In this document: positions 1 to 64,000 of the stretch, one piece after another
Position numbering within the stretch: position 1 is the stretch's first letter
Layout of the letters: the number at the start of each line of letters is the position of its first letter
NCBI GenBank assembly: GCA_964645795.1
Contig: CAZYCL010000004.1
Location: 88,292 to 152,291 of the forward strand
Direction: 5' to 3'
Source: an uncultured Planctomycetales bacterium
GTDB taxonomy: Bacteria > Omnitrophota > Gorgyraeia > Gygaellales > Profunditerraquicolaceae
Length of the DNA: 64,000 bases
Notes under the pieces: model-generated
Seen by the model: only the letters and a program-made list of their open reading frames with translations
Databases searched by the model: none
Told to the model about the DNA's origin: nothing
Translations under genes and position numbers: made by a program

Positions 1-339
1 GGCGCCGGTAAGATCATCGGAGTTACGGTCAATTCTTTGGAAGAAGCAAAGAAGGCGGCGCAGGAAGGCGCGGATTATTTGGGAGTGGGCCCGATATTCC
101 AGACCGCTACCAAAAAAGACGCCAAGGCGCCGGTTGGTCCGGTCCTGATACGCAGGATCAAACAAGCGCTGAATCTGCCGGTTGTGGCCATCGGAGGGAT
201 AAACCTCAATAATGCCGCAGGCATCATAAAGGCCGGGGCAGACGGGGTTTGCGCCATTTCGGCGGTCATGGGAAGCCGGGACATAAAGAAAGAGATAGCT
301 TCCTACCAGAAGCTTTTTAAAATACGGAGAGAGCCATGA
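1..339 (+). CDS. thiE: thiamine-phosphate synthase ThiE, 3' fragment (5' end lies outside the window)
   Basis: Frame 1 is open from base 1. The translation [33 protein letters not shown]...[29 protein letters not shown] is a typical ThiE/TMP-TENI C-terminal half (TIM-barrel phosphate-binding glycine stretch). Confidence 0.75.
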
Positions 340-1109
340 AGCTGGATGACATAAAGATATCGCGCGCAATAATCGAAAGCTACAGCAACAAACTGATCAA
401 GGCCCTGGACGTGGAGGTAGCTATTGTCGGGGCCGGCCCTGCAGGCATGAGCTGCGCCTATTACCTGGCCAGGCAGAAGAAAAACGTCGTTATCTTCGAA
501 AGTAAATTATCCGTCGGAGGCGGGATGTGGGGGGGCGGGGTGATGTTTAATGAAATAGTGGTCCAGGATAAGGCCATGCCGATCATGGATGAATTCGGAA
601 TAAGATGCACGACTTATGAAAAAGGCTATTATATCGCCGACTCTATCGAATCGGTGTCTACCATATGTTCTAAGACCGTAAAGGCCGGGGCCAGGATATT
701 CAATTTATTGAGCGCCGAAGACGTGATGATCAGGCGCGGCCGCATCTGTGGCCTGGTGCTCAACTGGACGGCCGTTGATATCGCCAGGCTCCATGTTGAC
801 CCGATCACCATGCGCGCGAAGTTCGTGGTAGACGCTACGGGGCACGCCGCGGAAGTAATCCATATCGCCGAGAGAAAGTCAGGGCTGAGATTAAAGACCA
901 GGACCGGCAAGATCATGGGGGAGCAGTCCATGTGGGCCGAGGCAGGGGAGGAGACGATCGTTAAAAACTCCAGGGAGGTTATGCCCGGTTTATACGCCTG
1001 CGGCATGTGCGCCAATGCCGTCTATGGCGCCCCGCGCATGGGGCCGATATTCGGCGGAATGCTTTTGTCTGGCAGAAAAGTCGCCTGCGAACTGTTAAAG
1101 AGGCTCTAA
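336..1109 (+). CDS. thi4: thiazole biosynthesis enzyme, Thi4/THI1 family (archaeal/anaerobe type)
   Basis: N-terminal FAD/NAD-binding glycine motif [18 protein letters not shown], conserved Thi4-like core and C-terminal PGLYACGM...[11 protein letters not shown]. Start ATGA-overlaps the thiE stop. Confidence 0.8.
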
Positions 1110-1115
1110 ATCCGC

Positions 1116-1793
1116 ATGTACCGTCCGCTTAAGCTAAAAGTCCGCCCTTCTAAGGCCGTAGTTTTCTTCGATTTCGACAGGACCATCGCCAGCATCGATA
1201 CCTTTGACGACCTGATCTTGCGCTACTCCGTTGACAAAAGATGGGTCAAGATCGAAGAGGACTGGAAGGAAGGCTTGATCGGTTCAAGGGTCTGCCTTTC
1301 AGAGCAGCTTAAGGGTGTCAGGATCCGCAAAAAAGAGCTGGATGCCTACCTCAAAAGGATCAAGATCGACCCCGGATTTAAGATGCTGCTGGGGTTCCTA
1401 AAGAAAAAAAAGATAAAGACATTCATCCTGAGCGATAACTTCGACTACATCCTTAAGAGCATACTTAAGAATAACGGGATCGGCCGCTTAAAGGTTTATT
1501 GCAATAAGCTTAAGATCCAGGGAGACAGGCTTGTGCCGTCTTTCCCGATGCAAAACAAAAAATGCCGCAAGTGCGGCCATTGCAAGGAAAAAAACCTCTT
1601 GGCAAATACAGGCGTGGATTCTATAATATATTATATAGGTGATGGACGTTGTGATATCTGCCCGGCTTTACAGGCAGATTTTGTTTTTGCCAAGGACAGC
1701 CTCCTTCAATACTTCAGGGGCGCGGGGCTGGAGTGCAGTCCTTTCGCAAACCTTGGTAGCGTGCACAGAGAATTGAAGAGGAGCATCGCATGA
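1116..1793 (+). CDS. HAD-superfamily (subfamily IB-like) hydrolase with C-terminal Cys cluster
   Basis: HAD motif I VVFFDFDRTI, downstream ILSDNF/GDGRCDICPA motifs, and a CRKCGHC cluster. Confidence 0.55.
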   Translation: MYRPLKLKVRPSKAVVFFDFDRTIASIDTFDDLILRYSVDKRWVKIEEDWKEGLIGSRVCLSEQLKGVRIRKKELDAYLKRIKIDPGFKMLLGFLKKKKIKTFILSDNFDYILKSILKNNGIGRLKVYCNKLKIQGDRLVPSFPMQNKKCRKCGHCKEKNLLANTGVDSIIYYIGDGRCDICPALQADFVFAKDSLLQYFRGAGLECSPFANLGSVHRELKRSIA

Positions 1794-3205
1794 GCCAAAG
1801 ACAGCTTCAGAAAACAGCCAAAAACGGTCAACAGCAAAAAAACAACAACCTGCTCGATATAGAAGCGCGTTACTGCTCCTGGGGAGATACTGTCCATTAC
1901 TCCCCCAATCCCACTATCTTCAAATCTTGCCAGGGAAGTTTTCTTTATGACCGGGAAGGCACGCCGTATCTTGACCTGCAGATGTGGTATTCGGCGGTCA
2001 ACTTCGGCTACCGCAACAAAAGGCTTAATTCAGCGCTTAAGAAACAGATCGATACCCTGCCGCAGCTGGCCTGTCAGTACCTGCATGAAGAAAAGATACG
2101 GCTGGCAACCAAGCTCTGTCAGAAGAACGAGATGGCCTTTGAAGAGAAAGGTAGGGTGCATTTTAACGTCGGCGGTTCCAGCGCCCTGGAAGATTCCCTG
2201 AAGCTGGTCAGGAACTACACCGGCAGAAGCCTGGTGTTTGCCTTTATGGGCGGCTACCACGGCAGGACCCTGGCAGCATCCGCTATCACCTCAAGCTTCC
2301 GCTACCGCGAGCGCTTCGGGCATTTCGGGGAGCGGGCCTTGTTTGTGCCTTATCCCTATTGTTTCCGTTGCCCCTACGATAAGAAGAGGGAGTTCTGTAA
2401 TTTTTACTGCCTTAAGCAGTTCGCCAGGCTTTTTGAGACCGAGTACCACGCGGTGGTCAACAAAAAGAACAACAAATGCGAGTTCGCCGCCTTTTATGTC
2501 GAGCCGGTGCAGGGGACCGGCGGCTATATCGTGCCGCCCCAGGATTATTTTACCGGCCTGAAGGAGATCCTGGATGCCTACAACATTCTGTTGGTAGACG
2601 ACGAGATCCAGATGGGCATATGCAGGACCGGCAAGTTCTGGGCCATCGAGCATTTCGGCGTTACTCCCGATATCATCGTTTTCGGCAAGGCCCTCACCAA
2701 CGGACTTAATCCCTTGTCCGGGGTATGGGCCAAAGATAAGCTTATCTCTCCGCAGGTTTTTCCTCCGGGGTCCACCCACTCTACCTTCTCTTCTAATCCG
2801 CTGGGGACAGCAGTAGCCCTGGAGACCATGAAGCTTATAGAGGAGTCGAACTTTTCGGTATCCATCCCCAAAAAGGGGGAGTATTTTATCGCCCGCCTTA
2901 AGAAGCTTCAGAAAAAATATCCCCAGATAGGGGACGTAGACGGCCTTGGGCTGGCCTTAAGGGTCGAGATCTGCCAGAAAGACGGCTACACTCCCAATAA
3001 GGAGCTGACCGACGCCATCACCGAGATAGGCCTGGGCGGCAGGCTCTCTGCCGGCGGAAAGCGCAAGGGTCTGATACTGGATGTCGGAGGATACTATAAG
3101 AACGTCTTTACCCTGGCCCCCTCTTTCTACATCAGCGAAAAAGAGATCGACCTTGGCGTTGAGCTCTTTGAAGAAGCCTTGATTAAGGCGCTAAAGGGTC
3201 TTTAG
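1790..3205 (+). CDS. class-III (PLP-dependent) aminotransferase
   Basis: 471 aa with an aminotransferase class-III fold signature: [15 protein letters not shown]-lysine region [15 protein letters not shown]...[12 protein letters not shown]-overlaps the upstream stop. Confidence 0.75.
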
Positions 3206-3312
3206 GGTTTGCCTTCTTCGCACTTCATGATAGATTTTCCCGCCAAAAATTTCGCTTCGTACGAATTAAAGGGAGGATTGTTCTGGAAAAGGCCATTCTT
3301 ACCATAGCGGGC

Positions 3313-5517
3313 ATGCATTGCGCTTCCTGCGCCGTTAATATCGAACGGGTGTTAAAAAATACTCCGGGCATTGAAACTGCGGCGGTAAACTTCGCGCTTG
3401 AGAAGGCCTATATCAAGTTTGACCCGCAGGCAATAACGCTCGCGGGCATAAAGAAAAAGATCGAGAATGCCGGGTATCTGGCGGTATTTGCGTATAGGCA
3501 CGATGCCGGCGATCCCCTTGACGCCGAAAGCCTCCTGCAGTCCAGAGAAATATCTTCATTAAAGTCAAAGTTCATCTCCTCGTTTTTGCTTTCCCTGCCC
3601 CTGGCTTTTATGGCTTTATCGGAAAGCTTCAACATCCGCCTTCCCGCCTTCTTTTCTCATAATGCCATACTGGCGCAATTCGCCCTGGCCAGCGCGGTCA
3701 TGCTTTTAGGCCACCAGTTCTTTATCCGCGGACTGGTCTCGGTGTTAAAGACAAGACTGGCGAACATGGATACCCTTATCAGCCTGGGCGTAGGCTCTGC
3801 CTATCTTTACAGCCTTATAGTCTCATTGCTTATCTGGTCCGGCTCAAGAGACAAGGGCCACCTCTATTATGACAGCGCCGCTTTTCTTATCAGTTTTATC
3901 CTCCTGGGCAAGTTTTTAGAGTCGGTGGCCCGCGGTAAAGCATCCGAGGCGATAAAAAAGCTTATTGATCTAAGGCCTAAGACCGCCCTGGTTATACGTC
4001 AGGGCAAGGAGGAAGAGATAGCGGTTAGTGATGTGGTAGCCGGGGATATCATAGTGGTCAAGCCCGGGCAAAGGATACCTGTCGACGGAGTGATCCTTGA
4101 AGGGCATTCCCGGGTGGATGAGTCGATGATCACCGGGGAGAGCATGCCGGTGGAAAAGCTCATCGGTCATGAGGTTATAGGCGCCACTATCAATAAGACC
4201 GGATCTTTTAAATTTAAGGCCGGGAAAGTAGGCAAAGATACGGTGCTTGCCCAGATCATAAAGCTGGTACAGGAGGCGCAGGGGTCAAAGGCGGCGATCC
4301 AGGAGATCGCCGATAAGGTCTCGGCGTATTTCGTGCCTTCGGTGCTGGTAATAGGGATAATTACTTTTTACGTATGGTTTTTGTCCGGCAAGGGCATTGC
4401 CTTTGCCCTGGACAACTTTATTTCGGTTTTGATCATCGCCTGCCCGTGCGCTTTGGGGCTGGCAACCCCCACTGCGGTTATCGTAGGTACGGCAGTTGCC
4501 GCGCGTAACGGCATCCTGATAAAGAATGCGCGCAGCCTGGAGCTGGCCCATAAGATACGTTCGGTGGTATTTGATAAGACCGGGACCCTGACGGAGGGCA
4601 AGCCCGTGGTCACCGACGTCATCGCGCTCCCCGGTCACGACCGCAAGGCGCTCTTGAAGTATGCAGCCATAGCCGAAAAGCGTTCGCAGCACCCTTTGGC
4701 AGAAGCGGTAGTGGCCGCGGCTAAAGAAGAAGGGCTGGATATCGAAGAGCCGGACGCATTTAATTCTCTCACCGCCAAAGGGGTGATCGCCCGTTTCAAA
4801 GGGGACATAATCCTTTTGGGTAACCGCGTGCTTTTCTCGGAAAGAAAAGTCGATATTGCGCCCATCCAGGATGAGCTGAAGAACTTGGAGTTACAGGGAA
4901 AGACTACGGTCGCGGTGTCTTTTAAAAATGAACTGCTGGGGGCGATCGCCTGCAGGGACGTGCTTAAAAAACAGGCTAAGAGGGCGGTAGATGTTCTTAA
5001 GAAATCCGCAAGGCAAGTATCTATGATCACCGGAGATAATTTCTCTACAGCCGCAGTCATAGCCAAAGAGGCCGGGATAACCGAAGTTTATGCCCAGCTT
5101 CTCCCGCAGGACAAGGTTGCCCAGATCAAGAAGCTGCAGGGTATGGGGCTGGAGGTAGCTATGGTAGGGGACGGGATCAATGATGCCCCGGCCCTGGCTG
5201 CCGCGGACATCGGTATTGCCATAGGCGCAGGTACCGATGTGGCGCTGGAGTCCGCAGACATTATCCTGATGAAAGATGACCCCATGGATGTTGCGGTGGC
5301 CCTGGACCTGTCGCGTTACTGCATGAAGAAGATAAAGCAGAATCTTTTTTGGGCCTTTGTCTATAATTTGACCGCTATTCCCCTGGCCGCAGGCTTGCTC
5401 TATCCCTTTACGGGCTTTCTTCTCAACCCCGTTATTGCCGCCGCGGCCATGGCTTTCAGTTCGGTAAGCGTAGTGACCAACTCGCTTTTTATGTATGGGT
5501 ACAGAAAAAATACTTGA
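3313..5517 (+). CDS. copA: copper-translocating P-type ATPase (CopA-like) with N-terminal HMA domain
   Basis: GMHCASC metal-binding motif, CPC transmembrane motif ([13 protein letters not shown]), DKTGTLT phosphorylation site, [10 protein letters not shown] hinge. The HMA domain continues in frame upstream of the first ATG, so a non-ATG start (ATT 3277 or CTG 3283, after SD AAAGGGAGGA) is possible. Confidence 0.85.
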
Positions 5518-5542
5518 CAAGTAGTATATTTTGGTCTATACT
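5514..5542 (+). promoter_or_regulatory. near-consensus sigma70 promoter (TTGACA-17 bp-TATACT) with overlapping imperfect palindrome
   Basis: TTGACA at 5514-5519, a 17-nt spacer and TATACT at 5537-5542, 34 bp upstream of the Rrf2 gene. AGTAGTATA...TATACTCTACT is an imperfect inverted repeat across the spacer and -10 element. Confidence 0.55.
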
Positions 5543-5575
5543 CTACTATGTTGATAGGGATTATAGGAGTTAGCT

Positions 5576-6016
5576 ATGCGCATTACTTACAAAGGCGATT
5601 ACGCCCTGAAGACCTTATTGAACCTGGCCCAGCATTACGGGGAGAGGCCGATAAGCATATCTGATTTGGCGGAGCGCGCGGATATCCCGATAAAGTTCCT
5701 GGAGCAGATATTGCTCGATCTTAAAAGAGGCGGATTTGTGGACAGCAGAAGAGGCAAGGTCGGAGGCTATCTCTTAGCCAGGCATCCGGGGAAGATAAAG
5801 CTGGGAGAGGTCATACGTTTTGTGGACGGGCCGATCGAGCCGGTTGCCTGCGTTAACGCCAAGTACAAAGGCTGCAACGATATCGGCAGGTGCGTGTTCC
5901 GCAGTATATGGAGAAAGATACATGACTCTACTTCACACATTGTCGATCAGATCAGCTTTGAGGAGCTGGTAAAAAGAGCAGGCACCAACAGCGTTAAATA
6001 CGACTACCAGATCTGA
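5576..6016 (+). CDS. Rrf2-family transcriptional regulator (IscR/CymR-like)
   Basis: 146 aa with an N-terminal winged-HTH typical of Rrf2 ([60 protein letters not shown]) and a Cys cluster at [15 protein letters not shown]. Confidence 0.85.
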
Positions 6017-6018
6017 TT

Positions 6019-6939
6019 ATGAAAATAGCCAAAGATATAACCAGGCTTATCGGCTCCACGCCGCTGGTGCGCCTGAACAGGATAACGGGAGGCTGCCTTG
6101 CGCAGGTGGTGGCAAAGCTTGAGTCTTTTAACCCCTGTTCTTCGGTCAAGGACCGGATTGGCTTGGCCATGATCGAGCAGGCAGAGAAGGACGCAAGGTT
6201 GCGCCAGGATTCCGTTATAGTCGAGCCTACCTCGGGCAATACGGGCATTGCACTGGCATTTGTAGCGGCGGTTAAGGGGTATAAATTGATACTGACCATG
6301 CCCGAGACGATGAGCATCGAGCGCCGCAAGCTCCTGTCCGCTTTTGGCGCCGAAATAATCCTGACCCCGGGGCCTGAAGGGATGCTGGGTGCGGTGCGCA
6401 AGGCAGAAGAGATCGCCCGCGGAAATAAGAAATATTTTATGCTTCAACAGTTTGAGAATCCGGCAAATCCAGATATCCACCGCAAGACCACGGCTTTGGA
6501 GATCTGGAAGGATACGCAAGGCAAAGTGGATATAGTAGTGGCGGGAGTGGGAACCGGAGGCACAATTACAGGCATCTCCCAGGTATTAAAAAAGAAAAAG
6601 CCTTCTTTGAAGGTCTTTGCTGTGGAGCCTGCCGATTCTCCTGTTTTATCAGGGGGTAAGGCATCTACGCACAAAATACAGGGTATCGGCGCCGGCTTTA
6701 TCCCCAAAGTGCTCGACCGCAGCGTTATCGATGAAGTTATACAGGTCGGCAATGACGAAGCCATAGATACCAGCCGGCAGCTTGCCAGGCAGGAGGGGAT
6801 ACTTGCCGGTATATCTTCGGGGGCGGCAGCCGCGGCTGCGATAAGGGTCGCTAAAAGAAAAGAATTCAAGGATAGGCTAATAGTGGTAATCTTTCCGGAC
6901 TCCGCAGAAAGGTATTTGAGTACGGAGTTGTTCGTTTAA
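6019..6939 (+). CDS. cysK: cysteine synthase A (O-acetylserine sulfhydrylase)
   Basis: PLP-lysine motif [20 protein letters not shown](ITG) loop, SSGAA. 306 aa. Confidence 0.9.
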
Positions 6940-6953
6940 CAAAGGAGGCGGTT

Positions 6954-7178
6954 ATGTTAAGGGAAAAAATCGAAAAAGCCCTGGACAGGGTCAGGCCGAT
7001 GCTGGCAGCAGACGGCGGCAATGTAGAGTTTGTGGATGTGAGCGAGGCGGGAGTGGTGAAACTGAGGCTTAAAGGCGCCTGCGGAAGTTGCCCGATGAGC
7101 CAGATGACCCTTAAGATGGGCATAGAAAAGGTATTAAAGCAGGAGGTCCCTGAAGTAAAAGAGGTTATCGCGGTTTAG
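6954..7178 (+). CDS. NifU-like (Nfu) Fe-S cluster scaffold/carrier domain protein
   Basis: 74 aa with the CGSCPMS (CxxC) motif in a Nfu/NifU C-terminal domain context (LRLKGACGSCPMSQMTLKMGIE). Confidence 0.8.
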   Translation: MLREKIEKALDRVRPMLAADGGNVEFVDVSEAGVVKLRLKGACGSCPMSQMTLKMGIEKVLKQEVPEVKEVIAV

Positions 7179-7201
7179 CAAACGCTAAAGGAGTAGCGGC
7201 C

Positions 7202-8404
7202 ATGAAGACGATCAAAGAGATAAATGAGAAGATAAAGAAAGGCCAGGCAGTGGTGGTGACTGCCGAAGAGATCATTGAGCTCGTAGAGAAAAAGGGCGCC
7301 AGGAAAGCCGCCCAGGAAGTCGACGTGGTCACTACCGGCACGTTCGGACCGATGTGTTCTTCGGGGGCATACTTCAATATCGGCCACTCCAAGCCCAGGA
7401 TAAAGCTGGGTGGCGGGGTTTGCAAGTTGAACGATGTCCCTGCCTACTGCGGTTTTGCGGCCGCGGACATTTACCTGGGGGCCACAGCCATACCGGATGA
7501 TGACCCGCGCAACAAAGTCTTTCCCGGCGAGTTTAAATACGGCGGCGGCCATGTCATCCAGGAGCTGGTAGAGGGAAAAGAGATCAGGCTTGAGGCCGCA
7601 ACCTATGGGACAGACTGTTACCCGCGTAAAAAGCTGGCTACCTATATAGACCTGAAAGGTTTGAATGAGGCGGTCCTTTTTAATATCCGCAACTGTTATC
7701 AAAACTATAATGTCGCAGTCAACTTATCGGAAAAGATGATCTATACCTATATGGGAGCCCTAAAGCCGAACCTCGGCAATGCCAATTATTGCTCCGCCGG
7801 CCAACTTTCTCCTTTATTGAAGGACCCGTACTATAAGACCATCGGAGTAGGCTCCAGGATATTTCTCGCAGGAGGAGTCGGATATGTTGCCTGGCACGGC
7901 ACACAGCATAATCCTTCGGTTGCCAGAAAGGCAAACGGCGTTCCCCAGGCAGGTGCCGGGACTCTTGCAGTAATCGGCGACCTAAAACAAATGAAACCGG
8001 AGTGGCTTTTAGGCACAAGCATGCTTGGTTATGGCTCCAGCCTTATAGTCGGCATCGGAGTGCCCATACCCGTGCTTGACGAGGAGGTAGCCAGGTTTGC
8101 GGCAGCCAAAGACGAAGAGATCTATGCCCAGGTTATCGACTACAGCAATAATTACCCGAATTGTATCGCCGGTTCCCTGGCCGAGGTAAATTACGCCCAG
8201 CTTCGTTCGGGCAAGATCGTCGTTAACGGCAAGTCCGCGCCCACCGGAACGCTCTCCAGTTACTCCAAGGCACGCCAGATCTGTGAAGAGCTTAAGTCTT
8301 GGATCAAGAGAGGAGAGTTCTTGCTTACCGAACCGGTAGCGCCTCTGCCCGGGGCAGAATCAGGCTATACCTTCAGGATGTTGGATGAAAAACCGTTAAG
8401 TTAA
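7202..8404 (+). CDS. COG1900/DUF39 family protein (sulfide-dependent homocysteine biosynthesis protein)
   Basis: 400 aa. Family assignment is by similarity pattern and by the conserved adjacency to a NIL-domain ferredoxin, as in the MA1821/MA1822 system. Confidence 0.6.
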   Translation: MKTIKEINEKIKKGQAVVVTAEEIIELVEKKGARKAAQEVDVVTTGTFGPMCSSGAYFNIGHSKPRIKLGGGVCKLNDVPAYCGFAAADIYLGATAIPDDDPRNKVFPGEFKYGGGHVIQELVEGKEIRLEAATYGTDCYPRKKLATYIDLKGLNEAVLFNIRNCYQNYNVAVNLSEKMIYTYMGALKPNLGNANYCSAGQLSPLLKDPYYKTIGVGSRIFLAGGVGYVAWHGTQHNPSVARKANGVPQAGAGTLAVIGDLKQMKPEWLLGTSMLGYGSSLIVGIGVPIPVLDEEVARFAAAKDEEIYAQVIDYSNNYPNCIAGSLAEVNYAQLRSGKIVVNGKSAPTGTLSSYSKARQICEELKSWIKRGEFLLTEPVAPLPGAESGYTFRMLDEKPLS

Positions 8405-8419
8405 AGGGGGAGAGCCAAG

Positions 8420-8827
8420 ATGGTTTCCACGAGGATCGTTCTGCATTTTCCTTACCGGCTGGTAGACCAGCCCATAGTTTATAAGCTGGTCAAAGAGTAT
8501 GACCTAAGCTTCAATATCCTGAAGGCCTATGTTACTCCCCAGGAAGAGGGGCTGATGGTTTTGGAGCTTACGGGCGAGAAGGACAACTTTGACAAGGGGA
8601 TAGAGTATCTGCAGAGCTGCGGGGTAAGGATCCAGCCCTTAAGCCAGGATGTCATCCGCAACCAGGCCAAATGTACCGATTGCGGCGTCTGCGTCCCCAT
8701 ATGTCCGGCAGAGGCATTGGTGGTCGATCCCAAATCCAAAAAAGTACTTTTCTACGATAATAAGTGCATCGCTTGCGAGCTCTGTGTCAAGATCTGTCCC
8801 ACCCGGGCCATGGAAGTCAGATTTTAG
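8420..8827 (+). CDS. NIL-domain protein fused to 2x[4Fe-4S] ferredoxin (partner of COG1900)
   Basis: N-terminal NIL-like domain (LSFNILKAYVTPQEEGLMVLELTG) followed by two CxxCxxCxxxCP motifs (CTDCGVCVPICP, CIACELCVKICP). Confidence 0.75.
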   Translation: MVSTRIVLHFPYRLVDQPIVYKLVKEYDLSFNILKAYVTPQEEGLMVLELTGEKDNFDKGIEYLQSCGVRIQPLSQDVIRNQAKCTDCGVCVPICPAEALVVDPKSKKVLFYDNKCIACELCVKICPTRAMEVRF

Positions 8828-8829
8828 TA

Positions 8830-9639
8830 ATGAAGGCCGCCGTCAGAAAACTAGCCAAGCTTGAGCGTATAATCAAGGGGTGCGGTTCCTGCGTGGTCGC
8901 TTATTCCGGAGGCCTGGACAGCAGTTTTCTTCTCCACGTCGCCAGCCGCCTGCTGGCTGCCCGTAGCGTCTTGGCAGTAACAGCCGACTCCGAACTTTAC
9001 CCCTCCAAAGAGCTGGAGTTCGCAAAATCAGTATGCGGCAAGCTCGGCATCAGGCAGAAGGTAATAAGAACAAGGCAGCTGCAAAACAAGGCTTTTATCA
9101 AAAATAGCCCCCAGCGCTGTTATATATGCAAAAAAGGGCTTTTGAAAGAATGCTGGAAGATCGCCAGGGCCAAGCGCCTAAAATACGTCTTTGATGCCGC
9201 CAATATTTCCGATAGGGCCGATTTTCGCCCCGGAGAAAAGGCAAAGAAAGAGCTTAGGGTCCGCTCTCCTCTGGTCGAGGCCCGGATAAATAAAGACGAG
9301 ATACGTTATCTTAGCCGCAGGCTAGGCCTTGCGACCTGGGATAAACCTGCACTGGCCTGCCTTGCCTCCAGGATACCTTATGGCAGACAGATAACTCATG
9401 CGGCGCTGTCACGGATAGGCAAGGCCGAGGATTATTTGCTCCGGCAAGGCTTCAGCCAGGCAAGGGCCAGGGACTATGGAGACATCTGCAGGATCGAAGT
9501 GCCAGTAAATAAATTAAAACAGCTGTTAAGAAAGAAAAACGCGGTGGTAAAGACCCTTAAGAAAGCAGGATATAAATATGTTACGGCGGATCTGGAAGGC
9601 TACCGCCAAGGCAGCCTGAATGAGGCGTTTAAAAAATGA
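8830..9639 (+). CDS. PP-loop ATP pyrophosphatase family protein (LarE-like / TIGR00268-type sulfur-transferase ATPase)
   Basis: SGGLDSS PP-loop motif near the N-terminus. Start reassigned to ATG 8830, which follows the NIL-Fd stop; the six-frame ORF begins at 8764 inside the upstream gene. Confidence 0.7.
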   Translation: MKAAVRKLAKLERIIKGCGSCVVAYSGGLDSSFLLHVASRLLAARSVLAVTADSELYPSKELEFAKSVCGKLGIRQKVIRTRQLQNKAFIKNSPQRCYICKKGLLKECWKIARAKRLKYVFDAANISDRADFRPGEKAKKELRVRSPLVEARINKDEIRYLSRRLGLATWDKPALACLASRIPYGRQITHAALSRIGKAEDYLLRQGFSQARARDYGDICRIEVPVNKLKQLLRKKNAVVKTLKKAGYKYVTADLEGYRQGSLNEAFKK

Positions 9640-10799
9640 AAAAGATATATTTTGATTACGCCGCCACCACCCCAACAGACCCGGAAGTCACAAGGGCCAT
9701 GGAGCCTTACTACTTTGAGAAGTTCGGCAACGCCTCCAGCTTCCACGGGTTCGGGCAAGAGGCAAAAAAAGGCGTGGAAGACGCACGGGAGGCGCTGGCT
9801 TCATTTCTGGGGGCCAGGCCCGAAGAGATAATCTTTACTTGCGGCGGGACAGAATCGAATAATTTCGTAATTCAGGGGGTTAGCGCGGCAATGAAAGAGA
9901 AGGGCAACCATATCATAACCAGCGCTATCGAACACCATTCTGTCGGCGAGCCCTGCCAGCACTTGGAGAAGAAGGGTTTTAAAGTGACTTATGTCGGCGT
10001 GGATAAGTACGGAGTGGTCTCTGCGCAGGAGATAAAACAAGCGATAACCGATAAGACCATACTTATAAGCGTAATGCACGCCAATAATGAGATCGGTTCG
10101 ATACAACCTATTGCCCAGATCGGCCGGATAGCCAGGGAAAAGGGGGTGTATTTCCATACTGATGCGGTGCAGACCGTCGGCCATATCCCTACCGACGTAA
10201 ACGAGCTTAATGTGGATTTTTTGTCGCTTTCAGCGCATAAATTCTACGGCCCCAAGGGCGTCGGCGCCTTATATGTAAGAAAGGGGAGTAAAATCCATCC
10301 GTATTTGCGCGGAGGGGGCCAGGAGAGAGGCAGGCGCGCATCAACGCTTAACAGCCCCGGTATCGTAGGCCTGGGTAAGGCTATCCAGATATGCGCCAAA
10401 GAAATGGAAAAGGAAGCCGGTTTTCAGTCCGGCCTTCGCGACAAGATCATCTTTGAGGTAAAAAAGCGCATCCCCGAGGTGTATCTTAACGGCCATCCGA
10501 CCGAAAGGCTGCCCAATAACGTAAATTTTTCGGTCAAATACATAGAAGGGGAGTCGATGCTTTTACGCCTTGATATGCAGGGTATCGCTGCTTCCAGTGG
10601 TTCGGCCTGCACTTCGGCTACGCTTGAGCCTTCGCACGTGCTCTTGGCAACGGGTCTGGAGCATGATCTGGCCCACGGCTCATTAAGGGTGACTCTGGGC
10701 AGGTGGAGCTGCCGGGAAGAAGTAGATTATTTTCTGGAGTGTTTTCCCGGGATAGTGGACAAGCTGCGCCGGATGTCGCCGCTTTACGAAGAAAAATAA
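9636..10799 (+). CDS. iscS: cysteine desulfurase (NifS/IscS family, class-V aminotransferase)
   Basis: PLP-lysine SLSAHKFYGPKGVGALY, active-site Cys loop SSGSACTS, 387 aa. ATGA-overlaps the upstream stop. Confidence 0.9.
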   Translation: MKKIYFDYAATTPTDPEVTRAMEPYYFEKFGNASSFHGFGQEAKKGVEDAREALASFLGARPEEIIFTCGGTESNNFVIQGVSAAMKEKGNHIITSAIEHHSVGEPCQHLEKKGFKVTYVGVDKYGVVSAQEIKQAITDKTILISVMHANNEIGSIQPIAQIGRIAREKGVYFHTDAVQTVGHIPTDVNELNVDFLSLSAHKFYGPKGVGALYVRKGSKIHPYLRGGGQERGRRASTLNSPGIVGLGKAIQICAKEMEKEAGFQSGLRDKIIFEVKKRIPEVYLNGHPTERLPNNVNFSVKYIEGESMLLRLDMQGIAASSGSACTSATLEPSHVLLATGLEHDLAHGSLRVTLGRWSCREEVDYFLECFPGIVDKLRRMSPLYEEK

Positions 10800-10901
10800 A
10801 CCGCATGCCGTGGCGCTCAAACATCCTCGCCGTGCCGAGATCGCCCCGCCTATGGCGGGGCCTTAGTCTATGTGAAAGGGCACTTTTAAATTTAGACCAA
10901 C

Positions 10902-11864
10902 ATGAACGAGAAGATAATTGAGTTTTTGAAGAAAAAAGAAGGGTATGTATCCGGGGACCAGATCGCCCACAGGCTCGGGATCAGCCGGCAGGCGCTCTGG
11001 AAGCATATTCAGGAGCTCAAAGATTTAGGTTACGATATTGTAGCCGTGCCGCATTTGGGTTACCGCCTGGACGCCGCTCCTGACCGGCTTTTTGATTTTG
11101 AAATAAAGAGCGCTCTCAATACCAGGTTCGTCGGCAGGCAAATACACTATTTTGAGAACGCTGCTTCCACGATGGAGATCGCCACAAGGCTTGCCCTTGG
11201 AGGCTGTCCGGAAGGGACGCTGGTCATAGCCGAAAGCCAGACTAGAGGCAAGGGGAGGATGGGCAGGAGTTGGTTTTCGCCCAGACATAAAGGGATTTAT
11301 GCATCCCTGATATTAAGGCCCAATACGCTGCCATCCCAGGTATCGGTCCTGACCTTATTAGCCGCGGTCAGTATCGTGGAGGCGCTAAACGAATTCTGCG
11401 GCGTCCCTTCAAAGATCAAGTGGCCAAACGATGTGGTCCTGGAGGGCAGGAAATTAGCCGGGATACTTACCGAGCTTAACGCCGAGATGGACAGGGTCAA
11501 CTTCGTGGTCCTTGGGATAGGCATTAATGTAAATAACGATAAAAAATCCCTGATAAGCGGGGCGGCATCCCTCAAGAGTTTCCTTGGCCATAGCCTAAAT
11601 TTGAACAGGGTGGGGCTCCTGCAGGCGATACTGCGCAGGATCGAAGACAATTATTCCTCTTTTCAAAAAGGCCATCTGCAGGGCATCCTGGAAAAATGGA
11701 AGCAGATGTCGGTAACGCTGGGCACAAGGGTCAAGGTCTATTGCCAGAATGAGCAGGTGGAGGGAGAGGCGGTGGATATAGATTCTGACGGGGGGCTCCT
11801 GGTAAGGCGCGACAGCGGGATCACCGAAAAGATAACCGCGGGCGATGTGGTGGCCTGCCGTTAA
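10902..11864 (+). CDS. birA: bifunctional biotin-[acetyl-CoA-carboxylase] ligase / repressor BirA
   Basis: N-terminal HTH (VSGDQIAHRLGISRQALWKHIQELKDLGY), catalytic QTRGKGRMGRSWFSP (GRGRxGR) motif, and a C-terminal SH3-like domain. Confidence 0.9.
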   Translation: MNEKIIEFLKKKEGYVSGDQIAHRLGISRQALWKHIQELKDLGYDIVAVPHLGYRLDAAPDRLFDFEIKSALNTRFVGRQIHYFENAASTMEIATRLALGGCPEGTLVIAESQTRGKGRMGRSWFSPRHKGIYASLILRPNTLPSQVSVLTLLAAVSIVEALNEFCGVPSKIKWPNDVVLEGRKLAGILTELNAEMDRVNFVVLGIGINVNNDKKSLISGAASLKSFLGHSLNLNRVGLLQAILRRIEDNYSSFQKGHLQGILEKWKQMSVTLGTRVKVYCQNEQVEGEAVDIDSDGGLLVRRDSGITEKITAGDVVACR

Positions 11865-11896
11865 CCATAGAATGTAAACTAATAATAATATCCGGG

Positions 11897-11937
11897 TTGA
11901 CATTTATATCGGCGCCTATTATAATAGGCGCCGATAT
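11897..11937 (+). promoter_or_regulatory. perfect consensus sigma70 promoter overlapped by a perfect 32-bp palindrome (operator-like; could also act as the birA terminator hairpin)
   Basis: TTGACA at 11897-11902, a 17-nt spacer and TATAAT at 11920-11925. ATATCGGCGCCTATTATAATAGGCGCCGATAT (11906-11937) is an exact inverted repeat centred on the -10 element, followed by TTTT and then the receptor gene ATG at 11941. Confidence 0.6.
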
Positions 11938-11940
11938 TTT

Positions 11941-13779
11941 ATGCGCTACTTATTTACCATGGGCATCCTGCTGTATTTATCGGTATTTATCCTTGCCTTT
12001 GCGGCTGTGGGCCTGGGGGCAGAAGGCGGCGATCTGGGCAGGATCGTGGTCAGGTCCCGAGCCATTGACGCAGAGGATGCCATTGGTCACTGTGCAATCG
12101 CCAAAGAATCGATAACCGGCCGGCAGCTCGAACAGGCCCATATCGGCTCGCTACAGGAAGCCCTTGATTATGTAAGCGGAGTTGATCTACGCGTGCGCTC
12201 TAGCCGCGGCATACAGGCGGATCTGTCCATGCGCGGCTCTACCTACGAGCAGGTAGCCGTGCTTATAGACGGGGTAAGGGTCGGGGACCCCCAAACCGGC
12301 CATCATAATCTGGACATACCGCTCACCGTAGCCGACATCGAGCGCATAGACGTGATCAAGGAGCCCGCCTCTTCGCTTTATGGACCGGGTGCCTTTGCCG
12401 GGGCCGTCAATATCATAACTAAGAAATCCGGCAAAAGCTCTTTGAGGGCGGAGTCAGTTTTCGGGGAGCATGCCCTCCGAGAGCAGGGCATATATTGCGA
12501 TCTGAACGCCGCCGGCTCTTTCTTTAAAAGCTCGTTTGAAAATAAATCTGCCAAGGCCGCGCGCCCCGATACCGATTTCGATTATCATACCGGGACAGTA
12601 TCGTTTAGCAGGCAGGAAGGCAGTTTTGATATCGATTCCTTCTTTGGCTACCAGGAAAAGGATTTTGGCGCAGGCAGCTTTTACTCCAACCTCTTCCCCG
12701 AAGAAGAGGAGCATACCCGGACCCTCTTTACCCGGACAGCCGTTAACTACGATCTTAAGCCCGGCGTATTCAAAAACAACCTCTATTTCAGGAGGCATTG
12801 GGATAAATTTATCCTGCGCCGCAGCATGCCCACAGGGGCCAATTACCACACCACTTATGTCTACGGCCTGGACTCCCAACTGCGCCTGCCCTTTGATTAT
12901 GGAGAGCTTATCCTGGGGGCAGAAGAGCATGAGGAGCGCATAGTTTCCAATAATCTGGGCAGGCATTCGAGGTTTAACCAGGGATTGGCTATCGGCCTTA
13001 TCCCAGATCTGGGCAAGGATTGGCGGGCGGCCGTTCGTTTCAGGGATGATTATCTGCAGGGTTGGGGCTGGAATGAATCTTTTAACTGCGGCCTGGGTTA
13101 TAGGCTCATCGATGGATTATGGCTGCGGTCTTCTGCCGGGCGCGCCTGGCGTATCCCCAGCTTTACCGAGCTTTATTACAATGATGCCGCCAACAAAGGC
13201 AACCCCAGCCTCGGGGCAGAGACCAGCGACAGCTTCTCGCTGGGGTTGGAGTTTGGGCGCGGGCCCTTCAAAATGTCCCTGGACCGCTACCTTCGACGGG
13301 CAAGGGATCTTATTGACTGGACGCGGGCTGATGCTTCCGGGCCCTGGCAGGCCTCGAATATCGGCAAGGCGGATTTTCAAGGGCTGGAGCTGGGCTTGTC
13401 ATGGACCGGGGCGTTTGAAGCCGGGCTGATCAGAGTAAATAAAATCCAGTTTTTCTACAATAACCTCGATACGCAAAATAAGCAGCAGGGTTTTTCCTCC
13501 AAGTATGCCCTTGATACGCTAAAACACCAGCTGGTCCTTAAAAGCAGCGCCGGCCTTTGCGGTATTGACTTCAACCTCCATCTTTCCTACAATCAGAGGT
13601 GTTTGGGGGAGAGCTACTTTGTGGGCAGCCTTTCCGTCTCGCGCCGCTTCAAATGCAAAGCTGTTCATTTTGAGCCGTTCGTCAAGGCAGACAATTTTAC
13701 CGATACAGAATATTCCGAGATCGGGGGAGTTATCCAGCCAGGCAGATGGCTTAAGTCGGGGGTAAAGTTCGAGTGGTGA
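11941..13779 (+). CDS. TonB-dependent outer-membrane receptor (small, ~610 aa)
   Basis: Signal peptide MRYLFTMGILLYLSVFILAFAA and a plug domain (DAIGHCAIAKESITGRQLEQ...GVDLRVRSSRG, IDGVRVGDPQTGHHNLDIPL, IERIDVIKEPASSLYGPGAFAGAVNIITK). A terminal Phe/Trp beta-barrel closing motif (KFEW) is present. Confidence 0.85.
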   Translation: MRYLFTMGILLYLSVFILAFAAVGLGAEGGDLGRIVVRSRAIDAEDAIGHCAIAKESITGRQLEQAHIGSLQEALDYVSGVDLRVRSSRGIQADLSMRGSTYEQVAVLIDGVRVGDPQTGHHNLDIPLTVADIERIDVIKEPASSLYGPGAFAGAVNIITKKSGKSSLRAESVFGEHALREQGIYCDLNAAGSFFKSSFENKSAKAARPDTDFDYHTGTVSFSRQEGSFDIDSFFGYQEKDFGAGSFYSNLFPEEEEHTRTLFTRTAVNYDLKPGVFKNNLYFRRHWDKFILRRSMPTGANYHTTYVYGLDSQLRLPFDYGELILGAEEHEERIVSNNLGRHSRFNQGLAIGLIPDLGKDWRAAVRFRDDYLQGWGWNESFNCGLGYRLIDGLWLRSSAGRAWRIPSFTELYYNDAANKGNPSLGAETSDSFSLGLEFGRGPFKMSLDRYLRRARDLIDWTRADASGPWQASNIGKADFQGLELGLSWTGAFEAGLIRVNKIQFFYNNLDTQNKQQGFSSKYALDTLKHQLVLKSSAGLCGIDFNLHLSYNQRCLGESYFVGSLSVSRRFKCKAVHFEPFVKADNFTDTEYSEIGGVIQPGRWLKSGVKFEW

Positions 13780-13794
13780 AGTTGAGCGGTAAAT

Positions 13795-15687
13795 ATGGAA
13801 AAATATTTTGAACTTCCCAGGATCAATCCGCAATACGTGCGCTCTAAGGATTACTTTTTTCTTTTTGAGACCTCTCGATGCAGCCGCCAGGATTTCATGA
13901 GCTATATTTTTAGTGATCCCGTAGAGGTCATAGTGGCGAGCGCTCCCCAGGATATAGAAGAGGCATTCGCCCGGCTCCAGAGGCGCTGTGAAAGGTTTTA
14001 TCTCTGCGGCTGGATTGCCTATGAGCTGGGGTATATTTTTGAGCGCGCGTCATTTTCTCATTCAGGCGTCTCTGGAAAACCCCTGGTCTGTTTTTGCGTT
14101 TTTAAAGATGCCCTAAGCTTTGACCATAGGAATGGCGAGGTTTGCGCAAATACCAAAGGCCTGTTTTCGCGCTCGTCCCGGCGCGCCGATTTTAGTGTGC
14201 GCCGGTTAAGGTTTGACATCGGCGAAGAAGATTACCGCAGAAAGGTCTCCAGGATCAAAGATTACATAAGAAAAGGCGATGCTTACCAGGTCAACTTCAC
14301 CAGCCGCTTTAACTTTAGATTTGCCGGCCAGCCTCTGGCTTTATACGAATCCCTAAGGGCCAGCCAAAGCGTTGCCTTCGGGGCTTTTTGTAAACTCAAG
14401 GACAGCTACGTTATATCTTTATCTCCGGAGTTGTTCTTCAGGATCGAAGGCAACCGCATCTATTCCAGGCCGATGAAAGGGACTATCTCGCGCGGCCCTA
14501 GCTGCGAGCTAGACGCTATCCAGGCAAAAAAACTTTTCTCCAGCGCCAAAGACCGCGCGGAAAATCTGATGATCACGGACCTGGTGCGTAACGACCTGGG
14601 CAGGATCTGCCGCACCGGCAGCGTAAAGACGGAGAATCTTTTTGATATCGAAAAGTACAACACGGTTTTTCAAATGACCTCGACCGTCAAAGGCAAGCTC
14701 AAGAGCAGCGTTTCCTATTACGACATATTCAAAAACATCTTTCCCGGCGGTTCGGTGACCGGCGCGCCGAAAATACGCTCGATGCAGATCATCAGGGAGC
14801 TGGAGAGAGGCAGGAGAGGCATTTACTGCGGGGCGCTGGGGATGATCTTTCCCGGCAAGAAGGCGGTGTTCAATCTTCCTATCCGCACGCTGGTATTATC
14901 AAAAGGCAGGGGGCATATGGGGGCAGGAAGCGGTGTGGTCATTGATTCCCGGGCAGAGGATGAGTTTCGCGAGTGCCTGCTTAAAGGCAGGTTCCTTAGC
15001 CACAGGTGCAAGGAGTTCGATCTTATTGAAACCATGCTTTGGGACAGAGAATACCGGCTTCTTGCCCTGCATCTAAGACGGCTTGCTTCTTCCGCGGCCT
15101 ACTTCGGATTTAACTTTGACCGCGGATACATTTTGTCGCGCCTGCGCAATGCCGAAGCAGGATTTAGCCGGGCACGCAAACATAGGGTCAGGCTTATTCT
15201 CGACAGGTCCGGCAGGGTTGAAATCACGGCCTCTGCCATAGGCGTCCAGGATCCTGCGCCGGCAAAGAAGGCAGCCGTATCCAGGCACAGGACAGATCCG
15301 CAGGATCCATTCCTTTACCATAAAACAACCAACCGTTTGTTATACGAACGCGAGCACGCCGTTTATAAGAAGAAAGGATTTTACGACGCGGTATTCCTTA
15401 ATAAAAGAAATGAATTTACAGAAGGCGCCATTTCCAATATAATTGTGGAAATAGGCGGCAATCTTTATACGCCGCCAGTTAGTTGCGGTTGCCTTCCCGG
15501 AGTATTCCGGCAGCATCTGCTGAGCCAGGGAAAACTGAAAGAAAGAATCATTAAACCTCAGGACCTCAATAAGGCAGACAGGGTGTTTTTGGCTAATTCC
15601 GTCAGAGGCCTGGTCGAGGTTAAAATCGATGTTCATCCATACCGTCCTCTTCGAGATAAAACCAAAAGAAGTCGCCGCTTACCGTAA
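13795..15687 (+). CDS. pabBC: fused aminodeoxychorismate synthase component I (PabB) / aminodeoxychorismate lyase (PabC, class-IV aminotransferase)
   Basis: N-terminal chorismate-binding domain (GDAYQVNFTSRF, NLMITDLVRNDLGRIC, GAPKIRSMQIIRELERGRRGIYCGALG). C-terminal class-IV aminotransferase fold (FDLIETMLWD...GFYDAVFLNKRNEFTEGAISNI). Confidence 0.85.
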   Translation: MEKYFELPRINPQYVRSKDYFFLFETSRCSRQDFMSYIFSDPVEVIVASAPQDIEEAFARLQRRCERFYLCGWIAYELGYIFERASFSHSGVSGKPLVCFCVFKDALSFDHRNGEVCANTKGLFSRSSRRADFSVRRLRFDIGEEDYRRKVSRIKDYIRKGDAYQVNFTSRFNFRFAGQPLALYESLRASQSVAFGAFCKLKDSYVISLSPELFFRIEGNRIYSRPMKGTISRGPSCELDAIQAKKLFSSAKDRAENLMITDLVRNDLGRICRTGSVKTENLFDIEKYNTVFQMTSTVKGKLKSSVSYYDIFKNIFPGGSVTGAPKIRSMQIIRELERGRRGIYCGALGMIFPGKKAVFNLPIRTLVLSKGRGHMGAGSGVVIDSRAEDEFRECLLKGRFLSHRCKEFDLIETMLWDREYRLLALHLRRLASSAAYFGFNFDRGYILSRLRNAEAGFSRARKHRVRLILDRSGRVEITASAIGVQDPAPAKKAAVSRHRTDPQDPFLYHKTTNRLLYEREHAVYKKKGFYDAVFLNKRNEFTEGAISNIIVEIGGNLYTPPVSCGCLPGVFRQHLLSQGKLKERIIKPQDLNKADRVFLANSVRGLVEVKIDVHPYRPLRDKTKRSRRLP

Positions 15688-15934
15688 AGACAGCCTGATG
15701 TGGGCGCGCTACGCCAAAAAAGCCAAAGGGTTTGTAGCGTATTTTACCATGAAGCGCTTCGGCCATAAGGGCCAGTATGCCTCAGTCTATGAGTGGCGCT
15801 CCAAGGCCGACCACGACCGCTTCATGAGCAAATTCCACGATTGGCTCGTCGCAAAATCCAGGGCCAAGGTGAAAGTCCTAGGCTACTATAATCTCAAGAA
15901 CATCGACCGCCTGCGCAACGGTTTCATCCAATAA
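15629..15934 (+). CDS. ABM (antibiotic-biosynthesis-monooxygenase / Dabb-like) domain protein
   Basis: 101 aa with a ferredoxin-like ABM pattern (MFIHTVLFEIKPKEV...YASVYEWRSKADHDRFMSK). Overlaps the pabBC 3' end by 59 nt. Confidence 0.5.
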   Translation: MFIHTVLFEIKPKEVAAYRKDSLMWARYAKKAKGFVAYFTMKRFGHKGQYASVYEWRSKADHDRFMSKFHDWLVAKSRAKVKVLGYYNLKNIDRLRNGFIQ

Positions 15935-15943
15935 CGAATAGCA

Positions 15944-16058
15944 GGGACGGTTCCCAAGCCAATTTAGAACTGTCCCCTGAGTTAGGCACCCAAGCCTATC
16001 GGATGGCTTGGTGCCCGCTCGTGCGGGACAGTTTTAGATTGTCCCAAGAACCGTCCCT
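15944..16058. repeat. ~115-nt multi-tier imperfect palindromic element (intergenic structured RNA/DNA element)
   Basis: Outer perfect 11-bp arms AGGGACGGTTC (15944-15954) and GAACCGTCCCT (16048-16058). Middle arms AATTTAGAACTGTCCC and GGGACAGTTTTAGATT pair at 14 of 16. Inner arms GGCACCCAAGCC and GGCTTGGTGCC close an 8-nt loop. Confidence 0.5.
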
Positions 16059-16067
16059 AATTTACAT

Positions 16068-17132
16068 ATGAGAAAACGTGTAGTTGTAGCGATGAGTGGA
16101 GGGGTGGACTCTTCGGTAGCCGCGGCGCTTCTTCAAAAAGAAGGCCATGAAGTCATCGGGATGACCATGTGCTTTGGCGTCGCCTCATCCGATGAAAAAC
16201 CCGGCTGTTGCGGCATGCAGGCAATAGAAGACGCCCGGCGCATCTGTCACAGGCTTGGCATCAGGCATTATGTAGTGGACCTGCAGAAGGTTTTTAAAGA
16301 AAAGGTGATAGGCCAGTTCTTGCAGGAGTATGCCGCCGGACGCACGCCCAACCCTTGCATAAGGTGCAACCAATTCGTCAAGTTCGATGCGCTCATGAAG
16401 AAGGCCCTGGCCCTGGATGCGGATTATCTGGCCACCGGCCATTACGCTCGGATCACAAAGCAGGCCGGTATCTTCCGGCTTAAAAAGGGTGTCGACAAGT
16501 TTAAGGACCAGTCGTATTTTCTTTACCGGTTTACCCAAAAACAACTGCGGCATACGCTTTTTCCGGTAGGCATTTACACCAAGGCTGAAGTCAGGAGCCT
16601 GGCAAGGGAGTTTGAGCTGCCGGTAGCAGATAAAAGGGAGAGCCAGGAGATATGTTTTTTAGGGGATGAGGGTTTAAAAGATTTTTTGCGCCGCCGGTTA
16701 ACGGCCGGGGTTTCGGCCGGTCATATCAAGGATAAATACGGCAGGCATCTGGGCAGGCACCAAGGCATAGCTTTTTATACCGTGGGCCAGCGCGAGGGCC
16801 TGGGCATTGCCGCAGGCTATCCGGTTTATATCAGCTCTATCAATGCCGCATCCAACCTGATAACCATAGGTCCCCGCAAAGACTGCCATGCCAGGGAGTT
16901 TCTGGTGAGGCAAGCCAATTTTATAACGGGCAGGCCAAAAAAGAAGGTTGTCCTCAAAGTCAAGATACGTTATAATCACAAGGAGTCGGCGGCAGAAGTC
17001 TTTGCCGTTGATAGCTGCGTCAAGGTCATATTCGGGAAACCTCAATTCGCCATAACTGCGGGGCAATCCGCGGTATTTTATGACCGGGATACAGTGGTCG
17101 GGGGAGGGATAATTAACAGGGTGATCAAATGA
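16068..17132 (+). CDS. mnmA: tRNA-specific 2-thiouridylase MnmA
   Basis: PP-loop AMSGGVDSSVAA, catalytic Cys region (NPCIRCNQFVKF), 354 aa. Confidence 0.9.
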   Translation: MRKRVVVAMSGGVDSSVAAALLQKEGHEVIGMTMCFGVASSDEKPGCCGMQAIEDARRICHRLGIRHYVVDLQKVFKEKVIGQFLQEYAAGRTPNPCIRCNQFVKFDALMKKALALDADYLATGHYARITKQAGIFRLKKGVDKFKDQSYFLYRFTQKQLRHTLFPVGIYTKAEVRSLAREFELPVADKRESQEICFLGDEGLKDFLRRRLTAGVSAGHIKDKYGRHLGRHQGIAFYTVGQREGLGIAAGYPVYISSINAASNLITIGPRKDCHAREFLVRQANFITGRPKKKVVLKVKIRYNHKESAAEVFAVDSCVKVIFGKPQFAITAGQSAVFYDRDTVVGGGIINRVIK

Positions 17133-18049
17133 CAAAGACCAAAAGCGATGAGCTGGAAAAAAAGATAGCGGAGCTTAAGAAGAAGCGCGACGCGGTTATC
17201 CTGGCGCATAATTACCAGCTGCCAGAAGTCCAGGATATCGCGGATTACCGCGGGGATTCCCTGGAGCTGTCCCGTATCGCCGCCCGAACGGAGGCCAAGG
17301 TCATTGTATTTTGCGGGGTGCACTTCATGGCCGAGACCGCATCCATCCTCTGTCCGGATAAAAAAGTTATTATGCCGGATAAGCTCTCCGGCTGCCCCAT
17401 GGCAAATATGATCACCGCGCTAGATCTGCGCAGGCTCAAAAAAGAACACCCCGAAGCCGTGGCCGTCGGCTACGTAAATACCTCCGCAGAAGTAAAAGCG
17501 GAGCTTGATTACTGCTGCACTTCTACCAACGCAGTAGCAGTGGTCAACGCCCTTAAAGACAAGAAAGAGATAATCTTCGTGCCGGACAAGTACCTGGCGG
17601 ATTTTACGGCTAAAAAGACCGGCCGCAAGCTGATCGTCTGGGACGGATTCTGCCCGACGCACATAAAGATACTTCCCGAAGACATCAAGCATGAGAAAAA
17701 GTTCCATCCTTTCGCCAAAGTAATGGTGCACCCGGAGTGCATCCCCGCGGTGCTCGACTTGGCGGATGCGGTGCTATCCACCAGCCAAATGGCCAAGTTC
17801 ACCAAGGACAGCGACGCGCACGAGTTTATCGTAGGGACCGAAGTGGGGATTATCTATCGCCTGAAACAGGACAATCCCAGGAAAGAGTTTTATCCGGCCT
17901 CCGAAAGGGCGGTCTGCCCCAATATGAAGCGAACCACGCAGGAGAAGGTGCTCTGGGCACTTGAGGAGCTCAAAGACGAAGTAAGGGTCTCTGATGATAT
18001 ACGCCAGCGTGCCCGCAAGGCCATTGACCGGATGATGGAGATCGTCTAA
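17129..18049 (+). CDS. nadA: quinolinate synthase NadA
   Basis: 306 aa with ILAHNYQ, VFCGVHFMAETA and PECIPAV motifs typical of NadA. ATGA overlap with mnmA. Confidence 0.9.
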   Translation: MTKTKSDELEKKIAELKKKRDAVILAHNYQLPEVQDIADYRGDSLELSRIAARTEAKVIVFCGVHFMAETASILCPDKKVIMPDKLSGCPMANMITALDLRRLKKEHPEAVAVGYVNTSAEVKAELDYCCTSTNAVAVVNALKDKKEIIFVPDKYLADFTAKKTGRKLIVWDGFCPTHIKILPEDIKHEKKFHPFAKVMVHPECIPAVLDLADAVLSTSQMAKFTKDSDAHEFIVGTEVGIIYRLKQDNPRKEFYPASERAVCPNMKRTTQEKVLWALEELKDEVRVSDDIRQRARKAIDRMMEIV

Positions 18050-18051
18050 GG

Positions 18052-18684
18052 GTGAACATCCCGATTGTCTTTGAAGATGATTGGATCATGGTCCTGGATA
18101 AACCCGCCGGGCTGCTGGTCATACCCACCCCACGCAAAGAAGCCCGCACCCTTACCAGCATATTAAACGATCATGCCGCATCACAAAATAAGAGCTACCG
18201 TCTTCATCCCTGCCATCGCCTTGACCGCGAGACTTCCGGTTTGATCATCTATGCCAAGGGCAAGGGGGCGCAGCAGAAAGTAATGGAGGAGTTCAAAAAC
18301 AGGCGCGTGGAAAAAAAATATATTGCCCTGGTGCAGGGGAGGCTTTCTCCAAGACAGGGGCAGATAAGCTCGCCTATCGAAGGAAAGAACGCCCTGACCG
18401 CCTACTCAACCGTTAAGGAGAAGGAGAAGTTGAGCGTAGTGGAGTTGTATGCCGTTACAGGCCGCACCAACCAGCTGCGCATACACCTGCAGAGGGCCGG
18501 CCATCCACTCGTCGGCGAGGCCAAGTTTGCCCGCCGCAGAGAATCTTCCGTGAAAGCAAAAAGGGCCTGCTTGCACGCAAAGTCCCTGTCGTTAGTCCAC
18601 CCTTTTACCGGCAAGAAGATCTTTCTTGATAGCGAGCTGCCCGCAGACATGAAGGCGCTATTGGGCGAGGAGGGCATAAGATGA
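18052..18684 (+). CDS. RluA-family pseudouridine synthase
   Basis: Catalytic HRLDRETSGLIIYAK motif, 210 aa, GTG start. Confidence 0.85.
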   Translation: MNIPIVFEDDWIMVLDKPAGLLVIPTPRKEARTLTSILNDHAASQNKSYRLHPCHRLDRETSGLIIYAKGKGAQQKVMEEFKNRRVEKKYIALVQGRLSPRQGQISSPIEGKNALTAYSTVKEKEKLSVVELYAVTGRTNQLRIHLQRAGHPLVGEAKFARRRESSVKAKRACLHAKSLSLVHPFTGKKIFLDSELPADMKALLGEEGIR

Positions 18685-20507
18685 GGCCAACTCCCAGGCA
18701 ATGGCTCGTGTCTGTGCTGCTTGCCTTTTCCGCGGCCCTGCTCTGGCTTAAGCTTGAATACCCGGCTTACATATTCATGGATTTTTCCGTTGGCAGGGAA
18801 AAGGCATTAGCGCTTTCCCGGGATTATCTAAGGTCTTTGGGGGTCAAAGACCGGGATTACTCCAGCGCCGTTGTCTTCGGCGCGGATGACTGGGCAGACA
18901 GGTATCTGCAAAGGTCGGTCGGCCTTGATGCGCAGGAAAAGTTTTTGCGCAGCCACGGCTTTGAAATATTCTACTGGCAGGTCAGGTTCTTCCGGCCGCA
19001 GGAAAAAGAGGAGTATCAGCTTTACATAAGCCCCGCTACAGGCAAGGTCAACAGGTTCAGGCATTTTATCGAAGATACCGAGCGCCGAGTGGATTTAAAA
19101 AAAGACCAGGCGCGGGCCCTGGCCTGGGATTTCCTTCGCCGCAGCTTCGGGTTAGACCCCGGGGATTACGATTTCCATCAGGAGAATGTCCAGCGCCACG
19201 ACAACAGGACCGACTACAGGTTTTCATGGGAGAAAAAAGGCGTCTACGTGCCTTGGGGCAAAGACAAAGGGGGAGCCAAGCTCTTGGCAGAGGCCACCGT
19301 CTCGGGCAGGGAGATCCGGGAGTTTCGCAAGGGCAGCCTCGAGATCCCCGAGAAGTTCCACCGCTACATCAACGACCAGTTGATGCTGGGGGAAGTCCTT
19401 TACGGGCTGGGGTTCGTGGTGATAGTAGCGATGCTGGGCTGGGCCGTGCTTATTTTGGTTGGCCGCAAGGACGAGCTGGCCATACGCTCAAGCTCTAGAT
19501 GCTATTACCTGTTTGGGGCGGCTTTTGTCATCATTTATCTGGCTGCGCAGGCAAATAACTTCCAGTCCGCGGTCATGTTCTACCCCACAAGCGTAAAACC
19601 CTCCTCTTACCTGGCTTACTATTTACTCAATGTATTTATGAACGCCGCTTTCATGGCCGCTTCCTTTATAATATTTGCCGGGGTAGGAGAGTTTATTCTT
19701 AGTCTCAGGCCTTCGGCAGACCGTTACGCGAGCATGCTCCATTTTATAAGGTCCAGCTTCCTAAACCGCAGCCTCGCTAATTCCATAATGCTGGGTTACC
19801 TCTTTTTCATCATGATAGCCGGGATACAGGCAGCGGTTTACTGGGCGGGACAGGAGTTCTGCGGGGTCTGGAAGGAATGGGAACGCTTAAGCGAATTTTC
19901 CAGCGCCTACATCCCGTTTTTAAGCGTTTTTGCCCTGGGTTTTACTGCCGCGACCAGCGAAGAGCTTAGTTACCGGCTTTTCGGCATAAACTTCGCCACA
20001 AGATACCTGCGTAAACGCTGGCTGGCGGTGATATTGGTCTCGGTGATCTGGGGGCTGGAGCATTCAAATTATCCGGTTTTCCCGGTGTGGTTCAGGATAA
20101 TCGAGATATCGCTGGTCGGGATATTCCTGGGCCTGGTGTATCTGAGGTTCGGCCTGATCGCCGTTTTGGCAGCGCACTACCTTTTTGACGTGTTCCTGTC
20201 TACCGCCGCGCATCTGTTCGGGCGCAGCCACCCCTATCTTTTTATAAGCGCCCTGGCCGCCCTGCTTATCCCGCTTGTTTTGGCCGCCGCCGCTTTTATG
20301 CTCAACAGGACGGAAAAAGAAAGAGAGTGCGGCCAGATGTTAAGCCCGGCCCAGAAGTACAATCTCCGGATACTCGAGGTCTTTATCGCCGACAGGAAGG
20401 GCCGCGGCTCGGATGCAGGGCAGCTGCGCAAGGAGCTCTTAAGCAATAATTGGGATCCCCTGCTCGTAGATTTTGCCCTCAAGAAGGATGCGGAGGCCGG
20501 ACAATGA
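18681..20507 (+). CDS. CPBP-family (CAAX-protease-like) intramembrane metalloprotease with large N-terminal extracytoplasmic domain
   Basis: TM-rich C-terminal half carries the EELSYRLFG (EExxxR) and WGLEHS (FxxxH) CPBP motifs. The N-terminal ~250 aa is a soluble domain that follows a signal-anchor. Confidence 0.7.
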   Translation: MRPTPRQWLVSVLLAFSAALLWLKLEYPAYIFMDFSVGREKALALSRDYLRSLGVKDRDYSSAVVFGADDWADRYLQRSVGLDAQEKFLRSHGFEIFYWQVRFFRPQEKEEYQLYISPATGKVNRFRHFIEDTERRVDLKKDQARALAWDFLRRSFGLDPGDYDFHQENVQRHDNRTDYRFSWEKKGVYVPWGKDKGGAKLLAEATVSGREIREFRKGSLEIPEKFHRYINDQLMLGEVLYGLGFVVIVAMLGWAVLILVGRKDELAIRSSSRCYYLFGAAFVIIYLAAQANNFQSAVMFYPTSVKPSSYLAYYLLNVFMNAAFMAASFIIFAGVGEFILSLRPSADRYASMLHFIRSSFLNRSLANSIMLGYLFFIMIAGIQAAVYWAGQEFCGVWKEWERLSEFSSAYIPFLSVFALGFTAATSEELSYRLFGINFATRYLRKRWLAVILVSVIWGLEHSNYPVFPVWFRIIEISLVGIFLGLVYLRFGLIAVLAAHYLFDVFLSTAAHLFGRSHPYLFISALAALLIPLVLAAAAFMLNRTEKERECGQMLSPAQKYNLRILEVFIADRKGRGSDAGQLRKELLSNNWDPLLVDFALKKDAEAGQ

Positions 20508-21247
20508 TCAAATACGCATTATTGGGAGTAGCTCAGGGGCTTACGGAGTTCTTGCCGGTGAGCAGCTCCGGGCACCTGGTTGTCATGCAGCAGCTTCTGG
20601 GTATGCGCGGGGAGGAGGTCGCCGTCTCCCTTATCCTGCATTTGGGCACGATACTTTCCTTGCTGGTTTTTTTCTTTAAGGATATCCTTGCGGCGCTGCG
20701 CCAGCGCAGGACGCTGCTTCTTATCCTTCTGGTGACGCTGGTTACCGGTGCGGTAGGGTTAGCGGGTAAAGATTTTTTCGAAAGCCTGTTCTCTTCGGCC
20801 CGTTATGTGGCGGCGGCGTGGCTGGTGACGGGGGCGGTGATGATTTTGACCAGGCGGGCAATGGAGGGCAAAAGAACTGTGCTGACAGCCAAAGATGCCC
20901 TGGTGCTGGGCTTAAGCCAGGCAGCGGCGATAATCCCGAGCCTGTCGCGCTCAGGACTGACCATCGCCTCGCTGTTATTTAGAAAGATCGATAAGGAAGC
21001 CGCCTTTAAGTTTTCCTTCCTTGCCGGCATGCCGGCGATAATGGGCGCGGCAATACTTGAGGCTAAAGAGATCGACCTGGCCCTGCGGTTGAACCCCCTG
21101 AATCTTGCCGCGGGGTTTATTTTTAGCTTTTTAAGCGGCCTGCTTGCCCTATGCCTGTTGCGCCAGGCGATAAATAAAGCACGGTTGCATTATTTCGGAT
21201 ATTATTGTATAGTAGTTGCGATAGCAGCTTTTCTCTTCGTAAGATAA
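20504..21247 (+). CDS. uppP: undecaprenyl-diphosphatase UppP (BacA)
   Basis: GLTEFLPVSSSGHL and SRSGLTI motifs. Start set at ATG 20504 (ATGA overlap with the upstream stop) rather than the six-frame ORF start at 20450. Confidence 0.85.
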   Translation: MIKYALLGVAQGLTEFLPVSSSGHLVVMQQLLGMRGEEVAVSLILHLGTILSLLVFFFKDILAALRQRRTLLLILLVTLVTGAVGLAGKDFFESLFSSARYVAAAWLVTGAVMILTRRAMEGKRTVLTAKDALVLGLSQAAAIIPSLSRSGLTIASLLFRKIDKEAAFKFSFLAGMPAIMGAAILEAKEIDLALRLNPLNLAAGFIFSFLSGLLALCLLRQAINKARLHYFGYYCIVVAIAAFLFVR

Positions 21248-21248
21248 T

Positions 21249-22151
21249 ATGAGCATAATCGTTTTAGGCACAGTAGCGCTGGATACGGTAAAGACCGCCT
21301 TTGGCATGCGCCGCCAGATGCTCGGCGGCTCGGCGGTGCATTTTTCCATGTCCTGTCGGCTTTTTACCAAAGTGCACCTGGTGGCGATTGTCGGAAAAGA
21401 TTTTCCCCAGAGGCATATAAGGTTTTTGGAGCAAAAAAGCCTGGACCTGACCAGCCTGATCCGCACCGAAGGAAAGACCTTTCAGTGGTCGGGCGAATAC
21501 CGGCCGCACGATTTAAACAGCGCCCTTACTTTAAGCACCGAGCTGGGGGTGTTGACCGGTTTCCGTCCCGCGGTCTGCGCCAGCCAGAAGTGCATACCGA
21601 ATATTTTTCTGGCCAATATCGACCCCGAACTTCAAGATTGTCTATTGAGCGGCATGTGCAAGAGGCGCCTGGTGGCCATGGATAGCATGAACTATTGGAT
21701 ACACAACAAGCGTAAGCCCCTTTTGAGGCTCTTAAAAAAGGTGGATATATATGTGGCCAACGATCAGGAGGCCAGGGACCTTTCGGGAGAATGCAATCTT
21801 ATTATGGCGGGGAAAAAACTGAAATCCCTCGGCCCGAAGATGGTGCTGATAAAAAAGGGCGAACACGGCGTCTTGTTCTGCGGGGCGGATTTTATTTTCT
21901 CGCTTCCCGCTTATCCGGTGGACAGGGTAGTCGATCCCACCGGCGCCGGAGACACCTTTGCCGGAGCCTTTATGGGTTACCTTTGCGCAGCCCCCAGGAT
22001 ATCAGCCGAAAGGATAAAGAAGGCCCTGGCCTACGGGACAGTGGCCGCATCTTTTAACATCGAAGGATTTGGCGTGGATAAGACATCCAGGCTGACCCGC
22101 AGCCACCTCGATAAGAGATTGGCGTGCTTTAAGAGGTGTTTTGATTTTTAA
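21249..22151 (+). CDS. PfkB-family carbohydrate/nucleoside kinase
   Basis: PfkB C-terminal signature DPTGAGDTFAGAF, 300 aa. Confidence 0.8.
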   Translation: MSIIVLGTVALDTVKTAFGMRRQMLGGSAVHFSMSCRLFTKVHLVAIVGKDFPQRHIRFLEQKSLDLTSLIRTEGKTFQWSGEYRPHDLNSALTLSTELGVLTGFRPAVCASQKCIPNIFLANIDPELQDCLLSGMCKRRLVAMDSMNYWIHNKRKPLLRLLKKVDIYVANDQEARDLSGECNLIMAGKKLKSLGPKMVLIKKGEHGVLFCGADFIFSLPAYPVDRVVDPTGAGDTFAGAFMGYLCAAPRISAERIKKALAYGTVAASFNIEGFGVDKTSRLTRSHLDKRLACFKRCFDF

Positions 22152-22167
22152 CCCGCAAGAGGTAAAG

Positions 22168-22626
22168 ATGTCTTTTGAAGAAAAGCTGCTCAACGATTAT
22201 AAAGAAGCGATGAAGGCCAGGGACAGCCTTAAGTCCGGGGTGTTGAATTTCCTGCGCGCGGAGATGATCAACGTCGCCCTCGCCAAAAAGAAGGGCAAGC
22301 TCGATGACAGCGAGGCCCTGACAGTGGTCAGAAAGCAGATCAAGTCGCGCCAGGATTCCATCGAGCAGTTTACCAAAGGCGGCCGTCTGGATTTGGCGGA
22401 AAAGGAGAAAAAAGAGGCCGAGATCCTGAAGGCTTATCTGCCCCGGCAGCTGGATATCGAACAGCTCAATAAGATCATAGATGAAGCCGCGGCCGAAACA
22501 GGCGCCTGCGAGTTAAAAGACATGGGGAGGTTAATGAAGGAAGTAAATACCAGGGTAGCCGGACAGGCCGACGGAAAGCTGATAAGCGACCTGGTCCGCA
22601 AGAAACTCTCTAAGGTAGCTGGATAA
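22168..22626 (+). CDS. GatB/YqeY domain protein
   Basis: Pattern MSFEEKLLNDYKEAMKARDSLKSGVLNFLRAEM...KQIKSRQDSIEQF...AEILKAYLP is typical of YqeY. Start moved to the ATG with SD AGAGGT. Confidence 0.8.
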   Translation: MSFEEKLLNDYKEAMKARDSLKSGVLNFLRAEMINVALAKKKGKLDDSEALTVVRKQIKSRQDSIEQFTKGGRLDLAEKEKKEAEILKAYLPRQLDIEQLNKIIDEAAAETGACELKDMGRLMKEVNTRVAGQADGKLISDLVRKKLSKVAG

Positions 22627-22656
22627 CCCTTAAGTTTTTATTTGGGATTCATAGCG

Positions 22657-22686
22657 AGCCGCCTGATGGTCAAGGCGGCTTTTTTG
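22657..22686 (+). terminator. Rho-independent terminator
   Basis: AGCCGCCT-gatggtca-AGGCGGCT hairpin followed by TTTTTTGTT, immediately after the yqeY stop. Confidence 0.7.
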
Positions 22687-22709
22687 TTGGCCGGTGCAAG
22701 GAGCAAGTA

Positions 22710-25034
22710 ATGAAGATCTATGCCAAGTCTGTGACGCTGCTTGTCCTTTTTGCCGTTTTTTTGACCACAGGCATCTTTTTGGATTTAAAAGCCGCAGGCC
22801 AGCCCGCAGGCAATAGCCGCTGTCTTGTGCATGCGGTATTTTACGGTCTTAGCTTAGCGGTATTTACGGCATTTGTCCTGGGCGTGGCGCGCAAGCTAAG
22901 GTTGGTTGCGGCCGGGTTAAAATCCCAAGATGCGCCCCTCTTTGCCAGGATGCGGGAAGGCAAAGACGAGTTCGCGGATATCGCCGGAACACTTACCCTG
23001 TATTTCTGGCAGAAGGAAGAGTTGGCCAGGCGGACCCAGGAGCGCATGACCACCGAGGAGGCCCTGCGTGATTCCGAGGTAAAGTACTCGGTGCTGGTGG
23101 AGTATGCCAAGGACGGGGTGGTCATAGTCCAGGACGGGCTGCTTAAGTTCACCAACCGCGCTATTGAAAACATACTCGGATATAATAATCAGGAGCTGGT
23201 AGACATGCCTCTGGAGGCGGTGCTGGCTCCGGAGTACCGGCAGATGACCATACGCATGTATATGCTGCGCATGGCCGGCGATAACGTGCCGAACTTTTAC
23301 GAGGCCAGGATGCTCTGTAAGGACGGCACGGTCAAAGACATCGAGATATCGGCCTCTATTATCCGTTATCAGGGAAAGAACGCGAGCATGGCGATATTAA
23401 GGGACGTCACGGAACGGAAAAAAATGGAGAACGAATTGCGGCAGGCAAAGGAGCAGGCGGAGTTTGCCAGCCGCGCCAAGAGCCAGTTCCTGGCGAACAT
23501 GTCGCATGAGATACGCACTCCCATGAACGCCATCGTGGGCTTCGCGGACCTCCTGCGTTACTCCAGCCTTGACCGGACCCAGAAATCATATCTGGATACG
23601 ATCTGCGCCAGCGGCGAAGCTTTGCTTACCGTCATAGACGATATACTGGATATCTCCAAGATCGAAGCCGGCAAGATACAGCTCGATAACATAGATTTTA
23701 ACCTTGAATATCTGGTCGAAAGCGTGATCAAAATAGTCAGCCACAGGCTTAAAAGCGGGCAGGTCGAGCTGTTCTATGAGTTCGCAGAAGATACGCCGCG
23801 GGATTACAAGGGGGATCCGGCCCGCGTACGTCAGATACTGCTTAACATCCTAAGCAATGCGGTCAAGTTCACGGAGAAGGGGGTGATCTCGGTCAGGGTC
23901 AGCCTCGAAGAGCCGATACCCGCGCCTCAAGAAGGCCCCTGCAGGCTACGCGTCTGCATCAAGGATACGGGCATAGGGATCGCCCGCGACAAGCAGGCCA
24001 AAATATTCCAGGCCTTCAGCCAGGCAGACGCTTCTACCGCCAAAGAATACGGAGGCACGGGGCTGGGGCTCTATATTTGCAAGACATTGGTTGAGCTGAT
24101 GAGCGGCAGGATCTGGCTGGAATCGCAGGAGGGCTCGGGCAGCGAGTTCATATTCACCGTCATGCTCACTAAGGCGCTGCCTGTAGTTGATAAAGACATC
24201 GCGCCGGTAAAGCCGCAGCTTTTAAAGGACAAAAAGGTAGCGATCATTGAGGCCAACCGGACGCTGCAGGGGCTGCTGGAGGACCACTGCCGCAATGCCC
24301 AGATGCGGGTATGCTTTAAATCCTCGAACATCAAAGACGCCCTGGAGTGGCTTTGCGCCCAGGCAGAGCTGCCCGATATCATGCTCTGCGACGTGCGGCT
24401 GGACAGCAGCGAAGGATACGCCCTGGCCAGGGTCCTAAAGCGGGAGGTAAAGTATAAGGACATAAAACTGGTCGCCATAACGACAGAAGCCAAGACCGGA
24501 GCCGCGCGCAGCCTTCAGGAAGCGGGCTTTGACGCGTATCTGCCCAAGCCCGTGATAAAGAACGACCTGATGAGCGTTATCCAGATCGTGCTGGGAGACA
24601 AGCGCGCTGAAAAGCAGATCATCACCCGGCACATGGCCCAGGAGCTGCTGTTAAAGGGCATAAGGGTGCTGGTAGTCGAAGACAACGAAGTGAATTCAAG
24701 GCTTATCAATATCATGCTGGCCAATCTCGGATGCATCGTTGAGACGGCGGTAAACGGCAGGGAGGCGATAGAAAAGATCAAGGCGGCTAACTTCGACATC
24801 ATACTAATGGATATCCAGATGCCGGAGCTTGACGGCATAGAAACTACCAAGTTTATCCGCAACCAGCTTAAAAGCAAGATCCCGGTAGTGGCATTTACTG
24901 CCGCGGTGATGAAGGACGACGAGCAGAAGGCGCTATCTGCCGGCATGGACGGGTTCCTCAGCAAACCCATCACCGTGGAAAAGCTTAAGAACATGTTCAT
25001 CCAGCAGCAGATCATCCTGCGCTCGCAAGAATGA
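22710..25034 (+). CDS. hybrid sensor histidine kinase (TM sensor, PAS, HisKA, HATPase, receiver-like and receiver domains)
   Basis: H-box LANMSHEIRTPMNAI, N/G boxes (ILSNAVKFT, DTGIGI, YGGTGLGLYIC) and a C-terminal receiver (VLVVEDNEVN...ILMDIQMPELDG...KP). Paralog of the gene at 37874-40177. Confidence 0.9.
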   Translation: MKIYAKSVTLLVLFAVFLTTGIFLDLKAAGQPAGNSRCLVHAVFYGLSLAVFTAFVLGVARKLRLVAAGLKSQDAPLFARMREGKDEFADIAGTLTLYFWQKEELARRTQERMTTEEALRDSEVKYSVLVEYAKDGVVIVQDGLLKFTNRAIENILGYNNQELVDMPLEAVLAPEYRQMTIRMYMLRMAGDNVPNFYEARMLCKDGTVKDIEISASIIRYQGKNASMAILRDVTERKKMENELRQAKEQAEFASRAKSQFLANMSHEIRTPMNAIVGFADLLRYSSLDRTQKSYLDTICASGEALLTVIDDILDISKIEAGKIQLDNIDFNLEYLVESVIKIVSHRLKSGQVELFYEFAEDTPRDYKGDPARVRQILLNILSNAVKFTEKGVISVRVSLEEPIPAPQEGPCRLRVCIKDTGIGIARDKQAKIFQAFSQADASTAKEYGGTGLGLYICKTLVELMSGRIWLESQEGSGSEFIFTVMLTKALPVVDKDIAPVKPQLLKDKKVAIIEANRTLQGLLEDHCRNAQMRVCFKSSNIKDALEWLCAQAELPDIMLCDVRLDSSEGYALARVLKREVKYKDIKLVAITTEAKTGAARSLQEAGFDAYLPKPVIKNDLMSVIQIVLGDKRAEKQIITRHMAQELLLKGIRVLVVEDNEVNSRLINIMLANLGCIVETAVNGREAIEKIKAANFDIILMDIQMPELDGIETTKFIRNQLKSKIPVVAFTAAVMKDDEQKALSAGMDGFLSKPITVEKLKNMFIQQQIILRSQE

Positions 25035-25047
25035 TGTTATAACCCCA

Positions 25048-25076
25048 TTGACTTTGCCCTCTGGCTGGAGTAGAAT
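25048..25076 (+). promoter_or_regulatory. candidate sigma70 promoter (TTGACT-17 bp-TAGAAT)
   Basis: TTGACT at 25048-25053, a 17-nt spacer and TAGAAT at 25071-25076, upstream of the second TonB-dependent receptor. Confidence 0.4.
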
Positions 25077-25111
25077 TCCTATTATTGTCGCAGCAGCCGG
25101 CCGGGGAGGAT

Positions 25112-26953
25112 ATGAGGCTTAGAGTATATTTATCACTGGCGTTGTTTCTATTATTGATTACCAGCCAGGTTTTCGCCCTTGAGCCGGAGGTGGAGCTGGA
25201 AAAGATACTGGTTACTAATCGCCGGGCGGACAGCTTTTTATCGCAAGCCACTGAGAATATTGAAGTTTTAAACGCGGGTAAGATCGAGAAGATACCCGCG
25301 CAAAACCTTTCCGAGGTCTTAAAGAGGATCGGCGCAGTGGACATCCAGCCGCGCCAGGGCTTTGGCCGGGCGACATCGATCAGTATCCAAGGCTGTGAAA
25401 GCCGGCAGGTCAAGATGCTCATTGACGGCATCCCCCTGAATACTCAATCCTCAGGCCAGGTCAACCCCGCTGAATTCCCCGTTGAATACATAAAGCGCAT
25501 CGAGGTCATTAAGGGCGCTGCTTCCAGCCTTTGGGGTTCGGGGCTGGGAGGGGTGATCAATATCGTCACCAAAGACACGGGTAAAGAGCTTGTTCCTACG
25601 GGAAGCATTACTTCGTCTTTTGCCGAGCATCGCAGCCGCAGGCAGGCCCTGGACCTGGCAGGCGCAGCCGGGGGCCTCGGTTATTATCTTTTTTCCAGCC
25701 TGACGGAATCGGGCGGCCGCGGCCGGCACGATGACGTTTTGGAGAAAAAGGCCTTTGGCAAAATATCCTACGACCTGAAAGAAGCGGGAAAACTCCTCTG
25801 TTCTTTCGGTTTCAGCCAGGCCGATGTCAACAGCGGCATATACCCTGACGGAAGCTGGGATTCCCAGCCTTACCGCGACCGTTACGGTAAAATAAGCTGG
25901 GAGAATAATATCGGAGCGGCTGACCTGAAGATAGAGGCAAAGCATTTCCGCAAGGATATCGTCACCAAATACTTCGCCACCGCCGAAGACAACGATGCGT
26001 ATATGCTGTTGCGTTTCAAAGACGTGTTGTATCAGTTGAGCGTCAGTTCGAGTTGGAAGCCCAGGGACAAAGACCTCCTGGTAATAGGCGCGGATTTCGA
26101 TTGCGATAATGTCAAAAGCGACGCTTATCTGGATAAGGCTAAAACAGTGCGCACGCAGGCGCCTTATCTTAACTATACCCTTGAATTAGGCCCATGGAGC
26201 CTTAACGCCGGGGCGCGTTACGATAATAACAGCGAATTCGGCGAAGCGCTCAGCCCTTCTCTGGGAGCGGTCTACCGTATTCAGGGTTTACCGGCTACCC
26301 TTATCCGCGCAAGCGTATCGCGCGCCTTTACTGCTCCGCCCCTGCTCTGGAAGCACAACCAGAATCCCAATCTATGGACCCTTCCCGCAACAGGCCTTAA
26401 GCCGGAAAGGGCCTGGGTATACGAACTGGGAGGGGAGAGTGAGCTTCAGCCCTGGCTGTGGGTCAAGCTCGGCCTTTACCGCGCCGACATTAAGGACGCC
26501 ATAGACGATGATTATACCGAGACCGGCGAGCGCTATAAAAGAAATTACTATAAATTCTTAAGGCAGGGCGCAGAGCTGCAGCTGCGCTGGAAGCTTAGCG
26601 AAGAATTCAGCTTCATGGGAGGGGCAGCCTTTAACGATATCAAGGACAAGACCACTAAACAAACCCTGCGCGGCGCAGGCAGGCCCAGGCAGAGCTTTGA
26701 CGCCGGGTTCGAGTATCAAAATAAATGGGGGCTGTCTATCGGGATATTCGGCAGCTATGACCGTTTCGGCGAGCCGCCGGCCTTTGAGCCCAATGACCGC
26801 AAGATGCTCTGGGATATGAAGATATCCTGGGAGAACAAGCACATCAAACCGTTCCTTAATATTTATAACCTTGGAAACAGCTCTTATTGGGATGATTACT
26901 GGTTCCCCGTTCCGGAAAGATACTTCGAAGGCGGGATCACCATTAAGTGGTAA
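25112..26953 (+). CDS. TonB-dependent outer-membrane receptor (paralog of 11941-13779)
   Basis: Signal peptide MRLRVYLSLALFLLLITSQVFA and plug motifs (IDGIPLN, IKRIEVIKGAASSLWGSGLGGVINIVTK). C-terminal barrel ends in W. ATG 25112 with SD GGGGAGGA is preferred over the TTG at 25085. Confidence 0.8.
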   Translation: MRLRVYLSLALFLLLITSQVFALEPEVELEKILVTNRRADSFLSQATENIEVLNAGKIEKIPAQNLSEVLKRIGAVDIQPRQGFGRATSISIQGCESRQVKMLIDGIPLNTQSSGQVNPAEFPVEYIKRIEVIKGAASSLWGSGLGGVINIVTKDTGKELVPTGSITSSFAEHRSRRQALDLAGAAGGLGYYLFSSLTESGGRGRHDDVLEKKAFGKISYDLKEAGKLLCSFGFSQADVNSGIYPDGSWDSQPYRDRYGKISWENNIGAADLKIEAKHFRKDIVTKYFATAEDNDAYMLLRFKDVLYQLSVSSSWKPRDKDLLVIGADFDCDNVKSDAYLDKAKTVRTQAPYLNYTLELGPWSLNAGARYDNNSEFGEALSPSLGAVYRIQGLPATLIRASVSRAFTAPPLLWKHNQNPNLWTLPATGLKPERAWVYELGGESELQPWLWVKLGLYRADIKDAIDDDYTETGERYKRNYYKFLRQGAELQLRWKLSEEFSFMGGAAFNDIKDKTTKQTLRGAGRPRQSFDAGFEYQNKWGLSIGIFGSYDRFGEPPAFEPNDRKMLWDMKISWENKHIKPFLNIYNLGNSSYWDDYWFPVPERYFEGGITIKW

Positions 26954-26980
26954 GGCTTAGCGTTTAATTACAGGAGCCGC

Positions 26981-28600
26981 ATGTTAAGAGCAATCCCCTG
27001 TCTTTTCCTGATCCTGGTCCTTCCTTTTAATATCAGCGCCAAAGATATCAATACGCAGTCCGGTCCTTACGGCGGCACCCTTGTCTGGGGCAGCTGTTAT
27101 CCTCCGACGATAATCAACCCTATCCTTACGACCCACAGTATTTCGATGACCCTGCAGGACCTTATTTTTAATAAGCTGATCCGCCTGAATTCTAAAGGAG
27201 AGCTGGAAGGCGACCTGGCTGAAAAGTGGGAAGTATCCGAAGACGGGCTGACCTACACTTTTTATCTGCGCCGGGGAGTGCGTTTTCATGACGGGGCAGA
27301 GCTGAGCTCCCAAGATGTGAAGTTTACCTTCGATAAGATCACTGATCCCCAAACCAGCTCGCCTTTTCGTTCGCTTTTTGACCTGGTCAAGGAGTTTAGA
27401 GCCAAAGATAAATACGTCTTCCAGGTCGAGCTGACCAAGGCCAGCCCTTCATTCATTTACCGGCTGATAAAGGAGATCGCGCCCAGGCATCTTCTGGAGA
27501 ATAAAGATTTGAATAAAGCCGCCTTTAATCGCTCACCCGTAGGCACCGGGCCGTTTAGATTCAGAGAGTGGAGCAAGGACGGAGAGATCATCCTTGAGTA
27601 CAACCCGGATTATTATGAGGGCAGGCCGTATTTAGACAGGATAATCGTAAAGACCTATCCTGATTCGCACAAGCTCTGCGCGGCAATGATGCGCCAGGAG
27701 GCAGACCTGGCTTTTTACATCGATAAAGATGATTATGAGATGATAAAGAAAGATCCTTCGTTTCACGCTTATGCCCTTGCGGTGGATACGTATTACGCCA
27801 TGGTCTATAATCTTGAGGATCCTATCCTGTCTGATATAAGGGTAAGGCAGGCAATCGTCCATGCTGTTAACCGTAAAGCCCTGATCGAAGAGGTAGCTTC
27901 CGGTTACGGTGAAGAGAGTATTGGGCCGTTTTCTTTCGCCTCCCCGGCTTTTAACCGCGGGATAAAACCTTTTGAGTTTGATCCGCAAAAGGCAAAGGCG
28001 CTCTTGGATACTGCGGGATGGAGGCATAGGGATGGAGACGGCATACGCGAAAAAAAAGGCATAAAGTTAGAATTACGGGTTTTAGTTGATTCCCGTCAGC
28101 CAGTGCTTAAACGTATTGCAATGGTCTTAAGGCAACAGCTACAGTCCGTGGGGCTGAAGCTTACCGTTCATTTGTACAATGATGATACTGAACTGACAGA
28201 GGATCGTTTGCAGAATAATGCGCAAGCTCAAATAATAACATTGATTTCAACAAGAGAAGACCCCGGGCAATTATTAGATTGGTCTCCAGAGGAGTACTCC
28301 GAGACTTATTGTCTGTGGATGTATAAAAACCCAGAAATAGCGAGATATTTTAGTTTAGGCAGGATTTGTAAAAGCGCAGAGAAAAGAAAACGGATTTATC
28401 AAAAAATCCACAACATCATTTATGCAGATCAGCCCGCCTGCTTTCTTTATTTCCCATCCTCTTTCTTTGCTTCTTCATCAAGAATCCAAAATATTGATGA
28501 GCTTTTTACGCATACCGTGCCGGTTTACACAATTAAAAACTGCACAATTAAAGAAGGTAGTTTGTCTCAAGACAGAAGGGAGGTGAGAAAATGGAGGTAA
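26981..28600 (+). CDS. ABC-transporter substrate-binding protein, family 5 (peptide/nickel/opine-type SBP)
   Basis: Signal peptide and an SBP_bac_5-like core (GPFRFREWSKDGEIILEYNPDYYEGRPYLDRI, AMVYNLEDP), 539 aa. No cognate permease or ATPase genes are adjacent. Confidence 0.75.
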   Translation: MLRAIPCLFLILVLPFNISAKDINTQSGPYGGTLVWGSCYPPTIINPILTTHSISMTLQDLIFNKLIRLNSKGELEGDLAEKWEVSEDGLTYTFYLRRGVRFHDGAELSSQDVKFTFDKITDPQTSSPFRSLFDLVKEFRAKDKYVFQVELTKASPSFIYRLIKEIAPRHLLENKDLNKAAFNRSPVGTGPFRFREWSKDGEIILEYNPDYYEGRPYLDRIIVKTYPDSHKLCAAMMRQEADLAFYIDKDDYEMIKKDPSFHAYALAVDTYYAMVYNLEDPILSDIRVRQAIVHAVNRKALIEEVASGYGEESIGPFSFASPAFNRGIKPFEFDPQKAKALLDTAGWRHRDGDGIREKKGIKLELRVLVDSRQPVLKRIAMVLRQQLQSVGLKLTVHLYNDDTELTEDRLQNNAQAQIITLISTREDPGQLLDWSPEEYSETYCLWMYKNPEIARYFSLGRICKSAEKRKRIYQKIHNIIYADQPACFLYFPSSFFASSSRIQNIDELFTHTVPVYTIKNCTIKEGSLSQDRREVRKWR

Positions 28601-28686
28601 TCAGGTTTGGGTCAGATGTAGTTTCGCAGATGACTCCAAGAGGTTGTTGTTACCCCGTAGGTTCAATGTCAGTTCGCGTAAGGTAA
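28591..28686 (+). CDS. small Cys-containing peptide ORF (31 aa: MEVIRFGSDVVSQMTPRGCCYPVGSMSVRVR), candidate RiPP precursor
   Basis: ATG 28591 is preceded by a strong SD GGGAGGTGA at 7-nt spacing. It lies 20 nt upstream of a radical-SAM/SPASM gene and was not in the six-frame track, which shows nothing shorter than 60 aa. It overlaps the last 10 nt of the SBP gene in another frame. Confidence 0.4.
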   Translation: MEVIRFGSDVVSQMTPRGCCYPVGSMSVRVR

Positions 28687-28706
28687 GAAAAGCATCCAAG
28701 TAGCGG

Positions 28707-30119
28707 ATGGATAAGGCTCTCGAAAGAGAGGCTTACCATCCTAAAAAATCAATTATGGAGCTTTCAAGGTTTAATTGCTGGGTCAAGGATCATCCGGGTA
28801 AGGGAGATTACCTGCTTTTTAACTGCCGCACGCAGGGCCTGATCAGGGTTAATCCGGAGTTTAAAGCCGCGTTAGAGTCGTTAGGGGCGGGCATTGTCCC
28901 GGAGCTATTAACCCCACATATTTTAGCGCTCAAGCAGAACGGGATGATCGTGGAGGACAGGGCTGAGGACGAGTCGAAGCTACGTGATTTTTTCCGGCAG
29001 CTAAAGGCCGGCCCCTGCGGCCTGAGCTTCGAGGTAAACATCCTTACCACTTATAACTGCAACTTCCGCTGCGTTTACTGCTTCGAAGAAGGCGCAAGGA
29101 GCAGGGCCAGGCTTAATAAAAAAACCAGCGAGCTTGTCGTCAGATGGCTTAAGGATTATATCCTTGCCAGGGGCCTGACAAAGCTTTACGTCGTCTATTA
29201 CGGAGGCGAGCCGCTCTTAAATACGTTCCCGATTTACGGGATCTCCGGAGAATTAAAAGAGTGGGCCGGCGTCAATAAAATAGATTTTGCTTTCGGCATC
29301 ATCACTAACGGCAGCCTGATCACCCCTAAGCTTGTCGAAGAGCTGCTGCCTTTGGGCTTACGCGACATCCGCGTAACCCTCGACGGCCCTGCCGAGGTGC
29401 ACGACCGCATGCGGCCGTTCTGCGACGGCTCGGCTACTTTTAACCGGATAATCGAGAATATCAAGAGCGTCATCGGCAAGGTGAACGTCGGCATTGCGGG
29501 AAACTTTGACCGCCGGAGCTTTCCGGCTATTCCCAGGCTTCTTGATTATTTAAAAGAAGAAGGATTATTCGAGCGCCTGGGTGAGCTCAACTTCGCCCCC
29601 ATTACTCCCAGGCTCGGCCCGAAAGGCAGTCCCGCATCCATAGAGCTGTCCGAGTGCATGAGCTTTATCGATGATAAAGACGGGCTGTTCGAAGAGACGG
29701 TCCTTATGAAAAGAGAGCTGGCCAGAAGAGGGAAGACGCCTGCCAGCGGGCTGAATATCAATGCCTGCCCTTTGTTCATGCAGGACATCGGTCTGACCAT
29801 CGACCCCAAGGGCGATATCTATAAATGCAACTCCCTGCTTGGGCACCAAGAGTTCAGCGTCGGTAACGTCCGCCAAAAAGGCTTTAACGGCAAGTTTGAA
29901 ATGTTTCGCAATATCGATGCCTGGGAGAAGTGCAGCGATGACTGCCCTTATGTGCCGATGTGCCAGGGCGGCTGCCGCTTCTTTTCCTATATCGAGAACA
30001 AAAACTTCACCGACCTTTTCTGCCGCAGGGAGTACTTTGACAGGATCATACCCGAGCTCATTAAATTAGAGTATAATAACCTGGCGCAGGCAAGGCAGGC
30101 GGCCGCAGGCAAACAATGA
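28707..30119 (+). CDS. radical SAM / SPASM-domain peptide-modifying enzyme
   Basis: CxxxCxxC (YNCNFRCVYCFEEG) radical-SAM cluster motif and a C-terminal Cys-rich SPASM region (CPLFMQD...CNSLLG...CSDDCPYVPMCQGGCRFF). The ~100-aa N-terminal extension is consistent with a peptide-recognition (RRE-like) domain. Confidence 0.8.
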   Translation: MDKALEREAYHPKKSIMELSRFNCWVKDHPGKGDYLLFNCRTQGLIRVNPEFKAALESLGAGIVPELLTPHILALKQNGMIVEDRAEDESKLRDFFRQLKAGPCGLSFEVNILTTYNCNFRCVYCFEEGARSRARLNKKTSELVVRWLKDYILARGLTKLYVVYYGGEPLLNTFPIYGISGELKEWAGVNKIDFAFGIITNGSLITPKLVEELLPLGLRDIRVTLDGPAEVHDRMRPFCDGSATFNRIIENIKSVIGKVNVGIAGNFDRRSFPAIPRLLDYLKEEGLFERLGELNFAPITPRLGPKGSPASIELSECMSFIDDKDGLFEETVLMKRELARRGKTPASGLNINACPLFMQDIGLTIDPKGDIYKCNSLLGHQEFSVGNVRQKGFNGKFEMFRNIDAWEKCSDDCPYVPMCQGGCRFFSYIENKNFTDLFCRREYFDRIIPELIKLEYNNLAQARQAAAGKQ

Positions 30120-31849
30120 AAAACTCCAAGACTCTCCTTAAACTGCTCTCCCCGTATAAAAAACACCTATTTCTGATCCTGCTTTCCGTGATCATCGCCA
30201 ATGCCGCCGGCCTGTTTTTGCCCTGGGCGCTAAAGCTCATTGTCGATGAGGTGGTAATAAAGAAGGAATTCGCGGCGCTGAACATGATCTGCCTGGCGCT
30301 TATCCTGGCATTTTTGGCCAGGTTCTGCTTCGGCTACCTTAGGGAGTACCTGTCTTCTTTTGTGGGGGAGAAGGTCGTCTGCGACCTGCGCGAAAAGATA
30401 TACTGGCAGCTGCAGCGGCTCTCGGTGCATTACGTTGACAGCACCCCGAAGGGCAGGATCATCTCGGGTATCACTTCGGATGTAGAGGATATCCGCGATT
30501 TTTTGTTCGGCGGGGCAATGGATTTCATATATGGGATTTTTAACATTGTTTTTGTCTTTACGGTCCTGGCAGCGCTTGACCGCGAACTGGCCCTGATCTC
30601 TTTCCTATATCTGCCTGTTTTTATCCTGGTTTTTCATCACGTCGCCCCGCAGCTCAAAGAAAGACACGGCCGGATCAGGGAGCATTTTAGCGCGCTGACT
30701 TCTACCGTTAACGAGTTCCTGCAGGGCATACGCGTAGTCGCCGGGTTCTCATCCCATGAAGCCGAAGCCAAAAAGTTTTGCAGCCGGCAAAGGGAGTTGT
30801 TCGGCGCCAGCATCGAGAGCCACAGGATGAGCATCCTTCTATGGGTCGGCGCCGAGTTCCTTAGCTCTCTGGCCCTGGCAACCGTAGTATGGTTCGGGGC
30901 CAGGCGCGTGATGAGCGGCTCGATCACCGTAGGAACGCTCATAGCGTTTTATTCGTACCTGGCGATGTTATTCTATCCCGTTGTCAGGATGGCGATCATC
31001 AACGATTATTACCAGCAGGCAAGCGCGGGGATCGAGCGGGTCCGCCAGATCCTGGAAGCCCGGCCCCGGGTAGTTGAGCCAAAAAACCCCGTCCGCCTGT
31101 CCGCGATAGACAAGGGCATAGTATTCTCGGGGGTAAGCTTTGGCTACAATGAGGCTAAAGAGGCGCTCTCGGATATAAACCTTAAGATAGATAAATCGCA
31201 GGTTGTGGCAATAGTCGGAAAGAGCGGCGCCGGAAAGACCACGCTTATCAACCTCCTCCTGAGATTCTACGATCCGCAAAAAGGGGAGATCCTCATCGAC
31301 GGGCATGACCTGAAGCACCTGGACCTGGGTTGTTACCGCCGCCGCATCGCCATGGTCATCCAGGACGATTATCTTTTTGCGGCGACCGTCAGGGAGAACA
31401 TCTCCTACGGCCGCCCCGACGCCACGCAAGAACAGGTCGTCGAGGCAGCCAGGAAGGCCAATGCCCATGATTTTATCATGCAGCTGGAATCGGGTTACTC
31501 TACCGGCATCGGCGAGCGCGGGGTCAGGCTTTCTTACGGGCAGAGGCAGCGCATCTCCATCGCCCGGGCAATACTCAGGGACCCGGAGATACTTATCCTC
31601 GATGAAGCCACCTCCAACGTAGATACCGAAACCGAAAAGGCGATCATCGAGCAGGCCTTCCGCAATCTGATTAAAGACAGGACTACGCTGATAGTCGCTC
31701 ACCGGATGTCCGCGATCAGCTATGCAAACAGAGTTGTATTTTTGGACGGCGGCAGGATAACCGAAGCAGGCTCGCCTTCCGAGCTGATCAGCAAGAAGGG
31801 TGATTATTGGAGGATGCTTTCCGGCCAGCAGGAGGCCGCAGCCATTTAA
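30116..31849 (+). CDS. ABC exporter, fused permease-ATPase (type I exporter)
   Basis: Six-TM N-terminal half, Walker A GKSGAGKTT, signature LSYGQRQR, Walker B ILILDEATS. ATGA overlap with the rSAM gene. Confidence 0.9.
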   Translation: MKNSKTLLKLLSPYKKHLFLILLSVIIANAAGLFLPWALKLIVDEVVIKKEFAALNMICLALILAFLARFCFGYLREYLSSFVGEKVVCDLREKIYWQLQRLSVHYVDSTPKGRIISGITSDVEDIRDFLFGGAMDFIYGIFNIVFVFTVLAALDRELALISFLYLPVFILVFHHVAPQLKERHGRIREHFSALTSTVNEFLQGIRVVAGFSSHEAEAKKFCSRQRELFGASIESHRMSILLWVGAEFLSSLALATVVWFGARRVMSGSITVGTLIAFYSYLAMLFYPVVRMAIINDYYQQASAGIERVRQILEARPRVVEPKNPVRLSAIDKGIVFSGVSFGYNEAKEALSDINLKIDKSQVVAIVGKSGAGKTTLINLLLRFYDPQKGEILIDGHDLKHLDLGCYRRRIAMVIQDDYLFAATVRENISYGRPDATQEQVVEAARKANAHDFIMQLESGYSTGIGERGVRLSYGQRQRISIARAILRDPEILILDEATSNVDTETEKAIIEQAFRNLIKDRTTLIVAHRMSAISYANRVVFLDGGRITEAGSPSELISKKGDYWRMLSGQQEAAAI

Positions 31850-31855
31850 ACCAGG

Positions 31856-33670
31856 ATGAAAATACCGAATCTCCAAAAGGCCTTCCTAAAGTTAGTAGTA
31901 AAGGTTTTTTACCGGCAAAGGCAGCTTAAGGCAGCGGCCCTGATATTTATCGTCATCGGCTCGGCGATCGTTTTCGGCGGTCTTATCTTTATGGGCGCTT
32001 TTTACTCCGCCGGCAAAAAAGCGATAATGGATAAACACGAGGCTATCGCCTCCAGCGCATCAGAAGAGATAAGGCATATACTAAGGCGGCACGAGGATTT
32101 ACTCGGTTCGGCCGCCTCGATCATCGGCAGCCTTGATAACGATCCCTGGCAACAGGAGACGATCTTGGTGGAGCTGGTGCTTAGAAATCCGGCGTTCCTG
32201 CGCGTCTCTTCATTTGACCTTAAATGCCGCCTCACCGCTACCTCCGATCTGGGCGAGGCGCCGCGATGCCCTGACGAAGACAAGGTGCTCGGCGGCATCA
32301 CCGCGGGCAACAGCTATGTCTCTGAGGCGCGGTTTTACAACAACGGCATCCCTTATGTCTCGATGGCCCTGCCCATAAAGAGGTCGGGAGAGGTCCGCGC
32401 CTTTTTATTGGCGGACATCGACATAAAGGAGGTCTGGAGCGCGATGGATAACGTGCATGTGGGCAGGAGTGGCTATATCGCGGTCGTTTCAAAAGACGGC
32501 TCCCTGATAACGCATAAGGATAAGAAGCTGGTGTTCAAGAAGGCCAATATCATCACAGATAAGGACGCTTCCTCGGTCCTGCAGGGCGAAGCCGCAAGCA
32601 AGGAGTGGTTTGACGATAAGGCTAAGACGCGCTGGCTAAGCAGTTACGTGCCGATAGGCAGCACCCCCTGGGGGCTTATGCTGCGCCAGGCCAGCGATGA
32701 GGCGTTCTTTTCTTTGAGGTTGCTGAGGATCCAGATGAGCGTGATCATTATTCTCGGCCTCATCATTGCGGCGGGGCTGTCTTTTTATTTAGGCAACCTC
32801 TTTGTTAAGCCGCTTCAGCTTTTGATCCTTCAGGCGCGCGGCATGGGCCTGGCCCCCCGGCCGGAAAAGGGTAATAGCGAAGACGAGCTAAGACAGCTGA
32901 CCAGCATATTCGACCGCCTCTCCTCAAGGCTAAAGGAGGCCGAAGCCACCCAGAGGTTTTCCGGGATCGGAGAGGCCACTGCCTGGGTGGCGCATGAGCT
33001 GAAGAACTCTCTTTTCTCCATAAAATCGTTTGTCCGTCTTTTTCCGCAGCGCCAGAATGACGAGCAGTTCGTCAGGAAGTTCAACACCCTTGTCCCCGAA
33101 GAGATCGAAAGGCTGGAGCGCATTTTAAGGGACCTGACATACTTCTCTGCGTCCGGGGAGATCGTCCGGGTGCCGGTGGATATCAGGGAGGTGATAACGC
33201 AGGTCGTGGGCCTTACCGAGGAGACGCTCAGGCAAAGGCATGTCTGCCTGCAGTGCAAGTTGCAATCCGCAGAGCTCATACTTGAGGCAGACGCGGAATT
33301 ATTGAAGCAGGTATTCCTCAACCTTATCATCAATGCCGTCCATGCCATGCCCCAGGGCGGCGAGATTACCATATCCGCCGAGCCGATAAATGCCGCCTAT
33401 CTGCAGTTAAGGGTCAGCGATACGGGCTGCGGTATCCCGCAAGAGCGCCTGAAAGATATCTTTGAGCCTTTTCGCTCCACCAAAAAAGACGGCTTCGGCT
33501 TGGGGCTCTTGATATGCCGCAAGATCATCCAGCAGCACGGCGGCTCGGTAGAGGTGGCAAGCCGCCCCAACCAGGGAACGACGTTTACGATAACCCTGCC
33601 CGTTAAGAACGTCCCGGAGTTCAATAAGCGCTTCGATCCGGTAACCGATAAAGACAGCGTCCATGGTTAA
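31856..33670 (+). CDS. sensor histidine kinase with periplasmic Cache-like sensor domain
   Basis: Two TM segments flank a ~250-aa extracytoplasmic domain. H-box VAHELKNSL, N-box LINAVHAM, G-boxes DTGCGI and GFGLGL. Confidence 0.85.
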   Translation: MKIPNLQKAFLKLVVKVFYRQRQLKAAALIFIVIGSAIVFGGLIFMGAFYSAGKKAIMDKHEAIASSASEEIRHILRRHEDLLGSAASIIGSLDNDPWQQETILVELVLRNPAFLRVSSFDLKCRLTATSDLGEAPRCPDEDKVLGGITAGNSYVSEARFYNNGIPYVSMALPIKRSGEVRAFLLADIDIKEVWSAMDNVHVGRSGYIAVVSKDGSLITHKDKKLVFKKANIITDKDASSVLQGEAASKEWFDDKAKTRWLSSYVPIGSTPWGLMLRQASDEAFFSLRLLRIQMSVIIILGLIIAAGLSFYLGNLFVKPLQLLILQARGMGLAPRPEKGNSEDELRQLTSIFDRLSSRLKEAEATQRFSGIGEATAWVAHELKNSLFSIKSFVRLFPQRQNDEQFVRKFNTLVPEEIERLERILRDLTYFSASGEIVRVPVDIREVITQVVGLTEETLRQRHVCLQCKLQSAELILEADAELLKQVFLNLIINAVHAMPQGGEITISAEPINAAYLQLRVSDTGCGIPQERLKDIFEPFRSTKKDGFGLGLLICRKIIQQHGGSVEVASRPNQGTTFTITLPVKNVPEFNKRFDPVTDKDSVHG

Positions 33671-34349
33671 GAACCCGCGGCAAGATACGGCAACAAAGAT
33701 AACCGTACTGCTGATAGATGACCACAAGATGATCAGGGAAGGCCTGCGTTTACTGCTGGAGGGGTCTTCGCATTTTGAGATCATCGCAGAGGCCGATAAC
33801 GGCCGGGACGGGGTTGAGGCCGCTTGCAGGCTTCTGCCCGAAGCGGTAGTGATGGATGTGTCTATGCCCGACCTTAACGGCATGGAAGCCTGCCGTAAAA
33901 TATCAGAGAGGGTCCCCAAGACCAAAATAATCGCCCTTTCCATGCACGCCGAGCGCCGGTTCGTCGAAGAGATGCTCAAGGCCGGCGCCAGCGCCTACGT
34001 GCTTAAGGATAACGCCTTCGATGAGCTGCTTCTGGCGATACGGGCTTCCCTTAACGGAGACTCCTACCTTTCTCCGGAGATCACCAGGTTAATGGTTTCC
34101 GAGTTCATCAGCCCCCGGGATAACGCCGGCCGCAAAAGCCCCGGGGCGCACGAGGCCCTGACTGCGCGGGAGAGGGAAGTGCTGCAGCTTGTTGCCGAAG
34201 GCGTCTCCACCAAGCTTATAGCCCGCAAGCTAAAAGTAAGCGTCAAGACCGTTGAAAGCCACCGTCAGCAGATCATGCACAAGCTCAAGCTCTACAGCGT
34301 CGCCGAGCTTACCAAATACGCCATCCGCGAAGGCATTACCTCCGTCTAA
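33663..34349 (+). CDS. NarL/FixJ-family response regulator (receiver + LuxR-type HTH)
   Basis: Receiver (VLLIDDH...VVMDVSMPDLNG...SMH) and a C-terminal LuxR HTH (LTAREREVLQLVAEGVSTKLIARKLKVSVKTVESHR). Confidence 0.9.
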   Translation: MVKNPRQDTATKITVLLIDDHKMIREGLRLLLEGSSHFEIIAEADNGRDGVEAACRLLPEAVVMDVSMPDLNGMEACRKISERVPKTKIIALSMHAERRFVEEMLKAGASAYVLKDNAFDELLLAIRASLNGDSYLSPEITRLMVSEFISPRDNAGRKSPGAHEALTAREREVLQLVAEGVSTKLIARKLKVSVKTVESHRQQIMHKLKLYSVAELTKYAIREGITSV

Positions 34350-34444
34350 CTTGCCCTAAGGTTTTTCGAACCCCCAAACAGGGAATACCCCGATTGCCTG
34401 CCCGTCAAAGTTAAAGTAAATTATGATCAGAGGATAGTCTATAT

Positions 34445-36562
34445 ATGCCAAAGAAACGCGTGTCTGTCTTCCACGGGATGCTTTTCTCTTATCTGCTTGT
34501 AGGCCTGGTAGCTGGCCTGGCCATCGGGCTGTGGCAGGGCCACCGCGTAGTTTCGATAACCGCTATCCTGATTTTTGCATATTTCCTGGCCATATTTGTT
34601 TCCCGCAAACTTTTACTGCCCCTTAACAAGATCTCCGATTATCTGGGGGAAGTGGCCGAAGGCAATTTCCTTAACCGGATCAATTTCAGGAGCTGGAAGG
34701 AGATAGAGGCGCTGACTTGCGGATTCAACAGGATGGCGGAGAAGCTCAACAGGCGCTTTATCCTGCGCGAAGAGCTGGCTAAAGAGGCCGAAGAGCGCAA
34801 GCGGCTGGAATCGGCGTTCCTTGAAAATGAGGCGCTAAACCGCGCGCTCTTCGAATATTCCGGGGACGGCATACTGCTGATCTATAAGGATATGATCGTC
34901 GACTGCAACGGCCGGAGCCTGGAGATGCTCGGCTGCCGGCGTCAGGATCTGATCGCCAGGCCCCTCTATTCATTTTCCCCGTTAATACAGCCGGACGGCT
35001 GTTCTTCCGAAGGCAAGGCCAGGAGGATGCTGGAAGAGGCGTTTTTAGGCAGGCGGCAGTCTTTTGAATGGGTCTACGACAGGCCTGACGGCCAGACGCT
35101 CTACGTAGAGCTGGCTTTAAACAGGGTTGAGGCAGGCAACAAAGCGATGGTCCAGGTAATACTGCGCGATATAACAAGGCGTAAGCTCTGCGAAGAGAAG
35201 ATGCGCAAAATCAGCCTTCTGCAGGCAGAGATGCTTAAGCCCGGTTCGATAAAGGAAAAGACCGCGGTCGTAGCACAGGAAGTGTCCAAGATGTTTAAGG
35301 CGCAGCTATGCTGCATCTGGATAGCGGGGCCGGCGGATATATGCGAGCGCGGCTGCGCGTACGCATCAGCAAAAGAAGGCTGCCCCTGCAGTAGCCGCCG
35401 GCAGTGCCTTCATCTGGCCGCCAGCGCCGGTGATCATGAGGATGCCGTGCAGGAGTGGGCCCGGCGGCTGCCCCTGGAGTCATCCAGGATTGGCGCCGTC
35501 GCCACCGGTCATCAGCGCGGTTTCTTTAGCAATGATCCTGCCGGATGGCCCCTGCCCGGCGCAGTTGAATGGGCAAGCGGGCTGGGCATCGAGTCTTGCG
35601 CCGCCTGCCAGCTTTGTCCTTGCGAGGATAATCTGGCCGGGGCGCTGGCCATATTTTGCCGCAGCGAAATATCAGCCGAAGATTACCGGCTTATCGAGGG
35701 GCTGAGCAATACCGTCGCCCTTATGGTGCAGTCAGCGCGAGCGCAGGAATCCGTCATTAATTACGCCTGCCGGATCCAGGCGGTTAACCGGGAGCTGGAT
35801 GATTTTACCTACATCGTCAGCCACGACCTGAAAGAGCCGCTTAGGAGTATCAACGCCTTCTCCAAATTCCTGGAGGATGATTACGGCCCCGCGTTCGACG
35901 AGAACGCCAGGCGATACATCCAGCGCATCAAGGCCAATACCGATCATATGCACGCGCTGATCGAGGACCTGCTTGAGATATCGCGCATCGAAAGGAAGTT
36001 AAATCCGATGGAGGAGGCCGACATCGGCGCCATCATCGATGAGGCAAGGCGCCGTCTTGAGTATTCGATCCAGGAAAAAAATGTCGTCGTCGACATCAAA
36101 GGCGATCTGCCCAGGATTTACTGCGACAGGACAAGGATCACCGAGGTCTTCGCCAACCTTTTTTCCAACGCCATCAAGTTTAACGACAAGCCCGAGCCGC
36201 GCATAGAAGTAGGCTATTCGCTGGAGGGCGCATACCACCAGTTTTACGTCAGGGACAACGGCCCGGGCATCGAGGAGCAGTATTTTGAGAAGATATTCTC
36301 CATTTTTCAGAGGCTGGTCAAGAAGGAGGATTACGAGGGCACCGGGGCCGGGCTTACGATAGTCAAAAAGATCATAGGTATGCACCGGGGCAGGGTTTGG
36401 GTAGAATCAAGACCCGGAGAGTTCAGCGCGTTTTATTTTACTATACCGGCGGCAAAAGAAGCGATATACGCCAGGAAAAAGCTGGGAGAGATACTGCTGG
36501 ACAAAAAGATGGTCACCGAAACACAGCTTAACCTGGCGCTGGAGGAACAGGCCGGTTTATAG
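34445..36562 (+). CDS. sensor histidine kinase (TM-HAMP, PAS, GAF-like, HisKA, HATPase)
   Basis: HAMP-like linker, H-box VSHDLKEPLRSI (phytochrome-type HisKA), N-box LFSNAIKFN, G-boxes DNGPGI and GTGAGL. Confidence 0.85.
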   Translation: MPKKRVSVFHGMLFSYLLVGLVAGLAIGLWQGHRVVSITAILIFAYFLAIFVSRKLLLPLNKISDYLGEVAEGNFLNRINFRSWKEIEALTCGFNRMAEKLNRRFILREELAKEAEERKRLESAFLENEALNRALFEYSGDGILLIYKDMIVDCNGRSLEMLGCRRQDLIARPLYSFSPLIQPDGCSSEGKARRMLEEAFLGRRQSFEWVYDRPDGQTLYVELALNRVEAGNKAMVQVILRDITRRKLCEEKMRKISLLQAEMLKPGSIKEKTAVVAQEVSKMFKAQLCCIWIAGPADICERGCAYASAKEGCPCSSRRQCLHLAASAGDHEDAVQEWARRLPLESSRIGAVATGHQRGFFSNDPAGWPLPGAVEWASGLGIESCAACQLCPCEDNLAGALAIFCRSEISAEDYRLIEGLSNTVALMVQSARAQESVINYACRIQAVNRELDDFTYIVSHDLKEPLRSINAFSKFLEDDYGPAFDENARRYIQRIKANTDHMHALIEDLLEISRIERKLNPMEEADIGAIIDEARRRLEYSIQEKNVVVDIKGDLPRIYCDRTRITEVFANLFSNAIKFNDKPEPRIEVGYSLEGAYHQFYVRDNGPGIEEQYFEKIFSIFQRLVKKEDYEGTGAGLTIVKKIIGMHRGRVWVESRPGEFSAFYFTIPAAKEAIYARKKLGEILLDKKMVTETQLNLALEEQAGL

Positions 36563-36581
36563 CCTGAAGGAGGAGAATCCC

Positions 36582-37058
36582 ATGGCGCAAAAGATCAGGG
36601 GCGCGGTGAAGATCCTGCTGGTAGAGGATACGCCCGATGATGTCATGATCACGCAGAGGGCGCTCAAAGAGGCTAAGCTCCTCAACAGGCTGCACGTTGC
36701 CAGGGACGGGCAGGAGGCCCTGGATTACCTCTGGCATTGCGAGGCAGCGGATAAGGACGCCGGCCCCCTTCCCGGATTGATACTTTTGGATATCAATATG
36801 CCCAAGATGAGCGGATTGGATGTCCTCAGGCGCATAAAAAGCGACAATAATCTGAAGAAGATACCGACGGTGATCCTCACCGTCTCCCAGAAAGAGGAGG
36901 ACATCGAAAAGGGTTACTACTACGGCTGCAACAGCTTTATCCAGAAACCTGTGGAGTTTGAGAAGTTCGTGGAGGTAGTCAAGCAAATCGGTCTCTATTG
37001 GGGTTTTATAAACGTGAATATACCGGAAGGCCTGGAAAGGGGGGCGCCCAAGTCATGA
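36582..37058 (+). CDS. single-domain response regulator (CheY-like)
   Basis: KILLVEDTPDD...LILLDINMPKMSG...TVS...K receiver motifs, 158 aa. Confidence 0.85.
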   Translation: MAQKIRGAVKILLVEDTPDDVMITQRALKEAKLLNRLHVARDGQEALDYLWHCEAADKDAGPLPGLILLDINMPKMSGLDVLRRIKSDNNLKKIPTVILTVSQKEEDIEKGYYYGCNSFIQKPVEFEKFVEVVKQIGLYWGFINVNIPEGLERGAPKS

Positions 37059-37756
37059 TCGTTTCTGCTCATCAACCGCAGTATTTGCCGTGGTCAGGCT
37101 ACTTCGATAAGATAGCCAAAAGCGACTGCTTTGTTTTCCTGGATCAGGTGCAGTACAAACAACGCGAATTTCAGAATCGTAATAAGATAAAGGTCAAAGA
37201 CGGATGGGCGTGGCTGACCGTGCCGGTAAAGACCAAGTACAGGTACAAGCAGCCGATCCGGGATGCCCTTGTTGATAATGGGCTAAGCTGGGGCAGGGAG
37301 CATTTGCATCTGATCAAGGCCTGGTACGCCGATGCGCCGTATTTTGGCCGCTACAAGGCTTTTCTCGAAGATGTGTATTGGCGTTCGTGGGAGAAGCTCA
37401 GAGATTTGAATGCATTCCTGATCAAATACGTGATGAAGGAGCTTGATATAGACAGGCCAGTATACTTTGAATCTGAGCTGAGCATATCCAGCGACAGGAC
37501 GGATAGGATCATCGATATCTGCAGGCGCCTCGGGGCCAACACGTATCTGGCGGGCGTCGGTTGCAGGGCCTACCTTCAGGAGGATAAGTTCATCTCTGCC
37601 GGCATAAAGCTGGTATACCACGAGTTTAAGCATCCGGAATATAAACAGCTGCACGGCGCAAGGTTTATCCCGTGCCTGTCGGTCTTCGACCTGCTTTTGA
37701 ACGAAGGCGATAACGCAAAAAGCATACTCGGCTTAAAACAGGCCACTGCGGTCTAA
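37055..37756 (+). CDS. WbqC-like family protein
   Basis: MIVSAHQPQYLPWSGYFDKIAKSDCFVFLDQVQY N-terminus is typical of WbqC-like proteins. ATGA overlap with the upstream receiver gene. Confidence 0.65.
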   Translation: MIVSAHQPQYLPWSGYFDKIAKSDCFVFLDQVQYKQREFQNRNKIKVKDGWAWLTVPVKTKYRYKQPIRDALVDNGLSWGREHLHLIKAWYADAPYFGRYKAFLEDVYWRSWEKLRDLNAFLIKYVMKELDIDRPVYFESELSISSDRTDRIIDICRRLGANTYLAGVGCRAYLQEDKFISAGIKLVYHEFKHPEYKQLHGARFIPCLSVFDLLLNEGDNAKSILGLKQATAV

Positions 37757-37873
37757 GGCATAAAATTCCCGGCCGGCTTCAGGCGAAGCCGCATTTCTTG
37801 TTTGAAGTATCCGATCTTTATGTTAAAATGAAAGCGTCCTTTCCCCGATCAAGAACCTACATACCTTATAGAG

Positions 37874-40177
37874 ATGCGGAAAAACCCGAAGACCCTTTCT
37901 TTGATAATCGCAGTCTTTCTCTATTTTACCCTGGCCGCAGTTCTTGCGATCGCCTTTCTCTACTTGCGGAATGTTCTATCCGGATTCATCCGCGAAAACC
38001 CTGATATAAACTGGTCTTCTTTTTCGGCAAGCCTCCAGCAGTTACAGCTCATAGGCGCGGTTTTGCTGGCATCGGCGGCGTTGCTGGTCTTTTTCCGTTT
38101 TCGGGCAGCCGCTAAGGCCGTTAGCAATAGGCAGGTGCCGGCAGAGGATCGCGCCGGCATACAACAGCCTTTGGTCAAGCAGGCGGTCAAGGGTGAGGCA
38201 GTTGACCAGGGGCGGGAAGACAGCTTTGACTTGTACGCCAGCCTCATTGAGCATTCGCCGGTCAGCATGCTGGTCGTGCAGGGCGGTGCGCTGCAATTTT
38301 CCAACAAAGCCCTTTCCCAAATGCTGGGTTACTCTGGCAGCGAACTTTCGAGCATGCCCTTAGAGAACATTTTCGTTGACTCCGACCGAAAAGTCGTCAT
38401 CGGCATGTATACGCTGCGCATGGCCGGCAGGAACCCCCCCTACTCTTATGAAGCAAGGATCCAGTGTAAAGACGGCTCATCCCGGGTAGTCGAAGTGCTG
38501 GCCTCTTTGATCGAGTATAAAGGCAAGCCTGCGGACCTGGTGATGCTGCGCGATATTACAGAGAAGAAAAAACTTGAGGACGAGCTTAAGCGCGCCAGGG
38601 ATCATGCGGAGCTAAGCAACCGGCAGAAGAGCAGGTTCTTTGCCAGCATCTCCCATGAGATCCGCAACCCCATGAACGCCATAATCGGTTTTACCGACCT
38701 CTTGAAGGGGTCGGAGCTCAACAACCTGCAAAAAAGATACCTCGATATCATTTCGGAGAGCGGCCAGATGATCATCGCCGTCATCAACGATATCCTGGAT
38801 ATCTCCAAGATCGAGGCAGGAAAGATCCAGCTTGAAACGATAGATTTTAACCTGGAGTACCTTATCGATAGTGCGATCAAGATCGTCAGCCCGCGCCTGA
38901 ACAGGGAGATGGTGGAGTTGGTCTATGATTATCCTCAGAGCCTGCCGCGCAACTTCCGCGGGGATCCGGGGAGGCTGCGCCAAATACTGGTCAACCTCCT
39001 GGGCAATGCCGCTAAATTCACCGAAAAGGGGGGGATTTTCATCAGCGTCTCATCACCCGAACCGCAGGAGCTGCTTTCTCAGGATGGAACGCACTTCATG
39101 CGCATATCGGTAAGGGATACCGGAATAGGCATCCCTAAAGACAAACTCACAGACATCTTCGATGCCTTCAGCCAGAAAGAGGCATCTGTCGCCAGGGAGT
39201 ACGGAGGTACGGGCCTGGGGCTTTATATCTGCAGGAATATGGTCGAGCTTATGGGCGGGGAGATCTCCGTCTCTTCCGAAGAAGGAAAGGGCAGCGAGTT
39301 TGTTTTTAGCGTGAAGCTTTTTAAGATCGATCCCGCCATAGACAGGGAGGCTTCATCGGCAGCCACCGACCTGCTTAAGGATAAAAAGGTCCTTATTATC
39401 GAAGAGGGCAGGGATGTCTTGAATTTGCTTGAGCAGTACTGTCAGAATGCGGGTATGCAGGTCTGCTCCAAGGCCCCGAGCATAAAAGACGGGCTGGAGT
39501 GGCTGTGTTTTCAGTCGGAGCTGCCGGATGCGGTCATCTGCGCTCTCAAATCCCGCAATCCCGAAGGTTACGCCTTTGCCAAGGTTTTAAAGCGCGAATC
39601 CAGGTATAAAAAGATAAAGCTGGTGGCGCTGGTGATGGACGCAGACGCGGGGACCGCCAGGCTCCTGCAGGATGCCGGCTTCGACGGGTATCTGCCCAAG
39701 CCCGTAACCCGGACCGACCTTATCCAGGTTATGCATCTGCTATTCGGAGAGAAGAGAAGGAGCATCGAGATCATCACCCGGCACATGGCCCAGGAAGCCA
39801 TCCTTAAAGGGCTACGGGCCCTGATCGTCGATGACAACTCCATTAATGTAAAGCTTTTACAGAACGTCCTGCACAGCTTCGGCTGTCAGACCGAATCGGC
39901 CTCCAACGGAAAGGAAGCGATAAGTTTGCTTGGCAGCCGCAGCTTTGACGTCATATTCATGGATGTGAATATGCCGGTGATGGACGGGGTAGAGGCCACC
40001 CGCTTCATCCGTTCGCGCATGGACCGCGATATACCGATAATTGCGCTTAGCGGTTCGGCCACAGAGCCTGCCAGGGAAAGGGTCATAGACGCCGGCATGA
40101 CCGATCTCCTGGCCAAGCCTATAACGCTGGCGCAGCTAAAAGAGATGTTCGTCAAGATCAAGTTGATAAGGAGCTAG
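37874..40177 (+). CDS. hybrid sensor histidine kinase (paralog of 22710-25034)
   Basis: Same architecture and long identical stretches (DILDISKIEAGKIQL, YGGTGLGLYIC, IITRHMAQE). H-box ASISHEIRNPMNAI. C-terminal receiver ALIVDDNSINV...IFMDVNMPVMDG. Confidence 0.9.
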   Translation: MRKNPKTLSLIIAVFLYFTLAAVLAIAFLYLRNVLSGFIRENPDINWSSFSASLQQLQLIGAVLLASAALLVFFRFRAAAKAVSNRQVPAEDRAGIQQPLVKQAVKGEAVDQGREDSFDLYASLIEHSPVSMLVVQGGALQFSNKALSQMLGYSGSELSSMPLENIFVDSDRKVVIGMYTLRMAGRNPPYSYEARIQCKDGSSRVVEVLASLIEYKGKPADLVMLRDITEKKKLEDELKRARDHAELSNRQKSRFFASISHEIRNPMNAIIGFTDLLKGSELNNLQKRYLDIISESGQMIIAVINDILDISKIEAGKIQLETIDFNLEYLIDSAIKIVSPRLNREMVELVYDYPQSLPRNFRGDPGRLRQILVNLLGNAAKFTEKGGIFISVSSPEPQELLSQDGTHFMRISVRDTGIGIPKDKLTDIFDAFSQKEASVAREYGGTGLGLYICRNMVELMGGEISVSSEEGKGSEFVFSVKLFKIDPAIDREASSAATDLLKDKKVLIIEEGRDVLNLLEQYCQNAGMQVCSKAPSIKDGLEWLCFQSELPDAVICALKSRNPEGYAFAKVLKRESRYKKIKLVALVMDADAGTARLLQDAGFDGYLPKPVTRTDLIQVMHLLFGEKRRSIEIITRHMAQEAILKGLRALIVDDNSINVKLLQNVLHSFGCQTESASNGKEAISLLGSRSFDVIFMDVNMPVMDGVEATRFIRSRMDRDIPIIALSGSATEPARERVIDAGMTDLLAKPITLAQLKEMFVKIKLIRS

Positions 40178-40180
40178 GGT

Positions 40181-40519
40181 ATGGACGCGCGGGAGAAAGA
40201 GAAGATTCTGAAAGAGCTGGGGGATATTCCGCAGGAGACTTACGATGAGCTGGTGCGTTTTTTCATAGGGCAGCTTGCCCAGGCCATCCCGCAGTTAAAG
40301 GGCCTGGTTGCTTGCGGTGACTGGCAGTCTTTGGCAAAGGCCGCCCACTCCCTCAAGGGCTCCTCCGGCAATCTGCGTCTTTCCAGGGTCTACGAGGCTG
40401 CCATCCGTATCAATGACCTGGCAAAACAGTGCAGGGGCAAAGACGATATCATCAAGGATATTGCACTCCTGGAAGAGTCCATCCCGCAGCTTAAGAATGA
40501 GTTCGGGGTCGGTCAATAA
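40181..40519 (+). CDS. Hpt (histidine phosphotransfer) domain protein
   Basis: 112 aa with the HSLKGSSGNL phospho-histidine motif. Confidence 0.8.
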   Translation: MDAREKEKILKELGDIPQETYDELVRFFIGQLAQAIPQLKGLVACGDWQSLAKAAHSLKGSSGNLRLSRVYEAAIRINDLAKQCRGKDDIIKDIALLEESIPQLKNEFGVGQ

Positions 40520-40535
40520 AATAAAAGGGGGGTTT

Positions 40536-40928
40536 ATGTGGAAGATACTGGTAGTCGATGATAACTTCGTGGACAGAAAACTGATCGTTGAGATCCTTAA
40601 AAACAGGGCTGATTGCGATATTGCCGCCAGCGCCCGCGAGGCGGTGGAGGCCTGCAATCTTGCTATCAATGAAAAGAAGCCCTACGATTGCATCCTTCTT
40701 GATATAGAGATGCCCGAGGTCAACGGCATAGAGTTCCTGGAGAGCGTGCGGGATATCGAGGAGGATGCCGGCATCCCTTTGGGTAAGGGCATACCTATCG
40801 TTATGGTCACCGCCCACAAAAAAGAGTTCATGAAGGCGTTCAGGGAAGGCTGCGACGATTATATCCTCAAGCCCATCAGCGCCGATACGCTGATCGCCAA
40901 GTTGGAAAACGTCATTAAAAAGAAATAG
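40536..40928 (+). CDS. single-domain response regulator (CheY-like)
   Basis: KILVVDDNFVDRK...ILLDIEMPEVNG...VTAH...K. Start set at the ATG after SD AAAAGGGGGG; the six-frame ORF at 40308 extends through the Hpt gene in another frame. Confidence 0.8.
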   Translation: MWKILVVDDNFVDRKLIVEILKNRADCDIAASAREAVEACNLAINEKKPYDCILLDIEMPEVNGIEFLESVRDIEEDAGIPLGKGIPIVMVTAHKKEFMKAFREGCDDYILKPISADTLIAKLENVIKKK

Positions 40929-40935
40929 GGATATT

Positions 40936-42132
40936 ATGCCCGAACCGGCAACGATAATGGTCGTCGATGACGATGAGATTTCACTGAGGCTCATCGCCTC
41001 CAGCCTCCAGAACGCAGGTTACCGCTTGCGCCCCATAAAAGACAGCCGCCAGGTGCCGGCCGCCCTTAAAGACGGGCTGCCGGATCTCTTCCTGTTGGAT
41101 GTGTTGATGCCGGAGCTCGACGGCATACAGCTTTGCAAGCTCCTTAAGGATAGAAGCGATACCCGGGATATACCCGTGATCTTCCTTACCGCCGCCGAAG
41201 AGACCGATCAGAAGATCGACGCTTTTAAAGCGGGCGCCGAGGATTATATAACCAAACCCGTCAACGCCGTTGAGTTGAATTTACGCATCAAGACGCACCT
41301 GGAGTTATTCTTTGCCCGCCGCAAGCTTCAGGATTACGCCAGCGATATGGAGAATCTCGCCCGGCAACGCGCAGACCAGCTGATACACGCTGACCGCCTG
41401 GCGCTTTTGGGGGCGTTATCGGCGGGGGTTGCCCACGAGATCAACAATCCTACGACCTTCATCAGCGGCAACGTCCAGACCCTTGAGCGTTTCTGGGAGA
41501 TCTTGGGCAGGGAAGTTTCCGGCCTGAAACAGCCATCCTCTGCGACTAAGGATCAGCTGGATTTTATCGCGCTCGAGATGCCCGAGCTTTTAAAAGGCAT
41601 AAAAGACGGGGTCATCAGGATAAAGCAGATAGTGCAGAGTTTGACGTTCTTCGCGCGTAAAGAAGAAGGGAAAAGGGAGGTTTTTTATTTCAAGGACAGC
41701 CTTAACAAGGCCCTTGAGCTTTGCAATAAAATACTCAAAGACAATGTGAGGCTGGATTTGGATATCGATGAGGGTATCAGACTGCTGGGAGATAACCAGC
41801 AGATCGAGCAAGTGCTGGTTAACCTCATCGTCAATGCGGTGGACGCGATGGAGAAAACCGCAAACCCCTTTATCGCCATCAAGGCCAAGGCCGGATCAGG
41901 CAAGGTAATGGTTTCTTTGGCTGATAACGGCCCAGGCATAGACCAGGCGCTTGCCGATAGGATCTGGGAGCCGTTCTTTACCACAAAGGATTCGGGTAAG
42001 GGGACGGGCCTGGGTTTGTCGATCGTGCGCTCGATCATCGAAGCTCACGGAGGCCGGGTCTGCGCTTTCAATGTTGGAGAAGGCGGTTTCCGGGTAGAGA
42101 TTTCTCTACCCGCACCAACCGGCCAGAGTTGA
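40936..42132 (+). CDS. response-regulator-receiver / histidine kinase fusion protein
   Basis: N-terminal receiver (IMVVDDDEISL...FLLDVLMPELDG). H-box AHEINNPTTFI, N-box LIVNAVDAM, G-boxes DNGPGI and GTGLGL. Confidence 0.85.
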   Translation: MPEPATIMVVDDDEISLRLIASSLQNAGYRLRPIKDSRQVPAALKDGLPDLFLLDVLMPELDGIQLCKLLKDRSDTRDIPVIFLTAAEETDQKIDAFKAGAEDYITKPVNAVELNLRIKTHLELFFARRKLQDYASDMENLARQRADQLIHADRLALLGALSAGVAHEINNPTTFISGNVQTLERFWEILGREVSGLKQPSSATKDQLDFIALEMPELLKGIKDGVIRIKQIVQSLTFFARKEEGKREVFYFKDSLNKALELCNKILKDNVRLDLDIDEGIRLLGDNQQIEQVLVNLIVNAVDAMEKTANPFIAIKAKAGSGKVMVSLADNGPGIDQALADRIWEPFFTTKDSGKGTGLGLSIVRSIIEAHGGRVCAFNVGEGGFRVEISLPAPTGQS

Positions 42133-42145
42133 GAAAAAAGGAGGT

Positions 42146-42580
42146 ATGATATTGTTACCGGGAGAAGATAAATTCCGAATTCTCGTCGTGGATGATGAAA
42201 AGAACATCCAGGAGATGCTCAGCCGGCATTTCCGCTTTTTAGGCTATGATGTGCTCACCGCATCCAACGGCAGGGAAGCGCTGGAGTTGATGGATAAGAA
42301 AAGATGCGACGTGGTGATCACCGATATCAAGATGCCGGTCATGGACGGCGTGGAGCTCATAAGGCAGGTGCACAAGCAGTATCCCATGACGCACGTGATC
42401 GTGATCACCGGCTATGTCACCATGGAGAATGTCTTGGCCTGCATGCGCCATGGCGCGGACACCTGCGTGTATAAGCCCCTGGAAGACCTGAAAGAGCTCG
42501 AAGGCGCGGTCGGCCAGGCAGTAGAGCACCTTAAACACTGGCAGGAGAAGCTCAAGAGCCTTCTTAAGCTGAAGGATTGA
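42146..42580 (+). CDS. single-domain response regulator (CheY-like)
   Basis: ILVVDDEKNIQEM...VITDIKMPVMDG...ITG...KP motifs. Confidence 0.85.
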   Translation: MILLPGEDKFRILVVDDEKNIQEMLSRHFRFLGYDVLTASNGREALELMDKKRCDVVITDIKMPVMDGVELIRQVHKQYPMTHVIVITGYVTMENVLACMRHGADTCVYKPLEDLKELEGAVGQAVEHLKHWQEKLKSLLKLKD

Positions 42581-42585
42581 CGCTT

Positions 42586-44229
42586 ATGCCCGAGAACAAG
42601 TATAACCTGGATCCGGAGCTGACGCGGGAGTTCATCGATGAGTCCCTGGAGTTATTGGACAAGTCCGCCGGCCTGCTTTTGGCCGCTGGCGTGCCCGGAC
42701 ACGAGGATATCCACGCGATCTTCAGGACGGTCCATAGCATAAAGGGCAATGCCGCTTTCTTTAATCTGCTTAAAGTTAAGTCGCTGGCCCACGCCATCGA
42801 AGATATTTTCAATCTATTGCGGGAGGACAAAGCGTGTTTTTCCGCCCAGATCGCAGAACTTGCGCTTTCCGGGATAAACGAATTGAAACTGATCCTCTCG
42901 GGGGTAAAATCCGGAAAGCCGGAAGTGCAGGATGAGGCCCGTTATGCCGCGACAATCGAGAAGATAAAGTCCGAACTGGACCGGCAGGCTACGGCCAGGT
43001 CAGCGCCGGCCCAGGCGGCCGTAAGCTTGCAGGAGCAAAAACCCCAGCCGTCTAAAGATGCGTCTAAGACCATGCGCATATCGGAGGAGACCATCGACAG
43101 GTTCCTGGACCATGTGGGAGAGCTGGTGATCGTCGGAGAGATGTACGACCATATCCACAAGCGCCTCATGCAGGAGCTCGGCGTAAGCCGTGCGGCCATC
43201 GATTTCAAGAAGAACAACGACGCGTTCAATCTTCTTTCGCTTAACCTTCAGAAGAGCATCCTTGATATCCGCAAGGTCCCCATAGGCAACCTGCTGGCAA
43301 GGGCCCCCCTGATCGTCCATGAAGTATCCTCTGGCAGGGGCAAGCGCGTGCGCGTGCTTACGCAGGGCTCCGAGGTATTGATCGATAAAAGCCTCATCGA
43401 AAACCTGGAAGCCCCTTTCATGCATATACTCAGGAATTGCGTCGACCACGGCATTGAGGCCCCGGAAAAAAGGGCCAGCCTCGGCAAGCCACCCGAGGGC
43501 AGCATCAGGCTGGCGGTCAGCGAAGAGGAGGAAAAGGTACAGCTTGTGATCGAGGATGACGGGGCGGGGCTGGATAAGGAGGCCATACTCAAAAAGGCCG
43601 CGAACCAGGGGTTGTTGGGCGTAGAAGATCCGGCGAAGCTATCGGAAGAAGAGATCTACCAGTTTATCTTTCTGCCCGGGTTCTCCACCGCCAGCCAGGT
43701 CACCGATATCTCCGGAAGAGGCGTGGGCATGGATGTGGTCAAGAAGAACGTGGAGGGCTGCGGCGGCAAGATCATCATCAACAGTAACAGCGGCAAAGGG
43801 ACGAAGTTCACCATCATCCTGCCTAAGAGCATAACCGTCAAGATAATGGAGGGGGTGCTGGTATCCTCGAGCCAGCAGCGATTTGTGCTGCCGATGGTAG
43901 CGGTGGGAGAGTCTTTTGAGATCGATGTTGGCTCCATCTCCCGGCTGCCCGATGGCAGCGAATGCATCATGCTCCACGATAAAGTCATGCCTCTGGTCAG
44001 GCTGGCCGGCATTTTAGGCCTGCCGGCGCAGGCCGGCGCTTCAGGCATAGGCATGGTGATCCTTAACGCAAAAAAGCCCCTGGTATTGGCGGTAGATGAG
44101 ATTTTAGGCCTGCAGCAGGTAGTGGTTAAAAAGATCGAAGGCATAGGCAATTTCGCAGGCTTTATCGCGGGCGGGGCGATCCTGGGTGATGAGGCGGTGG
44201 CAATCGTACTGGATACCGAAAAGCTCTAA
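42586..44229 (+). CDS. CheA-like histidine kinase (Hpt/P1, dimerisation, HATPase, C-terminal CheW-like domain)
   Basis: P1 phosphorylation motif HSIKGNAAFF, HATPase N/G boxes (HILRNCVDHGIE, DDGAGL, GRGVGMDVV) and a C-terminal CheW-like domain. The start could instead be the TTG at 42577. Confidence 0.8.
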   Translation: MPENKYNLDPELTREFIDESLELLDKSAGLLLAAGVPGHEDIHAIFRTVHSIKGNAAFFNLLKVKSLAHAIEDIFNLLREDKACFSAQIAELALSGINELKLILSGVKSGKPEVQDEARYAATIEKIKSELDRQATARSAPAQAAVSLQEQKPQPSKDASKTMRISEETIDRFLDHVGELVIVGEMYDHIHKRLMQELGVSRAAIDFKKNNDAFNLLSLNLQKSILDIRKVPIGNLLARAPLIVHEVSSGRGKRVRVLTQGSEVLIDKSLIENLEAPFMHILRNCVDHGIEAPEKRASLGKPPEGSIRLAVSEEEEKVQLVIEDDGAGLDKEAILKKAANQGLLGVEDPAKLSEEEIYQFIFLPGFSTASQVTDISGRGVGMDVVKKNVEGCGGKIIINSNSGKGTKFTIILPKSITVKIMEGVLVSSSQQRFVLPMVAVGESFEIDVGSISRLPDGSECIMLHDKVMPLVRLAGILGLPAQAGASGIGMVILNAKKPLVLAVDEILGLQQVVVKKIEGIGNFAGFIAGGAILGDEAVAIVLDTEKL

Positions 44230-44326
44230 CCCCCCCTCTTTTTTATAGACAACCCACGCTTAATATGTTATTTTAAATACTTAATTATTCCCTGCTGGAA
44301 AAAGCCCGAAAACTTTCGAAATCCGA

Positions 44327-45421
44327 ATGAAGACCTATTTCCTTAAAGCAGAAGACCTGATAAAATTCTATGATCGCATAGCCGAAGAGTTTGACCTGTT
44401 CGTCCCAACGCTGGTCAAGACCCCTTTTCGCATAAAATGCGACTCCGCCCCTAACCTGCCGCAAGACGATTATCAGCTGAAACGTTACACCGAAACCGCA
44501 AAGGCCGAGGTCGTCTTCAACGATTACCGCGCCATTGAGCCGATAAGGGCATACCTGGTTTATTACAAGGAGCTGGCCTGCGGCTATTTTGAAACCGAGG
44601 CGCCTGAGGCGCGCCAAAAACCTCGCGCCTTAATGGGGGTGAAGAACTGTGATCTTTTCGCGCTTAAGGTGCTTGATTACGTGTTCCTGGGAGGAGATGA
44701 GCCCGACCCGCTTTATAAACAGAGAAGGGAGAGCACATTTATTATCACGGGTGACTGTCCGGCTTTTAAAGAGACCTGTTTCTGCCGGGCCTTCGATATA
44801 AACCCCTTTGCCGTCGAAGGCTTCGATATGAATCTGTCCCCGCTTACCAGCGGCTATGTTGTGGATGTTGCGGGAGACAGGGCCGAGAGGCTGGCCGCAG
44901 GTTTCAGGGAGATCTTAAGCCCTGCTAGCGCCGCGCAGTTATCGGGGAGGGCGGCAAAGAGGGATGCGCTCGTACGCAGGCTCGAGGAGCACCTTTGTAG
45001 CCACAAGATCCCCAAAAAAGAAACCCTCAAAGATATCGTTACCTACGGTTATAACTCTCCCGTATGGCAGGAACAGATGCGCACATGCGTGGAGTGCGGA
45101 GGCTGCGTCTTCGCCTGCGATACCTGCCACTGTTTTCTGCTGGCCGATGAGCCGGCAGGGGAAAAGGCGCGCAGGATACGGCTATGGGACGGCTGTCTTT
45201 ATAAGAACTTCACTACCGTGGCCGGCGGGGCCAATCCCCTGAAGCTACGCTACATGAGGCTGCGTAACCGTTACCTTAAAAAATTCGATTTTTTCATCGA
45301 TAATCTGGGATTTCAGGCCTGCTGCGGTTGCGGCAGATGCATCGATGTCTGTCCCGGCAAGATCGACATTCGTTATATATTGAGAAAGCTTTATGAAGAG
45401 AAATATCTACCAGCCCGTTAA
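44327..45421 (+). CDS. AsrA / sulfhydrogenase-beta (HydB)-like iron-sulfur protein
   Basis: 364 aa with Cys clusters CPAFKETCFCRAF, CVECGGCVFACDTCHC and CCGCGRCIDVCP. Always paired with the following AsrB/HydG-like flavoprotein. Confidence 0.65.
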   Translation: MKTYFLKAEDLIKFYDRIAEEFDLFVPTLVKTPFRIKCDSAPNLPQDDYQLKRYTETAKAEVVFNDYRAIEPIRAYLVYYKELACGYFETEAPEARQKPRALMGVKNCDLFALKVLDYVFLGGDEPDPLYKQRRESTFIITGDCPAFKETCFCRAFDINPFAVEGFDMNLSPLTSGYVVDVAGDRAERLAAGFREILSPASAAQLSGRAAKRDALVRRLEEHLCSHKIPKKETLKDIVTYGYNSPVWQEQMRTCVECGGCVFACDTCHCFLLADEPAGEKARRIRLWDGCLYKNFTTVAGGANPLKLRYMRLRNRYLKKFDFFIDNLGFQACCGCGRCIDVCPGKIDIRYILRKLYEEKYLPAR

Positions 45422-46211
45422 GGCGACTATCGAAGGCATAAAGCAGGAGACCTCCAACATCAAGACCTTCAGCTTAAGCCTGGATGAGCAGTTTTCGTTT
45501 CGTACCGGACAGTTCGTGGAGATGACCGTCCCGGGCTTCGGTGAGGCGCCGTTTACCCCTTCCTCTGACCCGGGCGAGCATGGCAGGTTTGAGCTGACGG
45601 TAATGAAAGCGGGCAGGGTCACTGACAGGCTCCACAGGATGAATCCGGGCGATACCCTCGGTATCCGCGGCCCTTATGGCAAAGGCTATCCCCTGGATTA
45701 TTTCAAGGGCAAGGACATCCTGGTCGTCGGCGGAGGCGTGGGTCTGGCGCCGTTGCGCTCGCTTTTGTTGAGCCTTTTTTCGAATATCGACGCTTACCGC
45801 AGCGTGCTGCTCAGATACGGGGCGCGTACCTCCTCCGATATAGTATATAAAGATTTGATTCCCACATGGCAGAAGCCCGGAAAGACCGATATCGTTACTA
45901 CCGTAGATATCGGGGACCCTTCCTGGGCAGGCAGGGTGGGGCTGGTCACGACGGTATTGAACGACCTGCCGGTTGATATCACAAAAGCTGTATCAGTGGT
46001 CTGCGGGCCGCCGATCATGATGAAGTTCGTGACCCTGAAGCTTCTGGATCTGGGGTTCAGGCCTGCGGATATATTCCTGTCCATGGAGAAGAACATGTCC
46101 TGCGGCCTGGGTAAATGCGGACACTGCCGCGTAGGCAGGTACTACGCCTGCAAAGACGGCCCGGTGTTCACCTACGAAGAATTAAAGGATATACACGACA
46201 TCTGGGACTGA
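45393..46211 (+). CDS. AsrB / sulfhydrogenase-gamma (HydG)-like FAD/NAD(P)-binding oxidoreductase with C-terminal 2Fe-2S
   Basis: FAD-binding RFELTVMKAGRVTDRL, NAD-binding VVGGGVGLAPL and C-terminal CGLGKCGHCRVG...C 2Fe-2S motifs, as in PyrK/HydG/AsrB. Confidence 0.7.
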   Translation: MKRNIYQPVKATIEGIKQETSNIKTFSLSLDEQFSFRTGQFVEMTVPGFGEAPFTPSSDPGEHGRFELTVMKAGRVTDRLHRMNPGDTLGIRGPYGKGYPLDYFKGKDILVVGGGVGLAPLRSLLLSLFSNIDAYRSVLLRYGARTSSDIVYKDLIPTWQKPGKTDIVTTVDIGDPSWAGRVGLVTTVLNDLPVDITKAVSVVCGPPIMMKFVTLKLLDLGFRPADIFLSMEKNMSCGLGKCGHCRVGRYYACKDGPVFTYEELKDIHDIWD

Positions 46212-46297
46212 TCGTTAACCGTTGATCGGTTGCGTAGCTGGAAACCTCATGCGTAAAGATTTGAGCTACGAAACCCAAATGCGCAACACGGCTAAAC

Positions 46298-46792
46298 ATG
46301 AAACGACTCTTTATCGACCTGGAAGTTTGCGCGAAATGCCGGGAATGCAGGGTAGCCTGCGATTATTTCTGGCATGCGCAGAATAACGGCATCACTTCGT
46401 TAAGGGAGTATGCCATATTCGCCCTCCTTTGCCGCCATTGCGAAGAGGCGCCCTGTGTCAACGCCTGTTATCATAATGCGCTGGAGAGGACCGAAGACGG
46501 GCATCTGCGCAGGTACCGCATGCGCTGCACCAGCTGCCGGTCCTGCACCGTTGCCTGTCCGTTTGGGGTGATCTTCGAGGATTTTATTCCTTATCTTGAT
46601 TCCAGCTGCGATTATTGTCTGACTAAGGGCAGCCAGATCCCCCTTTGCGCAAAAACCTGCCCGGAGCATGCCATAGAGTTTAAAGAGGTCGGGGAGGATT
46701 TGGAAAAAGATATTTATCTGGTCGGCGAACACCTGGCCGTGCATACAAAGAGGTGGTCGCGCGAAGACGCACAGCCGCCCAAGAGAAAATAG
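46298..46792 (+). CDS. 4Fe-4S poly-ferredoxin (HycB/MbhN-like electron-transfer subunit)
   Basis: Multiple CxxCxxCxxxC clusters (CAKCRECRVAC, CRHCEEAPCVNAC, CTSCRSCTVACP, CDYCL...CAKTCP). Confidence 0.8.
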   Translation: MKRLFIDLEVCAKCRECRVACDYFWHAQNNGITSLREYAIFALLCRHCEEAPCVNACYHNALERTEDGHLRRYRMRCTSCRSCTVACPFGVIFEDFIPYLDSSCDYCLTKGSQIPLCAKTCPEHAIEFKEVGEDLEKDIYLVGEHLAVHTKRWSREDAQPPKRK

Positions 46793-46793
46793 G

Positions 46794-47708
46794 ATGGCAA
46801 AGTACATTTTTCAATACTTGGTTTTCCCCGGATTTCTGTTTGCGGCCTGTATGGGGCTTTTTGCCGGATGGTTTGACCGCAAGCTCTCCGCCCGCCTGCA
46901 ATGGAGGCTAGGTCCGCCCTGGTATCAGAATTTCATCGATATTATCAAGCTTCTGGGAAAGGAGACCATTATTCCCGAAGGGGCAGGGCTGACTTTTCTT
47001 CTCTCTCCTGCCCTGGCGCTGTTGAGCACTACCCTCGTGGCTACGCTGCTGGGCAGGGCCATTGCCATGCCTTTAGAGAGCGTTGTGGGAGACTTGATCG
47101 TCGCCTTGTATCTTTTGACCGTACCGGCGATAGCCCTGATTTGCGGCGCCAGCGCATCCCGTAATCCCCTGGCTTCAGTGGGTGCCTCCAGAGAGATGAA
47201 GATGGTCCTGGGATATGAGCTGCCGTTTCTTTTGTCGGTAGTCACCGTCATCATTAAAAGCAAAGGCTCTATACAATTAGGCCAGATCATCAATAACCAG
47301 ATAAACTTCGGCTCTACCATTTTCTCGTTATCCGGTATGCTGGCCTTTGTGGTGGCCGTATTCTGCGTGCAGGCAAAGCTCGGCTTTGTGCCCTTCGACG
47401 CCTCCGAAGCGGATCAGGAGATAATGGGCGGCACTTTGATCGAATACTCCGGAGCGGCGCTGGCGCTTTTTAAGCTGACAAGGGCAGTAGCGCTTTATAC
47501 GCTTGTGCTTTTTCTTATCGTATTATTCATGGGCCGGGATACAAGGGCGGCGTTCGTATTCATAAAGTTTGTCGGGATACTTACGGTATTTATACTTATT
47601 AAGAACACCAATCCGCGCCTGCGCATAGAGCAGGCGTTGAGGTTCTTCTGGGGGCCGATGACTGTGCTGGGGATAATTTCCGTGGTCCTGGCGGTTTTCG
47701 GAAGGTAG
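46794..47708 (+). CDS. group-4 hydrogenase membrane subunit (NuoH/HycD/MbhM-like)
   Basis: 304-aa polytopic protein with a NuoH-family pattern (RKLSARLQWRLGP...YLLTVP...GFVPFDASEADQEIMGG). Confidence 0.8.
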   Translation: MAKYIFQYLVFPGFLFAACMGLFAGWFDRKLSARLQWRLGPPWYQNFIDIIKLLGKETIIPEGAGLTFLLSPALALLSTTLVATLLGRAIAMPLESVVGDLIVALYLLTVPAIALICGASASRNPLASVGASREMKMVLGYELPFLLSVVTVIIKSKGSIQLGQIINNQINFGSTIFSLSGMLAFVVAVFCVQAKLGFVPFDASEADQEIMGGTLIEYSGAALALFKLTRAVALYTLVLFLIVLFMGRDTRAAFVFIKFVGILTVFILIKNTNPRLRIEQALRFFWGPMTVLGIISVVLAVFGR

Positions 47709-47711
47709 AAA

Positions 47712-48140
47712 ATGGACCTAAGGACAAAAGCGCTGCTTAATTCGATCTGGGTCTTTCACATAAGCGCCGGTTCCTGCAATAACTGCGATATCGAGATACT
47801 TGATTGCCTGACACCCAGGCACGATGTCGAGAGGTTCGGCATCCAGCTTGTCGGCAGCGTCCGCCATGCGGACGCTTTGCTTATTACCGGGGCGATGAAC
47901 AAAAAAGCCGTGCCGCGCATGAAAAAGCTCTATGAGCAGGCCCCCAAGCCCTGCGTCGTGATAGCTGTCGGCCAGTGCGCCCTTTCACAGCATATGTTCA
48001 AGGATAGTTACAACATGGTTGGGCCCCTGGATACGATACTGCCGGTGGATCTTTATATTCCGGGCTGCCCTCCGAAGCCGGAGGCGATAATCTCGGGAAT
48101 AGTCAAGCTTGTAAACAAAATAAAAGGCAGCAAGGTCTAA
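47712..48140 (+). CDS. [NiFe] hydrogenase small subunit (NuoB/HycG/MbhJ-like)
   Basis: Proximal-cluster Cys: GSCNNCDIE...AVGQCA...PGCPP. 142 aa. Confidence 0.85.
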   Translation: MDLRTKALLNSIWVFHISAGSCNNCDIEILDCLTPRHDVERFGIQLVGSVRHADALLITGAMNKKAVPRMKKLYEQAPKPCVVIAVGQCALSQHMFKDSYNMVGPLDTILPVDLYIPGCPPKPEAIISGIVKLVNKIKGSKV

Positions 48141-48141
48141 A

Positions 48142-48573
48142 ATGGATATGAGGGAGAAGGTAAAAGAGGAGCTGGGTTCTAAGATCAGGCAGTGGCAGGA
48201 ACGTTCCAGCAGGCGCATCTATATCAGTATCGATCAAGACCAGATAGTGCCTGCTGTAGATTTGTTCTTTAAGAAGCTGGAACTGAGGTTTTGCACGGCC
48301 AGCGCCTGCCAGAACCCCGAAGGCTTTGAAATGCTGTATTTCTTCAGCCACGATAAGGCGGGAGAGGTGTATGTCTTGCGCACTTTTCTTAACGACAAGG
48401 ACAAGCCGCAAATAAACTCCATTACCCCGCTTTTTGCGGGCGCCGAGTGGATAGAGCGCGAGATCTGGGAGTTGATGGGGATAGATTTTGCCGGTCACCC
48501 CAACCTTAAAAGGCTGCTTTTGGCGGATGAGTGGCCGCAGGGCGAGTACCCGCTAAGGAAAGAGAAGCATTAA
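48142..48573 (+). CDS. NuoC/HycE-N-terminal (30-kDa) like subunit of group-4 hydrogenase
   Basis: 143-aa NuoC-family fold pattern (TPLFAGAEWIEREIWELMGIDFAGHP). Confidence 0.75.
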   Translation: MDMREKVKEELGSKIRQWQERSSRRIYISIDQDQIVPAVDLFFKKLELRFCTASACQNPEGFEMLYFFSHDKAGEVYVLRTFLNDKDKPQINSITPLFAGAEWIEREIWELMGIDFAGHPNLKRLLLADEWPQGEYPLRKEKH

Positions 48574-48574
48574 T

Positions 48575-49765
48575 ATGTCGCATAAAGTCATAGTCCCGAT
48601 AGGGCCGTATCACCCTCTGCAGGAAGAGCCGGAGTTCTTCCGTCTTTATGTCGAGGGAGAGAAGGTCGTAGATATCGATATTATCATCGGTTACAATCAT
48701 CGCGGCATAGAAAAGCTTTCCGAATCCAAGCATTATGACCAGGTCGCCTATCTTGTAGAGAGGATCTGCGGGATATGCTCTTCCAGCCACCCTTACGCAT
48801 ACGTGTTGGCAGTGGAAGACATCCTGGGCGGTGAGCATAATATAGTTCCCGAGAGGGCCCTGTATATCCGCACGATAGTGGATGAGCTTCAGAGGATCCA
48901 CAGCCATCTTCTCTGGCTGGGGCTGGCCGGCCACTTCATCGGATACAATACGGTCTGGATGTGGGCCTGGAAGCACCGCGAGCCGGTATTGGATATGTTC
49001 GAGGCCATCACCGGCAACCGCAACAATTACGCGATGTTCAAGGTAGGCGGGGTGCGCCGCGACATAGAGGAAAACGATATCCCGATGCTTAAAAAAATGC
49101 TGGATGAGCTTGTGCCGGGGCTGGAGCTGTTCCGGGGGGCGGTCATGGATGACCCGGTAATACAGGCAAGGCTTAAAGGCGTGGGCATCCTTACCAAACA
49201 ACAGGCCATAGACTGGTGCGTGGTGGGCCCGACCGCAAGGGCCTCCGGGGTCAATATCGACGTGCGCCGCGATGAGCCTTACGGGGCTTACGAGAAAGTC
49301 AATTGGACCGTATTTTTGGAGAAAGACGGGGATGTTTTTGCCAAGACCATTATAAGGATCCTGGAGATGCTTGACAGCGTGCATATTATCCGCCAGTGCC
49401 TGGATAAGATGCCCAGGGGCCCGATAGACGCGGATGTAAAGGAGGTCCCTGTCGGAGAGGGTGTAGGCCGGGTCGAAGCGCCCCGGGGAGAATGTTTTCA
49501 TTATGTTGTAAGCGACGGCACAAACCGGCCGGTAAGGCACAAGATCAGGGCCCCAAGTTTTATGAACGTCGCCTCCGATAAGGTATCCGCTGTAGGCGGC
49601 ACGATATCCGATGCCGCCATAACCCTGGCGGCAGTAGACCCCTGTTACTGCTGCACGGAACGGGTGGCGGTCCTGAAAAAGAGCGATAGCAGCCGGATAT
49701 TGAACGGCTGGGATCTGATACGGCTTTCCCGGGAGAAGACCGATAGCCTGAAAAGAGGGGTATAA
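48575..49765 (+). CDS. group-4 [NiFe] hydrogenase large (catalytic) subunit
   Basis: N-terminal Ni-binding motif RICGICSSSH and C-terminal DPCYCCTER (DPCxxC) motif. NuoD/HycE/MbhL-like, 396 aa. Confidence 0.9.
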   Translation: MSHKVIVPIGPYHPLQEEPEFFRLYVEGEKVVDIDIIIGYNHRGIEKLSESKHYDQVAYLVERICGICSSSHPYAYVLAVEDILGGEHNIVPERALYIRTIVDELQRIHSHLLWLGLAGHFIGYNTVWMWAWKHREPVLDMFEAITGNRNNYAMFKVGGVRRDIEENDIPMLKKMLDELVPGLELFRGAVMDDPVIQARLKGVGILTKQQAIDWCVVGPTARASGVNIDVRRDEPYGAYEKVNWTVFLEKDGDVFAKTIIRILEMLDSVHIIRQCLDKMPRGPIDADVKEVPVGEGVGRVEAPRGECFHYVVSDGTNRPVRHKIRAPSFMNVASDKVSAVGGTISDAAITLAAVDPCYCCTERVAVLKKSDSSRILNGWDLIRLSREKTDSLKRGV

Positions 49766-49768
49766 AAA

Positions 49769-50389
49769 ATGCAGGAGCCGGAGAACGTCAAGGCAAAGAT
49801 TTCCGAGATGTCCGAGCTTGCACTGGCCATGTGGCAGCTGACGCACCGCGCGTTTATGGAGCACAACCTGGAGTTGTTTCCCTGGATATTGGATAAAGAG
49901 AACAGGCTTAACAATCTTGAGAAAGAGGTGAGCTCCGGACTTGTGGAATTCGGAAAAATGACCCACTCCGAAGAAGAAAAATCCAGGGCCATGCTTTACT
50001 CCGGGATAGCCGGAGATTTTGAGCTTATCGGTGATTACTGTAAGGATATGCTGGAGCGCGTCCAGATCAAGATAGAGGAGAAGCTGCTTTTCGCGCAAGA
50101 GTCGGTAGACGAGTATCAGGTGCTCTACAAGAGGACGGAGGACGCCCTTGCCGAGGTGGACTTCGCCTTAAAGCGCAGCAATCCTTCGCTGGTAAAAGAG
50201 GTGGCCCGCAAGGACGAGCATATCGATGCCCTGGTGGACGAGTACAGGAATAAGCACAATCAGCGCCTTATCGAAGGCAAATGCAGCCCTTTTGCCTGCA
50301 ATATGTTCCTTAATATGCTCGACTTTACCGCCGCCGTTTATTACCACACCAAGAAAATAGCCAGGAGCATGCTTAAGCTAAAAGAATGA
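49769..50389 (+). CDS. PhoU-like (DUF47 / Na-Pi-cotransporter-associated-type) helical protein
   Basis: 206-aa all-helical protein with paired PhoU-like repeats (…HRAFMEHNLELFPWILDKENRLNNLEKEV…, …ARKDEHIDALVDEYRNKHNQRL…). Confidence 0.45.
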   Translation: MQEPENVKAKISEMSELALAMWQLTHRAFMEHNLELFPWILDKENRLNNLEKEVSSGLVEFGKMTHSEEEKSRAMLYSGIAGDFELIGDYCKDMLERVQIKIEEKLLFAQESVDEYQVLYKRTEDALAEVDFALKRSNPSLVKEVARKDEHIDALVDEYRNKHNQRLIEGKCSPFACNMFLNMLDFTAAVYYHTKKIARSMLKLKE

Positions 50390-52062
50390 ACGGTATTTTT
50401 GTCCAGCCACTCTTCAAGTTTGATTATCTCAGCGCCCCGATAGCCGTGGCGATAGGGGTATTCTTTATTTTCACGCTTATCTACTCCCTGGCTTATATGC
50501 GCCAGAAGAAGGCAGGGCCCCTTTATTACCTTTACATTATTCTTACGGCAGCGGTATCCGTGGCGGCGGTTGCATCCAATAACCTTATCATGTTATTGGT
50601 ATTTTGGGGTTTCCTTGGGTTGCTTTTGTATCTTTTGATCAACTTCGGGGACGAAGAGGCGCCGAAAGCGGCAAAAAAAGCGATGGTGATAGTGGGCGGC
50701 ACCGATGCGATGATGGTCCTGGGGGTAGCGCTTATCTATTATCTGGGTTCAAGTTTTCAGTTTGATTCCGCGAGGCTGGCGATGGACAACGGCCTGGCGG
50801 CGCTGGCATATGTTTGTATCGCCATAGGTTGTTTTGCCAAGGCCGGCGCTATGCCTTTTCATTCCTGGATACCGGATTGCGCCCAGAGCGCGCCTATTCC
50901 GGTCACCGCATATCTGCCGGCTTCCCTTGATAAACTTCTGGGGATATACCTGTTGATACGCTGTATCGGGATATTCGAGATGAACACCGCCGCCAACGTA
51001 TTCCTGGTGATAGTCGGGATGGTGACGATCGTGGCGGCGGTGATGATGGCGCTGGTGCAGCATAACCTAAAGAGGCTTCTTGGGTATCACGCCGTCTCTC
51101 AGGTCGGCTATATGGTACTGGGTATAGGGACAGGCAACCCCATCGGCATTGCCGGCGGGCTGTTCCATATGCTCAACCACGCGCTCTATAAATCCTGCCT
51201 TTTCTTTACCGCCGGAAACGTAGAGCAGCGTACCAGGAGCCTGGAGCTGGATAAGCTCGGCGGCCTGGCCAAACGCATGCCCCTGACCTATGCGAGCGCG
51301 GTCATCTCCAGCTTCTCAATATCCGGGATACCGCCGCTCAACGGATTCTTTTCAAAATGGATGATCTATCAGGGGATAATCTACTGTTTGATAAAAAACT
51401 CCGGTAAACCGCTCAACTTTGTTTATATCTTTGCGATACTGGCAGCGATGTTCGGCAGCGTCCTGACCCTGGCCAGTTTTATGAAGATGCTGCACGCCGT
51501 CTTCCTGGGCCAGAGGCTTGATTCCGGGTGCGAGAATATAAAAGAGGTCTCCTGGCTGATGTGGCTGCCGTGCGTATTCTTTTCGCTGACCTGCGTGTTA
51601 TTCGGGGTATTCGCCTTCTCCTTGCCGCTAAAACATTTTATCTTTCCCGCCGTATCCCTCTATCAGCCGGTTAGCGAGCAGGGGTTGTTCGGCAGATGGT
51701 CTCCGGTGCTGGCGACCTGCCTCATGCTGGCGGGATTGGTGTTGGGGATGCTGTTTTTTTATTTAGGCAATCTCAAAAAGCTTCTTCGTCGGGATTCAAG
51801 CTTTACCGGAGGCGAATGGGAGCAGTTAGAGGGGTCCGATATAGTCAGCGGGACGGAGTTTTACAACTCCATAAAGGAGTACGGCGCGCTTTCAACGGTT
51901 TATAAGCTGGCCCAGAAAGGGACGTTCGATATCTACGCCCAGGCAAAGAAGATCTTCATATTTTCAAAAGGCCTTATTTTCCTGCATAACGGTATATTGC
52001 CTACGTATCTGGTGTGGATGCTTCTGGGTATGATCGGGCTTTTTGCTTTTCTGACGCTCTAA
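50386..52062 (+). CDS. Mrp/NuoL-like antiporter-type membrane subunit (MnhA/MbhH-like)
   Basis: 558-aa polytopic protein with NuoL/MnhA family motifs (FHSWIPDCAQSAPIPVTAYL, FHMLNHALYKSCLFFTAGNV). Confidence 0.85.
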   Translation: MNGIFVQPLFKFDYLSAPIAVAIGVFFIFTLIYSLAYMRQKKAGPLYYLYIILTAAVSVAAVASNNLIMLLVFWGFLGLLLYLLINFGDEEAPKAAKKAMVIVGGTDAMMVLGVALIYYLGSSFQFDSARLAMDNGLAALAYVCIAIGCFAKAGAMPFHSWIPDCAQSAPIPVTAYLPASLDKLLGIYLLIRCIGIFEMNTAANVFLVIVGMVTIVAAVMMALVQHNLKRLLGYHAVSQVGYMVLGIGTGNPIGIAGGLFHMLNHALYKSCLFFTAGNVEQRTRSLELDKLGGLAKRMPLTYASAVISSFSISGIPPLNGFFSKWMIYQGIIYCLIKNSGKPLNFVYIFAILAAMFGSVLTLASFMKMLHAVFLGQRLDSGCENIKEVSWLMWLPCVFFSLTCVLFGVFAFSLPLKHFIFPAVSLYQPVSEQGLFGRWSPVLATCLMLAGLVLGMLFFYLGNLKKLLRRDSSFTGGEWEQLEGSDIVSGTEFYNSIKEYGALSTVYKLAQKGTFDIYAQAKKIFIFSKGLIFLHNGILPTYLVWMLLGMIGLFAFLTL

Positions 52063-52066
52063 GGCT

Positions 52067-52588
52067 ATGGAAATACATCTAATCCTGATATTCATGATCT
52101 GTTCGAGCATCGTGGCCGTAAGGACCAGGGATCTTATCTCAAGCGTTATCGCCCTGAGCGCAACCGGCCTGGGCCTGTGCCTGGCGTTCCTTGTGCTTAA
52201 GGCGCCCAACCTGGCCATAACCAGGCTGGTCATCGAGATACTTTGCGTGATCATCCTTATCAGGGCCACGATCAATAAAGACCTGCCTCTGGTAAAGGAC
52301 GGCCGCTGGATGTTCAACACCGTATCGACCCTGGTGTTTATCGCCGTTTTCCTGGCTTTTGCCTACATTGCGCTAAAGCACTTGCCTGAATTCGGCTCGC
52401 CCCTTATGCTCGTCTCCCGGGATTATCTGGCTATGGGCGTTGAAAAAACCGGCTCCGCCAATATCGTTACCGCCATAAGCTTTGATTTTCGCGGGCTCGA
52501 CGCCCTGGGCGAGGCAGCCATATTGTTTGCAGCAATACTTGGTGTCCTGGCCATAACTAGAAGGACGGGCAAGACCGATGAAAAATAA
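52067..52588 (+). CDS. Mrp antiporter subunit B-like membrane protein (MnhB/MbhD-like)
   Basis: Small polytopic protein in the position and shape of MnhB-domain subunits. Confidence 0.6.
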   Translation: MEIHLILIFMICSSIVAVRTRDLISSVIALSATGLGLCLAFLVLKAPNLAITRLVIEILCVIILIRATINKDLPLVKDGRWMFNTVSTLVFIAVFLAFAYIALKHLPEFGSPLMLVSRDYLAMGVEKTGSANIVTAISFDFRGLDALGEAAILFAAILGVLAITRRTGKTDEK

Positions 52589-53012
52589 AGAACCCGGAAT
52601 GACCCTGATAGTCAAGACCATAACGCGCCTGACCGTAGGCCTCATCTTGATCTACGCCATCTACATAGTCCTGCAGGGGCATATGAGCCCGGGCGGCGGT
52701 TTTGACGGCGGGGTGATCATCGCGCTCTCTTTTATCCATTTGATGCTGGCTTTCGGCAAAGATAAGGTCGTGGCTACCATAAGCGAGAAAAGAGGCCTGT
52801 TGCTCTCAAGCGTCGGCCTGACCTTGTTCTTATTCCTGGCGCGCCTGGGTTTTGTCAGGGAGGGCATCATACATAGCGAGTCGGGGCACTTCAAGCTATT
52901 CGGCGGCGGGCTCATTCCGTTATACGAAGTGTTTATCGCCCTTATGGTGGGGGCGGGGCTTTTTACCATATTCCTGGCACTGGCTTTGTTTACCGGAGAG
53001 AAGAAGCAATGA
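52578..53012 (+). CDS. Mrp antiporter subunit B-like membrane protein (MnhB/MbhE-like)
   Basis: 144 aa, 4 TM, the second MnhB-domain paralog as in Mbh operons. Confidence 0.6.
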   Translation: MKNKEPGMTLIVKTITRLTVGLILIYAIYIVLQGHMSPGGGFDGGVIIALSFIHLMLAFGKDKVVATISEKRGLLLSSVGLTLFLFLARLGFVREGIIHSESGHFKLFGGGLIPLYEVFIALMVGAGLFTIFLALALFTGEKKQ

Positions 53013-53347
53013 GCGCGTATTTTCTGTGTCTGGTGATGTTTGGCATCGGGCTTTACTGCATTTTGAGGAAAAGGAACATTATCAAGATGATCATTGGGCT
53101 TGGGATAATCGATTATTCGGTCAACCTGTTTTTTGTCCTGATCGGCTACCGCTCTAACGGCCGTTCCCCGATATTGGCGCCTGACCAGGACATCCTTAAT
53201 ATGGTCGATCCCCTGCCGCAAGCGGTGGTTCTGACCACCATAGTCATAGGATTGGCGGTAACGATGGTGGTAGTGGCGATAGCGGTAAGGATCTATGAGA
53301 AGTACGGCACATTCGATATCACCAAAATAAAGAGGCTGAAAGGTTGA
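53009..53347 (+). CDS. Mrp antiporter subunit C (MnhC/NuoK-like)
   Basis: 112 aa, 3 TM, NuoK/MnhC-like (MIIGLGIIDYSVNLFFVLIGY). Confidence 0.7.
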   Translation: MSAYFLCLVMFGIGLYCILRKRNIIKMIIGLGIIDYSVNLFFVLIGYRSNGRSPILAPDQDILNMVDPLPQAVVLTTIVIGLAVTMVVVAIAVRIYEKYGTFDITKIKRLKG

Positions 53348-54834
53348 AGACGCTCATATTCTTTATATTCATACCGCTGGGTTTTGCCTGCGCGATAGCC
53401 CTGGCAGGCCCCCGGTCCCGGCGCTTTGCCGAGGCCGCCGCAAACCTCGCCGGCCTGGTAATGGCGTCCTTTTCGCTCTACCTGGTGCAGATAGTCGCCG
53501 CGCATAAAAGCGTTGTCTACAAGATCGGCGGATGGTCATCGAGCCTGGGGATATGCCTGGTCGCCGACGGGCTGTCGGCCCTGATGCTGTTGCTGATCAA
53601 CTGCGTGTCAATGCTTGTGATGGTCTACTCCGTAACTTACATGAACGGGTACAGCGACCGGTGGAAGTTCTACGCGCTTTTCATGCTTTTATTGGCCGGG
53701 CTTAACGGCTTGGCTTTAAGCGGCGACATGTTCAACCTCTACGTATTCCTGGAGCTTACCTCCATTACCGCTTATATATTGGTGGCCTTCGGCATCTCCC
53801 CCGAGAGCCTGGAGGCATCCTTTAAATATGCGATCATGGGGACGCTAGCTTCTCTTTTTATCCTGCTGGGCATCGCTTTCGTGTACGCCCACGCCTCGAC
53901 CCTTAACATGGCCGGCATTGCCGCAGCGTTAACAGAGAGGCCCAACCCTGTCCTTACGGGCTTCGTATCGGTTTTGTTCCTGGCCGGCTTCGGGTTGAAG
54001 GCCGCGCTCGTGCCGTTCCACGCCTGGCTTGCCGACGCCCACTCGTCGGCGCCCTCTCCGGTCTCGGCACTGCTTTCGGGAGTGGTGATCAAGACCCTCG
54101 GCGTCTATGCAATAATGCGCGTTTTCTTCAATGTGCTTGGGGTTTCTGATAAGCTTGGCCTGGCATTGATGGTCCTGGGTTCGCTATCGATGATATTGGG
54201 GGCGCTTATGGCCATAGCCCAGAACGACATAAAAAGGATGTTTGCTTATTCAAGCGTTAGTCAGGTCGGCTACATAATCTTTGCCCTTGGCATAAACACG
54301 CCCCTGGCGATATTGGGCGCGGTATTCCATATGCTTAACCACGCCATCTTCAAGCCGCTGCTGTTTTTAAATGCCGGCTCCATCGAACGCGCCACCGGCA
54401 CGCGCGAGTTAAGCAGGATGGGAGGATTGAATAAAGATCTCCACTTTAGCGGATTTGCCGGCCTGATAGGCGCGATGAGTATTTCCGGAGTGCCTCCTTT
54501 TGGAGGATTCTGGAGCAAATTGATCATAATTATCGCTGCCCTGCAATCAGGGCACCTGGCATTCGCCATTATAGCGGTACTGGTAAGCATCGTGACCCTT
54601 GCTTATTACCTGAAATTCCAGACTTTTGCTTTCTTCGGTTCTCCCCGCCAGAAGCACGCGCAGTTAAAGGAAGCCTCTTGGTTCATGAAGCTGGCGATGT
54701 TTATTTTGGTGCTGGGCTGCGTCTTTTCGGCGCTGCTGGTCATACCGGGATTCGGACAGCTTATTGACTCGGCGGCGCAGGCGCTGCTATCGGGTGCCTA
54801 TTATAAAGAAACGGTTTTGGGGTTGTCGGGATGA
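53344..54834 (+). CDS. Mrp antiporter subunit D (MnhD/NuoM/N-like)
   Basis: 496 aa with FHAWLADAHSSAPSPVSALLSGV and FHMLNHAIFKPLLFLNAG motifs. TTG start overlapping the upstream stop. Confidence 0.85.
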   Translation: MKTLIFFIFIPLGFACAIALAGPRSRRFAEAAANLAGLVMASFSLYLVQIVAAHKSVVYKIGGWSSSLGICLVADGLSALMLLLINCVSMLVMVYSVTYMNGYSDRWKFYALFMLLLAGLNGLALSGDMFNLYVFLELTSITAYILVAFGISPESLEASFKYAIMGTLASLFILLGIAFVYAHASTLNMAGIAAALTERPNPVLTGFVSVLFLAGFGLKAALVPFHAWLADAHSSAPSPVSALLSGVVIKTLGVYAIMRVFFNVLGVSDKLGLALMVLGSLSMILGALMAIAQNDIKRMFAYSSVSQVGYIIFALGINTPLAILGAVFHMLNHAIFKPLLFLNAGSIERATGTRELSRMGGLNKDLHFSGFAGLIGAMSISGVPPFGGFWSKLIIIIAALQSGHLAFAIIAVLVSIVTLAYYLKFQTFAFFGSPRQKHAQLKEASWFMKLAMFILVLGCVFSALLVIPGFGQLIDSAAQALLSGAYYKETVLGLSG

Positions 54835-55328
54835 ACAAGATAAGGATAATACTGTTTTTAGAAACTTTCGCGCTCTGGCTGTTATTGAGCGGCTCCATAG
54901 ACCTTGAGCATGTAGCGGTAGCGGTTGCCTTGGGCGTGCTGGTCTCATATCTGACGGCTGACCTGTTTTCGCCGAAGCTTAAGGTATTCAGGGAGCCGAA
55001 GCGTTATTGCTGGCTCGTTTATTATATAGGCCTGTTCATCTGGGAGTGTATAAAGGCAAACATCGACGGCGCCTATCGCGTGATACATCCGCAGCTCCCC
55101 ATAAACCCCGGGATAGTCAAGGTCAAAACTACGCTTCAGTCCAATCTGGGGCTTACTTTCCTGGCTAACTCCCTTACCCTTAAACCGGGCACCATGACGG
55201 TGGACGTGGATAAGGAGGGCGGGTTTTTGTATATACACTGGGCCAATGTCGAGGCGACAGACGTGGATAAGGCCACTGAGCTTATCGTCAGGAAATTCGA
55301 GACGGTGCTTAAGAGGGTGTTCGAATGA
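54831..55328 (+). CDS. Mrp antiporter subunit E (MnhE-like)
   Basis: 165 aa with an N-terminal 2-TM region plus a soluble domain, MnhE-like. Position in the Mrp module supports the call. Confidence 0.6.
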   Translation: MNKIRIILFLETFALWLLLSGSIDLEHVAVAVALGVLVSYLTADLFSPKLKVFREPKRYCWLVYYIGLFIWECIKANIDGAYRVIHPQLPINPGIVKVKTTLQSNLGLTFLANSLTLKPGTMTVDVDKEGGFLYIHWANVEATDVDKATELIVRKFETVLKRVFE

Positions 55329-55684
55329 GAAGGGCGCGCTGGTTTTTCGGTTTGCTGGGTATAGCGGGAGTTTTCGCGGGGATCGTTATCCTGCCTTTGC
55401 CGTCTCTTTTGGAATGGCAATCGCCGCTTTCAAGAGTGATGTTCTTTTTCCTGGTTTTTTGCGGGACGTTCTGCCTGTGGCGCATACTAAAAGGCCCGAC
55501 CGCCGCGGACAGGGCGGTGGCGCTGGACATACTGGGGATACTCATCGTCGGTTTCTGCGCGATACTGGGGATAAATACCGGCAGGGACTGGTATATCGAT
55601 ATCGGCATCGCCTGGGTGCTCCAGAGCTTTATTTCGATACTGGCCCTGAGCAAATATTTGGAAGGCAAGGGATTCGATGAATGA
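55325..55684 (+). CDS. Mrp antiporter subunit F (MnhF-like)
   Basis: 119 aa, 3 TM, in the MnhF position. Confidence 0.6.
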   Translation: MRRARWFFGLLGIAGVFAGIVILPLPSLLEWQSPLSRVMFFFLVFCGTFCLWRILKGPTAADRAVALDILGILIVGFCAILGINTGRDWYIDIGIAWVLQSFISILALSKYLEGKGFDE

Positions 55685-56012
55685 AACGATAGGGTTCATT
55701 TTCATAATTATCGGGATAACCTTCGATTTCTTCGGTTGTTTGGGGCTCGTAAGGTTTCCCGATGTGTATAACCGGCTGCACTCTTCGATAAAATGCGTGA
55801 CCCTTGGGACCTGCAGCATCCTCTTCGGGCTGTTTTTATACAAAGGTTTTTCGCCTTGCGGCATCAAGGCGCTGCTTTGTATCGTGTTTTTGGTTTTGAC
55901 CGCTCCGGTTTCGGCGCACGCGCTGGCGCGTTCCGCGCATCGGTCCGGGGCCAAGCTCTGGGAAAAATCGGTTTGCGATAAGTATGCAGAGGACAAAGAT
56001 GCGCTATCCTAA
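55677..56012 (+). CDS. Mrp antiporter subunit G (MnhG-like)
   Basis: 111 aa, 3 TM, MnhG-like (MNETIGFIFIIIGITFDFFGCLGLVRFPDVYNRLH). Confidence 0.7.
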   Translation: MNETIGFIFIIIGITFDFFGCLGLVRFPDVYNRLHSSIKCVTLGTCSILFGLFLYKGFSPCGIKALLCIVFLVLTAPVSAHALARSAHRSGAKLWEKSVCDKYAEDKDALS

Positions 56013-56610
56013 GCTAAGAGAGTTAAAAGAAGCGATAAAGGCGCTTATCAGGGGGCCGTATACCAGCCGCTTCCCGCGCCAGCCGCACCGGCCTTATGAG
56101 AAGTTCAGGGGAAGGCCGTACTTCTATGAAGAAGAATGTACGGGTTGCGGCGCCTGCGCGCAGGTCTGTCCTACGGGGGCCATAAGCCTTGAGGATATAG
56201 TGGATGAGAAAGGGGCAAGGCGCGTCTTGACCATACGCTGGGATATCTGTATTTTTTGCGGTAACTGTCAGGCAAACTGCCTTACCGCAAAAGGGATAGT
56301 GCTTTCCCGGGAGTTTGATTTCTCGACCGTCGGCAAGAGAGAGGATCTGAGGCAGAAGATCGAAAAGAGGTTTGTTCTATGCGAATGCTGCGGGGCCCCC
56401 ATCGTGCCGGCCGATCAGTATAAATGGGTAAGCTTGCGGCTTGGGCCGCTATGTTTTGCCAATGCCTCGCTCTTGCTTTCTTATTTACGGCTCCAGGGGC
56501 TGGCCGAACCGGATACGGGCGAGCGCCCCAAGGAAGCCGGATTACTTCGTTCTGACCGCATAAGGCTTTTGTGCCCTGCCTGCCGCCGCCAGGCGGTAAT
56601 CACTTCATAG
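55984..56610 (+). CDS. NuoI/MbhN-like 2x[4Fe-4S] ferredoxin subunit
   Basis: CTGCGACAQVCP and CIFCGNCQANC motifs. An alternative ATG start lies at 55999. Confidence 0.8.
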   Translation: MQRTKMRYPKLRELKEAIKALIRGPYTSRFPRQPHRPYEKFRGRPYFYEEECTGCGACAQVCPTGAISLEDIVDEKGARRVLTIRWDICIFCGNCQANCLTAKGIVLSREFDFSTVGKREDLRQKIEKRFVLCECCGAPIVPADQYKWVSLRLGPLCFANASLLLSYLRLQGLAEPDTGERPKEAGLLRSDRIRLLCPACRRQAVITS

Positions 56611-56618
56611 AACTGCGC

Positions 56619-57803
56619 ATGTTCTCATCGCTAAGGGTAAAGAATTACAGGATCTATTGGATAGGGATGTTTGTTTCGCTTATCGGCACCTGGATCCAGC
56701 AGATCGCCCAAAGCTGGCTGGTATTCGAGCTTACCGGCTCATCATTGCTTTTGGGCCTTAACGGCTTCCTTAGCACTATACCGATATTCATGCTGTCTTT
56801 AGCCGGAGGGGTATTGGCTGACCGGCTGCCCAAGAGGAAGATACTTCTTTATACCCAGACCGCGTTCATGCTCCTGGCGTTCATTCTGGCGGCCCTGACA
56901 TTTATGAAACTAATAAGGCCGGTCCATATAATGATCATCTCTTTTTTAAATGGGATAGTCATGGCTTTTGACGCGCCATCGCGGCAGGCGATGGTAGTGG
57001 AGCTGGCGGGAAGGGAGAACCTGCCTAACGCCATCGCCCTTAACTCCGTCGCATTTAACTCTTCCAGGATCATCGGCCCGGCCGTGGCGGGCGTGCTTAT
57101 AGCCCTGGTCGGCATGGCCGGCTGTTTTCTGATAAACGGCATAAGCTTTTTGGCGGTGATAACGGCGCTCGCCTTTATCCGCATAAGCTATCGCCCCGGA
57201 AAAAGAAGCAAAAATCCTTTAGAGGATTTGAAGGAAGGGTTGCTTTTTGTAAAAAGCCACCGCAGCATATGTTCGTTGATAATAATGGTCGGCCTGATAA
57301 GCCTTTTCGGCACCTCCTACGTCATTTTGATGCCGGTATTCGCGGATAACGTGCTCAAGACCGATATCGGCGGCATGGGAGGGCTAATGTCGGCGGCGGG
57401 GTTCGGCGCGCTGTGCGGGGCGCTCCTGTTGGCGCGGCTCGGGGATTTTGCGGGCAAGGGAAAGTTTTTATACTTCTCATGCGTAATATTCTCGGCGGCC
57501 CTGACCGTTTTAGCGCTTGCCAGGGTCTATTGGGCCTCGATGGCGGTCCTGGCGCTGATAGGCGCCAGTGCCGTGACAGCCGTTTCTTTGATCAACACGC
57601 TCCTGCAGACCACCGTAGCCGATAATTTCCGGGGCAGGGTGATGGGCGTATTCATGATCACCTTCGCCGGGCTTACCCCTTTCGGCAACCTCATCTCCGG
57701 CGCGCTGGCCCAGAGAGTAGGGGTGGCCGCGGCCCTCATGATTAGCGGCTCAGCGTGCCTGGTGTTTTTTATTTTTCTGGTCCGGGCGCCCAGGGACCTT
57801 TAG
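56619..57803 (+). CDS. MFS transporter
   Basis: 12-TM pattern with the MFS signature loop GGVLADRLPKRK. Start set at ATG 56619. Confidence 0.8.
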   Translation: MFSSLRVKNYRIYWIGMFVSLIGTWIQQIAQSWLVFELTGSSLLLGLNGFLSTIPIFMLSLAGGVLADRLPKRKILLYTQTAFMLLAFILAALTFMKLIRPVHIMIISFLNGIVMAFDAPSRQAMVVELAGRENLPNAIALNSVAFNSSRIIGPAVAGVLIALVGMAGCFLINGISFLAVITALAFIRISYRPGKRSKNPLEDLKEGLLFVKSHRSICSLIIMVGLISLFGTSYVILMPVFADNVLKTDIGGMGGLMSAAGFGALCGALLLARLGDFAGKGKFLYFSCVIFSAALTVLALARVYWASMAVLALIGASAVTAVSLINTLLQTTVADNFRGRVMGVFMITFAGLTPFGNLISGALAQRVGVAAALMISGSACLVFFIFLVRAPRDL

Positions 57804-57940
57804 ATTATTTTTATTTGAATTGTCTGCGGCATTTTGCTAAAATTAATCGACAGGAGGTGAAGGGGCAGGAACAGGTTTTTCTAGCGGGTTTAACGCGGGT
57901 GATATTGACACCGTCATCATAACGATAAAAGGAGAACAGG

Positions 57941-58402
57941 ATGAAAAAATGTGCGGTAGTGTTGGGCGTGCTGGTTTTGGCCATTGCGGTTACGGGTTGC
58001 TCTAAGAATGACGATATGATGGGGGAACCGCCTGAGAATATGACCATGGATGAGTTGGGGGTTATCGGCAGCGATCAGAAGGCCCCCGGAGCACAGGCTG
58101 CGGCTTCAGCGCAAGGGGATCCGGCATCCGCACAGGAGATGCCCGCGGTCGCCCAGCCCGTGATTCCTGATCCGCAAGCAATGCCGATATCAGCCGGCGT
58201 GGGTTCGCCGCAAGAGATACAGGCAGCGCTAAAGAACGCCGGTTTTTACAGCGGCAAGATTGACGGTAAGATCGGGCCGATGACGAAGCAGGCGATTATC
58301 GAGTTCCAGAAAGCCAATAAGCTGAAAGCCGACGGAAAAGTGGGGCCCAGGACCTGGGAAGTTTTAAGCAGGCATCTGGGCGAGTCCGCTTCTTCGCGAT
58401 AG
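57941..58402 (+). CDS. lipoprotein with C-terminal peptidoglycan-binding (PG_binding_1) domain
   Basis: Lipobox LAIAVTGC and a C-terminal AALKNAGFYSGKIDGKIGPMTKQAIIEFQKANKLKADGKVGPRTWEVL repeat typical of PG-binding domain 1. Confidence 0.8.
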   Translation: MKKCAVVLGVLVLAIAVTGCSKNDDMMGEPPENMTMDELGVIGSDQKAPGAQAAASAQGDPASAQEMPAVAQPVIPDPQAMPISAGVGSPQEIQAALKNAGFYSGKIDGKIGPMTKQAIIEFQKANKLKADGKVGPRTWEVLSRHLGESASSR

Positions 58403-58448
58403 CGGCTTTACTTGAAAATATATAAATAATATAGTATAATTGTCTTAG

Positions 58449-58632
58449 CCGATAAAGGTAAACCTCTGCTTTAACAAGCAGACACGCCGCAAGCCCTGCG
58501 GCGCGCATTGAAAAATGGGGGCACAAAGCTACAGACCTAAGCCCGCCAGCTCCAGGGCGGGTATGGTGGCTGGGTTGCCGAGATAAAAGGAAGGGCAGAA
58601 GCTTATTCTGCTTGCCTTTATCGGCTTTTTAT
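58449..58632 (+). ncRNA. candidate ~185-nt structured small RNA (6S-RNA-like closed architecture; identity unconfirmed)
   Basis: ORF-free 360-bp gap. A 5' AGCCGATAAAGG pairs perfectly with a 3' CCTTTATCGGCT that is followed by TTTTT. Internal hairpins TCTGCTT-taac-AAGCAGA, CCCGCC-agctccag-GGCGGG and GCAGAA-gctta-TTCTGC. Confidence 0.35.
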
Positions 58633-58762
58633 CATATCCCAACAGACCCGGGTTGCCGGGATTGCCGCCAGAAATCCGGCGCCAATATTTTGTTGGGATT
58701 TTTTATTTTTCCTCCCACAAATTGTCTGTTCATTTAATTTCCTAAATGTTATAATAACGGTA

Positions 58763-59983
58763 ATGACAAGATTCCCGAACGGTTTTCTATGGGGGGCGGC
58801 GACAAGCGCCCATCAGGTCGAAGGCAATAATACCAATAGTGACTGGTGGGAATGGGAGCAGCGCGGGCTCCTGAAATATCCTTCCGGAGTATCCTGCCGC
58901 CAATATGAATTGTTCCGCCAGGATTTTGATTTGGCCGGCTCTCTTGGCCACAACGCTCACCGTTTTTCCGTGGAGTGGGCCCGCATCGAGCCCGCCGAAG
59001 GCCGTTACTCGGATATAGAGATCGATCATTACCGGCAGGTTGTTTCGGCATTAAGAGAGCGTGATTTAGAGCCGATCGTGACCCTGCATCATTTTACCAA
59101 TCCTGCATGGTTTCTTAAAAAAGGCGGCTGGGCTAACGCAGCCAGCGCAGACATCTTTCTGGGCTATGCCCGCAGGGTGATCGAGGCCCTGGCAGGGCAG
59201 GTTCGTTTCTGGGTTACCATAAACGAGCCGACGATTTATACATATTTTTCCTACCTGGAAGGAACCTGGCCTCCTCAGGTAAGATCCGTTTATAAGGCCT
59301 GGAAGGTCATGCGCAACATGCGGCGTGCCCATATCAAGGTTTACCGGTTCCTGCACAGCTATTATAAGGATAAAGGACTGGCGCCTCCCCTTGCAGGCGC
59401 GGCCAATAATATGCAGTTTTACCAGCCGTCACCCGATACGGCCCGGAACAGGTTCTGCGCTTATTTAAGGGACCGCCTGTTCAATCTCGGATTCACGAAA
59501 AAGCTCTTCAGGGCAGGCGCCCTTGACTATATCGGCCTTAATTACTACAGCAGGTGCCTGGTTGACGCAAGACGCTGGTCTTTAAAAAGCATGCTTACGG
59601 ATAACGGTTTTGACGGATCGGGCACCGTGAAAAAGAACTCTCTGGGTTGGGACATCTATCCGCAAGGCCTATACCGGGTGCTCATGGGGCTCAAACGCTT
59701 CGCAGTCCCGGTGCTGATACTTGAAAACGGCATCTGTACTCACGACGACGAGTTGCGCTGGGAGTTTATCCGGGAGCATCTGCAGCAGGCAGCCAGGGCC
59801 ATGCAGGAGGGAGTAAGGCTATTGGGTTATATTTACTGGTCATTGACGGACAACTTCGAATGGGACAAAGGCTTTGAGCCGCGTTTCGGGCTTATTGAGG
59901 TTGATTACGATACTTCAAAACGCACCGTCCGCGCCAGCTCCCGGAGTTTTTGCCGGGTCTGCCGGACTAATGAGCTGATATGA
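58763..59983 (+). CDS. glycoside hydrolase family 1 beta-glucosidase
   Basis: N-terminal FLWGAATSAHQVEGN, acid/base NEP (VTINEP) and nucleophile ENG (LILENGI) motifs. Confidence 0.9.
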   Translation: MTRFPNGFLWGAATSAHQVEGNNTNSDWWEWEQRGLLKYPSGVSCRQYELFRQDFDLAGSLGHNAHRFSVEWARIEPAEGRYSDIEIDHYRQVVSALRERDLEPIVTLHHFTNPAWFLKKGGWANAASADIFLGYARRVIEALAGQVRFWVTINEPTIYTYFSYLEGTWPPQVRSVYKAWKVMRNMRRAHIKVYRFLHSYYKDKGLAPPLAGAANNMQFYQPSPDTARNRFCAYLRDRLFNLGFTKKLFRAGALDYIGLNYYSRCLVDARRWSLKSMLTDNGFDGSGTVKKNSLGWDIYPQGLYRVLMGLKRFAVPVLILENGICTHDDELRWEFIREHLQQAARAMQEGVRLLGYIYWSLTDNFEWDKGFEPRFGLIEVDYDTSKRTVRASSRSFCRVCRTNELI

Positions 59984-61977
59984 TACCGCTGGATAAAGAC
60001 GCCATCCTCCAGGAAATACCCCTCTTTTCATCGCTTGCCGAATCCGAACGCGAGCTGGTCAAGGAGAGGATGCGGTTCGTCGAACATAAAAAAGGGGAGA
60101 TGGTCTATCGCGAGAACGACCCTCCTGATGCTTTTTATTGCCTGGTGCAGGGAAGGGTCGAGATCTACACTCAGGACGAAAACGGCAACAAGACTGTCCT
60201 CGAATACCTGCATCACGGCAAGTACTTCGGGATCATATCGCTGTTGACCAATGAACCCCACTCCGTCTCCGCGCAGGCGTTGAACGACTGCCTTACCCTT
60301 CTGATAAAGAAAGACGATTTTAACGTTCTGCTTAAAAGCATCCCGTCTCTTTCCATAGACCTCAGCCGCACTCTCTCCCGCCGCCTGAAAAGAAAAGACG
60401 TGCATCAGAAGAGGGTATTCGAGAGCACCATAATCTCCGTATTCAGCTCGTACTCTCAGGCCGGAAAGACCGTTTATGCGCTGAACCTCGCCATAAGCCT
60501 GAGCAATGAGACCCGTAAATCGGTGGTCATTCTTGATGTCGCTCCCCGCGACAAGGTCCATAGCCTGCCCCGCAGGCTCAAGGTCGAAGAGTACAGGGTG
60601 ATGGATCTTTCGGACAATGCCGCGGACAACGCCGCCGTGGTCAGGGATTACATCTGCCGCGACCGGTTCGGCATAGATATGGCTTGTTTTTCTTACGAAC
60701 CTCAGGATGACTCCTGCGTAAGCAGGCTGGTCGCTATCTTAAGCCTTCTGGTCAATGACTACCATTACCTTATCCTTGACCTGCCGTCGCTTTTGGACCG
60801 TCCGGTATACAGCATGCTCAACCAATCCGACCTCATCCATACCCTTACCAGCCCGGAACCGGTAGATTTAAGCCGCACCCATCAGCTGATCGAAAGGCTG
60901 AAAACCGAGTTCGGGTTCCATGAAGACAAGATAAAGATCATCATCAACGAGTATAAGTATTCCAAGCTTTCGCATGAAGAGCAGATGGAGCTTCTGGATT
61001 GCCAGGTATTCGCCACCCTTCCCAAGATCGACTTCGAAGCCCCGGATATCCTTATACTTGACGATCCGGCTTGCGAATACTCCAAGGTCATCAAGCGCAT
61101 AGCGCGCAGGATAGGGGATTGTCTTGTGGGGCTGGTGCTGGGAGTGGGGCTGGGTTACGGTTTCTGCCATATCGGGGTGCTCAAGGTCATAGAGGAGGAA
61201 AAGATCCCCATAGATGTCATCGCCGGCTCCAGCATCGGAGCGCTTATCGCCAGCCTCTGGGTCATCGGCAAGTCCAGCTCCGAGATACTCGAGATTACCA
61301 GCGAATTCAAAGAGCCCAAGCATATCTGGAATCTCATTGACCTTACTTTCCCGCGCCTTGGTTTTATCAAGGGCAACAAGCTTCACAGGTTCCTTAAGAA
61401 GCACCTGGGCAATAAGAGTTTTCATGACATAAAGCTGCCGCTTAAGATCATCGCCAGCGACTTAAAGAGGAAGGAGCCGAGGATCCTGGACAAGGGGTCG
61501 TTGGTCGATGCGATAATGGCCAGCTGCGCCATGCCGGGAGTATTTATGCCGATGAGGCAAAAAGAGGAGTTTCTCTTCGACGGAGGAGTGATCAATCCGT
61601 TGCCTACCGAGCCGTTATTCAGGATGGGCGTAAAAAAGATCATTGCCGTCAATGTCACCCCTTCACGCGAGGACATAATGCGTCAATATGAAAGGCTCAG
61701 GCAGCAGATGGGGGTAACCGAGAACGAGCGTCCGGGATGGAAGCAGCGCATAAAAAATATTTTCAAAAATAATATTGTGGATATAATATTCAGCAGCTTC
61801 GAGGTCCTTCAGTCCGAGGTGGCCGAAAAGGAGGGGCTGCTGGCCGATGTTGTGCTGCATCCGGATACCCACGGGCTTTATTGGCTGGAGCTGCATAAGG
61901 CAGCGGAGTTCTCCAGAAGGGGGGAAGACGAGGCGCGCAGGCAGATCGATAAGATAAAGCAGTTGGTAGAAGAGTGA
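59980..61977 (+). CDS. cyclic-nucleotide-binding domain / P-loop (MinD/CpaE-like) domain / patatin-like phospholipase fusion protein
   Basis: N-terminal cNMP-binding fold (FYCLVQGRVEIY...GKYFGIISLLTNEPHSVSAQAL). Central deviant P-loop (SSYSQAGKTVYALNLAISL). C-terminal patatin with oxyanion hole GVGLGYGF, GxSxG nucleophile AGSSIGA and catalytic DGG (FDGGVINPLP). Confidence 0.75.
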   Translation: MIPLDKDAILQEIPLFSSLAESERELVKERMRFVEHKKGEMVYRENDPPDAFYCLVQGRVEIYTQDENGNKTVLEYLHHGKYFGIISLLTNEPHSVSAQALNDCLTLLIKKDDFNVLLKSIPSLSIDLSRTLSRRLKRKDVHQKRVFESTIISVFSSYSQAGKTVYALNLAISLSNETRKSVVILDVAPRDKVHSLPRRLKVEEYRVMDLSDNAADNAAVVRDYICRDRFGIDMACFSYEPQDDSCVSRLVAILSLLVNDYHYLILDLPSLLDRPVYSMLNQSDLIHTLTSPEPVDLSRTHQLIERLKTEFGFHEDKIKIIINEYKYSKLSHEEQMELLDCQVFATLPKIDFEAPDILILDDPACEYSKVIKRIARRIGDCLVGLVLGVGLGYGFCHIGVLKVIEEEKIPIDVIAGSSIGALIASLWVIGKSSSEILEITSEFKEPKHIWNLIDLTFPRLGFIKGNKLHRFLKKHLGNKSFHDIKLPLKIIASDLKRKEPRILDKGSLVDAIMASCAMPGVFMPMRQKEEFLFDGGVINPLPTEPLFRMGVKKIIAVNVTPSREDIMRQYERLRQQMGVTENERPGWKQRIKNIFKNNIVDIIFSSFEVLQSEVAEKEGLLADVVLHPDTHGLYWLELHKAAEFSRRGEDEARRQIDKIKQLVEE

Positions 61978-61995
61978 TCCATAAGGAGGAATAAG

Positions 61996-62484
61996 ATGGG
62001 GGCGTGCGGAAAAAGGGGATCGGTTGGCATGTGGCTTCGGCCCGTTGCTCTATTGTTTGCATTCATGATGGGCTTGACAGGTTGCGCTTCAGTCTGCGAG
62101 GTGGGCCGCGGCATTGCCGGTACTTCCACCAAGATACTGGAGGAGGGCAGGGCAAATGCCTTAAAACAGGATTTCAATTGCCAATACCCTATTTGTTACG
62201 ACCTGGTAAAGGGCTGCCTGAAGAAGGCCGGCGCTTATATCTATCGCGAAGACAGGGCCGCAGGCATGATAGCGTTTTATGTCTCTGAAACGGATACTAC
62301 GCCGGTAGGCATTTTCTTCCGGGACGGATCGGGCGTTACGTCCGTGGAGGTATCCAGCCCCAGTACTTTCGCCAAAGAGATGATCATGGAAAAGATAAGC
62401 GCGGACCTCAAGGACATGGCGGTCAAGAATGAAAAAATGGCTCCGGCGCAGGAAAGCGAGGCAATGGCCGATGAAACAAAATAA
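61996..62484 (+). CDS. lipoprotein, function unknown
   Basis: Signal peptide with lipobox LTGCASV, 162 aa. Confidence 0.55.
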   Translation: MGACGKRGSVGMWLRPVALLFAFMMGLTGCASVCEVGRGIAGTSTKILEEGRANALKQDFNCQYPICYDLVKGCLKKAGAYIYREDRAAGMIAFYVSETDTTPVGIFFRDGSGVTSVEVSSPSTFAKEMIMEKISADLKDMAVKNEKMAPAQESEAMADETK

Positions 62485-62779
62485 AAAAGATATCAAGTCG
62501 CTTATCGCGGACTGTCATGCGATAGCCAGGGATAAAGGGTGGTGGGAGGCGGATCGTAACGACGGAGAGCTCATCGCCCTTATGCACTCCGAGCTTTCCG
62601 AGGCCCTCGAGGCGATGCGCAATCACGCAAACCTTGAGCTTATAGCCGAAGAGCTGGCCGATTGCTGCATACGTATCTTCGATTACTGCGGGGCGCGCGG
62701 CATCGATCTTGAAGCGGCGCTGGCCAAGAAGATAGAGTACAACAAGGGCCGTCCCTACAGGCATGGCAAGAAATTTTAA
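62471..62779 (+). CDS. MazG-like nucleotide pyrophosphohydrolase domain protein
   Basis: LIALMHSELSEALEA...EELADCCIRIFD EExx(E/D) metal-binding helix pair. ~100 aa. ATG 62471 overlaps the upstream gene end. Confidence 0.65.
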   Translation: MKQNKKDIKSLIADCHAIARDKGWWEADRNDGELIALMHSELSEALEAMRNHANLELIAEELADCCIRIFDYCGARGIDLEAALAKKIEYNKGRPYRHGKKF

Positions 62780-62789
62780 GGTTTTTTGC

Positions 62790-62969
62790 CAAACGTTTGA
62801 CAAAAAGCAAATAAATTGATTATCCGGTTTAATAAATATGGTTACAGCGATTTCAAAACTGATTACGGTGATTAAAACAAATTGCGCAAGTTCAAAAGTA
62901 CTGATATTTAATCACTGAAATCATTCTTTAAATGACTGTAATCAAAACTTTCCCTGTGGATTTATCCTG
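62790..62969. promoter_or_regulatory. AT-rich intergenic regulatory island with repeated TGATTA/TAATCA motifs and a 9-bp inverted repeat
   Basis: ~30% GC against a ~55% GC background. TTGACA at 62797. GTGATTAAA...(30 nt)...TTTAATCAC is a perfect inverted repeat. At least five GATTA/TAATC hexamers. Confidence 0.4.
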
Positions 62970-63656
62970 ATGCGTAAAATAAAACCCATTGTAGGCCCGG
63001 GCAAGCCTCATTTTAGAACTTTAACCGCCGCTCAGGCCAGGTCGATCGACCTCCTGGCCCGGGATAAGTTGAAGATGCCGGTGGTCGCGCTTATGGAGAA
63101 CGCCGGAAGAGGGGTCTGCGAAGAGGCGCTGGGCATGCTGGGGGGTGAAAAAAGCGTTGCCGTATTCTGCGGCCGGGGCAATAACGGAGGAGACGGATTT
63201 GTCGCCGCCCGGCACTTGCTGGCTGCAGGGGTAAAGCCCCGGGTCTTTTTCTGCGGACCGCTGGCAGGCCTGAGCCCTGAAGCCGGCATCAACCTGGTGA
63301 TACTGCTTAAGCTTAAACAGAAGATCATCCGCATCAGGGCCGCAAACACTTCTTCGATCAGGAGCAAGATAGCAGGTTGCGCTCTGGTGATCGATGCGCT
63401 TTTGGGGGTAGGCCTTAACAAGGAAGTTGCGGGGGTTTACCGGCAGGCGATAGAACTGATAAACCGTTCCTGCAGGCCGGTCTTGTCGGTGGACCTGCCT
63501 TCGGGCTTGGATGCGACAACAGGATGCGTACTCGGGGCGGCGGTAAAGGCTGAGAGGACCGTCACCTTTGTGGCCCCTAAGCGCGGGATGTTTTTAAGAG
63601 ACGGATTGAAAATTTGTGGTAAAATAGTAGTCAAAGGCCTGGGGTTGCCTTTATAG
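62970..63656 (+). CDS. nnr: NAD(P)H-hydrate epimerase (YjeF N-terminal domain, Nnr)
   Basis: FCGRGNNGGDGFVAARHL motif typical of YjeF-N, 228 aa. Confidence 0.85.
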   Translation: MRKIKPIVGPGKPHFRTLTAAQARSIDLLARDKLKMPVVALMENAGRGVCEEALGMLGGEKSVAVFCGRGNNGGDGFVAARHLLAAGVKPRVFFCGPLAGLSPEAGINLVILLKLKQKIIRIRAANTSSIRSKIAGCALVIDALLGVGLNKEVAGVYRQAIELINRSCRPVLSVDLPSGLDATTGCVLGAAVKAERTVTFVAPKRGMFLRDGLKICGKIVVKGLGLPL

Positions 63657-63691
63657 TATATTTTCGAGGACAAATCAAATAAGGAGGGGTT

Positions 63692-63925
63692 ATGCCGTAT
63701 GACAGCAGCCTGGACACGCAGATTTTTGCCAAGACCTATGATTATGACGCGGGCAAGATTATAGTCTCTGTTTATTCCTACAATAACGGCCCCAAAAAAC
63801 TGCAGATCACCCGCGAAGTCAAGGACAGAGAGGGCAAGTTCACCTTTACCAAGCTGGGAAGGCTGGCCAAGGATGAGATCGAGAACATCCTGCCTTTGAT
63901 AAAAGAAGCGATGCAGGCAATGTAG
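63692..63925 (+). CDS. hypothetical small protein (77 aa)
   Basis: ORF with SD AAGGAGGGG 5 nt upstream of the ATG. No recognisable motif. Confidence 0.4.
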   Translation: MPYDSSLDTQIFAKTYDYDAGKIIVSVYSYNNGPKKLQITREVKDREGKFTFTKLGRLAKDEIENILPLIKEAMQAM

Positions 63926-63928
63926 TAA

Positions 63929-64000
63929 ATGCTTGAGCATCTCCGGGCGCACCTGACCGGGAAAGTCGTCATCTTGGGCATTGGCAATACCTTGCGCGGC
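63929..64000 (+). CDS. 5' start of a CDS, possibly a hydrogenase maturation protease (HycI/HyaD-like); 3' end lies outside the window
   Basis: MLEHLRAHLTGKVVILGIGNTLRG resembles the (V/I)LG(I/V)GN N-terminus of hydrogenase maturation endopeptidases. Only 24 codons are visible. Confidence 0.3.
   Translation, partial: MLEHLRAHLTGKVVILGIGNTLRG

Follow-up and report, generated by a model that had tools for sequence, protein, structure and literature searches.

A conserved seven-gene operon of sulfur and Fe-S genes headed by an Rrf2-family regulator gene in an uncultured Omnitrophota bacterium

Positions 5576-10799 of a 64-kb stretch of DNA from the metagenome-assembled genome of an uncultured Omnitrophota bacterium (the whole stretch is called the window below) are a real, tightly packed seven-gene operon. 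Seven co-directional open reading frames lie there on the forward strand. The locus and its immediate flanks contain the following features:

5514..5542, + strand: sigma-70-type promoter, TTGACA (5514-5519), 17 nt, TATACT (5537-5542), 11/12 consensus matches
5539..5569, no strand assigned: conserved operator-like element of ~31 nt, TACTCTACTA-N5-ATAGRGATTATAG
5576..6016, + strand: Rrf2-family regulator, 146 aa (PF02082, E=1.7e-36)
6019..6939, + strand: CysK, O-acetylserine sulfhydrylase, 306 aa (TIGR01139, 480.7 bits, cutoff 350.95)
6954..7178, + strand: Nfu, NifU C-terminal domain Fe-S carrier with CxxC, 74 aa (PF01106, E=9.5e-31)
7202..8404, + strand: COG1900/DUF39/HcyBio protein without a CBS domain, 400 aa (PF01837, E=3.2e-151)
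8420..8827, + strand: NIL domain with a 2x[4Fe-4S] ferredoxin, 135 aa (PF09383, E=1.8e-16, and Fer4 models)
8830..9639, + strand: LarE-family PP-loop ATP pyrophosphatase, [4Fe-4S] CxxC-C type, 269 aa (TIGR00268, 295.5 bits, cutoff 150)
9636..10799, + strand: NifS-type class I cysteine desulfurase, 387 aa (TIGR03402, 557.1 bits, cutoff 530.75)
10843..10861, + strand: G+C-rich hairpin GCCCCGCC-UAU-GGCGGGGC without a U-tract
10902..11864, + strand: BirA, bifunctional biotin ligase/repressor (TIGR00121, 217.5 bits, cutoff 83)

A sequence-only reading had described this region as a compact sulfur and Fe-S gene cluster on one strand. Its open reading frames, families and tight gaps all hold, including the assignments of Rrf2, CysK, Nfu and the cysteine desulfurase. 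Successive genes from rrf2 to nifS are separated by 2, 14, 23, 15, 2 and -4 bp. Ribosome-binding sites are seen wherever the gap size permits, and a signal scan of the operon found no convincing internal terminator or promoter. Base composition is uniform across the window (GC ~0.52), hence the locus is not a foreign 'island'.

The operon character is also borne out by relatives, which keep the gene order. Among 80 species-level related loci the commonest architecture is Rrf2-CysK-Nfu-HcyBio-NILFd-LarE-NifS-BirA, the order found in the window; cysK follows rrf2 directly in most of them. Variant loci contain inserted sulfur genes (Thi4, ThiM/ThiE, CysE, ThiF, MetY/MetX/MetW and, in 6 related loci, IscU). 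The cluster lacks LarE in about 9 loci, and about 13 keep HcyBio and the NIL-ferredoxin without NifS. Thus the modules are separable and not obligatorily coupled. The sequence analysis directly establishes gene identities, ligand residues and packing, together with the conserved gene order and the conserved operator in its position locked to the promoter.

At the 3' end, the hairpin lies in a 102-bp gap between nifS and birA. The fold of 10800-10901 has an energy of -35.6 kcal/mol (z = -2.1), and a terminator consensus scan did not call the hairpin, which is possibly a weak end of the transcription unit. In most relatives the same gap is only 6-12 bp. The gene birA follows the cluster in 48 of the 80 loci and is probably part of the operon in relatives. 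In view of the hairpin and the long gap, we assign no 3' end to the transcript.

Two more distant genes had been tied to the operon. Thi4 at 336-1109 is of the sulfide-dependent type (TIGR00292, 319 bits) and MnmA lies at 16068-17132, both as described. They do not belong to the same unit, since other genes and a promoter with 12/12 consensus matches (11897-11925) intervene; both are separate transcription units. The proposed relay of sulfur to tRNA is a possibility suggested solely by the conserved neighbourhood.

The promoter overlaps the upstream gene: the copA stop codon TGA (5515-5517) falls within the -35 hexamer. Consensus matches of this kind are no rarity, with 6 found in a 7-kb region and 6.8 expected from shuffles. 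We regard the promoter as real because its hexamers and 17-nt spacing are kept in more than 30 orthologous loci, and not because of the consensus match alone. The sequence-only reading had correctly recognised this promoter. It had also placed an operator on a palindrome at 5514-5542, and this part does not stand: the left arm lies in the spacer, whose sequence varies among orthologous loci.

The conserved element is instead the imperfect dyad TACTCTACTA-N5-ATAGGGATTATAGGAG, centred near 5550. It begins inside the -10 box, overlaps the point where transcription is predicted to start and stops 6 nt short of the Rrf2 start codon. A position weight matrix built from 31 loci (45 bits of information) finds one site of 41.9 bits in the window, where the next best scores 9.2; allowing up to 3 mismatches there is one match, with 0 expected. 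A search of 1.2 Mb of related loci finds a single copy in each locus, in every case upstream of Rrf2, and 94 of 120 metagenome matches are directly upstream of an Rrf2 gene. The operator keeps a fixed position with respect to the -10 box but lies at varying distances from the start codon (~100 nt in L014 and L031). Copies in front of other sulfur genes, which the earlier reading had suggested looking for, do occur: in metagenomes this promoter and operator also precede metY-cysK-metX-metW and PAPS-reductase-cysK operons. Hence the regulon is one of sulfur amino-acid metabolism. The operator, TACTCTACTA-N5-ATAGAGATTATAG, is presumably unlike the IscR type-1 and type-2 consensus.

The regulator contains a triad of cysteines, Cys92, Cys100 and Cys106, found in 34, 34 and 33 of 34 orthologues. 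It scores almost equally, and far below cutoff, against the equivalog models of IscR (99.3 bits, cutoff 208) and CymR (99.1 bits, cutoff 195). Its nearest solved structure is Thermincola IscR (4CIC, E=4e-28), whose mutated cluster ligands align with the triad; in the same alignment the region is gapped in Bacillus subtilis CymR (2Y75). The protein is therefore an Rrf2 regulator of the Fe-S type, IscR-like, and not of the CymR type named in the earlier reading. We predict an Fe-S-sensing autoregulator. Autoregulation, proposed before for the rejected palindrome, is plausible for the conserved operator, since all loci examined have this element at the promoter from which the regulator gene itself is transcribed.

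B. subtilis CymR forms a regulatory complex with CysK. In a similar manner, the Rrf2 protein might bind DNA only together with the adjacent CysK and be released by O-acetylserine, so that the signal would be the level of cysteine precursor. The 2-bp spacing of rrf2 and cysK as neighbours in most loci fits this idea, as do a CymR score as good as that for IscR and a regulon of sulfur amino-acid genes. Yet the invariant triad is typical of cluster-binding Rrf2 proteins and is missing from the gapped CymR structure, the score is far under the CymR cutoff, and in some loci Thi4 or MetY stands between rrf2 and cysK. We consider such a CysK-dependent switch improbable.

All proteins that handle Fe-S clusters or sulfur have invariant ligand cysteines. 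Both cysteines of the Nfu CxxC motif (C43 and C46) are invariant in 55/55 orthologues, and the catalytic C325 of NifS is present in 38/38. HcyBio matches PF01837 over its full length (profile positions 1-349 of 349), and no solved structural relative was found for it by sequence. Three of its cysteines are nearly universal: C52 in 79, C139 in 80 and C197 in 77 of the 80 loci. The NIL-ferredoxin, which matches the NIL model as expected, keeps its eight cysteines in 68-69 of 72 orthologues and adjoins HcyBio in 69/80 loci. We predict from these matches that HcyBio is the catalytic subunit of an L-aspartate-semialdehyde sulfurtransferase and the NIL-ferredoxin its electron-donating, methionine-sensing subunit. 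The identification of such a pair as a homocysteine-forming system agrees with genetics in bacteria and methanogens (PMC4045070, PMC5764234, PMC12068725). Homocysteine synthesis in Desulfovibrio needs DUF39 and a NIL/ferredoxin protein and does not involve homoserine (PMC4045070, PMC5764234). In Methanosarcina acetivorans the L-aspartate-semialdehyde sulfurtransferase is MA1821/MA1822 (PMC12068725, which cites Rauch et al. 2014 and Allen et al. 2015).

Free sulfide as a sole route is not supported. No met genes lie within the 64-kb window, and two related species (L042 and L050) carry metY, metX and metW inside the same Rrf2-headed operon. The canonical direct-sulfhydrylation route thus coexists with COG1900 in part of the lineage. 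Methanosarcina acetivorans presumably also keeps an O-acetylhomoserine sulfhydrylase, which would be a precedent for this coexistence. The window further lacks cysE, asd, metE/metH, COG2122, larB, larC and larA. Hence substrates or partners of CysK, HcyBio and LarE are encoded elsewhere or absent.

The product of the sixth gene truly belongs to the LarE family, in its [4Fe-4S] CxxC-C class, which makes the earlier label of a LarE-like PP-loop ATPase more precise. Its most likely start is ATG 8830, two bases past the NIL-ferredoxin stop; a GTG at 8764 is less likely, since separate gene predictions yield a protein of 269 aa and, in the long form, the match to the family starts only at residue 29. 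The protein resembles Lactiplantibacillus plantarum LarE (E=7.5e-44) and aligns with the CxxC...C of 8CNZ. C97, C100 and C177 are invariant in 45/45 orthologues, and the SGGxDS motif, S180, R181, R212 and R214 are invariant too. Three of these, S180, R212 and R214, which in L. plantarum LarE contact the P2CMN phosphate, are kept in 44-45 of 45. The LarE stop overlaps the nifS start by 4 bp, and translation of the two genes is coupled; a desulfurase such as NifS is the sort of sulfur donor known for this LarE class. A CxxC-C LarE binds a [4Fe-4S] cluster and turns over catalytically with IscS and cysteine as the sulfur supply (PMC9283937).

Instead of serving cofactor biosynthesis, LarE and NifS could work as a module that uses ATP to deliver sulfur to the COG1900 enzyme. 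Together they would functionally replace COG2122 (ApbE-like), the sulfur loader of Desulfovibrio and Methanosarcina, or would thiolate a carboxylate derived from aspartate. LarE follows HcyBio and the NIL-ferredoxin in 45/80 loci, among them L086 and a few that carry the label Desulfobacteraceae (L072, L081), and COG2122, larB, larC and larA are absent from the window and from 10 kb past its 3' end. COG2122 is required in D. vulgaris (PMC5764234), and how sulfur reaches DUF39 is acknowledged as unsettled (PMC5764234, PMC12068725). However, the invariant S180, R212 and R214 and a score almost twofold over the LarE equivalog cutoff suggest that the substrate is a nucleotide. Several lineages keep the homocysteine pair without an adjacent LarE or without an adjacent NifS, LarE sequences diverge far more quickly than those of HcyBio (median identity 53%, compared with 78%), and a literature search found no link between LarE and DUF39. 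We give this module little credence.

Alternatively, the operon might at its core assemble Fe-S clusters, with genes for cysteine supply and clients accreted around it. The COG1900 protein might then use a different aldehyde and make no homocysteine, much as marker-16 uses sulfoacetaldehyde. The IscR-like regulator with its ligand triad, NifS above the FeS_nifS equivalog cutoff and the inserted IscU are in line with this, as is the overlapping aldehyde specificity of the Methanosarcina COG1900 enzymes (PMC12068725). Against it, HcyBio reaches 122 bits against the marker-16 model (TIGR03287, cutoff 364) and has no inserted ferredoxin domain; its NIL-ferredoxin partner is separate, exactly as in homocysteine systems. 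The metY, metX and metW insertions and the operator before metY-cysK-metX-metW operons tie the regulon to sulfur amino acids, and coenzyme M genes are absent. An operon devoted primarily to Fe-S assembly is therefore doubtful at best.

We judge it likely that the locus is a single promoter-driven operon, conserved across Candidatus Omnitrophota, that builds reduced sulfur into both sulfur amino acids and hands sulfur from cysteine on to Fe-S clusters and a [4Fe-4S]-dependent thiolation enzyme. The enzyme activities, direction of regulation and sensed signal that we infer would combine as follows. CysK would join sulfide and O-acetylserine to give cysteine, and the COG1900 protein with its NIL-ferredoxin would make homocysteine from aspartate semialdehyde, sulfide and two electrons, possibly with methionine feedback through the NIL domain. 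NifS would draw sulfur from cysteine as persulfide. Nfu would bring the Fe-S clusters needed by the ferredoxin, LarE and the regulator. LarE would adenylate a carboxylate on P2CMN or a closely similar phosphorylated pyridinium nucleotide and swap the oxygen for a sulfur carried by the open iron of the LarE [4Fe-4S] cluster, which NifS would reload. The Rrf2 dimer, probably cluster-loaded, would bind the dyad over the -10 box and transcription start and repress its own operon, so that expression would rise when clusters or cysteine-derived sulfur are scarce.

Several known systems resemble this operon in part. As in iscR-iscS-iscU-type operons (4CIC), a three-Cys Rrf2 gene comes first in its own operon, before a cysteine desulfurase and a scaffold or carrier, and the operator overlaps the promoter. 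In contrast to these, the Omnitrophota operon also holds amino-acid biosynthesis genes, and its regulator reaches 99 bits where the IscR cutoff is 208. The cymR-yrvO(nifS-like)-mnmA region of B. subtilis likewise puts an Rrf2 cysteine regulator, functionally tied to CysK, beside a desulfurase and near mnmA. However, CymR lacks the three-Cys cluster site, its operator differs, and no COG1900 or LarE genes are involved.

The LarE homologue shares SGGxDS, CxxC-C and the phosphate-binding Ser/Arg residues with LarE of Thermotoga maritima, which works with IscS (PMC9283937), and of Methanococcus maripaludis (8CNZ). A cysteine desulfurase serves T. maritima LarE as sulfur donor, and the Omnitrophota one is the coupled downstream gene. 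Unlike these LarE genes, the Omnitrophota gene stands in a cysteine/homocysteine operon and not beside larB, larC or larA. MA1821/MA1822 of M. acetivorans is likewise built from two subunits, the catalytic one a COG1900 protein and the other a NIL-ferredoxin, and has two conserved cysteines, Cys54 and Cys131, which by position would correspond to C52 and C139 (PMC12068725). The archaeal subunit differs in having a CBS domain at its C-terminus, through which SAM regulates it.

Desulfovibrio vulgaris and D. alaskensis are bacterial and, like our bacterium, combine a COG1900 protein without a CBS domain with a separate NIL and ferredoxin protein (PMC4045070, PMC5764234). Both systems would be expected to use aspartate semialdehyde and sulfide and to bypass homoserine. 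The three Desulfovibrio genes lie apart from one another (DvMF_1464, DvMF_0262, DvMF_0044) and include the required COG2122, whereas the Omnitrophota window has no COG2122 and groups the pair with CysK, Nfu, LarE and NifS in a single operon headed by an Rrf2 regulator. Every enzyme of the operon comes from a known family; the operon is a new example and not a new kind of system.

All seven open reading frames that the sequence-only reading placed between 5576 and 10799 are present at those coordinates, and Pfam and NCBIfam scans uphold each identity. The observation is thus confirmed. Its interpretation as an operon for sulfide assimilation holds in outline and needs correction in details such as the palindromic operator. 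The genes are:

5576-6016, + strand, Rrf2-family regulator (PF02082, E=1.7e-36)
6019-6939, + strand, CysK (TIGR01139, 480.7 bits against a cutoff of 350.95, hence at equivalog level)
6954-7178, + strand, Nfu, a 74-aa NifU C-terminal domain (PF01106)
7202-8404, + strand, HcyBio, the DUF39/COG1900 protein (PF01837, E=3.2e-151, profile positions 1-349 of 349)
8420-8827, + strand, NILFd, a NIL domain with two 4Fe-4S motifs (PF09383 plus Fer4 models)
8830-9639, + strand, LarE (TIGR00268, 295.5 bits against a cutoff of 150)
9636-10799, + strand, NifS-type cysteine desulfurase (TIGR03402, 557.1 bits against a cutoff of 530.75)

The intergenic gaps are 2, 14, 23, 15, 2 and -4 bp when larE starts at 8830. 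This ATG, not the GTG at 8764, is almost certainly the larE start, because independent gene calls give 269 aa and the longer form matches the family only from its residue 29 onward. Neither GC content nor skew changes over the window. Therefore the term island, used in the sequence-only reading, should not be taken to mean foreign DNA, and we reject horizontal transfer of the cluster. On the 5' side the stop codon of copA sits within the -35 hexamer of the operon's promoter, so transcription may read through from copA. On the 3' side a G+C-rich hairpin without a U-tract (10843-10861) lies in the 102-bp gap before birA. The spacing between nifS and birA is 6-12 bp in most relatives, so birA is probably part of the same unit there.

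The centre of the operon is the HcyBio-NILFd pair. The DUF39 assignment, on which the earlier interpretation depended, is secure: HcyBio matches PF01837 over its full length with 503.6 bits (cutoff 26.2). It does not belong to the COG1900d subtype (methanogenesis marker 16, coenzyme M synthase): its TIGR03287 score of 122 bits falls far short of the cutoff (364), the match spans only profile positions 1-280 of 391, and the inserted ferredoxin domain is absent. A CBS domain is absent as well, and no solved structure is detectable by sequence. COG1900a proteins have two near-universal cysteines, which in MA1821 are Cys54, the essential one, and Cys131 (PMC12068725). HcyBio agrees with this published pattern: C139 is kept in every one of the 80 related loci and C52 in 79 of them. 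By position, these residues would correspond to Cys54 and Cys131. NILFd is encoded directly beside HcyBio, and its eight cysteines are conserved. In Desulfovibrio alaskensis a DUF39 gene is needed for homocysteine synthesis (PMC4045070). In D. vulgaris DUF39, the NIL/ferredoxin protein and COG2122 are each needed, and homoserine is not an intermediate (PMC5764234). Therefore the COG1900 pathway extends beyond methanogens, and its presence here is established knowledge in a new phylum.

To see how the operon is conserved, we scanned one genome per species and obtained 80 loci, in which the COG1900 protein is 71-83% identical. Candidatus Omnitrophota or Omnitrophica is the label of 58 loci; of the others, most bear names assigned automatically, 'Planctomycetales' among them, and Desulfobacterota or Chloroflexota account for a few. 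Searching these loci with all window proteins (tblastn), we find that the order Rrf2-CysK-Nfu-HcyBio-NILFd-LarE-NifS-BirA is the commonest single architecture. It is complete in nine loci, and many more are cut by contig ends. The HcyBio-NILFd pair forms a constant core: NILFd is a direct neighbor in 69/80 loci, LarE in 45 and NifS in 39. LarE and NifS are each absent from loci where the other persists. Identity is highest for HcyBio and NILFd (median 78%), lower for NifS (70%) and lowest for LarE (53%). Inserts in variant loci are always sulfur-related (Thi4, ThiM/ThiE, IscU, CysE, ThiF, a DUF169 protein, an AIR-synthase-like protein). Two of these inserts belong to uncharacterised families. 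CysK and Nfu flank the DUF169 protein (PF02596) in related locus L008 (8949-9701) and also in L010, L019 and L042. The AIR-synthase-related protein, weakly similar to HypE/ThiL/SelD, lies between NifS and BirA in L027 (13596-14630), and also in L024, L025 and others.

We find no met genes, cysE, asd or COG2122 among the roughly 50 open reading frames of the window scanned against Pfam. The flanks (about 1 kb upstream and 10 kb past the 3' end) likewise contain no larA/larB/larC, COG2122, cysE, asd or met genes; the upstream kilobase holds an isochorismatase-family gene and thiE. In the loci of two related species, L042 (4453-8964) and L050 (216-4739), the insert is MetY-...-MetX-MetW, so that metY, metX and metW lie upstream of Nfu-HcyBio-NILFd-LarE-NifS-BirA in the Rrf2-headed operon, which has the operator described below. 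Their metY is of the homocysteine synthase family, with 668-684 bits on TIGR01326 (cutoff 495), and metX matches NF001209 with 517 bits (cutoff 331). Both homocysteine routes thus coexist in part of the lineage, in these two species within one operon. Such coexistence has likewise been reported for Methanosarcina acetivorans.

Upstream of rrf2, a promoter-like site (TTGACA-17-TATACT, 5514-5542) agrees with the consensus at 11 of 12 positions, and consensus matches in the region are no more frequent than in shuffled sequence. The promoter is nevertheless credible, because more than 30 species have both hexamers at the same distance from each other before their Rrf2 orthologue, with spacers that differ in sequence. 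This variation also removes the palindrome proposed as operator at 5514-5542. Its left arm falls in the promoter spacer and changes freely among orthologous loci, and an ungapped inverted-repeat search missed the palindrome too.

We propose instead a conserved element of about 31 nt, TACTCTACTA-N5-ATAGAGATTATAG, at 5539-5569 (hereafter the operator). It starts within the -10 box, crosses the predicted start site and has imperfect dyad symmetry around position 5550. A position weight matrix built from 31 loci (45 bits) finds a single match in the window, with 41.9 bits; the runner-up site has 9.2 bits. Allowing three mismatches also gives one match, with zero expected. In 1.2 Mb of related loci there are 36 matches of at least 16 bits, and all but one lie directly upstream of Rrf2, a single match to each locus. 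The odd one out, in L052, is marginal at 16.7 bits. The register of the operator is fixed to the -10 box, and its distance to the start codon is variable (about 100 nt in related loci L014 and L031), which argues for a DNA operator over an RNA element. A leader or riboswitch can be dismissed for this reason, and no Rfam family matches the element. Neither a SAM riboswitch nor any other precedes the operon, the sole Rfam match in the window being a c-di-GMP-I riboswitch at 58.4 kb.

The operator's likely partner is the product of the first gene. This protein is an Rrf2-family, IscR-like protein and not IscR itself, judged by its scores of 99.3 bits against the IscR equivalog (TIGR02010, cutoff 207.55) and 99.1 bits against the CymR equivalog (NF047409, cutoff 195). 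Its Rrf2 fold (PF02082) contains Cys92, Cys100 and Cys106, which are kept in 33-34 of 34 orthologues. The closest solved relative is Thermincola IscR (4CIC), and the cysteine triad aligns with its Ser-substituted cluster-ligand positions. We keep as a rival that the regulator is CymR-like and depends on the adjacent CysK. Bacillus subtilis CymR, however, is gapped across the three-cysteine region in the same alignment. Because of this gap, the invariant triad and the alignment with the 4CIC ligands, we favor a predicted Fe-S-binding, IscR-like autoregulator.

Does the predicted Fe-S-binding regulator have further targets? The sequence-only reading had suggested looking for operator copies before other sulfur genes. 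The window holds none, whether upstream of Thi4, MnmA or other genes (next best 9 bits); metagenome loci do. Scanning metagenomes with the pattern CTCTACTA-N5-ATAGRSATTATA yields at least 120 loci. Among the matches listed, 94 have an Rrf2 orthologue starting within 250 nt downstream. Seven others retain TTGACA-N17-TATA, followed by a DUF2292 small protein, a secreted protein of about 285 aa and MetY-CysK-MetX-MetW; in the metagenome locus L194, Rrf2 also lies within this MetY-CysK-MetX-MetW operon. In another metagenome locus, L109, the promoter with its operator (224-248 in the orientation used here) heads a PAPS-reductase-family gene (PF01507), then a permease and CysK. The remaining listed matches lack promoter context and are treated as chance; six of them represent a single unrelated site that is conserved in front of a sugar-binding protein. 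The operator thus marks a small sulfur amino-acid regulon, and this backs the sulfur theme first proposed for the cluster.

Two observations concern these metagenome loci. The PAPS-reductase-family gene of L109 is followed by a PiT-like permease, CysK, and siroheme-synthase-like and HemA-like genes, the last three of these being identified by eye. In seven loci (L097, L110, L131, L133, L147, L172 and L194) a leader of 120-300 nt comes after the promoter and operator and codes for a short peptide that contains an M(M)CCMxMC(C) run, for example MQLNIYNIKMMMCCMAMCCYLR up to the stop. Four of these loci, L110, L133, L172 and L194, show a hairpin, CCCACTACC...GGTAGTGGG, with a T-run after the leader peptide; the extracts of L097 and L131 end at the hairpin and that of L147 ends before it. 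No Rfam family matches these leaders. They look like Cys/Met leader-peptide transcription attenuators in front of DUF2292, the secreted protein of about 285 aa and metY-cysK-metX-metW.

The LarE homologue (269 aa) matches the Lactobacillus plantarum LarE structures with E=7.5e-44. Its PP-loop motif SGGxDS reads S26-G-G-L-D30-S; counted at positions 24-30, S26, G28 and D30 are kept in 45/45 orthologues and G27 in 41/45. C97, C100 and C177 are present in all 45 and form a CxxC...C triad that aligns with the [4Fe-4S] LarE of 8CNZ. The third cysteine is one residue off the sacrificial Cys176 of L. plantarum. Thermotoga maritima LarE has the same one-residue shift (PMC9283937), and the window protein resembles it in both triad and shift. 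It would therefore carry ligands of a predicted [4Fe-4S] cluster as sulfur source, and not a sacrificial Cys176. Supplied with sulfur by IscS and cysteine, the T. maritima enzyme turns over catalytically. In our operon the nifS start and the larE stop codon share a 4-bp overlap. NifS passes the class I cysteine desulfurase equivalog score, and its catalytic loop cysteine C325 (SGSACTS) is kept in 38/38 orthologues. Read most simply, the protein is a genuine LarE of the non-sacrificial kind beside its predicted sulfur donor, so the NCBI name 'sacrificial' is probably wrong.

Alternatively, the LarE homologue could deliver sulfur to the COG1900 enzyme. There is room for this role, as neither the window nor the 10 kb past its 3' end contains larA, larB or larC. 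We consider it improbable, however. The P2CMN phosphate site is conserved (S180 in 45/45 orthologues, R212 and R214 in 44/45, R181 invariant or nearly so), LarE is separable from HcyBio in several lineages, and LarE evolves faster than HcyBio. The best 120 LarE matches are all 52-59% identical relatives, with source names, where given, of Omnitrophota/Omnitrophica or plain 'bacterium'; they are therefore silent on genomic contexts outside the lineage. In the literature we found nothing relevant linking LarE to DUF39 or describing sulfur amino-acid synthesis in Omnitrophota. We retain the non-sacrificial LarE with its neighboring desulfurase as the preferred reading.

Other sulfur genes of the window are conserved neighbors but separate units. 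Thi4 lies upstream of the operon, beyond copA. MnmA (16068-17132, +) lies 5 kb downstream, past a 12/12 consensus promoter at 11897. This promoter (TTGACA-17-TATAAT, 11897-11925, + strand) stands just upstream of a TonB-dependent receptor gene (11941-13779). By reading its sequence, MnmA shows ...NPCIRCNQ... and ...EICFLGD..., a CxxC...C pattern, at the place where the Escherichia coli enzyme has DxxC...C. The pattern would suggest a [4Fe-4S]-dependent MnmA, in keeping with a LarE of the Fe-S type and a sulfide-dependent Thi4 in the neighborhood.

The rest of the window is varied. Between Thi4 and copA (1116-3205, +), the genes for a HAD/PHOSPHO-type phosphatase (PF06888) and for a class-III aminotransferase (PF00202) have 4 bp in common. 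A 630-aa reading frame (13795-15687, +) fuses chorismate-binding (PabB-like) and aminotransferase class IV (aminodeoxychorismate lyase-like) domains. Signalling genes are dense from 22710 to 44229 (+): several PAS-containing hybrid histidine kinases, response regulators, a LuxR-type regulator and a CheA-like kinase, interleaved with a TonB receptor, a solute-binding protein, a radical SAM protein and an ABC exporter. An Mrp/Mbh-like membrane complex follows at 44327-56610 (NADH dehydrogenase subunit H-like, proton-antiporter-like, MbhD/E, ferredoxins), together with an FAD/NAD-binding oxidoreductase; just past the window end, related locus L089 has a HycI-type hydrogenase maturation protease. 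One of the few minus-strand genes (48506-50098) encodes 530 aa without a Pfam match at E<=1e-5. The c-di-GMP-I riboswitch (RF01051, 58447-58582, +) scores 48.9 bits against a gathering score of 35, and a glycosyl hydrolase family 1 gene (58763-59983) begins about 180 nt downstream.

Omnitrophota are uncultured and often ultra-small, and how far their biosynthesis makes them self-sufficient is under debate. An operon for cysteine and homocysteine that is both conserved and regulated suggests that many of them are self-sufficient in sulfur amino acids, making their own under sulfidic, anoxic conditions. The locus also offers a clean, testable regulatory element, the 31-nt operator with its cognate Rrf2 protein, and a natural pair of a predicted catalytic LarE and its desulfurase that can be used for biochemistry.

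A bolder joint reading can be drawn for Omnitrophota and a few Desulfobacterota. The [4Fe-4S] LarE-family ATPase and its coupled NifS would have been recruited as the sulfur-loading module of COG1900 in place of COG2122, and homocysteine sulfur would come from cysteine persulfide in an ATP-dependent manner, not from free sulfide. Relatedly, the whole sulfur amino-acid regulon would be under a previously undescribed Fe-S-sensing Rrf2 operator, joined in sister operons to a Cys/Met-rich leader-peptide attenuator. We give this combination little chance of being right.

All operon components come from characterized families, and the locus leaves knowledge of these enzyme families unchanged. The DUF39 and NIL-ferredoxin route, the [4Fe-4S] LarE and IscR-type autoregulation are already established. 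New here are the phylum, the well-defined Rrf2 operator and a fixed operon layout in which NifS, Nfu and LarE are tied to the synthesis of cysteine and homocysteine.

Follow-up and report, generated by a model that had tools for sequence, protein, structure and literature searches.

A predicted birA terminator hairpin closes around the -10 element of a promoter with a putative BirA operator upstream of a TonB-dependent receptor gene in Omnitrophota

What is the role of a perfect 32-bp palindrome that lies over the -10 element of a consensus promoter, in the short spacer between birA and the gene of a TonB-dependent receptor (TBDR)? Symmetry of this type is operator-like, and the same letters can be read as a terminator. 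Here we analyzed the locus in its window (the whole stretch of DNA under study, 64,000 nucleotides in length) and in related loci from public genomes and metagenomes. We arrive, with a probability of roughly 80%, at the reading that the palindrome is the terminator hairpin of birA, closed around the -10 element of a promoter that carries a BirA operator on its -35 element, with BirA binding, the start of transcription, termination and a biotin-type substrate of the receptor all predicted from sequence.

The spacer that separates the birA and receptor genes is 76 bp, and three overlapping signals are packed into it. By direct reading and promoter scan, a -35 hexamer TTGACA (11897..11902) and a -10 hexamer TATAAT (11920..11925), both on the plus strand, were found to be separated by a 17-nt spacer and to match the promoter consensus at 12 of 12 positions. 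No other 12/12 match was detected in the scanned 8000-27000 region, and the number expected by analytic estimate is about 0.01-0.02 (16-18 nt spacing, 64 kb, both strands). The palindrome, ATATCGGCGCCTATTATAATAGGCGCCGATAT, occupies positions 11906..11937 with two 16-nt arms and its centre between 11921 and 11922. Thus, three observations of an earlier note on this DNA were found to be exact: the consensus TTGACA-17-TATAAT at 11897-11925, the inverted repeat with 16-bp arms over TATAAT, and the location of this site directly upstream of a TonB-dependent receptor, the ATG of which is at 11941. Perfect palindromes with arms of at least 8 nt were otherwise absent from the 64-kb window, and in 30 shuffles of the window the longest palindrome arms were 7-9 nt. 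The perfection of the repeat is due in part to ATTATAAT, which is itself palindromic. Standard inverted-repeat and terminator scans did not list the palindrome, which was confirmed by a custom script and by folding.

The palindrome is real and not an assembly artefact, as the identical sequence was found in five independent public assemblies up to a contig break inside the palindrome. All five of the public contigs terminate at the same base within it, and we read this common endpoint as the sort of break that k-mer graph assemblers typically make where they meet a palindrome. When the receptor was looked up by exact protein match, no contig was retrieved; for the birA product, every contig retrieved ended within the palindrome.

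The genes on either side are both encoded on the plus strand. By the names given to homologous proteins, the DNA derives from a member of Candidatus Omnitrophota. Upstream, birA (10902..11864) specifies a biotin-protein ligase of the bifunctional ligase/repressor type (Pfam HTH_11, BPL_LplA_LipB and BPL_C). The HTH_11 match at residues 3-55 corresponds to an N-terminal DNA-binding domain that is present in addition to the ligase domains, and the product scored above the NCBIfam birA_ligase cutoff and matched the birA_repr_reg domain. Downstream, the receptor gene (11941..13779) specifies a TBDR of 612 aa with a signal peptide and the Plug and barrel domains of Pfam. This protein scores under every NCBIfam equivalog cutoff, and its matches in the PDB are weak, with CirA and BtuB the best. 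A pabB-pabC fusion (13795..15687, plus strand) begins 15 nt past the receptor stop codon and may be cotranscribed with the receptor; its position is not conserved, as orthologous loci carry other genes there. An Rrf2 gene is located about 6 kb upstream of the palindrome.

A candidate operator was found on the 5' side of the palindrome, 8 nt past the birA stop codon. This inverted repeat, aTGTAAACt-N14-GGTTGACAt at 11872..11903, has its core half-sites at 11873-11879 (TGTAAAC) and 11896-11902 (GTTGACA), and agrees at 12 of 12 core positions and in canonical spacing with the BirA consensus TTGTAAACC-N14/15-GGTTTACAA (Rodionov, Mironov and Gelfand 2002, as quoted in PMC545781). Deltaproteobacterial BirA sites given in the same source include aTGTcAACC-N14-GGTTgACAg (PMC545781). 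A BirA box search of the 64-kb window returned this single match, and a position weight matrix built from 41 orthologous sites assigned the window box 32.9 bits, and the runner-up in the remainder of the window scored -5. The right half-site GTTGACA contains the -35 hexamer, which would therefore be under a double constraint, as promoter and as operator. This likely operator, a canonical BirA box with its right half formed by the -35, had been overlooked in the earlier note. The note was right in that the promoter looks controlled by a repressor, for which the BirA box provides a candidate site, and wrong as to the site and the regulator.

To place the box in a wider context, metagenome contigs were scanned by protein similarity, and 80 loci were chosen blind to the DNA motif. 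Three receptor homologs of about 50% identity were found to be encoded after birA and, before it, a nifS-like gene, with a spacer laid out as in the window, and birA orthologs of 55-67% identity were located directly upstream of most receptors of at least 42% identity. Among the 47 ortholog loci that were distinct and had enough upstream sequence, 41 displayed, in the 330 nt upstream, a BirA box that agrees with the core at 11 or more of 12 positions, where about 0.1 boxes are expected by chance (an estimate). Four further ortholog loci had a box that agrees at 10 of 12 positions or one that falls just beyond the search frame. The design was also sought in species-representative genomes with the pattern TGTAAAC-N15-17-GTTKACA-N16-18-TATAAT, by which at least 120 loci were found. 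Among the matches listed, those of Clostridia and other bacteria precede genes for BioY-like membrane proteins of about 185 aa, birA and bioB-like genes (the BioY-like and bioB-like calls being made by size and sequence). In Omnitrophota-labelled genomes, again among the matches listed, the box, -35 and -10 precede TonB-dependent receptors. In one Omnitrophota genome (L133), birA lies upstream and bioB downstream of the module, in which a hairpin again surrounds the -10; the bioB call rests on Radical_SAM and BATS domains.

The palindrome itself was analyzed as RNA. It was found to fold into a 14-bp stem (11906-11919 paired with 11924-11937), of which 7 pairs are G-C, capped by a 4-nt loop, UAUA (11920-11923), such that the -10 hexamer makes up the loop together with the pairs that close it first. 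The stem-loop alone folds at -23.2 kcal/mol, and the 101-nt context folds at -29.7 kcal/mol (z = -4.0). The hairpin starts 42 nt past the birA stop codon, ends 3 nt before the receptor ATG, and leads into a T-run on the plus strand at 11937..11940 (TTTT within GATATTTTAT, or UUU(A)U in RNA). A GC-rich stem-loop and then a U-tract, after a co-directional gene, are thus all present in the window, as in intrinsic terminators. The U-tract of the window has only four T, compared to 5-7 T in relatives, and termination of birA may therefore be partial.

For comparison of the hairpin between loci, 30 distinct orthologous modules were aligned. RNAalifold recovered the hairpin from these modules, with double changes at 9 of 10 pairs. 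Arm sequences were found to vary by locus (CCCGGCAC.., CCCGAAAC.., CCTGAAGG.., GATCTGCTACCC.., TCGGCACTT..), and the pairing was always kept. Over the 30 loci, 87% of cells were paired compared to 70% in column shuffles, a percentage that is somewhat inflated by deriving the alignment and the consensus structure from the same sequences, and none of 500 shuffles was as high. Double-change cells numbered 65 compared to 21 in the shuffles, and the covariation score was 0.574 and did not exceed 0.18 when the pairing partners were slid. The modules also differed between strands: 27 G·U pairs were counted compared to 6 A·C pairs (p = 3e-4), 26 of the 30 loci had a plus-strand fold of greater stability than that of the reverse complement (p = 3e-5), and the 8 nt after the stem included a mean of 6.0 T. 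We argue that the slid controls and the strand asymmetry speak against a pure alignment artefact. Perfect and near-perfect palindromes were detected in other relatives, including one of 26 bp (L028), and by this comparison the 32-bp palindrome of the window is to be seen as the extreme of a continuum.

Taken together, the covariation, the plus-strand G·U bias and the U-tract have the signature of a plus-strand RNA hairpin and not of a sequence-specific DNA operator. Thus, the palindrome is most likely the intrinsic terminator hairpin of birA, formed around the -10 of the next gene. The earlier note had considered a birA terminator hairpin, and this part of its account is sustained by the compensatory pairing, the G·U bias and the T-run, with the correction that the stem is 14 bp and not 11 bp. 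Its other proposal, in which a dimeric repressor of metal type would bind the palindrome as its operator, is not borne out, as the arms are not conserved in orthologs and the window holds no second copy: the 22-mer core of the palindrome was not found again in the 64 kb, even with 3 mismatches allowed, and among all fetched loci it was present in same-species contigs only. We likewise consider it quite unlikely that the palindrome is, or is in addition to a terminator, a second dimeric repressor operator of the Fur/Zur/Nur or Rrf2 type on the -10. The perfect 16-nt arms centred on the -10, the Rrf2 gene upstream and the precedent of LexA at the yobI terminator (bioRxiv 10.64898/2026.08.19.745784) would all be in keeping with such an operator. 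Against it, the arms drift across the 30 modules as the pairing is retained, G·U wobbles have no meaning for a DNA site, no further copy of the core is present in the window, and a canonical BirA operator already occupies the promoter.

The same features bear on whether the hairpin acts by termination. Since it ends 3 nt before the ATG, and since the 3' arm of distant paralogs lies inside the first codons, the hairpin could instead serve mainly as a translational mask on read-through RNA; or the palindrome could act as a DNA cruciform that tunes the promoter, given that perfect palindromes with an AT centre are able to extrude when DNA is supercoiled. These two options we judge, together, to be very unlikely. 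The consistent U-tract and the GC-rich, short-loop geometry are those of intrinsic terminators, the G·U wobbles and imperfect stems of relatives argue against a cruciform, and masking would add to termination and not replace it.

If the hairpin is a terminator, the promoter within it might still be illusory. AT-rich loops and T-runs readily mimic -10 elements, and the palindrome could be solely the birA terminator, with a fortuitous or inactive promoter match and the receptor expressed by read-through or from elsewhere. In the aligned orthologous modules, by contrast, TTGACA was invariant (30 of 30, with GTTGACA in 29 of 30), and TATAAT was found to be nearly invariant and always 16-18 nt past it. 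Terminator loops are otherwise free to vary and would be expected to drift, and here the -10 is kept as sequence inside the loop. In addition, the -35/-10 pair was retained in loci that have no hairpin, known BirA targets of other phyla have the identical design in front of them (among the matches listed), and a 12/12 promoter is a rare event by the estimate given above. We therefore hold a terminator without a promoter to be very unlikely. The sigma-70 promoter that had been described earlier is thus supported by the conservation of its -10 as sequence despite the position in a hairpin loop.

From sigma-70 geometry, the receptor transcript is predicted to start 6-9 nt past the -10, at about 11931..11934 on the plus strand, a position within the hairpin's 3' arm. 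The ATG is located 15 nt past the -10 in the window and most often 17-19 nt past it in orthologs. The leader of the receptor mRNA is accordingly predicted to be about 7-10 nt, AU-rich and devoid of a Shine-Dalgarno sequence; none was found before the ATG at 11941, and a Shine-Dalgarno core was detected in only 13 of 39 window genes compared to a background of 16%. In many orthologs the ATG follows directly after the T-run and opens a typical signal-peptide N-terminus. In distant paralogs the ATG is only 6-8 nt past the -10, and these genes look leaderless; where birA lies upstream of such paralogs, the 3' arm and T-run are found inside the first codons. The suggestion of a near-leaderless mRNA without Shine-Dalgarno is in good agreement with these loci. 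An Rfam search of 11600-12200 returned no match, and a riboswitch or known leader RNA was therefore rejected for this region.

These elements suggest how the locus might operate. When biotin is plentiful, the promoter would be blocked by holo-BirA, the biotinyl-AMP-bound form of BirA. The stem of the birA terminator would close around the -10, with its U-tract abutting the receptor ATG. Transcripts derived from birA would carry the full hairpin and stop at the T-run, and in those that read through, the start region of the receptor would be masked. As the receptor transcript is predicted to start within the 3' arm, RNA made from the receptor's own promoter would lack the 5' arm and be unable to terminate. 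With RNA from the receptor promoter escaping and RNA from birA terminated or masked, the receptor would be insulated from birA transcription and its control would be left to BirA and biotin alone.

A hairpin expected only below a co-directional gene was considered and dropped. In one subclade of the receptor, a co-directional tRNA methyltransferase-like ORF ends at the box, and no hairpin was found around the -10; a different covarying hairpin is located just before the ATG in this subclade. The hairpin around the -10 is thus not obligatory under upstream transcription, and part of its pattern may be clade history.

The substrate of the receptor was considered from its regulation and from more distant members of its family, on which this part of the reading rests. 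A BirA operator on the promoter marks the downstream receptor as a likely biotin-uptake protein, the known BirA targets being biotin synthesis genes and bioY. Box-bearing receptors that are 33-38% identical to the window TBDR over their full length were found, many of which are directly followed by bioY, and Pfam BioY was confirmed next to the receptors of three loci (L145, L065 and L084). No bioY or recognised biotin-synthesis gene was detected in the window, and none adjoins the receptors of close orthologs; an Aminotran_3 gene at 1790-3205 of the window fails the bioA cutoff. Published surveys describe biotin synthesis in Omnitrophota as partial or non-universal.

The window encodes a second TBDR (ATG at 25112). 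As had been reported for it, this gene has a promoter at 25048-25076, which was found to be a 10/12 match, and no palindrome; its leader is ordinary with a GGAGG, and no BirA box was found for it. The two receptors of the window share plug-level similarity only (79 bits), and the box-bearing receptors thus form one family apart from this second TBDR, which is similar in the plug alone and has no box.

This family may import biotin or a related compound, as judged from its operators, its bioY neighbours and the published surveys. More broadly, we see an even chance that the TBDR represents a phylum-wide, BirA-repressed family of transporters for biotin, its vitamers or its precursors, linked to bioY in some lineages and translated from a leaderless or near-leaderless mRNA that starts inside an upstream terminator hairpin, with expression set by biotin status only. 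To our knowledge, no TonB-dependent outer-membrane transporter of biotin, or of a biotin vitamer or precursor, has been characterised. BirA-regulated or biotin-specific TonB receptors were not found in the literature searched, the coverage of which is incomplete, such that this result is weak evidence of novelty.

If the reading holds, an operator-like palindrome would be reassigned to a common function, that of a terminator, and covariation, G·U strand bias and the U-tract would together separate terminator from operator without experiments. BirA would control a conserved family of Omnitrophota TonB receptors, which would become a candidate for energised biotin uptake across the outer membrane and provide a clue to what the mostly host-dependent Omnitrophota nanobacteria scavenge. 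The arrangement would also offer a compact genome a simple means of shielding a regulated gene from the one before it.

Of known systems, the closest at the DNA level is BirA and its operator bioO of E. coli. Both have the inverted repeat TGTAAAC(C)-N14-(G)GTTGACA in canonical spacing and an operator over the core promoter, and in both the cognate BirA carries an HTH at its N-terminus. With its binding predicted, the window operator has nothing unusual about it within the BirA/bioO class. It differs in its target, a TonB-dependent outer-membrane receptor that is neither a biosynthesis gene nor bioY, and in its location just past birA itself, nested with the birA terminator.

At the protein level, the receptor was compared to BtuB, the cobalamin receptor. 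Both are about 600 aa in length with a Plug and a 22-strand barrel, and they share a link of expression to a vitamin-sensing regulator, which for the window receptor is predicted. The TBDR scored 134.6 bits compared to an equivalog cutoff of 599.7, and has the predicted operator of a protein repressor at its gene and no cobalamin riboswitch (no Rfam match in 11600-12200). The sub-cutoff score and the absence of this riboswitch speak against a B12 receptor of BtuB type. The receptor mRNA is similar to leaderless and short-leader mRNAs in having no Shine-Dalgarno sequence; with its predicted start, the window gene would be near-leaderless and not leaderless.

The nesting of terminator and promoter has its closest counterpart in promoter-coupled terminators, in which a terminator overlaps, within no more than 35 bp, with the promoter of the tandem gene that follows (Fletcher et al. 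2026, bioRxiv 10.64898/2026.08.19.745784). The predicted terminator and promoter of the window overlap completely, and as in the published cases the two share a few dozen bp, with a palindrome for RNA structure and neighbouring or overlapping DNA for initiation and factor binding. The register preferred by those authors has termination about 10 bp upstream of the start, the stem-loop on the -35 and the T-tract before the -10 (bioRxiv 10.64898/2026.08.19.745784). By contrast, the loop of the window hairpin contains the -10, the predicted start falls in the 3' arm, and the T-tract is downstream of the start. If correct, this would be a second register of promoter-terminator coupling, in which the terminator loop holds the -10 and transcription starts inside the stem. 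In the LexA example of Fletcher et al. the factor site is the stem-loop itself, whereas the BirA site of the window is separate and upstream. The individual elements of the locus are ordinary; what may be new is their conserved nesting and a BirA-controlled family of TonB-dependent receptors that possibly imports biotin.

The five Logan short-read contigs that carry an identical birA (L001-L005) were all found to end at the same base, window position 11935 (...ATAATAGGCGCCGAT), which lies inside the exact 32-bp palindrome (11906-11937) that surrounds the -10 hexamer of the receptor promoter and is read as the birA terminator hairpin. At k=31, a perfect palindrome of 32 bp yields two neighbouring k-mers that are each other's reverse complement, and the assembly graph therefore breaks at this site. 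Among the public short-read contigs, none on record encodes exactly the window receptor protein.

The flanks of birA and the receptor gene were also examined. A gap of 102 nt (10800-10901) separates the nifS-like gene from birA and contains a GC-rich hairpin (GCCCCGCC-TAT-GGCGGGGC) that lacks a clear T-run; birA may have its own promoter or be transcribed together with the larE-like and nifS-like genes. On the other side lies a pabB-pabC fusion, whose start is 15 nt 3' of the receptor stop (13780-13795); no terminator separates the two. Based on this short, terminator-free gap, para-aminobenzoate synthesis may be co-transcribed with a putatively BirA-controlled gene. This would hold for this genome alone; in relatives, the position is occupied by different genes.

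Variants of the spacer between birA and the receptor were observed in other loci on public contigs. In four paralogous loci with birA upstream (L109, L111, L119 and L203, around the match to the BirA box, the predicted operator), the terminator 3' arm and T-run fall within the first ~10 receptor codons, which belong to the signal peptide, and thus the termination signal overlaps coding sequence. At L011, an insertion of ~170 nt (4760-4930) with its own inverted repeats separates the birA stop codon from the BirA box. This insertion is possibly a small mobile or repetitive element; the module 3' of it is intact. Comparable gaps of ~170-190 nt are present at L021, L061 and L027. A receptor subclade without upstream birA (L043, L044, L047 and L048) has a -10 hexamer without a surrounding hairpin and carries a different, covarying inverted repeat in a short leader, ~20-60 nt 3' of the -10 and just 5' of the receptor ATG. 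Its outer arms (CTTTACA..TGTAAAG, CTTGACA..TGTCAAG or GTTTACA..TGTAAAC) resemble BirA half-sites in everted orientation and enclose an inner stem of TGACA/TGTCA or TAACA/TGTTA; this repeat may form a hairpin in the leader or serve as a second operator.

Within the window, the second TonB receptor gene (ATG at 25112; region 25112-28600) is flanked by a hybrid histidine kinase gene (5') and a NikA/Opp-type substrate-binding protein gene (3'). Since its leader has a normal Shine-Dalgarno and no BirA box was found there, it is part of a separate uptake system. An imperfect inverted repeat (15943-16058; 34-nt arms, 79% complementary, 48 nt apart) sits between a 101-aa ORF without Pfam match and mnmA; its 3' end is 9 nt short of the mnmA ATG. 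An AT-rich inverted-repeat cluster (62772-62944), composed of a 27-nt palindrome (62772-62817) and 38-nt arms (62839-62876 and 62907-62944), lies 5' of the ORF at 62970. A -10-like hexamer also lies 7 nt 5' of the ATG in two further genes, namely the P-type ATPase gene at 3313 (TTGTTC-16-TACCAT, 3278-3313) and the ORF at 58763 (TATAAT, 58740-58763), which hints at leaderless mRNAs elsewhere in this genome.

The order BirA box, TonB receptor, bioY was detected at L145 (4913-7453), L065 (2460-5055) and L084 (~400-2907), and likewise at L067, L072, L075, L076, L085, L091 and L181, all metagenome contigs, some labelled Omnitrophota and others unlabelled. The bioY-linked receptors are leaderless-looking, with 6-8 nt from the -10 to the ATG. 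These loci are candidate two-membrane biotin uptake clusters.

Follow-up and report, generated by a model that had tools for sequence, protein, structure and literature searches.

TIRtrons consist of RAYT-like genes (TIRYTs) located between inverted repeats that share the sequence GGGGWSAS, and some TIRtron repeats form moderately abundant families whose members occur in dimers or clusters (Di Nocera et al. 2013, PMC3733652). Most TIRYTs belong to TnpA-Y1 subclass 2.1, which is present in 14.9% of strains and comprises proteins with a median length of 238 aa that carry an NHVH motif, a Y...NP motif and a C-terminal helix-turn-helix; no REP-like sequences were found adjoining subclass 2.1 genes (Quentin et al. 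2018, PMC6006769).

Here we analyse a palindrome located upstream of mnmA in a 64-kb stretch of DNA, referred to throughout as the window. The source is a Candidatus Omnitrophota without a close relative in the databases; its MnmA matches entries at 100% identity and then, for the next entry, at 64%. We read the palindrome, with moderate confidence, as a compound, non-autonomous REP/REPIN/BIME-like repeat that belongs to the family of the 10-mer GGGACNGTTC (hereafter M) and is lodged in the spacer between an ABM-like gene and mnmA. The kind of element is already known, though little studied.

A three-tier palindrome upstream of mnmA

The palindrome fills the 133-nt gap between a gene for a 101-aa ABM-like protein and mnmA. 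The ABM-like gene, whose product gave a weak match to the Pfam ABM family (17.8 bits vs a cut-off of 23.1), shares a 59-nt overlap with a pabB/pabC fusion gene. The mnmA gene (16068-17132, ATG at 16068) encodes Pfam tRNA_Me_trans domains and is followed by nadA and then by a pseudouridine synthase gene.

Sequence reading and a repeat finder identified a three-tier imperfect palindrome of 116 nt at 15943-16058 (Table 1), which is the longest inverted repeat of the window in a long inverted-repeat scan. A preliminary description, made from the sequence, had reported the same nested tiers between the ABM-domain gene and mnmA, as 115 nt starting at 15944. Its 11-bp perfect outer tier and its inner tier of 11-12 bp, with one bulge and an 8-nt loop, agree with our reading; for the middle tier, the two mismatches are present as G.T oppositions, but the tier spans 17 positions and not 16 bp. 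The CCCAAG sequence reported on both arms is also there (15953-15958 and 16043-16048), with a third copy at 15989-15994. The element ends in the outer tier as a perfect terminal inverted repeat, and its flanks (...AGCA and TAAT...) show no visible target-site duplication.

Table 1. Features of the palindromic element and its flanking spacer, in window coordinates
Feature	Position	Strand	Sequence	Description
Whole compound palindromic element	15943..16058	.		Two 34-nt arms and a 48-nt centre
Element arms	15943-15976 and 16025-16058			79% complementary (repeat finder)
Outer tier	15943-15953 vs 16048-16058		AGGGACGGTTC vs GAACCGTCCCT	11 bp, perfect
Middle tier	15960-15976 vs 16025-16041		CAATTTAGAACTGTCCC vs GGGACAGTTTTAGATTG	17 positions, two G.T oppositions
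Inner tier	15985-15996 vs 16005-16015		GGCACCCAAGCC vs GGCTTGGTGCC	11-12 bp, one bulged C, 8-nt loop TATCGGAT
M1, exact core	15944..15953	+	GGGACGGTTC	Left terminus
M2	15967..15976	-	GAACTGTCCC (GGGACAGTTC on - strand)	N = T on + strand
Central hairpin	15985..16015	.	GGCACC(C)AAGCC / TATCGGAT / GGCTTGGTGCC	Unrelated to M
M3, degenerate core copy	16025..16034	+	GGGACAGTTT	Last base differs
Half core	16041..16045	-	GTCCC	Overlapping CCCAAG comes next; read from sequence
M5, exact inverted core	16048..16057	-	GAACCGTCCC	Right terminus
Left spacer remnant	15935..15942	+	CGAATAGC	8 nt between ABM stop TAA (15932-15934) and element
Right spacer remnant	16059..16067	+	AATTTACAT	9 nt between element and mnmA ATG

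Four to five copies of M make up the element, in the orientations + - (centre) + - -. Two copies are exact and two to three are degenerate, all within the 116 nt, while the remainder of the 64-kb window contains no excess of M-like sites. M2 together with the next C reads GGGGACAG, which matches the published GGGGWSAS consensus; the - strand at 15967-15977 reads GGGGACAGTTC. Folded as DNA, M1 and M2 form a local hairpin of -7.7 kcal/mol and the other arm forms its own hairpin of -4.9 kcal/mol. The central hairpin (-11.1 kcal/mol as DNA, z -4.2) includes the lineage-specific arm sequence CCCAAGCC and its complement. The element is a palindrome composed of palindromes, in which each arm is foldable alone.

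RNA folding gave a minimum free energy of -71.9 kcal/mol for the + strand (shuffled sequences, -34.4 +/- 3.5; z -10.7) and -69.9 kcal/mol for the - strand (z -9.1), and the whole element folded as DNA gave -34.1 and -35.2 kcal/mol (z -8.4 and -8.3), all well outside chance expectation. The G.U pairs are divided between the strands, with those of the middle tier on the + strand and those able to close the outer internal loop on the - strand. Since both strands fold alike and neither is favoured, these data point to a DNA-level palindrome.

The same equal folding, with G.U pairs on both strands, bears on whether the palindrome is a cis-regulatory RNA (an attenuator, thermometer or processing site) that governs mnmA-nadA expression, as the preliminary description had considered in suggesting an attenuator or other structured RNA in front of mnmA. 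The element does lie directly before mnmA, in place of the usual -10 box, its RNA hairpin is very stable, and one other locus (L012) also has a nested palindrome, AT-rich and ~105 nt long, directly upstream of mnmA. The likeness to L012 was, however, not significant after multiple testing across 76 loci (local score 23 vs 15.3 +/- 2.0 for shuffles, tied with L027). The element has neither a terminator/antiterminator alternative pair nor a U-tract, and the suggested Rfam scan returned no match, whether for the whole window at the gathering threshold or for 15700-16300 at E <= 10; it also found nothing relevant on M-rich loci. The palindrome is missing before mnmA in relatives of 63-64% identity and in most of 80 loci. 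A regulatory RNA is therefore, on this evidence, very unlikely, and we do not retain the attenuator interpretation.

Comparison of orthologous spacers instead favours a DNA insertion. The ABM-mnmA spacers of five other Omnitrophota (L018, L064, L010, L026 and L161) measure 13-70 nt (13-14 nt in L018 and L064) and lack the palindrome, which is also absent upstream of the nearest mnmA relatives. No conserved mnmA-upstream element was found in the upstream regions of the 80 genome loci and 5 further contigs. Because the palindrome is missing from the orthologous spacers, it looks like an insertion into an original spacer of ~18 nt, a reading based on sequence comparison, and it divides a gene pair that is tight elsewhere. 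A TGnTATAAT box precedes the ATG of most Omnitrophota mnmA genes by 6-9 nt, and a box that near the start codon suggests leaderless mnmA mRNAs. Here, the gap between the element and mnmA has no space for such a box, and the element occupies the usual promoter position.

The M core in other genomes and beside Y1 transposase genes

M also occurs outside the window. Another Omnitrophota locus (L027) has an exact M/M' hairpin between csp and mnmA (M' being the inverted core), with variants at the same place in L048 and L031, and a fourth (L072) has an M hairpin at another location with a T-run behind it. Scanning IMG/VR for M-N10-40-M' returned 16 contigs with GC contents of 0.30-0.65, four of them multicopy. 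One of these phage contigs (L094) contains six M hairpins in 6 kb, one in nearly every intergenic gap, and contigs L098, L102 and L103 contain several each. Genes for terminase, major head protein and endolysin (PHROGs) in M-bearing contigs identify genuine tailed phages. As controls on the viral collection, two scrambled 10-mers matched 7 and 2 contigs, all single-copy, which shows that any G+C-rich 10-bp stem will by chance occur in some phage contigs. The raw number of matches to M is therefore only modestly above background; the true signal is the multicopy contigs and their common architecture, and not the raw match count. BLAST of the element and of one phage unit against GenBank phages returned nothing, and a phage relative identified by its terminase (MT836202.1) is without M. 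A tRNA that appeared to be flanked by M/M' in L110/L111 was not confirmed by ARAGORN or Rfam and was set aside.

The three-core pattern M..M'..M was found at 47 metagenome loci with GC contents of 0.38-0.73, in layouts that include hairpins, tandem hairpin units, direct arrays and one array in which 8 direct units are combined with 8 inverted ones. These arrays typically lie just past stop codons and between convergent genes. The array in L130 is located behind an mcsB-clpC operon, and Firmicutes-like chromosomes are among the hosts; one M-bearing contig also has a c-di-AMP riboswitch. L124 was assigned to Micropruina/Propionibacteriales (Actinomycetota) by 89-100% LivG identity, and a Micropruina MAG has 2 M units at the orthologous site, vs 5 in L124.

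The usual family unit is A-M-A', a constant core between complementary arms of 5-9 nt that are alike within a genome but not from one genome to the next. Of viral and metagenomic M sites, 48% and 29%, respectively, had flank stems of 5 bp or more; the figure was 5% for random positions and zero for the 14 control sites. Asymmetric linkers keep a constant direction with respect to the coding strand, whether or not the phages are related. The commonest family core is GGGGACGG, which departs from GGGGWSAS at position 7. Collectively, these observations show that M is the core of a widespread multicopy repeat family. The family was retrieved using the 10-mer itself, and one 10-mer is what links the element to it. 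The M units of the element are without A/A' arms: the longest flank stem is 2 bp, M pairs with M, and the CCCAAG(CC) copies, three direct and one inverted, form no A/A' pairs around any core.

An IS200-like Y1 transposase gene is flanked by M units in five independent lineages. Three are unrelated M-bearing loci found using tblastn with E. coli RayT as the query, and then with its own matches; the other two were recovered via protein homology alone. M units lie immediately upstream of the Y1 gene in L155, as do two M hairpins in L156, and they lie on either side of it in L123, where the gene was detected by tblastn only. The three proteins share 39-45% mutual identity. Those of L155 and L156 scored 42-47 bits against Pfam Y1_Tnp (cut-off 23) and 65-70 bits against NCBIfam REP_Tyr_transpos, the latter under its cut-off of 80. 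The M-linked Y1 proteins have lengths of 248-269 aa and carry GNHVH and YIxxNP motifs as well as a C-terminal helix-turn-helix. All-vs-all clustering of the genes neighbouring M arrays revealed no common family; the Y1 genes escaped it, being present at too few loci.

As an unbiased test, homologues were picked by protein similarity only, and their flanks were inspected afterwards. In a Ruminococcus sp. MAG (P0360), AGACAG-GGGACGGTTC-TATGTCTT is located 62 nt before the ATG of the Y1 gene and AAGACAGA-GAACCGTCCC-CTGTCTT is located 9 nt past its stop codon. A second homologue (P0300) has CGAACGCA-GGGACGGTTC-CTTTCGTTCG upstream and the inverse of this unit, with one mismatch, downstream; extra M units are dispersed nearby. 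In another sample, the Ruminococcus gene-plus-repeats unit has a different left context, where it abuts the half unit CC|GGTTC-TCTGATTG. This junction hints at breakage and joining inside the M core, and the L184 junction suggests that the break falls between GGGAC and GGTTC.

The identity of the neighbouring gene also informs whether the M copies form an operator array, in which, as with phage 'stoperators', a dimeric protein would bind GRAC-N-GTYC sites and repress the promoter region of mnmA. The core is near-palindromic with a free central base, four to five sites cover the promoter position, and in L094 sites lie between almost all genes with an orientation fixed relative to transcription. 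However, the partner found beside M units is a Y1 transposase gene, the neighbours of M arrays include no common candidate regulator gene, and the same sites occur past the stop codons of genes unrelated to one another, among them ABC transporters, clpC and a WD40 gene. We regard an operator array as highly improbable.

Origin and consequences of the element

The preliminary description had likened the palindrome to REP or MITE units, and further copies were to be looked for in the genome. Within the window we searched with 11-12-mers allowing mismatches and with the long inverted-repeat scan, and a further ~11 kb of same-strain sequence (L167/L169) was retrieved via the genes at the window edges. 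No second copy of the palindrome was found in these ~75 kb, the added ~11 kb, like the window, showed no excess of the core motif, and tblastn detected no Y1 transposase gene in them. No TIRtron was seen in ~0.5 Mb of Omnitrophota loci. The REP/MITE likeness is thus supported in part, in a modified form: the palindrome is made of copies of a core that is multicopy elsewhere, occurs in dimers and clusters past stop codons and flanks Y1 genes, but it is itself single-copy in ~75 kb and has no GT[AG]G tag.

A single copy is also what a home-grown terminator or insulator hairpin would give, one grown by local palindromic duplication and sharing the 10-mer by chance or through convergence of G+C-rich stems. 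Such an origin agrees with the GGGAC...GTCCC stems with T-rich tails at expected terminator positions, behind csp or elsewhere, in L027, L031, L048 and L072, with the 2-7 phage contigs matched by control 10-mers, and with the missing family arms around the M sites of the window. A simple stem, however, would not be expected to contain two exact and two to three near copies of one 10-mer, and the variable N of these copies (G, A or T) mirrors the variation within family arrays. The palindrome also has no U-tract and was not called in a terminator scan of 13000-19000, and ordinary terminators of the source genome look canonical (for example, L169 14244-14293). We therefore consider a home-grown hairpin unlikely.

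Same-strain Logan contigs raise a further possibility, a recombination or inversion switch in which the DNA enclosed by short inverted repeats would flip or vary within the population and so alter the region upstream of mnmA. In at least seven runs, all such contigs break in the element, ending at 15991 (one at 16003) and starting at 15974. Logan contigs are built with k = 31, and with these breakpoints only k-mers within 15962-16003 are common to another sequence context. The two bases that border this segment, A15961 and T16004, form the innermost pair of the 8-bp inverted repeat CCAAGCCA/TGGCTTGG. A plain inversion would, however, shift the graph branch 8 nt outward, so the breakpoints do not fit one. 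Artefacts that hairpins cause in libraries or assemblies offer an ordinary alternative, the neighbourhood contains no recombinase gene, and both the L004 assembly and the window itself read through the element with identical sequence. A switch is accordingly difficult to credit. Repeats of the M type may be a reason for short-read assembly breaks around such sites.

Under the reading that we favour, a lodged repeat of the M family, M units would be the repeats of TIRYT/TnpA-Y1 subclass 2.1 TIRtrons, spreading as hairpins, dimers and arrays past stop codons. In the source genome, one copy, or a locally reduplicated pair, would have entered the ~18-nt spacer of the pabBC-ABM-mnmA string. In IS200/IS605 and RAYT systems, the Y1/HUH enzyme works on hairpins in single-stranded DNA. 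By analogy with these systems, we infer that the element arrived by Y1-mediated single-strand transposition or by recombination between M units, and that it is now a relic.

In E. coli, stable hairpins formed by REP/BIME sequences at 3' ends shield the upstream message from exonucleases and can damp read-through and nearby translation. By the same logic, the hairpin of -72 kcal/mol, if transcribed, may block 3' exonucleases and stabilise the upstream message; it may also attenuate read-through and could hinder translation on both sides, given its spacing of 8 nt and 9 nt from the neighbouring genes. An incidental role of the element is probably that of an mRNA-end hairpin separating the pabBC-ABM genes from mnmA. 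For annotation, the palindrome is better labelled a repeat or mobile-element relic than a riboswitch or terminator.

A broader proposal, which we offer tentatively, is that GGGACNGTTC hairpins might be the missing DNA substrate of TnpA-Y1 subclass 2.1 (TIRYT), the second-largest clade of IS200-like Y1/HUH proteins. The core would be the site of recognition and cleavage, the arms would co-vary by lineage, and the system would be spread over Firmicutes, Actinomycetota, Omnitrophota and the intergenic regions of tailed phages. If this is true, the Omnitrophota element is a footprint of that system that still shapes operon structure. The M trail yields a candidate DNA partner, namely a hairpin with a 10-nt core, for a large HUH/Y1 clade of 'domesticated transposases' that is biochemically uncharacterised, and it shows that repeats of this type populate phage genomes and candidate phyla.

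Comparison with known systems

Several described sequence types were tried and rejected. The CGTC-tagged REP has an unpaired CGTC head, an 8-9 bp stem starting from AT, a 4-5 nt loop and a CCA tail (Di Nocera 2013, PMC3733652), whereas the CGTC/TGTC in M' is paired and has no AT-start stem or CCA tail behind it. An integron attC site, an imperfect palindrome with R''/R' boxes (RYYYAAC ... GTTRRRY) at its ends, was rejected on the ends of the element (AGGGACG...CGTCCCT) and on its only GTTRRRY (GTTAGGC, 15981-15987), which is internal and partnerless. A GTAG-REP, a sigma-70 or ECF promoter, LexA, CtsR and parS boxes, and a group II intron domain V were likewise rejected on sequence.

Like an intrinsic terminator, the element is a hairpin located right after a stop codon, and the M hairpins in L031, L072, L027 and L048 have T-rich tails. 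In the window, by contrast, the stem is ~five times the usual length, as the preliminary description had recognised in calling the element far longer than a terminator, and its tail, TAATTTACAT, has no U-tract. The subterminal hairpins of IS200/IS605 elements share with M units a Y1 HUH superfamily enzyme acting on single-stranded DNA and the lack of a target-site duplication. Unlike M units, which stand in inverted orientation on the two sides of the gene and can also form free arrays, IS200 end hairpins are direct, lie on one strand and surround tnpA, often together with tnpB.

MITEs such as ERIC, Correia/NEMIS and RUP resemble the element in length (~115 nt), terminal inverted repeats, intergenic location, the strong RNA hairpin formed if co-transcribed, and possible effects on neighbouring genes. 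They differ in that the element is built of reiterated short cores instead of terminal repeats around a unique centre, and it has no DDE-type parent insertion sequence.

The REP/REPIN/BIME sequences and RAYTs of E. coli and Pseudomonas come closer. They share with the M family short imperfect palindromes downstream of genes, clusters in alternating orientation and, at the family level, a cognate HUH/Y1 gene between the repeats and a constant tag with stems that vary by lineage. As in a REPIN, the inverted doublet folds into a larger hairpin of ~100 nt; in the window, the arms are hairpins themselves. The conserved part of the M family differs from that of REPs, being a 10-nt core that occupies the unit's loop or centre or else constitutes the stem. 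None of GTAG, GTGG, CTAC or CCAC occurs within 15943-16058, and with no GT[AG]G tag the element is not a classical REP.

TIRtrons provide the nearest match. Neither PMC3733652 nor PMC6006769 describes the 10-nt core or its presence in phages, Omnitrophota or Actinomycetota, and a literature text search for the 10-mer returned only eukaryotic primers; the hairpin arms of the core were likewise not found described. The window differs from a TIRtron in having no Y1 gene detectable by tblastn, one compound copy, and units without lineage-specific arms. In common with TIRtrons, however, GGGGACAG(TTC), present in M2 and in many family copies, obeys GGGGWSAS, and M units form inverted dimers and clusters near stop codons, the window element beginning 8 nt past the ABM stop. 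The M-linked Y1 proteins, in turn, share with TIRYTs and subclass 2.1 the NHVH and Y..xNP motifs, a C-terminal helix-turn-helix and a similar length.

Contig breaks at the compound palindrome, and the genes on either side

In at least seven sequencing runs, the Logan short-read contigs belonging to this strain were all interrupted within the three-tier palindrome between the ABM-like gene and mnmA (L001-L009), with contigs ending at 15991, one ending at 16003, and others starting at 15974. At k = 31, the resulting break interval is flanked by an 8-bp inverted repeat, CCAAGCCA/TGGCTTGG. These interruptions could reflect population heterogeneity or a hairpin artefact.

On its side away from the palindrome, the ABM-like gene shares 59 nt with the pabB/pabC fusion gene, at the latter's 3' end. 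For mnmA, one public annotation (P0001, 342 aa) places the start 12 codons further downstream, a choice that would truncate the protein into its SGGxDS P-loop. In many Omnitrophota (among the 20 nt preceding mnmA at loci L010-L089), an extended -10 box, TGnTATAAT, lies just 6-9 nt 5' of the mnmA ATG, a spacing that suggests that mnmA mRNAs are leaderless in this phylum. In a different Omnitrophota MAG (L012; mnmA identity 62%), a nested AT-rich palindrome of ~105 nt (RNA z -4.3) immediately precedes this box. AAAC(N)GTTT units together with GAGATTG repeats make up this palindrome, and its likeness at ACAGTTTTA(A)GATTG to the element studied in the window was not significant after multiple testing.

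Other palindromes and RNA elements in the window

An Rfam scan of the window returned a full-length match to the c-di-GMP-I riboswitch aptamer (RF01051, 48.9 bits) and no other match. Immediately 3' of a BirA-like gene encoding HTH and biotin ligase domains is a perfect 32-bp palindrome, ATATCGGCGCCTATTA/TAATAGGCGCCGATAT, which is possibly a biotin operator. Upstream of a YjeF_N gene, a second long, imperfect palindrome, this one AT-rich (38-nt arms, 79% complementary, separated by 30 nt) adjoins a 28-nt overlapping palindrome; neither has a sequence relationship to the studied element.

Coordinates of features in the window and in other contigs
Feature	Contig	Position
pabB/pabC-ABM-like overlap	window	15629-15687
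Break interval	window	15962-16003
Inverted repeat, left/right	window	15954-15961/16004-16011
Palindrome at BirA-like gene	window	11906-11937
c-di-GMP-I aptamer	window	58447-58582 (+)
Palindrome upstream of YjeF_N	window	62839-62944
Adjoining palindrome	window	62772-62817
Palindrome 5' of mnmA	L012	2874-2976
M, M' and enclosed segment	L110/L111	11114-11220
Y1 gene contexts	L184; L182	1105-1150; 2845-2900
c-di-AMP riboswitch	L150	4899-5037
M array	L130	4983-5653

M units in other contigs

The Ruminococcus Y1 transposase gene and its flanking repeats occur in two distinct contexts. In one (L184), the right end of the Y1 unit adjoins half a repeat unit, CC|GGTTC-TCTGATTG, and this junction suggests that M, the 10-nt repeat core, may be broken or joined between GGGAC and GGTTC. 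In a phage contig, an 87-nt segment lying between M and its inverse M' contains a T-arm-like GGTTCGATTCC, and its acceptor-like ends match the outer arms; no tRNA was called there by ARAGORN or by Rfam.

Nearly every intergenic gap of one metagenome contig (L150, GC 0.39) carries an M hairpin, with ~12 in 14 kb, and the contig also contains a c-di-AMP riboswitch (RF00379, 91 bits). In another (L130), eight GGGACNGTTC units lead into an AT-rich centre of ~170 nt followed by eight inverted units, located between two convergent genes, clpC (of an mcsB-clpC operon) and a glycosyltransferase gene. Arrays of this type were also found at L125, L128, L142, and L151, and the L130 array looks like an origin or an array of transposon ends.
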